Below, one piece after another: positions 1 through 24,529 of a DNA stretch of 24,529 bases; position 1 is the first letter of the stretch, and each line of letters starts with the position of its first letter. The DNA is from Microcoleaceae cyanobacterium. GTDB lineage: Bacteria > Cyanobacteriota > Cyanobacteriia > Cyanobacteriales > Microcoleaceae. The stretch is taken from positions 1-24,529 of the forward strand of contig JBOFUV010000072.1 of the NCBI GenBank assembly GCA_051652765.1. The letters are read 5' to 3'. The notes below the pieces were generated by a model. The model was not told the origin of the DNA. It did no database searches and worked only from the letters and a program-made list of their open reading frames with translations. Made by a program: the position numbers and the translations under genes.

Positions 1-704
1 AGACTAGCCAGCTTCTCGATGGTGGTGTCGGCACGAATGCCCTCGTCTTTTTCGATCAGATGCACTCCTTGCTTGCCGCTGACCTCAATCGGGACGATTT
101 CCTTATGCAACCAGCCCTGCTGCGTTGCCTCGGTTGCCCGCTCTTGAGAATACAGGGCGACCTCATCCAGTTCACTGCGGGAGACACCATAGGCTGCTGC
201 CAATCGTTCGGCCTGATCTCCCATCTTTTCAGATGTTGTTGGATCGCAAAGCCCATCAGAGACCAAGAGATCAATGAGCGGCTCAGATCCATTGAGCAGT
301 AATTTGCACCCCCATCTGACCCGATGTGAGAGCATCAAACCGGTTTGGGACATGGATTCTGTCCCTCCTGCCAGGACAATATCAGCTTCTCCTGCTGCGA
401 TCGCCATTGATCCATTCATCACACTCATCATGCCAGATGAACATACCATATCCACTGCATAGCCATTTGTGGTCTCGGGAATACCGGCTTTGAACGCAGC
501 TTGACGCGGTAATAACTGACCGTGGCCAGCGCGGAGGACATTGCCAAAGACATACAAATCCACCAATTCTCCAGATATCCCTGCCCGTTCCAATGCACTC
601 CGCATCACAGTTGCCCCCAATTCGACGGGGGAAACCTCTGCAAGCACTCCGCCAAAGCGACCCAAAGGAGTCCGCACTGCTGAAACAATGTAGGCTGACT
701 GCAT
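1..704 (-). CDS. phaA: Acetyl-CoA acetyltransferase (beta-ketothiolase PhaA), 5' part; runs off the left edge of the window
   Basis: Manual translation from the ATG at 704: MQSAYIVSAVRTPLGRFGGVL...GNVLRAGHGQLLPRQAAFKAGIP...VDMVCSSGMMSV...AGGTESMSQ...DEGIRADTTIEKL. This has the thiolase N-terminal motifs and the catalytic Cys motif and closely resembles cyanobacterial PhaA. GAGGAG SD just upstream (712-717). Absent from the ORF track because there is no stop in the window. Confidence 0.93.
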   Translation of the reverse strand, partial: MQSAYIVSAVRTPLGRFGGVLAEVSPVELGATVMRSALERAGISGELVDLYVFGNVLRAGHGQLLPRQAAFKAGIPETTNGYAVDMVCSSGMMSVMNGSMAIAAGEADIVLAGGTESMSQTGLMLSHRVRWGCKLLLNGSEPLIDLLVSDGLCDPTTSEKMGDQAERLAAAYGVSRSELDEVALYSQERATEATQQGWLHKEIVPIEVSGKQGVHLIEKDEGIRADTTIEKLAS

Positions 705-831
705 ACTTTCACTCCTCTTGTATAGATTTGATGGAATTTACCTCTGTCCCGCATTTGAAGGACATTCCAACTCAGTCAACCAAAGTTCTAATCAAATTTA
801 TGTTCAGGGTGTTCAGATAGAGGAAAAGTTA

Positions 832-1917
832 CTAGCTATTTCCCAATCTGGCTGCTAAAAATTCTTTTGCCTGTTTCTTCCCGTCTTCGATCAGATGATT
901 GATGAATTTGGGGCTGCGGTCAAGCTTACTCTCATAGTTGAGGGAATTTTGTACGTCACTAGACATTTCAATGAATGGAATATAGTAAGGCTTGTCGTCT
1001 AAATCGACAAAAGATCTGGGGATTTTGATCGGCTCGCGAATCCCAATTGACTCTAGAAACTCCTCTTTATAAGCGCCTCCCAACAGCAAGTCGTTGAGTC
1101 GCTCCACCGATCGGAGGCTCTGAAATAAGGAAACATTTCCTTCCAATTCATTACGACGATCTAAAATATCGTCTGGCTGCACCGGGATCGAATCTCGGTG
1201 GGTTGGATTCAACTTAATCACCCAAATTTCCTGGGGAATATTGGCCGCCCCAACATTTGCAGGATCGATCAATTCAGTAATTGGGGGGTTGTCAGAAAAT
1301 ATGCCATCCCAGTAAGCGTCATTGCCAATTTCAACTGCCGGAAAAATATTAGGAATCGCACAAGAAGCCAAAATATGTTCGACTTTGATGGGTTCGCGAG
1401 ATGAGTTGAACATCCACAGTTTTCCAGAGAGAATATTGACCGCACCCATTAGTAGAATCGGGGCCTCTTGCTTGACCTCCGAGCAAGCTATCTCTTTGAA
1501 GTCAATATGAGCTTCTAACAATTCTTGAAAGTTGGTAAATCGATCGCGTAAACCCATGGTTGCCAAAGACATCCAACCCTTCAGAGCTTTGGATGCCGGA
1601 CTGACGACAAACTGGGGCAGAAGTCCTTTACCAGTTAACTCTAACGTTGAAATGACAAAGCTATTAAAAAAAATCTCTTGGGAGGTTTGGGCCGTATTAT
1701 CTTTCCAGAATGCGGTTAATCGCCCAACTGGATCTTCCCCTCTCTTCAAGGCATACCAAACCAAAGCTGCACCCAGTGCTCCACCGGATGTGCCGCTGAG
1801 GCTCACAATCTCATATCTGTCTTGAATGTTGTTTTCGAATAGGGCTTGAAGTGCCCCCGCTGTAAAGGCAGCGTGACTGCCTCCCCCTTGACAGGCTATT
1901 GCAATCTTTGTCCTCAT
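832..1917 (-). CDS. Patatin-like serine hydrolase (candidate PHA depolymerase)
   Basis: 361 aa with the oxyanion motif ACQGGGSHAAF, nucleophile elbow GTSGG (Ser44), ASCAIP motif and catalytic Asp in YWDG (Asp204). GAGG SD upstream. Co-oriented with phaA and 127 bp upstream of it. Confidence 0.9.
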   Translation of the reverse strand: MRTKIAIACQGGGSHAAFTAGALQALFENNIQDRYEIVSLSGTSGGALGAALVWYALKRGEDPVGRLTAFWKDNTAQTSQEIFFNSFVISTLELTGKGLLPQFVVSPASKALKGWMSLATMGLRDRFTNFQELLEAHIDFKEIACSEVKQEAPILLMGAVNILSGKLWMFNSSREPIKVEHILASCAIPNIFPAVEIGNDAYWDGIFSDNPPITELIDPANVGAANIPQEIWVIKLNPTHRDSIPVQPDDILDRRNELEGNVSLFQSLRSVERLNDLLLGGAYKEEFLESIGIREPIKIPRSFVDLDDKPYYIPFIEMSSDVQNSLNYESKLDRSPKFINHLIEDGKKQAKEFLAARLGNS

Positions 1918-2161
1918 GGAAATTCCTCAATAAAGTCAATGTTCAAGTACGTGTAAATTCGGGCCAAAACCACAGTTTCGCTGCAACACTATAACGGAGG
2001 AACTTTCCAGTACAAATCCGTATCAGAACTTGACTTAGTTCGGCGCAAAGCCGTAGCCATATCTTAGAAGAAATGCAAATACCAGCTTAGGCATTCAAGC
2101 GAACAGTATAAAGCATAAAAATCAGAAAATCATAGAAATTTTGGTCAAGTCAAATAAATTA

Positions 2162-2185
2162 CTAGCACTCTTTTTTGAGTGCTGA
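2162..2185. promoter_or_regulatory. CIRCE-like inverted repeat with a non-canonical 6-bp spacer
   Basis: CTAGCACTC-TTTTTT-GAGTGCTGA versus CIRCE TTAGCACTC-N9-GAGTGCTAA. Each arm matches 8/9, but the spacer is 6 rather than 9. Lies in the patatin/phaE divergent region. Confidence 0.3.
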
Positions 2186-2237
2186 GAGTATAGCGCTTGA
2201 CAGCAAAATTTCACAAGTTACAGTGCTGTCCCTAACA

Positions 2238-2251
2238 GTATGGAACAATAC
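2238..2251. promoter_or_regulatory. Putative NtcA box
   Basis: GTA-TGGAACAA-TAC(A) fits GTA-N8-TAC, near the middle of the patatin/phaE divergent region. No canonical TAN3T -10 element at ~22 nt on either side. Confidence 0.3.
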
Positions 2252-2546
2252 AGTGAGGAAGAAATATTAGAACGATATTCATAAGACCTGAGAAAACAAG
2301 TGACTAACGTCAACGAGAATGGAGATGGCCCAATAGGCCAGATGGCACAGCGGTTTTAAGTCGGTAAAAACACGGGATAATTATTAGATAAAGCAAAATT
2401 AAAGATGTAGGAAGTTCAGAGCAACATCTGTACCTGTCTGACTGATTGCAAGAGATCAAAACATGTTCTGGTTGGAGATTCATATCAGTTGGTGTACTGT
2501 TGAGGCATTACTTCCACTGGCTATAGTTTCGGGATAGGAATGACAA

Positions 2547-3695
2547 ATGGAAGAAAAACCAGATTTCTCGGTAGGAAACGCTGATCAATTCCCAAAAACC
2601 TGGGCTGAGGTCGGCACTCAGATGTTAAAAAACTGGTTTGATCTGATGGAGGTCACCGTTGGCAATCCTCCTGCAAAGGGAAAACCAGAACCAGAGTCTA
2701 TCCCCCAACCTGTTGTGGACTATCAGCAACTGCAGTTCCATTTGCTCAAACTTGCATTTGATACCTGGCAGGAGATGCTGCCAGGTATCGAATCTGGAGA
2801 GGACGGGCAAAACTCTCTCAACTATTACAGACAGAAACTGCGGGATCACACTCAGAAGTTCTCGGCAGGAACGCTTAAAAGTTGCCTGGAGCCAACTGCA
2901 CTGTGGCAAACCTATCTCAAAGAGATGCAGGCACTGAATCAACTGTGGGTTACTGCCCTGGGTGTATCAATCGATCCGACGAATCCAACATCAGCAACCC
3001 GCATCAGCAAATCCTGGATCGAGCTGAATAGCTCTTACTGGAACCTGGCATTTGAGAAAATTCCAGGCAATCTGGCACAGATGCCTCTATTAGGGCCCAA
3101 CCGTGACCTGAGCCATAAACTCATGCAAGCGTCCGATGCCTGGGCAAAACTCTACCCAGCAAGCATGGACTATCAGATGGTGCTGGCAAAGATTCAAATC
3201 CAATCTTTTGAGGAACTATTGCCAGAGCTAATCTCGTTGGCCAAAACCGGCGAAACGGTGAAAAACTGGCAGCAGTTTCAGCAACTTTGGGGTCGCATTG
3301 TGGATAAGGTCTTTGAGCAGGCGTTTTGTCTAGAAGAGAATCTCAAGGTTAGAGGGAAGTTCCTGAACGCCATCAACCACTACAAACTCTGTCAACAGGA
3401 ACTAACGGAAATCTGGATGAAGAGTATGAACCTACCTACCCGCAGCGAAATAGACGAAGTTCATCAAAGCATCTATGAACTGCGAAAACAGGTGAAGCAT
3501 CTGAAAAAGAACCTGACCCAATTGGAAGCCCAAGCCCAAACGACTCCACAAAAAACTGACGAGCTAGGAAAAGATCATGTTGCCCTTTCAGATCATGCAG
3601 AACTTTCAGGATACAGTCAAAGCCCACCCTGCGATCGCCAAAAAAATGGTCAGAGGGATGGAGCATTTGAGCAACCTGCGAGAGGACAATATTGA
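2547..3695 (+). CDS. phaE: Class III PHA synthase subunit PhaE
   Basis: 382 aa, Trp/Gln-rich helical protein with the PhaE C-terminal signature MNLPTRSEIDEVHQSIYELRKQVKHLKK. Directly upstream of phaC and overlapping it by 119 nt. Confidence 0.93.
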   Translation: MEEKPDFSVGNADQFPKTWAEVGTQMLKNWFDLMEVTVGNPPAKGKPEPESIPQPVVDYQQLQFHLLKLAFDTWQEMLPGIESGEDGQNSLNYYRQKLRDHTQKFSAGTLKSCLEPTALWQTYLKEMQALNQLWVTALGVSIDPTNPTSATRISKSWIELNSSYWNLAFEKIPGNLAQMPLLGPNRDLSHKLMQASDAWAKLYPASMDYQMVLAKIQIQSFEELLPELISLAKTGETVKNWQQFQQLWGRIVDKVFEQAFCLEENLKVRGKFLNAINHYKLCQQELTEIWMKSMNLPTRSEIDEVHQSIYELRKQVKHLKKNLTQLEAQAQTTPQKTDELGKDHVALSDHAELSGYSQSPPCDRQKNGQRDGAFEQPARGQY

Positions 3696-4680
3696 AATTG
3701 GTGTTTCTCCCAAAGTAGCAGTCTATCGCGAAGATAAGGTCATTCTTTATCGCTTTCAACCCAAGGTTGACCATCCTTTAAAGATTCCAGTTCTGATTGT
3801 CTATGCTTTGATCAATCGTCCCTTCATGGTTGATCTCCAAGCCGAGCGATCACTGGTAGCCAATTTACTCAACCTCGGACTGGATATTTACTTGATTGAT
3901 TGGGGCTATCCAACCCGAGCCGATCGCTGGCTCACCCTGGATGATTACATCAATGGCTACATCGATAACTGTGTTGACTTCATCCGACACCATCACAGTC
4001 TAGAGAAAATTAATCTGCTAGGAATTTGTCAGGGGGGCACATTTAGCCTGTGCTACAGCGCCATCTATCCCGAAAAAGTGAAAAACCTGATTACGATGGT
4101 GACTCCGGTCGATTTTCAGCTCTCCCACGCCCTTTTGAATATGCAAGGAGGCTGCACCTTGGGGACAGAGGCCATCAATATTGATCTGATGGTGGATGCC
4201 TTAGGCAACATCCCCGGTGACTATCTCAATGCCGAGTTTTTGATGTTAAAGCCTTGGCAATTGGGCGTTCAGAAATATCTGGATTTTCCAGACATCATGG
4301 ATGACGAAGACAAGTTAATGAACTTTCTGAGAATGGAGAAATGGATTTTCGATAGTCCAGATCAAGCGGGTGAAACCTATCGCCAATTTCTCAAGGACTT
4401 CTATCAACAAAATAAGCTAATTAAGGGGGAAGTGAGGATTGGAGATCACTCAGTCAACCTAGACAAAGTTTCCATGCCTACCCTAAACGTATATGCAGAA
4501 AAGGATCACCTGGTTACCCCAGCCTCATCTTTAGCCCTAGGGCAATACATCGGCACAAAAGACTACACAGTAAAATCGTTTCCAGTTGGGCATGTCGGCA
4601 TGTATGTCAGTAGTAAAGTCCAACAACATCTTCCCCCTGTGATCGCTGAGTGGCTGAGAGCAAGAGCTGAAGGCCAATAA
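3577..4680 (+). CDS. phaC: Class III PHA synthase catalytic subunit PhaC
   Basis: 367 aa with PVLIVYALINRPFMVDLQ, IDWGYP, PhaC box GICQGG (Cys151), RMEKWIFDSPD, Asp in AEKDHLV and His in GHVG. MLPF N-terminus with AGGA SD upstream. Confidence 0.97.
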   Translation: MLPFQIMQNFQDTVKAHPAIAKKMVRGMEHLSNLREDNIEIGVSPKVAVYREDKVILYRFQPKVDHPLKIPVLIVYALINRPFMVDLQAERSLVANLLNLGLDIYLIDWGYPTRADRWLTLDDYINGYIDNCVDFIRHHHSLEKINLLGICQGGTFSLCYSAIYPEKVKNLITMVTPVDFQLSHALLNMQGGCTLGTEAINIDLMVDALGNIPGDYLNAEFLMLKPWQLGVQKYLDFPDIMDDEDKLMNFLRMEKWIFDSPDQAGETYRQFLKDFYQQNKLIKGEVRIGDHSVNLDKVSMPTLNVYAEKDHLVTPASSLALGQYIGTKDYTVKSFPVGHVGMYVSSKVQQHLPPVIAEWLRARAEGQ

Positions 4681-4694
4681 TTAAAACTAACTAA

Positions 4695-5030
4695 TTAATT
4701 GCTTTTAGTCTGCTCTGCCATTTTCTGTGTCGTTTGAAAATAGTTTTCCCAAAATTGCTTCTGGGTTTCGACTGCTAAATTTGCCGATACTCTTTGAGCA
4801 TCGAGGACTGAACTAATCAGTTCTTGTTGAAAACTAAGCATTTTCTCAAAGCTTTCAGAAAGATTTATCTGAATTGCTTTATCAGAAAAGCTTTGCATCC
4901 AAGAGTCAACCAGCTTCTTTTGTGAATCTATCAACTGCTTCTGAGACTCGTCCCAGAGTTGCGTTGCTCTTTGCTGGGACTCATTAAATTGATTTTGAGC
5001 ATTCTTGAAAGATTCGGTAGCACTACTCAT
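4695..5030 (-). CDS. Probable phasin (PHA granule-associated protein, PhaP-like)
   Basis: 111 aa Gln-rich, apparently all-helical amphipathic protein (QKQLIDSQKKLVDSW...QKQFWENYF). GGAGG SD upstream. Convergent with phaC across a 14-bp gap. The call rests on size, composition and context. Confidence 0.7.
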   Translation of the reverse strand: MSSATESFKNAQNQFNESQQRATQLWDESQKQLIDSQKKLVDSWMQSFSDKAIQINLSESFEKMLSFQQELISSVLDAQRVSANLAVETQKQFWENYFQTTQKMAEQTKSN

Positions 5031-5416
5031 TGAAGAATTTCCTCCAATACGATTGGTGTTTTTAAGACGAGTACGCTTTTGTAATCACAGCTTAGTATTG
5101 CACACATTCCCCATGTCAACATTCCAATCTTGACAATACTCCGGACAGGTTTAATGACCGACGACAGAATAGGGCTTTTAGCTCTATTCTATCGAGAACT
5201 GACCGACGAGAAAGCAAGGATTGCAGCCTTATCTCAAAAAGTACCTGAACTTCTGAACTATTGTCTTGAACGAGCTTAGAACCCATCGCTTTTGATGGCG
5301 GGACATGTAAAATAAGCAGATGGCTAACGTGTTCATCAGCAATTCAGCCATATCAACGCCTACCGCTAAGACTAAAATAAAAAACAGATTTGAACTATAC
5401 CCTTTCACGAGGAGGC

Positions 5417-6493
5417 ATGATGCCTATTCCCTGCCACAGTTATCTAGCGACTGCCATTAACGCCAATGAGGCTCCCTGTGTTTCGCTCTACATGCCCACC
5501 CACCGGAGCCATCCGGACAACGTCCAAGATCCAATCCGGTTTAAGAACCTGGTAAAGCAGGTTGAAGAGTCGCTCAACCAAGCTTATGCGTTAGGCGATG
5601 TCCAGGCTCTGCTTGAGCCACTGCACCAGTTGCAGGACGACGACACGTTCTGGAACCATACCCTAGATGGGCTGGCAATCCTCACCTCTTCAGCCCGATT
5701 CGACCTATTCAAGATTTGTCGAACAGTGCCTGAGTTGTCTGTAGTGGCAGACACGTTTCATCTCAAACCGCTCCTGCGATATGTCCAGTCGGCGGATCAG
5801 TTCCACGTATTAGCGGTGGCTGAGGACAAACTGGCCCTGTTTGAAGGGAATCGGTATGCTCTAGGCTCCATCTCTGTTCCCACGATTTCGGGGACTGCCC
5901 GAACCCCCGCCCCGTCAGATCCAACCGCTGAGGTTGTAGGCGGCAGGGGGATCGAAGGGTACTTCCGAGCAATTGATCAGGCGATCACCGAGGAAATCTC
6001 GAAGCTGTCTGAAATCCCAGTGGTGCTGGCTGCTCTGCCAGAGAATATTGGCCAGTTCCGGGCGATCGCCAAGAATCCATACCTGCTCCCAGACAGCATC
6101 GTCGGCGATCCGTTTGCCTTCGATACCCATGAACTGCAAGTTCGAGCCTGGGCTATTGTGGAGCCGCACTATCTGTCTCGACTAGCAAAGCTGAGTGAAG
6201 ATTTTGGCATGGCGGTTAGCCGTCAACAGGGCACAGGCGATCTGTCCGATGCGGCACAGGCTGCGATCGCTGGGCGTATTGGCACGTTGCTGATCGATGC
6301 CGACCAGATTCAGCCTGGGACAATTGATCCAGTTACCGGCGGGATCAAGACCCAGAACCTCGACGATCCGACAGTTGACGACAAACTTGACGACCTAGCT
6401 GAACTCGTGCTGAAAACTGGCGGCGAGGTAGTGATCGTTCCAACTGAGCGGATGCCCACGGAAACGGGTTTGGCTGCAATCTTCCGCTATTGA
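5417..6493 (+). CDS. Bacterial archaeo-eukaryotic release factor family protein (baeRF3-type, Balon-like)
   Basis: PCVSLYMPTHRSHPDNVQDPIRFKNL, FWNHTLDGLA, VADTFHLKPL, YFRAID and C-terminal DDLAELVLKTGGEVVIVP...TGLAAIFRY (eRF1 domain-3-like end). AGGAGG at 5410-5415 favours a start at ATG 5417 or 5420 over the TTG at 5390. Confidence 0.82.
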   Translation: MMPIPCHSYLATAINANEAPCVSLYMPTHRSHPDNVQDPIRFKNLVKQVEESLNQAYALGDVQALLEPLHQLQDDDTFWNHTLDGLAILTSSARFDLFKICRTVPELSVVADTFHLKPLLRYVQSADQFHVLAVAEDKLALFEGNRYALGSISVPTISGTARTPAPSDPTAEVVGGRGIEGYFRAIDQAITEEISKLSEIPVVLAALPENIGQFRAIAKNPYLLPDSIVGDPFAFDTHELQVRAWAIVEPHYLSRLAKLSEDFGMAVSRQQGTGDLSDAAQAAIAGRIGTLLIDADQIQPGTIDPVTGGIKTQNLDDPTVDDKLDDLAELVLKTGGEVVIVPTERMPTETGLAAIFRY

Positions 6494-6521
6494 TCTCAGG
6501 CCCGATGTCCGTCGTCCGTTC

Positions 6522-6562
6522 ATTTTTTTAAAAGCCTCGCAGAGCTGGGCTTTTAAAAAAAA
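6522..6562. terminator. Bidirectional intrinsic-terminator-like hairpin
   Basis: TTTTTTTAAAAGCC-tcgcagagctg-GGCTTTTAAAAAAAA inverted repeat between the convergent baeRF3 and permease genes. Confidence 0.6.
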
Positions 6563-6567
6563 TTATA

Positions 6568-6602
6568 GGAAACTTTACGGGTTGGAAATTTTACGGGTTG
6601 GA
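6568..6602. repeat. 16-bp tandem duplication
   Basis: GGAAACTTTACGGGTT followed by GGAAATTTTACGGGTT, then GGA. Confidence 0.8.
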
Positions 6603-6731
6603 GCTTAACAGCGTCGATAGCTGTAGCGGTTACATTCAGGGAATTTCTCTAGTGCGCGCATTGAAATCTCAAAGAATCATTCTGACTCTAATTGCTATGG
6701 CTACAGCGCCATGAAAGAGACAATTGGGAAT

Positions 6732-8405
6732 TTATGAGCCAAGGATAAACACAGCGAACATCCCAATCACCCCGGCAACGACTAGGAGAATACCGATCAC
6801 AGGTAATAACCGGCGAAGTACAATTCCCTCTTCTCCTGCTAATCCCACGGTTGCGACTGCCGCTACAATATTGGACACTGCAATCATGTTTCCGTATGCA
6901 GAGCCTGTAAGCTGCAATGCCAGAATCCAGGATGGCAATACACCAATTTGTTCAGCAACCCCAAACTGGAATAAACCAAACATCATGTTGCTGACCGTTG
7001 CACTTCCGGCCACAAAACAGCCTATCGTACCAATGACAGGAGCAAAGAAAGGCCACACTGCTCCCGCCAGACTCGAAGCCCCATCTGCCAATGTCAAGGG
7101 CATACTTTGCAGTCCTGCGTCGTTCACACCAGAGTTCATAAAGATCTTTGCCAATGGCACGGAGGCTCCGATTGCCAACGCTGTTGATACAATTGATGTC
7201 GTAGCTCCGGCGATCGCCCGTCTCACCTGCCCCGACTTCATCCGATAGAGAAGACAGGTGATGACCACTACAAGAATAAAAATGCTTCCAGGCAGAAATA
7301 GCGGCTGGGTTGAAATGCTAACCGATGTCCCAAAAATATTTAAAAAGTCAATTCGAGCGGATTGTAACCATTCGCGAAAGGGTAGGAAACGGAGCCGGGA
7401 AAGGATCAGAAACACACTTAACAGAACGTAGGGTGCCCAGGCATACAGCGCTGTCATGTTAAAAGGTCTCTGAGACACCGAGGGAGTACTTGCTCCCGCC
7501 CAAGAAGAAGGCCACTCCCGTTGATCTGGGAAGTCCCATTGCTCCCTTGGGACTAAAAACCCGCGCTTGGCAGCAGGAACCACAATCGCCAGACCCAGCA
7601 AACCCCCCAACAGGGTTGGGAACTCTGGGCCAATCAGGACTGCGGTAAGGGTGTAAGGAATGACAAATGCAAGTCCAGCAAATAGAGCAAACTTAGCCGC
7701 CAACAAACCATCTTTCCAGGATCGACGCTGACCAAAATAAGCAGTTATGGTCATGATCAACAACAAAGGCATAAAAATCCCGATTAAGCCCTGGATTAAA
7801 CCTGTCTTTGCCCCAATATCAGCCAGGTAATCCGAGAGGGTTAAACCCAAGCGAGCTAGTTCCTGCTCAACCGCAGCGTTATCTTCCAAACCGCTTTCCA
7901 AACCAATCAGAATGGGAACCCCCACTCCACCAAAAGCAGAGGCCGTGGATTGAATGATCAGCATCGCAATCACAGCAGCCATCGCTGGAAATCCAATTGT
8001 AACCAGCAGCGGCACACAAATCACAGCAGGTGTCCCGAAACCAGAAGCCCCTTCGATAAAACTGCCAAATAACCAGGCAATGATAATCACTTGAACCCGG
8101 CGATCCTGAGAGATATTCAGTAATCCCTGGCGAATCTTGCCAATCGCACCAGACTCTTGAAGGATATTGAGCAGCAAGATCGCACCAAACACAATGTAGA
8201 GAATCTCAAGGGTAACGATCAGTCCCTCAACTGTAGACGCAGCCACATGAACAAAGGGCATTTTCCAGACCAGCAATGCAATCAGCACAGTCACCCCGTA
8301 GGCAGCAGACATGGCCTGAGTTGCCGAAAGATTGACAACGACCAGAAGCAAAAATGCAACGATGATCGGTGCAAATGCTAGAAGCGAGTAGAAAGCTAGT
8401 TGCAT
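6732..8405 (-). CDS. Lactate/glycolate permease (LctP/LldP/GlcA family)
   Basis: 557 aa polytopic membrane protein with family motifs ISQDRRVQVIIIAWLFGSFIEGASGFGTP, GPEFPTLLG and FVAGSATVSNMMF. Confidence 0.92.
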   Translation of the reverse strand: MQLAFYSLLAFAPIIVAFLLLVVVNLSATQAMSAAYGVTVLIALLVWKMPFVHVAASTVEGLIVTLEILYIVFGAILLLNILQESGAIGKIRQGLLNISQDRRVQVIIIAWLFGSFIEGASGFGTPAVICVPLLVTIGFPAMAAVIAMLIIQSTASAFGGVGVPILIGLESGLEDNAAVEQELARLGLTLSDYLADIGAKTGLIQGLIGIFMPLLLIMTITAYFGQRRSWKDGLLAAKFALFAGLAFVIPYTLTAVLIGPEFPTLLGGLLGLAIVVPAAKRGFLVPREQWDFPDQREWPSSWAGASTPSVSQRPFNMTALYAWAPYVLLSVFLILSRLRFLPFREWLQSARIDFLNIFGTSVSISTQPLFLPGSIFILVVVITCLLYRMKSGQVRRAIAGATTSIVSTALAIGASVPLAKIFMNSGVNDAGLQSMPLTLADGASSLAGAVWPFFAPVIGTIGCFVAGSATVSNMMFGLFQFGVAEQIGVLPSWILALQLTGSAYGNMIAVSNIVAAVATVGLAGEEGIVLRRLLPVIGILLVVAGVIGMFAVFILGS

Positions 8406-8579
8406 AGAACGTTTAGAGATTTATCTAAATTCAAAGTTATATCCCTGTTACACGACCAGTTGATCTAGGTCTCCTTGCGGCCTTGCAATGCTCCATTCAA
8501 GTCAGCGCGGCCCTCAATGTGAATGGAATAACTAAAATCGTGCAATCACGATCAACAGCCTAGAAACTTCTATATCGTA

Positions 8580-8773
8580 CTCTTGGTAATATCAACTTTG
8601 TGATGACAACTAAATATTTAGCTTCAAAAGATCGGCAAGCATATAATCCGTTGGTCAACCAAATACTTAACAATAATAAATTCTGAAGCCAAGTGCAAAG
8701 GGGTCTCACTTTCATTGGTCTTGGCATTGACATTTGCCCCATTTTTGACCAAGAATTTAACTATCTCTAGCTT
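8580..8773 (-). pseudogene. Degraded ankyrin-repeat gene fragment
   Basis: Frame 8773->8624 reads KLEIVKFLVKNGANVNAKTNESETPLHLASEFIIVKYLVDQ..., a clear ankyrin consensus. An adjacent frame continues LYACRSFEAKYLV. No convincing start codon; repeats show internal deletions and frameshifts. Confidence 0.75.
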
Positions 8774-8888
8774 TGAAACGTCTAATCTCGGGTTGTGACT
8801 TGCACTTTGCGATCGCTCCTAATCCCTAATTCGGTCAAATGCGACCTTCATCAACCAGAGGAAACTCTACTTTTGATTAAGTTGCACG

Positions 8889-9626
8889 TTAATCTACATA
8901 ATCAAACAACACGGTATTCATGTAGTAATCCGCCCATTCAGAACCGAAGGCTTTTTCCAAAACCCGACGGGTTTTGTCATTGCGCTGTTGTTGAATACAA
9001 TAATGGCGTTGAGCCGCACTGAGTTGTGGCTGCTGTTCCGCAGGAACTGGAGTCTGGGTGCTTGCATAGTGACAGTGAACCTGAAGGTAAGATTCAACAA
9101 TGTCCAAGAACCGGGTCTCTTCCTGAACTGTTGTGGGTCGAATGAATAAGCAAAATTCAGAGAAAATATCTCCCCAAGCTGGAATTTCTCGGGGCTGTGC
9201 AAAGCTGTGAATCGGCAGTCTTGCTAGCTCGGCATGGTAAGCCGGTGGCAAAACTCGCTCAGGATTGGTCGGAGAAAGATCGGCGATCGCCGCACTGATC
9301 TGACCCCGTCCTCCAACTAAATCTGTGCCAAAGGTTGGTAGGGCATAATTTGCACGGGGAAACATGACACAGTGCAGAATATCCAGACTATGTCCGACCT
9401 TGGCTAGCTCCAAGTGCATCTTGCGAAATTGAGGCGTTTGATAGCACTTGTTCTCAATGGTTAACTTCTCTCCCTCCAAGCGGCCCTCCACATATCCCAA
9501 CTCCGCCGGAAAATCGTAAGGTTCTAAGTCAAAATGACGGCTCCAAGTTGCCTCAATCCGATTAGCAAGTTGACGAATCAAGGGATGTTGTTGCTCTCTT
9601 AGAGATGAAATTGAGCTGTTTAGCAT
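8889..9626 (-). CDS. pcyA: Phycocyanobilin:ferredoxin oxidoreductase
   Basis: 245 aa with [59 protein letters not shown] and [13 protein letters not shown]. Confidence 0.97.
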
Positions 9627-9751
9627 TAAAGAGTGCGCGAGTGATGGGTCAAAACTGGAATTGAACTATAGTAATGATAGTAACGATAAGAAGTTCTAGA
9701 TCCTATCTTGAACTAAGCATATCACTAGGCTAGAGCTAGAGAGGAGGGCTA

Positions 9752-9922
9752 ATGTTTGGTTTAGGATGGCCAGAGGCGGGTATAATTCTAGTCGTCGCGT
9801 TGTTGATCTTCGGCCCCAAAAAAGTCCCCGAACTGGGTAAGACTCTGGGTCAAGCACTGAGAGGATTTCGAGATGAATTGAAAGGTTCAGCCTCAAAGTC
9901 AGGGTCAGACACTCAAGACTAG
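9752..9922 (+). CDS. tatA: Twin-arginine translocase subunit TatA/TatE
   Basis: Manual translation (56 aa, below the ORF-track cutoff): MFGLGWPEAGIILVVALLIFGPKKVPELGKTLGQALRGFRDELKGSASKSGSDTQD. TM helix, FGPKK hinge and amphipathic helix. GAGGAGG SD at 9741-9747. Confidence 0.95.
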   Translation: MFGLGWPEAGIILVVALLIFGPKKVPELGKTLGQALRGFRDELKGSASKSGSDTQD

Positions 9923-9943
9923 TCAGGCTTTGATCGGTTCAGG

Positions 9944-10067
9944 ATCTTTGCGTAGAAATCTTTGCAGAATAAAATCTTCGCACACAAATCTTTGCATAAA
10001 ATCTTTGTATAACTTTGCATAAGGTCTCAGCGGACATTTAAAGCGGACATTTAAAGCGGATATTTAA
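9944..10067. repeat. Two adjacent short tandem repeat arrays
   Basis: About 6 degenerate ATCTTTGCA-core units (9944-10022, period 11-16), then 3 copies of the 13-mer AGCGGA(C/T)ATTTAA (10029-10067). Confidence 0.85.
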
Positions 10068-10074
10068 AAATGCT

Positions 10075-10097
10075 CGTTGTTGGCAACAAAACAATTT
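10075..10097. repeat. Dispersed 23-bp repeat, copy 1
   Basis: CGTTGTTGGCAACAAAACAATTT is 21/23 identical to 21773-21795. Confidence 0.7.
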
Positions 10098-10290
10098 CGA
10101 TTTCCCAAAATTCTGCTTAAAATGCCGGAAGCTTTGACGCGGGTTCTGATTCGTTCAAGGTTTACTAACATTAATTTTGGGGGTGACCGCTGAACGACAA
10201 TTCGACTCAGATCTTACCCAAGCTCCGGGCAAGCTGCTAAGGTATTAACTTGAGATCTGGTAACTTGCTGTTCACTCCTGTAACGATTCT

Positions 10291-12435
10291 ATGGTTTGTT
10301 TTCTCCTTGAAGTTGGTACCGAAGAACTTCCCGCTCCCTTTGTTGAAAGCGCGATTCAGCAATTGCAAGGACTAATCCCAGCCGCCTTGGAGGAGCAATT
10401 TCTTACCTACAGTTCTCTCCAAGTTTACGGTACTCCTCGGCGATTGGCTGTTGTGATCGAGGGACTTCCCGAGCAGCAACCGGATCGGGAAGAGGAACTG
10501 AAAGGCCCCCCCGCATCCACTGCTTTCAAAGATGGCAAACCCACAAAAGCCGTAGAGGGATTTGCCAAAAAACAGGGCGTTGACCTGAAGGATCTAGAAG
10601 TTCGTCCGACAGATAAGGGCGACTTTGTCTTTGTGCTGAAGAAAATTGCAGGCCGTCCCACCTCAGAACTGCTGACTGAACTGATTCCCCAGTGGATTAC
10701 CCAGCTAGAAGGCAAACGATTCATGCGTTGGGGAGATGGGGATTTGCGGTTTCCTCGCCCCATTCGTTGGCTGGTGGTGTTGTTAGACAACCAAGTTTTG
10801 CCCGTAACGTTGGTGAGTGGCTCCGATCAGATTAAGAGCGATCGCCAGTCTCAAGCCCACCGCGTTTTACATCCCGAACCGATCACCGTATCAACTGCAC
10901 AAGAGTATGTGACCGCTTTACGAAAAGCCTTTGTAGAGGTTAATCCTGAGGCCCGAAGGACAAGAATTGAGCAGGGGATTCAATCCGCTGCAAAAACTGT
11001 TGGAGGAACCCCAGAGATTCCTGCTGATTTACTCAATGAAGTGGTCAATTTGGTGGAATGGCCGACGGCAGTCGTGGGAAAGTTTGATGAATCCTTTCTG
11101 AATCTTCCCACCGAAGTGATTACTACAGTCATGGTGACTCACCAACGCTATTTTCCAATCTCAGAACGAGATACCAAATCAACTTTAAAGCCCTATTTTG
11201 TCACGATTTCTAATGGTGATCCCGCTAAATCAGACGGGATTGCGGCAGGCAATGGTCGGGTGATTCGAGCCCGGTTGGCAGATGGGCAATTTTTTTATCA
11301 TTCAGACTTGAAGCAACCCTTAGAACGTTACTTGCCCCAGTTGGAAACGGTTACCTTTCAAGAAAATTTGGGCACGGTTCGAGATAAGGTCAACCGCATT
11401 TGTCAGGCTGCCAACTTAATCTTAGAACAGTTAAAGATTGCCGATCCAGAACGCAGTCAAATTCAACGGGCGGCCCTGCTCTGTAAGACGGATTTGGTGA
11501 CTCAAATGGTGTATGAATTTCCTGAGTTGCAGGGCGTTATGGGAGAAAAATATGCTCGGGCGGGGGGTGAACCGGAAGCCGTTGCCACGGCAATTTTTGA
11601 ACATTACTTACCCAGGGATGCGAGCGATGGTTTACCCAAAACCTTAGTCGGTCAAGTTGTGGGATTGGCAGATCGATTAGACACCTTGGTGAGTATTTTC
11701 GGGTTGGGAATGATTCCCTCTGGCTCCTCCGATCCCTTTGCTTTACGGCGAGCTGCGAATGCTGTTCTAAACATTACTTGGATGGCAGATCTGCCCTTGA
11801 ATTTGCATGAACTTTTGGGGCAACTGGCGACAGAATTTATCCAATCCCATGAACAGTCCTTGCCCGATTTAATCCCTCAACTTTATGATTTTTTCCTCCA
11901 ACGGATTCGGACGTTACTCCAAGATGAAAACGGGATTAATTATGACTTGGTCAATGCAGTGTTGGGAGAGAATGATCCCGAGTATACGGAGCGGGCATTA
12001 AAAGATTTACTTGATGTGCGCGATCGCGCCCTGTTCCTACAATTCATTCGTCAAGATGGCACCCTGGAAAAAATTTACGAAACCATCAACCGTTCTACGC
12101 GGCTAGCCAAACAGGGGGATTTGGAGACCACTCAACTCAGTCCGAAAGCCGTGGTTCAGCCTAAATTGTTTGAAAAATCCTCAGAACAGGGTTTCTATGA
12201 TGCCTTGCTCCAACTCCTGCCCAAAACTCAAACCGCTCAGTCCACTCGCAACTATCGCCAGTTCGTGGAGGGTTTTGTAGAAATTGCCCCCACGGTGAGT
12301 CGGTTTTTTGATGGGCCAGAGAGTGTGCTGGTGATGGATAATAACCCTGAGATCAAACGTAATCGGCTCAATCTGTTGGGATTGCTGAGGAATCATGGCC
12401 GGGTGTTGGCGGATTTTGGAGCAATCGTTCGGTAA
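10291..12435 (+). CDS. glyS: Glycine--tRNA ligase beta subunit
   Basis: 714 aa with [23 protein letters not shown]...[40 protein letters not shown] and NRLNLL. Confidence 0.98.
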
Positions 12436-12493
12436 GGGTTCAGCAACAGGATACAATCAGGGTTGATTTTCCTCAATCACCCGTTAACGTTTT

Positions 12494-13855
12494 ATGCCCA
12501 AGGCCCATGTGATCGGTTTAGGACGATCTGGAAATGCTGCTGCACGAGTGTTAAACTCCCAAGGCTGGGAAGTTGTCGTCAGCGATCGCAATACTTCAGT
12601 AACCCTCGAACCGCAGAAGCAATCCCTAACTCAGGAAGGGGTGACCGTTCACTTGGGGGAGAACTTTGAACCCGATGCCTCTTTGGACTTAGTCGTTGCC
12701 AGCCCAGGAGTGCCCTGGGACATTGCCCCGCTGCAAAAGGCCCGTACCCTAGGGATTGAAACTATTGGGGAAATGGAACTGGCGTGGCGCAACTTGAACG
12801 CAGTACCCTGGGTTGGGATCACCGGAACCAACGGCAAAACCACAACAACTGCTTTAATTGCAGCCATATTTGAAGCTGCCGGACTCCACGCTCCGGCCTG
12901 TGGCAACATTGGCTATGCGGCCTGTGAATTGGCCCTCGAACAATGCAGCGCCTCTAAATCTCTGGATTGGGCGATCGCTGAAATTAGCAGCTACCAGATT
13001 GAGTCTGCTTCTACCTTGGCCCCCCGCATTGGGGTTTGGACAACGTTTACCCCCGATCATCTCAGCCGTCACTATACCCTAGATAATTACTACGCTATCA
13101 AAGCTAAGCTCCTAAACCAGTCTGAACTTCAAGTGATCAACGGGGATGATCCCTACCTGCGAGAACACACTGTTCAGCAATGGCCCGAGGGTTGCTGGAC
13201 AAGCGTGACCGGGAGAGCCAATTTGCTGGGGTCTCCGGAGCTAGGGGTTTACCTGGAGAACGGTTGGGTGATGCAAAACGGCGAAGCCATTGTTGAAGCC
13301 AACACTCTCTCCATGGTCGGCAGTCACAATCAACAAAATCTCTTGATGGCTGTCGCCGCCGCTCGGTTGGCGGGAATTGATCGGGCGGCAATCTCCCAGG
13401 CGATCGCGACTTTCCCCGGTGTTCCCCATCGGCTTGAATCCATTTGCACCTGGCAAGGCATTCACTGGATCAATGACAGCAAAGCCACCAACTATGATGC
13501 TGCCGAGGTGGGGTTGAAAGCGGTTCAGGCTCCTGTGATTCTGATTGCCGGAGGAGAAGCCAAAGCCGGGAATGATACCCAGTGGGTTCGTCAAATTCAG
13601 GAAAAAACAGCCATGGTTTTGCTAATTGGGGATGCTGCCCAGACCTTTGCTCAACGGTTACAACAGGTAAATTACTCAACCTTTGAAATTGTAGAAACCC
13701 TGGAACGTGCGGTTGCCCGAGCCCAAGAGTTGGCCCTGCAGTTGCAGGTTAGTGTTGTACTGCTCTCCCCAGCTTGCGCCAGTTTTGACCAATTTAATAG
13801 CTTTGAAGATCGGGGCGATCGCTTTCGCCAATTATGTCTGGAGCTGCTGAGCTAA
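12494..13855 (+). CDS. murD: UDP-N-acetylmuramoyl-L-alanine--D-glutamate ligase
   Basis: 453 aa with [39 protein letters not shown] and [12 protein letters not shown]. Confidence 0.98.
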
Positions 13856-14242
13856 AATTCATCCTTGCTCTTCTAACTTCCAGCAAAACAGGATTTCGTG
13901 AAGTTCTCAAATTCCTCTAGATGCTCCAGAGGATTCCAGTTGGATCGTTAAAGAATTGAGGTTAGAATGAACCAAGACCATCTCTGAACTCTGATTTTTC
14001 GATACGTTCCTACTTCAGTGAAATGACTGATGGGTCTGGATGAATTGGGTGCTAAAAATAACAGTTGAAGTTGACCAGATACCCTTAAGATTGATCTGTT
14101 TAATTCTTCATCTACTAGGGTAGTAAAACTCAACAGATCTAGGGAGACTTTTAGTTAATTGGATCACCTTGATGAATCTATGAATATTGGTTTTCCAGTG
14201 GTTCTGGATGCCTCTGAGAATAAAGACTCAGTAATTCTGTTG

Positions 14243-14275
14243 GAAAGTTTATCTGAAAGTTTATCTGAAAAGTTT
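14243..14275. repeat. 12-bp tandem repeat upstream of the flippase
   Basis: GAAAGTTTATCT x2 plus partial GAAAAGTTT. Confidence 0.7.
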
Positions 14276-14356
14276 CAACCCTTTTTCTAGGGGTTTGAAT
14301 CCAACAAACTGCTCCGTTTATCCCTCGTTTTCTAGTTCAGGCCCACCTATTTCACT

Positions 14357-15778
14357 ATGAAAAAACTACTGGCACGTTTGGATCTTTCCTATATCTACGC
14401 CTTCGTTGGAGAAGCCACTTTAGCTCTAACTTTGGCGTTTTTTATTGTTCTAGCTCGTGAACTTGGGCCGGAACAGTACGGGGTTTTTGCTGCTGCTGTT
14501 GCCCTAGCTGCGATTCTTTCCCTGTTTATTCAGTTTGGGATACCGCCCCTGATCAACCGTGAAGTTGCCGCCCACCCTGAAGCAGGGCAACGCATGACGG
14601 TTAAAGCGCTCTTGGTTGAAGCCCTCAGTTCTTGCGGGGTGTTTCTGATCCTCCTACCCCTGGTTTGGGTTCTCGGCTATCGAGGCGAGAGTATTCTAAT
14701 CTGTTACCTGGCCGTGCTGGCAGAGGTGTGGCGAGCAATGATTATGACCCTCCGTAATGTTGCCAAGGGGGTGGGATGGTTCAGGGCTGAGAGTGTGGCA
14801 GTCACCGTTGAACGGGCAACAACCATTGTGATTTCCTGTTGGGTTTTATTTCAGACCCAAAACTTGGTTCTGGTTATGGCAACGACAATGCTAGTCAGAG
14901 GACTGAATGCCTTGGGGTTATTTTATTACCTCAATCGTAGACTGAATCTCTGGTCTGAGATTAGCTGGAAAGGGTTGTGGGAAATTGTGCAAAAATCCTA
15001 TCCTTTTGCCATGGCTGGAGTTTTGTGGATTATTTATTACCAAGTTGATGTGGTCATGCTTGGGGTGCTGTCTTCAAAGGCAGAAACTGGATTCTATAGT
15101 GCCTCTTACCGAATTCTCGAAATTTTTTCAGCCCTGCCCCGCGTCATTTTTTATGTGATTTACACCCGATTTTCTAAATATCATGTCAAAGACCCTAATA
15201 AGTTGCCAGAGCAAATTTACAAAGGCACTCGTTTACTGCTAGGAGTTGTGATGCCAACACTCTTAATTGCTGGCTTTTTTCAAGAAACTCTTGTGAAGGG
15301 TCTCTATGGAGCTGAATTCTCTCGGTCTGTGGCATCTTTGTCTATCCTCTTACCCAGTTTAAGTATTAAGATGATCGGAGGTCTGGCCAATCATCTTTGC
15401 CAAGCAACGGAGCACGAGAAGAAACTGCCGCCTCTTTTACTAGGGGCTGCTCTGACAAACGTTGGGATTAATTTCTTACTGATTCCTCGTTTAGGCTCTC
15501 CTGGAGCAGCTCTAGCCACTTTTATCAGTGAATGTATCTTAACAACACTGACCTTAATCTTGATCAGAAAGATTGGCTACAAACAGATTGGGATTCGCTT
15601 GGGTTGGCTGACAATTTTTAGTCTAGTGGTTACCGGAACTCCTTCTTTGCTAATCTTCACCCCCCTCCCTCTTGGGGTTGGGATCGCCCTAATCCTTGGC
15701 GGGTGTGCTGCGATTTTCGCCCTAATGCGTCCCAATCAGTTTATGCGATTAGACTCACCACAGGTCACTGTTAATTAA
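14357..15778 (+). CDS. Wzx-type polysaccharide flippase (MOP superfamily)
   Basis: 473 aa with many TM segments and motifs LARELGPEQYG, IYYQVDVVML...GFYSASYR and NFLLIPRLGSPGAALAT. Confidence 0.9.
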   Translation: MKKLLARLDLSYIYAFVGEATLALTLAFFIVLARELGPEQYGVFAAAVALAAILSLFIQFGIPPLINREVAAHPEAGQRMTVKALLVEALSSCGVFLILLPLVWVLGYRGESILICYLAVLAEVWRAMIMTLRNVAKGVGWFRAESVAVTVERATTIVISCWVLFQTQNLVLVMATTMLVRGLNALGLFYYLNRRLNLWSEISWKGLWEIVQKSYPFAMAGVLWIIYYQVDVVMLGVLSSKAETGFYSASYRILEIFSALPRVIFYVIYTRFSKYHVKDPNKLPEQIYKGTRLLLGVVMPTLLIAGFFQETLVKGLYGAEFSRSVASLSILLPSLSIKMIGGLANHLCQATEHEKKLPPLLLGAALTNVGINFLLIPRLGSPGAALATFISECILTTLTLILIRKIGYKQIGIRLGWLTIFSLVVTGTPSLLIFTPLPLGVGIALILGGCAAIFALMRPNQFMRLDSPQVTVN

Positions 15779-15963
15779 GGGCTAGTTTCAAACTTTGATC
15801 AGGAAAACTATTCAGTCTGCTAGCGATCGCGCTCACCTGTAAGTCAATCTCGGCTGGGAGCATGGTCAACCGTTTTATATTCAATTTATATAAATTTGTT
15901 TATAAATTTGTTATGTAAATTTGTATAAAATTGAGAACATATGCAGCGGTTTTTGAATTAGTA

Positions 15964-16100
15964 ATATCAAATCCGGCTGATTGCTGGTGATCAGGGAAGT
16001 GTGGAGGCGATCGCGAAGCGTTGCGCTAATATCAGCCGCCACAAAGGAGGCCAGACCCCTTCACCCCTTTTTTCTACGGTTATTCAAACGGATTTGATAT
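15964..16100. mobile_element. MITE-like element, 137 bp, with perfect 12-bp terminal inverted repeats
   Basis: ATATCAAATCCG (15964-15975) ... CGGATTTGATAT (16089-16100). Non-coding, GC-richer interior containing one HIP1, in AT-rich flanks. Confidence 0.65.
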
Positions 16101-16504
16101 GAGATTTAAGACCGATAAACTGAATTTAAACTTTAGCTCTTACGCTCAGAATAATCGTGGCAGTTAACAAGAGTGAGTTCAGGGTTGGCTAAAACCCCTG
16201 TTCCGTCTGACTCCTGTATGGCTTGACCCTCCCTTTCTTGTCTAAGTAAAAGCTACTCAAGAGGTTCATACTCCCTAAATTGATTGGTTGTTGAGTGATA
16301 TCTGAGGTGACAAAGTATAAGAATTTTGGGTGGTTTTTGGGTGGAAATCTTATACTTTATTGAGTTTTACTCATCTGAAACCTTTGTGTAGCAGTTGGTA
16401 TAGGCTGTTTCAACAAACCCCCAGTAGCTTTTAACAGATTTCCTGACCTAGACTTGTATTACTCAAGTTCTAGATTGTTCCTCTTCATCAACCACCGTGG
16501 ATCT

Positions 16505-16990
16505 ATGAAAAAAGTTTTGTTTCTATGCACAGACAACTACCACCATAGCCGATTCTCTGAATATCTATTCAATGGTTGGGCAATTCAGCAAGGGCTGAAT
16601 TGGCGAGCAGAGTCTCGCGGTTTAGCTGTTGACCGCCTCAGCAATAGTATTGGAGTCATCGCACCAAAAGTAGTTACAGGCTTGATAAACCGAGGAATCA
16701 CACTCCATGATTACATTCGACAGCCGTTACAAGTGTTTGAAGTTGATTTCAAAGCTGCGAATCGGGTGATTGCAGTTGAGGAAACCACTCACCGTTCTCT
16801 GATGGCTACACGACATCCTGGGTGGGTCAACTCAATTGAATATTGGAATGTTGACGATCCAGACGAGGATGCAATCGAGTCTTCCCTAGACCAACTAGAG
16901 CAACAGATTCAACACCTGCTAGCTGAATTAAAAACAGCTCAACTCTCAGAACTGCCCACCGAAACTCAAGCATTGATGTTCATGGATTAA
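16505..16990 (+). CDS. Low-molecular-weight protein tyrosine phosphatase/ArsC-fold protein with a degenerate P-loop
   Basis: MKKVLFLCTDNYHHSRFSE...AESRGL...ANRVIAVEE...WNVDDP. Start taken at ATG 16505 rather than TTG 16454. The CX5R motif reads CX5H. Confidence 0.8.
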   Translation: MKKVLFLCTDNYHHSRFSEYLFNGWAIQQGLNWRAESRGLAVDRLSNSIGVIAPKVVTGLINRGITLHDYIRQPLQVFEVDFKAANRVIAVEETTHRSLMATRHPGWVNSIEYWNVDDPDEDAIESSLDQLEQQIQHLLAELKTAQLSELPTETQALMFMD

Positions 16991-17100
16991 CATCTAGGAA
17001 TCTGATTTGAAGTGTTAACGTGAAGTGGGCATCTTGACCACTCTAGTCTCCCTTTTCAAGGGGGATCATTCTGTACCGGATCTCAACGAAACAGGCTGTA

Positions 17101-17203
17101 ATATTCAACTCCGTTGATGTGCATCCTGTAAACGTTTTTTGAAAGCCGAGCAGCGCTTGGCTTTCAAAAAAGTAAAATACGAGTAATCAACCGGATTCGA
17201 TAT
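17101..17203. mobile_element. Second, degenerate MITE-like element in opposite orientation, carrying an internal hairpin
   Basis: The reverse complement of the right end (17185-17203) is ATATCGAATCCGGTTGATT, 17/19 identical to ATATCAAATCCGGCTGATT at 15964. The left end ATATTCAACTCCGTTGA is a decayed TIR. Interior hairpin TTTTTTGAAAGCCGAG-cagcg-CTTGGCTTTCAAAAAA. Confidence 0.55.
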
Positions 17204-17221
17204 CAGTATTAACTCAGCAGC

Positions 17222-18052
17222 ATGTCTCAGGAAGAATTTAGTTCAAGAAATGCTCCTCCCAGTAACCGACAGTTGATTACTCTGCTGGGGATTTTTGTGG
17301 CATTGATCATTGGATTAATTGCCCTATCCCTGCTGTTGGTCGATGTTTTTATTAGTAAACTTCCGACCCAAGTTGAACAGCAACTTGGACGTTTAGTCGT
17401 TCCGGTCTATGAACAATTGGCTCAACCCTCAAGCACTCAAACAACTCTGAATCAACTGTTAGACCAGTTAGAAGCTCATTTACCTATAGACTTAGGCAAC
17501 AATCGAGAGTATCAGATTTTTTACATTCCAGAGGAAACGGTAAATGCGATCGCAATTCCAGGCGATCGCATCTTAATCTTCAAGGGTTTACTGACGAAGG
17601 TTGAGTCGGAAAATGAGTTAATGATGATTCTCGGCCATGAACTCGGCCATTTTGCCCATCGCGATCACCTACGAGGGCTAGGGCGAGGGTTAGTTTTACA
17701 AGCCGTTCTCTCTACGATATTTCCTAACATGGGTTCCTTGGAGTCCACCGCAGTCGCCCTGTCCAATGCCCGGTTTTCCCGATCTCAGGAACGACAAGCA
17801 GATCAGTTCGGCCTGACCTTGCTGAATGCAAACTATGGTCATGTAGCCGGGGCAACGGATTTTTTTGAGCGTCTGAGTCGAGAGCAAAAAATGGACTTGG
17901 CGTTTTTCAACACCCATCCCACGTCCAGGAACCGCGTGAACCACTTACAACGGTTGATCCAGCAGCAAAATTATCCCATTGGTTCCCGAGTGCCCTTGCC
18001 AGAGTCCTTGCAAACTCCAGCACCTCAATCTACTGATCAATCACGGGAGTAA
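17222..18052 (+). CDS. M48-family zinc metallopeptidase with an N-terminal membrane anchor
   Basis: 276 aa with NAIAIPG, HELGH (HEXXH), [10 protein letters not shown] and THP motifs. Confidence 0.92.
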
Positions 18053-19955
18053 ACCCAAACACCTGACCATAAAATCGGTATTCCTCCACCAATGTTCGTT
18101 TAATATTCTCCGCCTTGCGGAACCCGTGTTGCTCCCCCTCAAAGGCAACGTACTTAACGGGTAAACCTTTGGATTTCAAGGCTTCCACCATCATTTCAGT
18201 CTGATTGGGGGGCACAACTTGATCTTCTAATCCCTGGAAAAAAATGACTGGGCAAGACAGTTGATCAACTGCATAAATCGGCGATCGCGCCCTGTAAATC
18301 TCCTGACACTTCGGATAGGGGCCAACCAATCCATCCAGGTAGCGGGCTTCGAATTTGTGGGTATCCTGGGCTAAGGCAGCTAAGTCACTGACTCCGTAGT
18401 AACTGGCCCCAGCTTTAAAGATATCTTTAAAGGTAAGCGCACAGAGGGTTGTGTAGCCTCCGGCACTGCCTCCAGAAATTGCGAGGCGATCGCCATCCAC
18501 CCAACCCTTGTCCGTCAAGTGTTGGGCTCCATTGGCACAGTCTTCGACATCCACAATCCCCCAATTGTCCTGCAGCCGTTGACGATACTCTCGCCCATAT
18601 CCCGTGCTGCCGCCATAGTTGACATCTAGCACCGCAAAGCCTCGACTCGTCCAGTATTGAATTTTGAGGTTGAGGGAACTGGAGGTAGCCGCCGTGGGGC
18701 CCCCATGACTTTTGACCAACAAAGGAGGCTTTTCACCCTTTGGAGCCTGGTAATCAACATTGGTCGGGGGGTAGAAAAAACCGTAGGCCGTTTTGCCCCC
18801 GGAAGTCGGAAATTCAATGGGTTGAGGAACGGAGAGATAACCTAGATCGAATTCCAAGGTACTCGAGCACTTGAGGATCTCTAAATCCCCTGTGGCCAGA
18901 TCCAACTTTACCGCCGCATTAGATTCCGTGAAAGAACTGCCTAAAAAAAGTACACAGTCCCCAGAAACCTGAACTGAAGCGATGGAACTATACGGAATCG
19001 GAATGCCTTGTAACTCAGTGGAAGGAACGTCCAGACTGGCTAAATACCAATTGCCTGCTTCAGTGTAGGTGCAGATGATTCGATCTTTGGAGGCAAACCC
19101 GTAGGTAGACATCCCAAACACCCAATGGGGTACGCCGAATTCTGCAGGCATCTCGCACAACGGTTCAGTCTTGCCCAAGACGTAGCGATAGAGATTCCAC
19201 CAATTGGAGCGATCGCTGACGAAGTATAGTATGCCATCCGGTGACCATTGGGGCTGGAAAATCGACTCTACCAAACCTCCGGCGACTTTTTTGGTTTTAC
19301 CCAGGGAACCGTCTAGGTTCACTTCGGCGACAAACAGTTCGGTTCCATCCCAGGGCATATTAGGGTGATTCCAACTCAACCAACAGAGTTGACTCCCATC
19401 TGGACTCAGTTGAGGAGACGCATAGAAATCCGTACCCGCCGCCAGCACTTGAAAAGTGCCATAGGTTAGATCAATACCAACCAGAGTATTCACAGCCTCC
19501 CCTTGACCAGAATGGTCTTCTCGTACACAAATCAACCGTTGCCGCTGAGGATCGACCACAGCATCCGCATACCGAAACGCTCCTGCGGGTGTGATGGGTT
19601 CAGGAGTGGCTGCTGTGGTTCCTTGAATAATCTGACGATAGAGGCGTTGGTCAGCAAAATTAGAAAAGTAGACGATCCCTTGATGAACAACATAAGCCCC
19701 ACCACCATACTCATGCACCCGCGATCGCACGTTGAATCCCGGCGGTGTAATATCCTGTTGCTGACCCTCGGGGGTAAGCTGCACCAAGACATTGCGCCCC
19801 TGTTCTGCGGGACGGCCTTCTAGCCAGTAAATGTCCCGGCCATCCCAGGTAAGACTACCCAGTCCAATGGTTCCGGCAACAATCTGATCAGCCGTGATTG
19901 GAGATTTCCAAGATCCGTAGGGAGCTATCGTTGGAGGAGTCATGGGGGGGTTCAT
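18030..19955 (-). CDS. S9-family peptidase (prolyl oligopeptidase/acylaminoacyl peptidase-like)
   Basis: 641 aa with [12 protein letters not shown]-terminus, [14 protein letters not shown], nucleophile [14 protein letters not shown] (Asp) and EQHGF (His). Its 3' end overlaps the M48 gene by 23 nt. Confidence 0.95.
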
Positions 19956-20223
19956 AGGTCACACTTACTTAAGGGTCGCTCAATTATCAATCAAAGGGCA
20001 TTTTAGCTCAAGACGGCTATAGTTTTAGAGAGAACGTATCAAGGGAAAAATCCAGTACGGACTGAACGGTTTAGGCTCTTTCAAAACTGCTTAAACGCAT
20101 CCGTTAAACACCACGACTGCAATCAAAACCATAAGCTTAATGGTTAAACCATCCCATACCTTGAAAAAGAGTCAACGAAAAACAGGCAACGTGAATATGC
20201 CATAATGATCCGGCAATCCTTTA

Positions 20224-21297
20224 ATGCATGAGTCCCACCCACGAATGGTTAACAATCCCCAATCTCCCCAAGAGTTAGCTGAATTGTTAACCGAGTTGAA
20301 TGACCTCCAGTTTGAATTGCCTGACCCTGAAGATGCAGAACTTTCAGATCCTGACTTTGAACAGAAAATAGAGGTTGCCTGGAAAGTATGCGATCGCTTT
20401 GACTTGCAAACAGAAATCTGGCGGGGCCGGATCTTACGAGCAGTGCGGGATCGGGAGAAACAAGGGGGAGAAGGCCGAGGAATGGGCTTTCTCAACTGGC
20501 TGAAGGAACGGGAAATTAGCAAGAGTCAAGCCTATACCCTGATCGAGCTAGCCAACAGTGCGGATACCTTATTGCAGGAAGGACATCTTCATCCAGAAGC
20601 TATTAATAATTTCAGTAAACGAGCCTTTGTTGAAACCGCAAAATCGCCGCCGGAAGTCCAACAGATGGTGGGTGATGCTGCTTGTCAAGGAGATCGAATC
20701 ACACGCCGCGCAGTTCGCCAACTCACTGATGAATGGACGGCGATCAATTCCGATCTATTGCCTGACGAAATCCGGGAAAAAGCGTCCTCAGGTGCAATGC
20801 CGCCTCGATATCTGGCCCCTCTAGTTCGAGAAATGGAGAAACTGCCAAAATCTCATGTCTACGAAATCCAACGGGAAGTGGTTGAAAACCCAGATGTGGA
20901 TACGGTCAAACAGCTCACCTCAGAAGCCAAAAATCTAGCTCAGTATCTGGACGCTGCGGCTAGAGTCCAAGCCTTAAACCAAGGCTCTGTAGATATGGAA
21001 ATGGCATTAGAGGAAGCCCTACGAGTGGGTTGTCTCGGCACGGCAGCGGACTTGGTGAAACAAGCAACTCAGCTCGAACAAATAATAGTGAAGCTCTATA
21101 GCACCTGGAAACGGGTCGGCAGTCTGGCCGATCGGTTGTACGTTGATACGGGGGCAAGTACGCCAAACCTGCGATCGCTCCTCACTTGTTTGGAGCAGCT
21201 CGCAGGTCAAACGATAGAGGTTCAACTTTCAGAAGGACAAAATCGTCGAGTTCGGCTACAAATCTTGTCAGATGAAAATAAAGAAACTCAAGGTTAA
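20224..21297 (+). CDS. Cyanobacterial hypothetical protein
   Basis: 357-aa uninterrupted ORF with typical codon usage and two HIP1 sites. Helical sequence (AWKVCDRFDLQTEIWRGRILRAVRDRE...FLNWLKEREISKSQAY). I recall it as a conserved cyanobacterial family; function not recognised. Confidence 0.8.
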   Translation: MHESHPRMVNNPQSPQELAELLTELNDLQFELPDPEDAELSDPDFEQKIEVAWKVCDRFDLQTEIWRGRILRAVRDREKQGGEGRGMGFLNWLKEREISKSQAYTLIELANSADTLLQEGHLHPEAINNFSKRAFVETAKSPPEVQQMVGDAACQGDRITRRAVRQLTDEWTAINSDLLPDEIREKASSGAMPPRYLAPLVREMEKLPKSHVYEIQREVVENPDVDTVKQLTSEAKNLAQYLDAAARVQALNQGSVDMEMALEEALRVGCLGTAADLVKQATQLEQIIVKLYSTWKRVGSLADRLYVDTGASTPNLRSLLTCLEQLAGQTIEVQLSEGQNRRVRLQILSDENKETQG

Positions 21298-21358
21298 ATC
21301 AATTGGCAAATAACTAGTCAACAATGACTAAACAATTAACAAAACCCAGCAAAACGAT

Positions 21359-21529
21359 TTACTCGTGACAGTTGCAACCTGTGTGACCACAGCCTTTGGA
21401 GCCATCAACATGACCACTAGCACAGGCATCAGAACAGTAATATTGACCATCTTTCTGGATTGCTTGTTCTAGAGAAACAATACAAAGACAAGGCTGACAG
21501 GCGCATTTCAGTTGAGTAGCAGTAGACAT
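21359..21529 (-). CDS. smtA: Bacterial metallothionein (SmtA/BmtA)
   Basis: Manual translation (56 aa, not in the ORF track): MSTATQLKCACQPCLCIVSLEQAIQKDGQYYCSDACASGHVDGSKGCGHTGCNCHE. Nine Cys (9,11,14,16,32,36,47,52,54) and His40/49/55 in SmtA spacing. AGGA SD upstream. Confidence 0.97.
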   Translation of the reverse strand: MSTATQLKCACQPCLCIVSLEQAIQKDGQYYCSDACASGHVDGSKGCGHTGCNCHE

Positions 21530-21625
21530 GGTTAGTTTTTCCTATTAATTCATCTTTCTACTTGTAGTTTAACTTCTAAATCGTTTTTTTGACCATAAAT
21601 ATTGGGTTTATTTTGCGGACTAAAT

Positions 21626-21674
21626 TGACAATGATTATCGTTCTTTTATGGATTAATAATGATAATTATTATCG
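21626..21674. promoter_or_regulatory. Tandem Zur/Fur-family 7-1-7 boxes upstream of the metallothionein
   Basis: TGACAAT-G-ATTATCG (21626-21640) and TGATAAT-T-ATTATCG (21660-21674) versus the cyanobacterial Zur consensus TGATAATNATTATCA (2 and 1 mismatches). Confidence 0.75.
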
Positions 21675-21739
21675 TTTTAGTTAGTAATCTGTTCAGATTC
21701 AATCTCTGCTTAAGCTGATAGTTAAAAACTTCCTTTAAC

Positions 21740-21795
21740 AAGGTCTCTTTGAAAGGTCTCTTTGAAAAGTCCCGTTGTCGGCAGCAAAACAATTT
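21740..21795. repeat. 13-bp tandem duplication plus dispersed 23-bp repeat, copy 2
   Basis: AAGGTCTCTTTGA x2 (21740-21765), followed by CGTTGTCGGCAGCAAAACAATTT (21773-21795). Confidence 0.7.
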
Positions 21796-21881
21796 AGCTT
21801 AGATCACCCAGGAAACTAGGGGAACCGGTCAGTGCTTACAATCACAGCCGCTCACGTTGCAAACAGCCTCTAACAGCAACC

Positions 21882-24185
21882 TTAAAGCTTAGTACTCTCT
21901 AAGAGTTTCTTGATTCTGCGGATTTGTGAGGGAGAAATATTGTATCGGGCAGGGAGCTGAGGCACTGAACCAGAGGTCAATTCGGGATGAGCCAAACCCA
22001 GATCAGTCGGTGACATCAAGTATTCTATGTCTTGCTCTGAAAGCTCAACTGGGATATCTGCACCGTTAATCATGGCTCCCAATAATCGAGGGCGATGTTG
22101 ATTGTTGCTGTCTTCTTCATCAACTTCCATCAGTTGATCGATCAGATCGCCTAGTAATCCAGTCTGGGTGTAAATGGGTCGAGTGACAATCACCATGCCA
22201 TCTGTGTAGGGCTCAATCGTTAAGGCATCGTTATTTTTGCTGAGGGCAGGAACATCTAACACGACTAAATCAAACCGGTGGCGAACCTCTTCTAACAAAC
22301 GCCGCATTTCACTCGATTCTAGGATGCCTGCAGTTTGATGAATTGGCCCTGGACTAGGAACCATGTACAGATTTTCCACATCTGGAACCAACCGCACACA
22401 ATCATTTAAATCCCCGTAATATTGCAAAGGTTCTACACTACTATAGGGATCGGACACTAATCTCAAGGATTCGCATAGACTGGGAGAATGTAAATCTGCT
22501 TCAATCAGCAGCGTTCGTTTACCAGCACGGGCAGCAGTAATAGCCAGGTTGTAAGCTGTCAATGTTTTGCCCTCGGTATCCCCACAACTGGTAATCAGAA
22601 TAACCTTAACAGGCCGCTCTCCAACTCGTTGTAGAGTCCCCCGAATCTTCTCGTAGAATTCCAAGTAAGGCGACCTAGGCTTGAGCAACAATGGCAGTTG
22701 AGCGCCTGATTCCTCAATTAAAGGCAGATTGGGGAGAGTTCCCAACAAGGGAACGTCTCGTTCTTGCAACGCCCCTCTGATTTCTTCCCAGGTGAAAAAC
22801 TTGCCACTGAGTATCCCGAGTACAAAAATTAAGGCGGCACCCCCTAGAACCCCGGCGAGTCCGCCCCCCGCCAGAATTAACGCCATACTAATCGCCTCTG
22901 GAATTTCAACCTCAGGCGCGATCGCCGGTTGAGCTACTTGCAAGCTACTGACAGTTTCGGCCTCGGCGGCCTGAGCATCAATCAATTGGGCTCTCATCTT
23001 GTCGTAGAGAGCTTTTTTGTAGCCAACTTCCTGCTCCAAACGCATTTTTTCTAATTGTTTATTGGGAATGGCAGCATAGGTTTTCCGCAAATTGGCTTCT
23101 GATGCTTGCAAATTCACCAGTTGTTGTTCTAGGGTTTCTTTCTGGGTTTGCAAGGTCATCAAATTTTGGGCCAGTTGTTGTCGGGCGGGATCTAGAGCAG
23201 AATCAACCCGAATCTGATCCACATTCTGTAAGGGCGCAGCCACTCCGCCACCCCCCAGAACTTCTGAGGCTCGGGCCTGAAGTTGTTGCTCAATCGCTTG
23301 CTTTTGCTTGATTAGTGCGGCGACTTGAGGGTGCCCGTCCCGGTAATCCTTGCGGAGAAATTCTAACTGAGAGTCAACTTGATATAGCTGCACCCGCAAT
23401 TGAGCAATAATCGGGTCAGCCGCTAGGGATTGGGAAACATAAGCTTGATCAGGATCTAGCCCCAAACGCTCTTGTAGGCTAGCAAGTTGGCTGGTAACGG
23501 TTTGCAGTTGCAGTCGGGTCTGCTCTTGCTGTTTTTGGTTGACAATAATGGCCTCTGGTAACGCGCCACTCTCAATCGCCAGTAGGGTCGCCCCTTCTTT
23601 TTTATCATAGGCTTCCAAGGCTTGCTCCGCCTGTCTGAGTTCAGCTTCGGTAGGCCCAAGGCGAGCTTGAACTGTTTCAATAATGGACTTGAGATACTCC
23701 GTGTTGATCTGGCGACTTTGCTCAATCATGCCCTGCATCAGCCGATTGACCACTGCTACGGATTTTTCCTTGTTGGGGTCAGTGTAGCTGACGGAAATTA
23801 AATTGTTAACTGGCGCTGCGCTTTCTTCTTTTTTCTTGTCTTCTTCTCCAGTGGGCTCTGGCAAGGTTAGTTCAAAGCTGTCTTTGAACTCTTGAATCGG
23901 AATCTTAAATTCTTTGAGCACGGGTTCAACTACACTCGGTTGCAGCAACATCGGCTTGGTCAGTTGTTGGCCGCGCTCACGGATGCTCTGCCCCGTTTGG
24001 GAAAATAACACGGGGGGATTCTGATAGCTTAAAATCCCTGTTGCCTTGTAGGGAGGGGCGGGGGGTGGCTCTAATAACATCGCTGCAATTCCTGAAGCCC
24101 CTAATGCTAGCGCAAAAAAGGCAAATCCCGCCCATTTGTATTGTTCGAAGGCAATCAGGTAACGCTTAACAATGGGTAGAGTCAT
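21882..24185 (-). CDS. Wzc/GumC-like polysaccharide co-polymerase with a C-terminal BY-kinase-like P-loop domain
   Basis: 767 aa with an N-terminal TM, long periplasmic coiled coil (HPQV), Gly-rich second TM, then ITSCGDTEGKT (Walker A), LLIEADL (A') and VVLDVP (B). Confidence 0.88.
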   Translation of the reverse strand: MTLPIVKRYLIAFEQYKWAGFAFFALALGASGIAAMLLEPPPAPPYKATGILSYQNPPVLFSQTGQSIRERGQQLTKPMLLQPSVVEPVLKEFKIPIQEFKDSFELTLPEPTGEEDKKKEESAAPVNNLISVSYTDPNKEKSVAVVNRLMQGMIEQSRQINTEYLKSIIETVQARLGPTEAELRQAEQALEAYDKKEGATLLAIESGALPEAIIVNQKQQEQTRLQLQTVTSQLASLQERLGLDPDQAYVSQSLAADPIIAQLRVQLYQVDSQLEFLRKDYRDGHPQVAALIKQKQAIEQQLQARASEVLGGGGVAAPLQNVDQIRVDSALDPARQQLAQNLMTLQTQKETLEQQLVNLQASEANLRKTYAAIPNKQLEKMRLEQEVGYKKALYDKMRAQLIDAQAAEAETVSSLQVAQPAIAPEVEIPEAISMALILAGGGLAGVLGGAALIFVLGILSGKFFTWEEIRGALQERDVPLLGTLPNLPLIEESGAQLPLLLKPRSPYLEFYEKIRGTLQRVGERPVKVILITSCGDTEGKTLTAYNLAITAARAGKRTLLIEADLHSPSLCESLRLVSDPYSSVEPLQYYGDLNDCVRLVPDVENLYMVPSPGPIHQTAGILESSEMRRLLEEVRHRFDLVVLDVPALSKNNDALTIEPYTDGMVIVTRPIYTQTGLLGDLIDQLMEVDEEDSNNQHRPRLLGAMINGADIPVELSEQDIEYLMSPTDLGLAHPELTSGSVPQLPARYNISPSQIRRIKKLLESTKL

Positions 24186-24187
24186 AG

Positions 24188-24269
24188 GAGTTAAGGGTTG
24201 AGAGTTGAGAGTTAAGGGTTGAGAGTTAAGATTTGAGAGAAGGGTTGAGAGTTAAGAGTTGAGAGTTAA
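24188..24269. repeat. Heptamer tandem array (STRR-like), about 11 copies of GRGTTRA
   Basis: GAGTTAA GGGTTGA GAGTTGA GAGTTAA GGGTTGA GAGTTAA GATTTGA ... directly abutting the wzc-like start codon. Confidence 0.9.
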
Positions 24270-24331
24270 AGAAGCTGAAGCTTCCAAACCCCTCTATGGT
24301 TTTCTCATGATTGATTTGGGATCGCTATATA

Positions 24332-24376
24332 TTTAATTTCTATTATTCTAATTTCTACTACTTTAATTTCTATTAT
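24332..24376. repeat. 15-bp tandem repeat x3 spanning the wza-like stop codon
   Basis: TTTAATTTCTATTAT TCTAATTTCTACTAC TTTAATTTCTATTAT. Confidence 0.8.
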
Positions 24377-24529
24377 TCCCTCCGCCACTCCCTGATGGGC
24401 CAAATAGACTGTCAGCCGCATTTGACAACTCTCGGAAGAAGAGTAAGAACCCCAAGATATCTCGAAAGGGTTGGGTAAAGTTGTTCAGGAGGTAGCTGAC
24501 TTCAGTTGCAAAATTGCGATCAATGATAA
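24363..24529 (-). CDS. 3' end of a Wza/KpsD-like polysaccharide export protein (starts beyond the window)
   Basis: Manual translation ...IIDRNFATEVSYLLNNFTQPFRDILGFLLFFRELSNAADSLFGPSGSGGGNNRN*. FTQPFRDILGFLLFF resembles the C-terminal amphipathic helix of cyanobacterial polysaccharide export proteins. Directly upstream of the wzc-like gene. Confidence 0.72.
   Translation of the reverse strand, partial: IIDRNFATEVSYLLNNFTQPFRDILGFLLFFRELSNAADSLFGPSGSGGGNNRN

What the first reader, a model, noticed from the sequence alone, without database searches (positions are those of the whole stretch)
832..1917. Patatin-like hydrolase inside the pha cluster: candidate for the elusive cyanobacterial PHB depolymerase
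Seen: an intact patatin (GGGSH, G-T-S44-G-G, D204-G) lies between phaA and phaEC. It is the first gene of an apparent patatin-phaA unit and shares a divergent promoter region with phaEC. Known: to my knowledge no intracellular PhaZ has been firmly established in model PHB-producing cyanobacteria. The haloarchaeon Haloferax mediterranei, which also uses a class III PhaEC synthase, has a granule-bound patatin-like depolymerase, PhaZh1. The IAIACQGGGSH N-terminus here resembles that subfamily as I recall it. Inference: this is a granule-associated PHB depolymerase that would close the cyanobacterial PHB cycle.
Basis: partly seen in the sequence, partly recalled or inferred. Interest (0 to 1): 0.85.

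Follow-up and report, generated by a model that had tools for sequence, protein, structure and literature searches.

The report
Slr0060/PhaZh1-type patatin inside PHB cluster
This intact esterase gene sits among a cyanobacterium's bioplastic (PHB) synthesis genes and likely encodes a PHB-cutting enzyme; its close relative in the model cyanobacterium was already proposed for this job and deleted without the expected effect, so the new part is only the kinship to a proven archaeal PHB-cutting enzyme and the repeated gene linkage.

Summary
832-1917 (-) is an intact patatin with G11-G13, S44 and D204. It heads patatin-phaA-phaB, faces away from phaE-phaC, and has a phasin-like gene beyond. It is 39% identical over full length to Haloferax PhaZh1, a depolymerase proven in vitro, and shares its clade (SH-aLRT 98). 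In 401 cyanobacterial genomes, 15 of 16 carriers have phaC, against 9 of 385 non-carriers. But the candidate is not new: it is 60% identical to Synechocystis Slr0060. Slr0060 was co-purified with granules, proposed as the PHB depolymerase and knocked out in 2020; the mutant did not retain PHB and made somewhat less. That test was weak, because wild type did not consume PHB either, and the PhaZh1 knockout was also silent in vivo. Best reading (0.6): a granule-surface Ser/Asp hydrolase that releases 3-hydroxybutyrate from native PHB. That it closes the cyanobacterial PHB cycle is not shown: this genome has no 3HB dehydrogenase over the cut-off, and 9 of 24 phaC genomes lack the gene. New here are the Slr0060-PhaZh1 link and repeated pha, bdhA and permease neighbourhoods, which point to an in vitro assay.

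The parts
832..1917 (-). Patatin-like Ser/Asp hydrolase of the Slr0060/PhaZh1 clade (G11-G13, S44, D204); no leader before the first strand of the fold
1..704 (-). 5' part of phaA (acetyl-CoA acetyltransferase); continues on contig C123 and is followed there by phaB
1918..2546 (.). 629-nt divergent intergenic region, presumed to hold the promoters of both units; NtcA-like GTA-N8-TAC at 2238-2251 is a weak lead
2547..3695 (+). phaE, class III PHA synthase subunit
   Evidence: TIGR01834, 196 bits, cut-off 155
3577..4680 (+). phaC, class III PHA synthase subunit
   Evidence: TIGR01836, 526 bits, cut-off 365
4695..5030 (-). Likely cyanobacterial phasin PhaP, convergent with phaEC; no Pfam or NCBIfam hit, name inferred
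   Evidence: conserved beside pha genes in 9 loci; its profile finds one 78-87-residue match in 5 of 5 phaC genomes; same layout as the Limnospira phaECP unit (PMC8400943 passage); no source name PhaP was returned
6732..8405 (-). LctP-family monocarboxylate permease; possible accessory gene, link weak
   Evidence: against:

Best explanation
The gene encodes an intact patatin-fold Ser/Asp hydrolase of the PhaZh1/Slr0060 clade that likely sits on PHB granules and likely cuts native PHB to 3-hydroxybutyrate, probably as a turnover or conditional release enzyme rather than the sole route of PHB reuse. Shown: the fold, the intact catalytic residues, the clade, the place at the head of patatin-phaA-phaB opposite phaEC, and the near-restriction to phaC genomes. 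Inferred from patatin chemistry and PhaZh1: S44 attacks the polyester bond, D204 acts as the base, the glycine loop holds the oxyanion, and water releases 3HB. Inferred from Slr0060: granule localisation and expression together with the synthesis genes under nitrogen starvation. Inferred and least certain: the fate of 3HB. Some relatives sit beside bdhA (and adc) and could oxidise it to acetoacetate. This genome has no recognisable BdhA, so 3HB would be excreted or re-activated by an unknown enzyme.
For: (1) 139 of 360 aligned residues are identical to PhaZh1. PhaZh1 was identified as WP_004060664.1 = E6P09_RS15675, the tag PMC11218638 gives for PhaZh1. G12/S44/D204 align with PhaZh1 G16/S47/D195; that these three are essential in PhaZh1 is recalled from Liu 2015, which I could not read. 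(2) Window protein, Slr0060 and PhaZh1 fall in one 55-row clade, SH-aLRT 98, apart from all 7 outgroup patatins (quick tree). (3) In 401 class genomes: 15 have both genes, 1 patatin only, 9 phaC only, 376 neither. The link holds inside families (4 of 4 carriers among 7 phaC genomes of 45; 4 of 5 among 6 of 40). (4) 12 of the 16 closest loci have a pha gene beside it. Several distinct layouts occur: phaABEC-patatin (L087), permease-phaP-patatin-phaABEC (L096), lctP-phaP-patatin (L017, L089), phasin-like-ORF-patatin (L050, L051) and patatin-adc-bdhA (L097). An SDR lies directly upstream in 3 of 4 haloarchaeal records. (5) Slr0060 co-purified with granules and co-fractionates with PhaE, PhaC and PhaP (PMC7203880; PMC6878006). 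(6) No classical intracellular PhaZ (TIGR01849) or Esterase_PHB was found in this genome.
Against: The slr0060 deletion did not retain PHB and made somewhat less PHB than wild type (PMC7203880). The phaZh1 deletion had no effect on in vivo mobilisation, where PhaJ matters more (PMC4823750). Its place in the biosynthetic operon is unusual for a degrading enzyme. No BdhA (best 191 bits, cut-off 307) or acetoacetyl-CoA synthetase (170 bits, cut-off 521) was found, and no adc or GntP-type permease homologue. 9 of 24 phaC genomes lack the gene, and 1 carrier (G393) has no phaC or phaE found. 4 of the 16 closest loci have no pha neighbour. At 39% identity, substrate is not guaranteed, and only one clade member has known activity. 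Genomes are related, so the count statistics overstate.
Confidence: 0.6

Rival explanations
1. A granule-associated helper of synthesis rather than a degrading enzyme: it releases or trims nascent chains or short oligomers, or acts as a 3HB-CoA/acyl-CoA thioesterase that frees CoA during PHB synthesis.
For: It is the first gene of the phaA-phaB unit in 8 of the 16 closest loci. The slr0060 mutant made less PHB, not more. Slr0060 is degraded in the light together with PhaC and PhaE (PMC8603205).
Against: Its only characterised clade-mate is an efficient depolymerase in vitro. Neighbours bdhA, adc and GntP-type permeases point to free 3HB as the product. Granule number in the slr0060 mutant was like wild type.
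Confidence: 0.25
2. An ordinary patatin phospholipase or lipid esterase that travels with pha genes for regulatory reasons, or strips lipid from granule preparations.
For: All close solved folds are phospholipases (PlpD Z 23.4, CapV Z 22.0, patatin Z 20.9). Several homologues have no pha neighbour (L004, L007, L008, L015, L044-L049, L052).
Against: Those structures are only 14-22% identical, against 39% for PhaZh1. The genome's other patatin falls outside the clade. A general lipase would not be missing from 376 of 377 phaC-negative genomes.
Confidence: 0.12

Closest known systems
Slr0060 of Synechocystis sp. PCC 6803 (P0122)
   Same: 60% identical over 363 aligned residues. Sister subclade within one mainly cyanobacterial clade. 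Same catalytic residues. Reported granule-associated and found only in PHB-producing cyanobacteria (PMC7203880).
   Different: Slr0060 lies in slr0058-slr0061, away from phaEC; here the gene is inside the pha cluster and the slr0058 homologue is elsewhere (contig C97). The glycine loop ends in H here and in PhaZh1, and in Q in Slr0060. Neither protein has been assayed, as far as my searches show.
PhaZh1 (HFX_6464) of Haloferax mediterranei, patatin-like intracellular PHA depolymerase
   Same: 39% identity over full length, same clade, same glycine loop, Ser and Asp, no signal peptide; the host uses a class III PhaEC synthase.
   Different: PhaZh1 is paired with bdhA; no BdhA was found in this genome. 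The window protein is 40 aa longer, with extra residues mainly near 280-315. Its activity is untested.
Patatin-like phospholipases (PlpD, CBASS CapV/CapE, plant patatin)
   Same: Same fold and Ser/Asp dyad.
   Different: 14-22% identity; CBASS_lipase score 18.5 against a cut-off of 200; different clades and contexts.
Classical intracellular PHB depolymerases (TIGR01849 PhaZ, NF050089)
   Same: Proposed role only.
   Different: No match to these models in the NCBIfam scan; these are alpha/beta hydrolases (established knowledge), a different fold.

Membership tests
Patatin-like hydrolase (PF01734) | Pfam match over the gathering cut-off | tested here: met
   72.2 bits, cut-off 27.7
Patatin-like hydrolase (PF01734) | Glycine loop, G-x-S-x-G nucleophile and D-G motif intact and conserved | tested here: met
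   G12, G13, G42, S44, G46, D204 and G205 invariant in 92 of 92 aligned homologues
Patatin-like hydrolase (PF01734) | Patatin fold | tested here: met
   model pLDDT 92.7; PlpD Z 23.4, rmsd 3.5, 244 aligned
PhaZh1-type PHA depolymerase | Same clade as PhaZh1, full-length homology | tested here: met
   (SH-aLRT 98; quick tree, no bootstrap)
PhaZh1-type PHA depolymerase | Catalytic Gly/Ser/Asp equivalent to PhaZh1 G16/S47/D195 | tested here: met
   essentiality of these residues in PhaZh1 is recalled, not read
PhaZh1-type PHA depolymerase | Intracellular, no signal peptide | tested here: met
   first core strand starts at residue 3; the most hydrophobic 19-residue window (1.43) is core strand 152-170; no dedicated predictor was run
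PhaZh1-type PHA depolymerase | Linked to bdhA | tested here: not met
   no bdhA in the window and none over the cut-off in the genome; present beside the relative in L053/L097. This is a context feature, not a catalytic one
PhaZh1-type PHA depolymerase | Located on PHA granules | not testable with these tools
   reported for the 60% homologue Slr0060
PhaZh1-type PHA depolymerase | Hydrolyses native PHB to 3HB | not testable with these tools
   needs an assay
Slr0060 homologues | High full-length identity and one clade | tested here: met
   60%; 36-row clade, SH-aLRT 95. Strict orthology was not tested; some genomes hold two copies
Slr0060 homologues | Confined to PHB-producing cyanobacteria | tested here: met
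   15 of 16 carriers have phaC; close homologues also occur outside cyanobacteria
Classical intracellular PhaZ (TIGR01849) | Profile match | tested here: not met
CBASS CapV lipase | NF041079 over the cut-off | tested here: not met
   18.5 bits against 200

The most novel reading that the evidence does not exclude
Slr0060 and PhaZh1 belong to one cross-domain family of patatin PHB depolymerases that usually comes with a way to dispose of 3HB (BdhA, Adc or a monocarboxylate permease). In cyanobacteria without BdhA it would vent PHB as excreted 3-hydroxybutyrate under conditions not yet tested, such as dark anoxia. PHB would then be a redox and overflow valve rather than a reusable carbon store, which would explain the silent knockouts.
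Probability: 0.2. Interest if true: 0.75.

Novelty: new member of a known kind. Interest (0 to 1): 0.42.

Why it matters
How cyanobacteria break down PHB is still open in the papers I could search, and it bears on photosynthetic bioplastic yield. The one published candidate, Slr0060, was left as function unknown after a knockout under conditions where wild type did not consume PHB. Showing that it is a full-length clade-mate of a proven depolymerase, and that its relatives repeatedly sit among pha, bdhA and permease genes, gives a reason to reopen it with the PhaZh1 granule assay. The window gene itself is one more member of that family, not a new candidate.

Tried and rejected
1. LctP as a dedicated 3HB exporter. 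It lies near the cluster in the window and in L005, L006, L013, L017 and L089. But only 3 of the 11 same-class genomes with LctP have phaC, and none of 8 other LctP loci has pha genes; some look glycolytic or fermentative by eye. Kept as a weak lead.
2. RNA evidence. One run with a 0.06 share of words, contigs only, 90-99% alike, so a relative; it says nothing on operon structure.
3. Promoter scan: 7 sites against 3.6 +/- 1.9 in shuffles, not informative. An NtcA-like box occurs in 4 of 8 intergenic regions at different positions.
4. A strongly amphipathic granule-binding helix: none stood out.
5. Solved structures by sequence: no hit at E below 0.05.
6. PhaJ/MaoC route: only a weak partial hit below the cut-off in this genome.
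7. ESM Atlas on the phasin-like ORF: only weak leads.
8. Naming the phasin through a database name failed.
9. Earlier findings of this scan: three look-ups returned nothing.
10. The careful tree did not finish, so the quick tree is cited and no one-clade test was run.
11. No complex prediction was run, because no protein-protein binding is claimed.

Full report
Observation. The ORF at 832-1917 (-) is an uninterrupted 361-aa patatin (PF01734 E 8.6e-20) with the stated motifs: G11-G13, S44 in G-T-S-G-G, and D204-G. It is followed after 127 nt by phaA, which runs off the window. Contig C123 of the same genome repeats the last 45 residues identically and carries the rest of phaA and then phaB. Class III phaE and phaC face away across 629 nt. 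A 111-aa gene converges on phaC. It is likely the phasin PhaP: it is conserved beside pha genes in 9 loci, its profile finds one small protein in 5 of 5 phaC genomes, and Limnospira has the same convergent phaECP layout (PMC8400943, passages). No database name confirmed it. The genome (99.97% complete) has one other patatin, of an unrelated type.

Relation to PhaZh1. A tblastn of plasmid records put haloarchaeal proteins first. The H. mediterranei hit is WP_004060664.1, tag E6P09_RS15675, directly downstream of an SDR whose best family is 3HB dehydrogenase. PMC11218638 (passages) names E6P09_15675 as PhaZh1 and E6P09_15680 as BdhA. Identity is 139 of 360, E 1e-68. G12, S44 and D204 align with G16, S47 and D195; that these are essential in PhaZh1 is recalled from Liu 2015, which is not held. 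PMC4823750, PMC7137286 and PMC11205408 (passages) state that PhaZh1 is granule-bound and degrades native PHA to 3HB in vitro, and that its deletion did not affect mobilisation in vivo.

Relation to Slr0060. A phylum search found homologues at 60-77% identity in several cyanobacteria. In L050 and L051 the homologue lies in a row of phasin-like gene (PF05597, E 2e-8), small ORF, patatin and a further ORF. A protein search returned P0122, which NCBI and UniRef name Slr0060 of Synechocystis sp. PCC 6803; it is 60% identical to the window protein, E 5e-163, and 36% to PhaZh1. Koch et al. 2020 (PMC7203880; passages and sections 14 part 1, 17 and 20 read) report that Slr0060 was isolated with PHB granules and is found only in PHB-producing cyanobacteria, and they proposed it as the intracellular depolymerase. 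Its knockout did not retain PHB and made less PHB during chlorosis. They also found that PHB per culture volume stayed constant during resuscitation in all strains, wild type included, so the test could not reveal a depolymerase. PMC6878006 (passages) places Slr0060 with PhaE, PhaC and PhaP. PMC8603205 (passages) shows light- and redox-dependent degradation like that of PhaC and PhaE. So the candidate, the granule link, the phylogenetic restriction and the knockout are all in print. The 5 papers holding 'PhaZh1' and the 5 holding 'slr0060' do not overlap. Searches (listings only, apart from the papers named) showed no established cyanobacterial depolymerase. Subscription papers are not covered.

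Tree and fold. In a quick ML tree of 69 proteins the window protein, Slr0060 and PhaZh1 share a 55-row clade (SH-aLRT 98). Its sister is a 6-row clade with a different N-terminal motif, and all 7 outgroup patatins fall outside. The window protein and Slr0060 are in sister subclades of a 36-row, mainly cyanobacterial clade (95). The AlphaFold model (pLDDT 92.7) has the patatin fold, with best matches at 14-22% identity; no clade member is solved.

Co-occurrence. In 401 genomes of the class, 16 carry the gene and 24 carry phaC; one fragment with three stops (G109) was left out. 15 have both, 1 the patatin only, 9 phaC only and 376 neither. The exception, G393, is a 460-contig assembly whose patatin starts about 400 nt from a contig end; it keeps phaB and the phasin-like gene, but no phaE or phaC was found. 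The link holds within families (hypergeometric P 2e-4 and 8e-4 in two), though kin are not independent. In the 301-genome phylum sample, all 13 strong hits were phaC-positive. Pooling both samples, 22 of 23 carriers have phaC and 22 of 35 phaC genomes have the gene. Seven phaC genomes without it were checked with the Pfam model: 5 had only other patatins and 2 had none. The genome samples and the loci partly overlap and are not separate evidence.

Neighbourhoods. Of the 16 closest full-length loci (L003-L018), 8 show the window's layout, 12 have some pha gene nearby and 4 have none. Other layouts: phaA-B-E-C-patatin in one row (L087, a more distant 37% copy); GntP-type permease, phasin, patatin, phaABEC (L096); lctP, phasin, patatin (L017, L089); and patatin-acetoacetate decarboxylase-3HB dehydrogenase (L053/L097; bdhA over the cut-off). 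Outside cyanobacteria, a GntP-type permease occurs in 9 of 17 loci and lies directly upstream in those I could read (one search was cut; several loci come from related assemblies). It lies downstream in 2 of 3 in-clade alphaproteobacterial plasmid records. An SDR lies upstream in 3 of 4 haloarchaeal records. Of 4 sister-clade plasmid records, 1 had such a neighbour. That GntP-family permeases include a 3HB permease is recalled; the P. putida PP_3074 passage (bioRxiv 10.1101/2020.07.04.188060) shows such a permease exists beside bdhA, but orthology was not tested. Most loci of the Slr0060 subclade (L044-L049, L052) have no pha neighbour within 1.5 kb.

Mechanism. Most likely a soluble enzyme on the granule surface uses S44 and D204 with the glycine loop to hydrolyse native PHB to 3HB, as PhaZh1 does (0.6). 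The steps from granule binding onward are inferred. What happens next is open. This genome has no BdhA or acetoacetyl-CoA synthetase over the cut-off, no Adc, only a weak MaoC hit and no classical PhaZ, so a textbook cycle cannot be drawn. Rivals are a helper of synthesis or thioesterase (0.25), supported by the operon position and the lower PHB of the knockout, and a plain lipase (0.12).

Verdict. A real, well-placed gene and a new member of a known kind. The headline idea was published and partly tested for its 60% homologue. The added value is the Slr0060-PhaZh1 kinship and the context evidence, which justify a direct biochemical test. Interest 0.42.

Noticed in passing
window 3577-3695: The phaE reading frame overlaps the start of phaC by 119 nt in another frame; in L043 the two genes do not overlap.
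   Followed up: no
window 5390-6493 (+): baeRF-family release-factor-like gene (ribosome hibernation factor family below cut-off) lies between the phasin and lctP; no homologue in the loci compared.
   Followed up: partly
window 6732-8405 (-); L005, L006, L013, L017, L089: An LctP permease recurs beside pha clusters or the patatin (in pieces in L005 and L089), but most cyanobacterial LctP genes are not pha-linked.
   Followed up: partly
L053 / L097 (G197): A cyanobacterium with a patatin-adc-bdhA row: a possible PHB to 3HB to acetoacetate to acetone route.
   Followed up: partly
L087 and L089 (G452); L009; L010: Some genomes hold two copies, distant or adjacent; this fits the idea of redundant homologues.
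   Followed up: partly
L096 (G185): A GntP-type permease and a phasin-like gene lie next to a divergent patatin, opposite a phaABEC row.
   Followed up: partly
window 2238-2251 and 2164-2183: An NtcA-like GTA-N8-TAC and a short inverted repeat lie in the divergent region; neither is clearly above chance.
   Followed up: partly
L005, L006, L010, L012: A CLC-family channel gene recurs near the pha cluster.
   Followed up: no
L007, L008: A contig labelled Candidatus Gracilibacteria carries a patatin almost identical to that of a Hydrococcus record; possible misbinning.
   Followed up: no
L028; P0160, P0183, P0205: Syntrophales, Smithella and Methylocaldum homologues nest inside the Slr0060 subclade, suggesting transfer; direction not tested.
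   Followed up: no
window 20224-21297 (+): A 357-aa ORF with no Pfam match.
   Followed up: no
window 8889-24185: The rest looks like housekeeping: bilin reductase, glyS, a MurD-like ligase (by eye), flippase, LMW phosphatase, M48 and S9 peptidases, and a Wzc-like protein.
   Followed up: no
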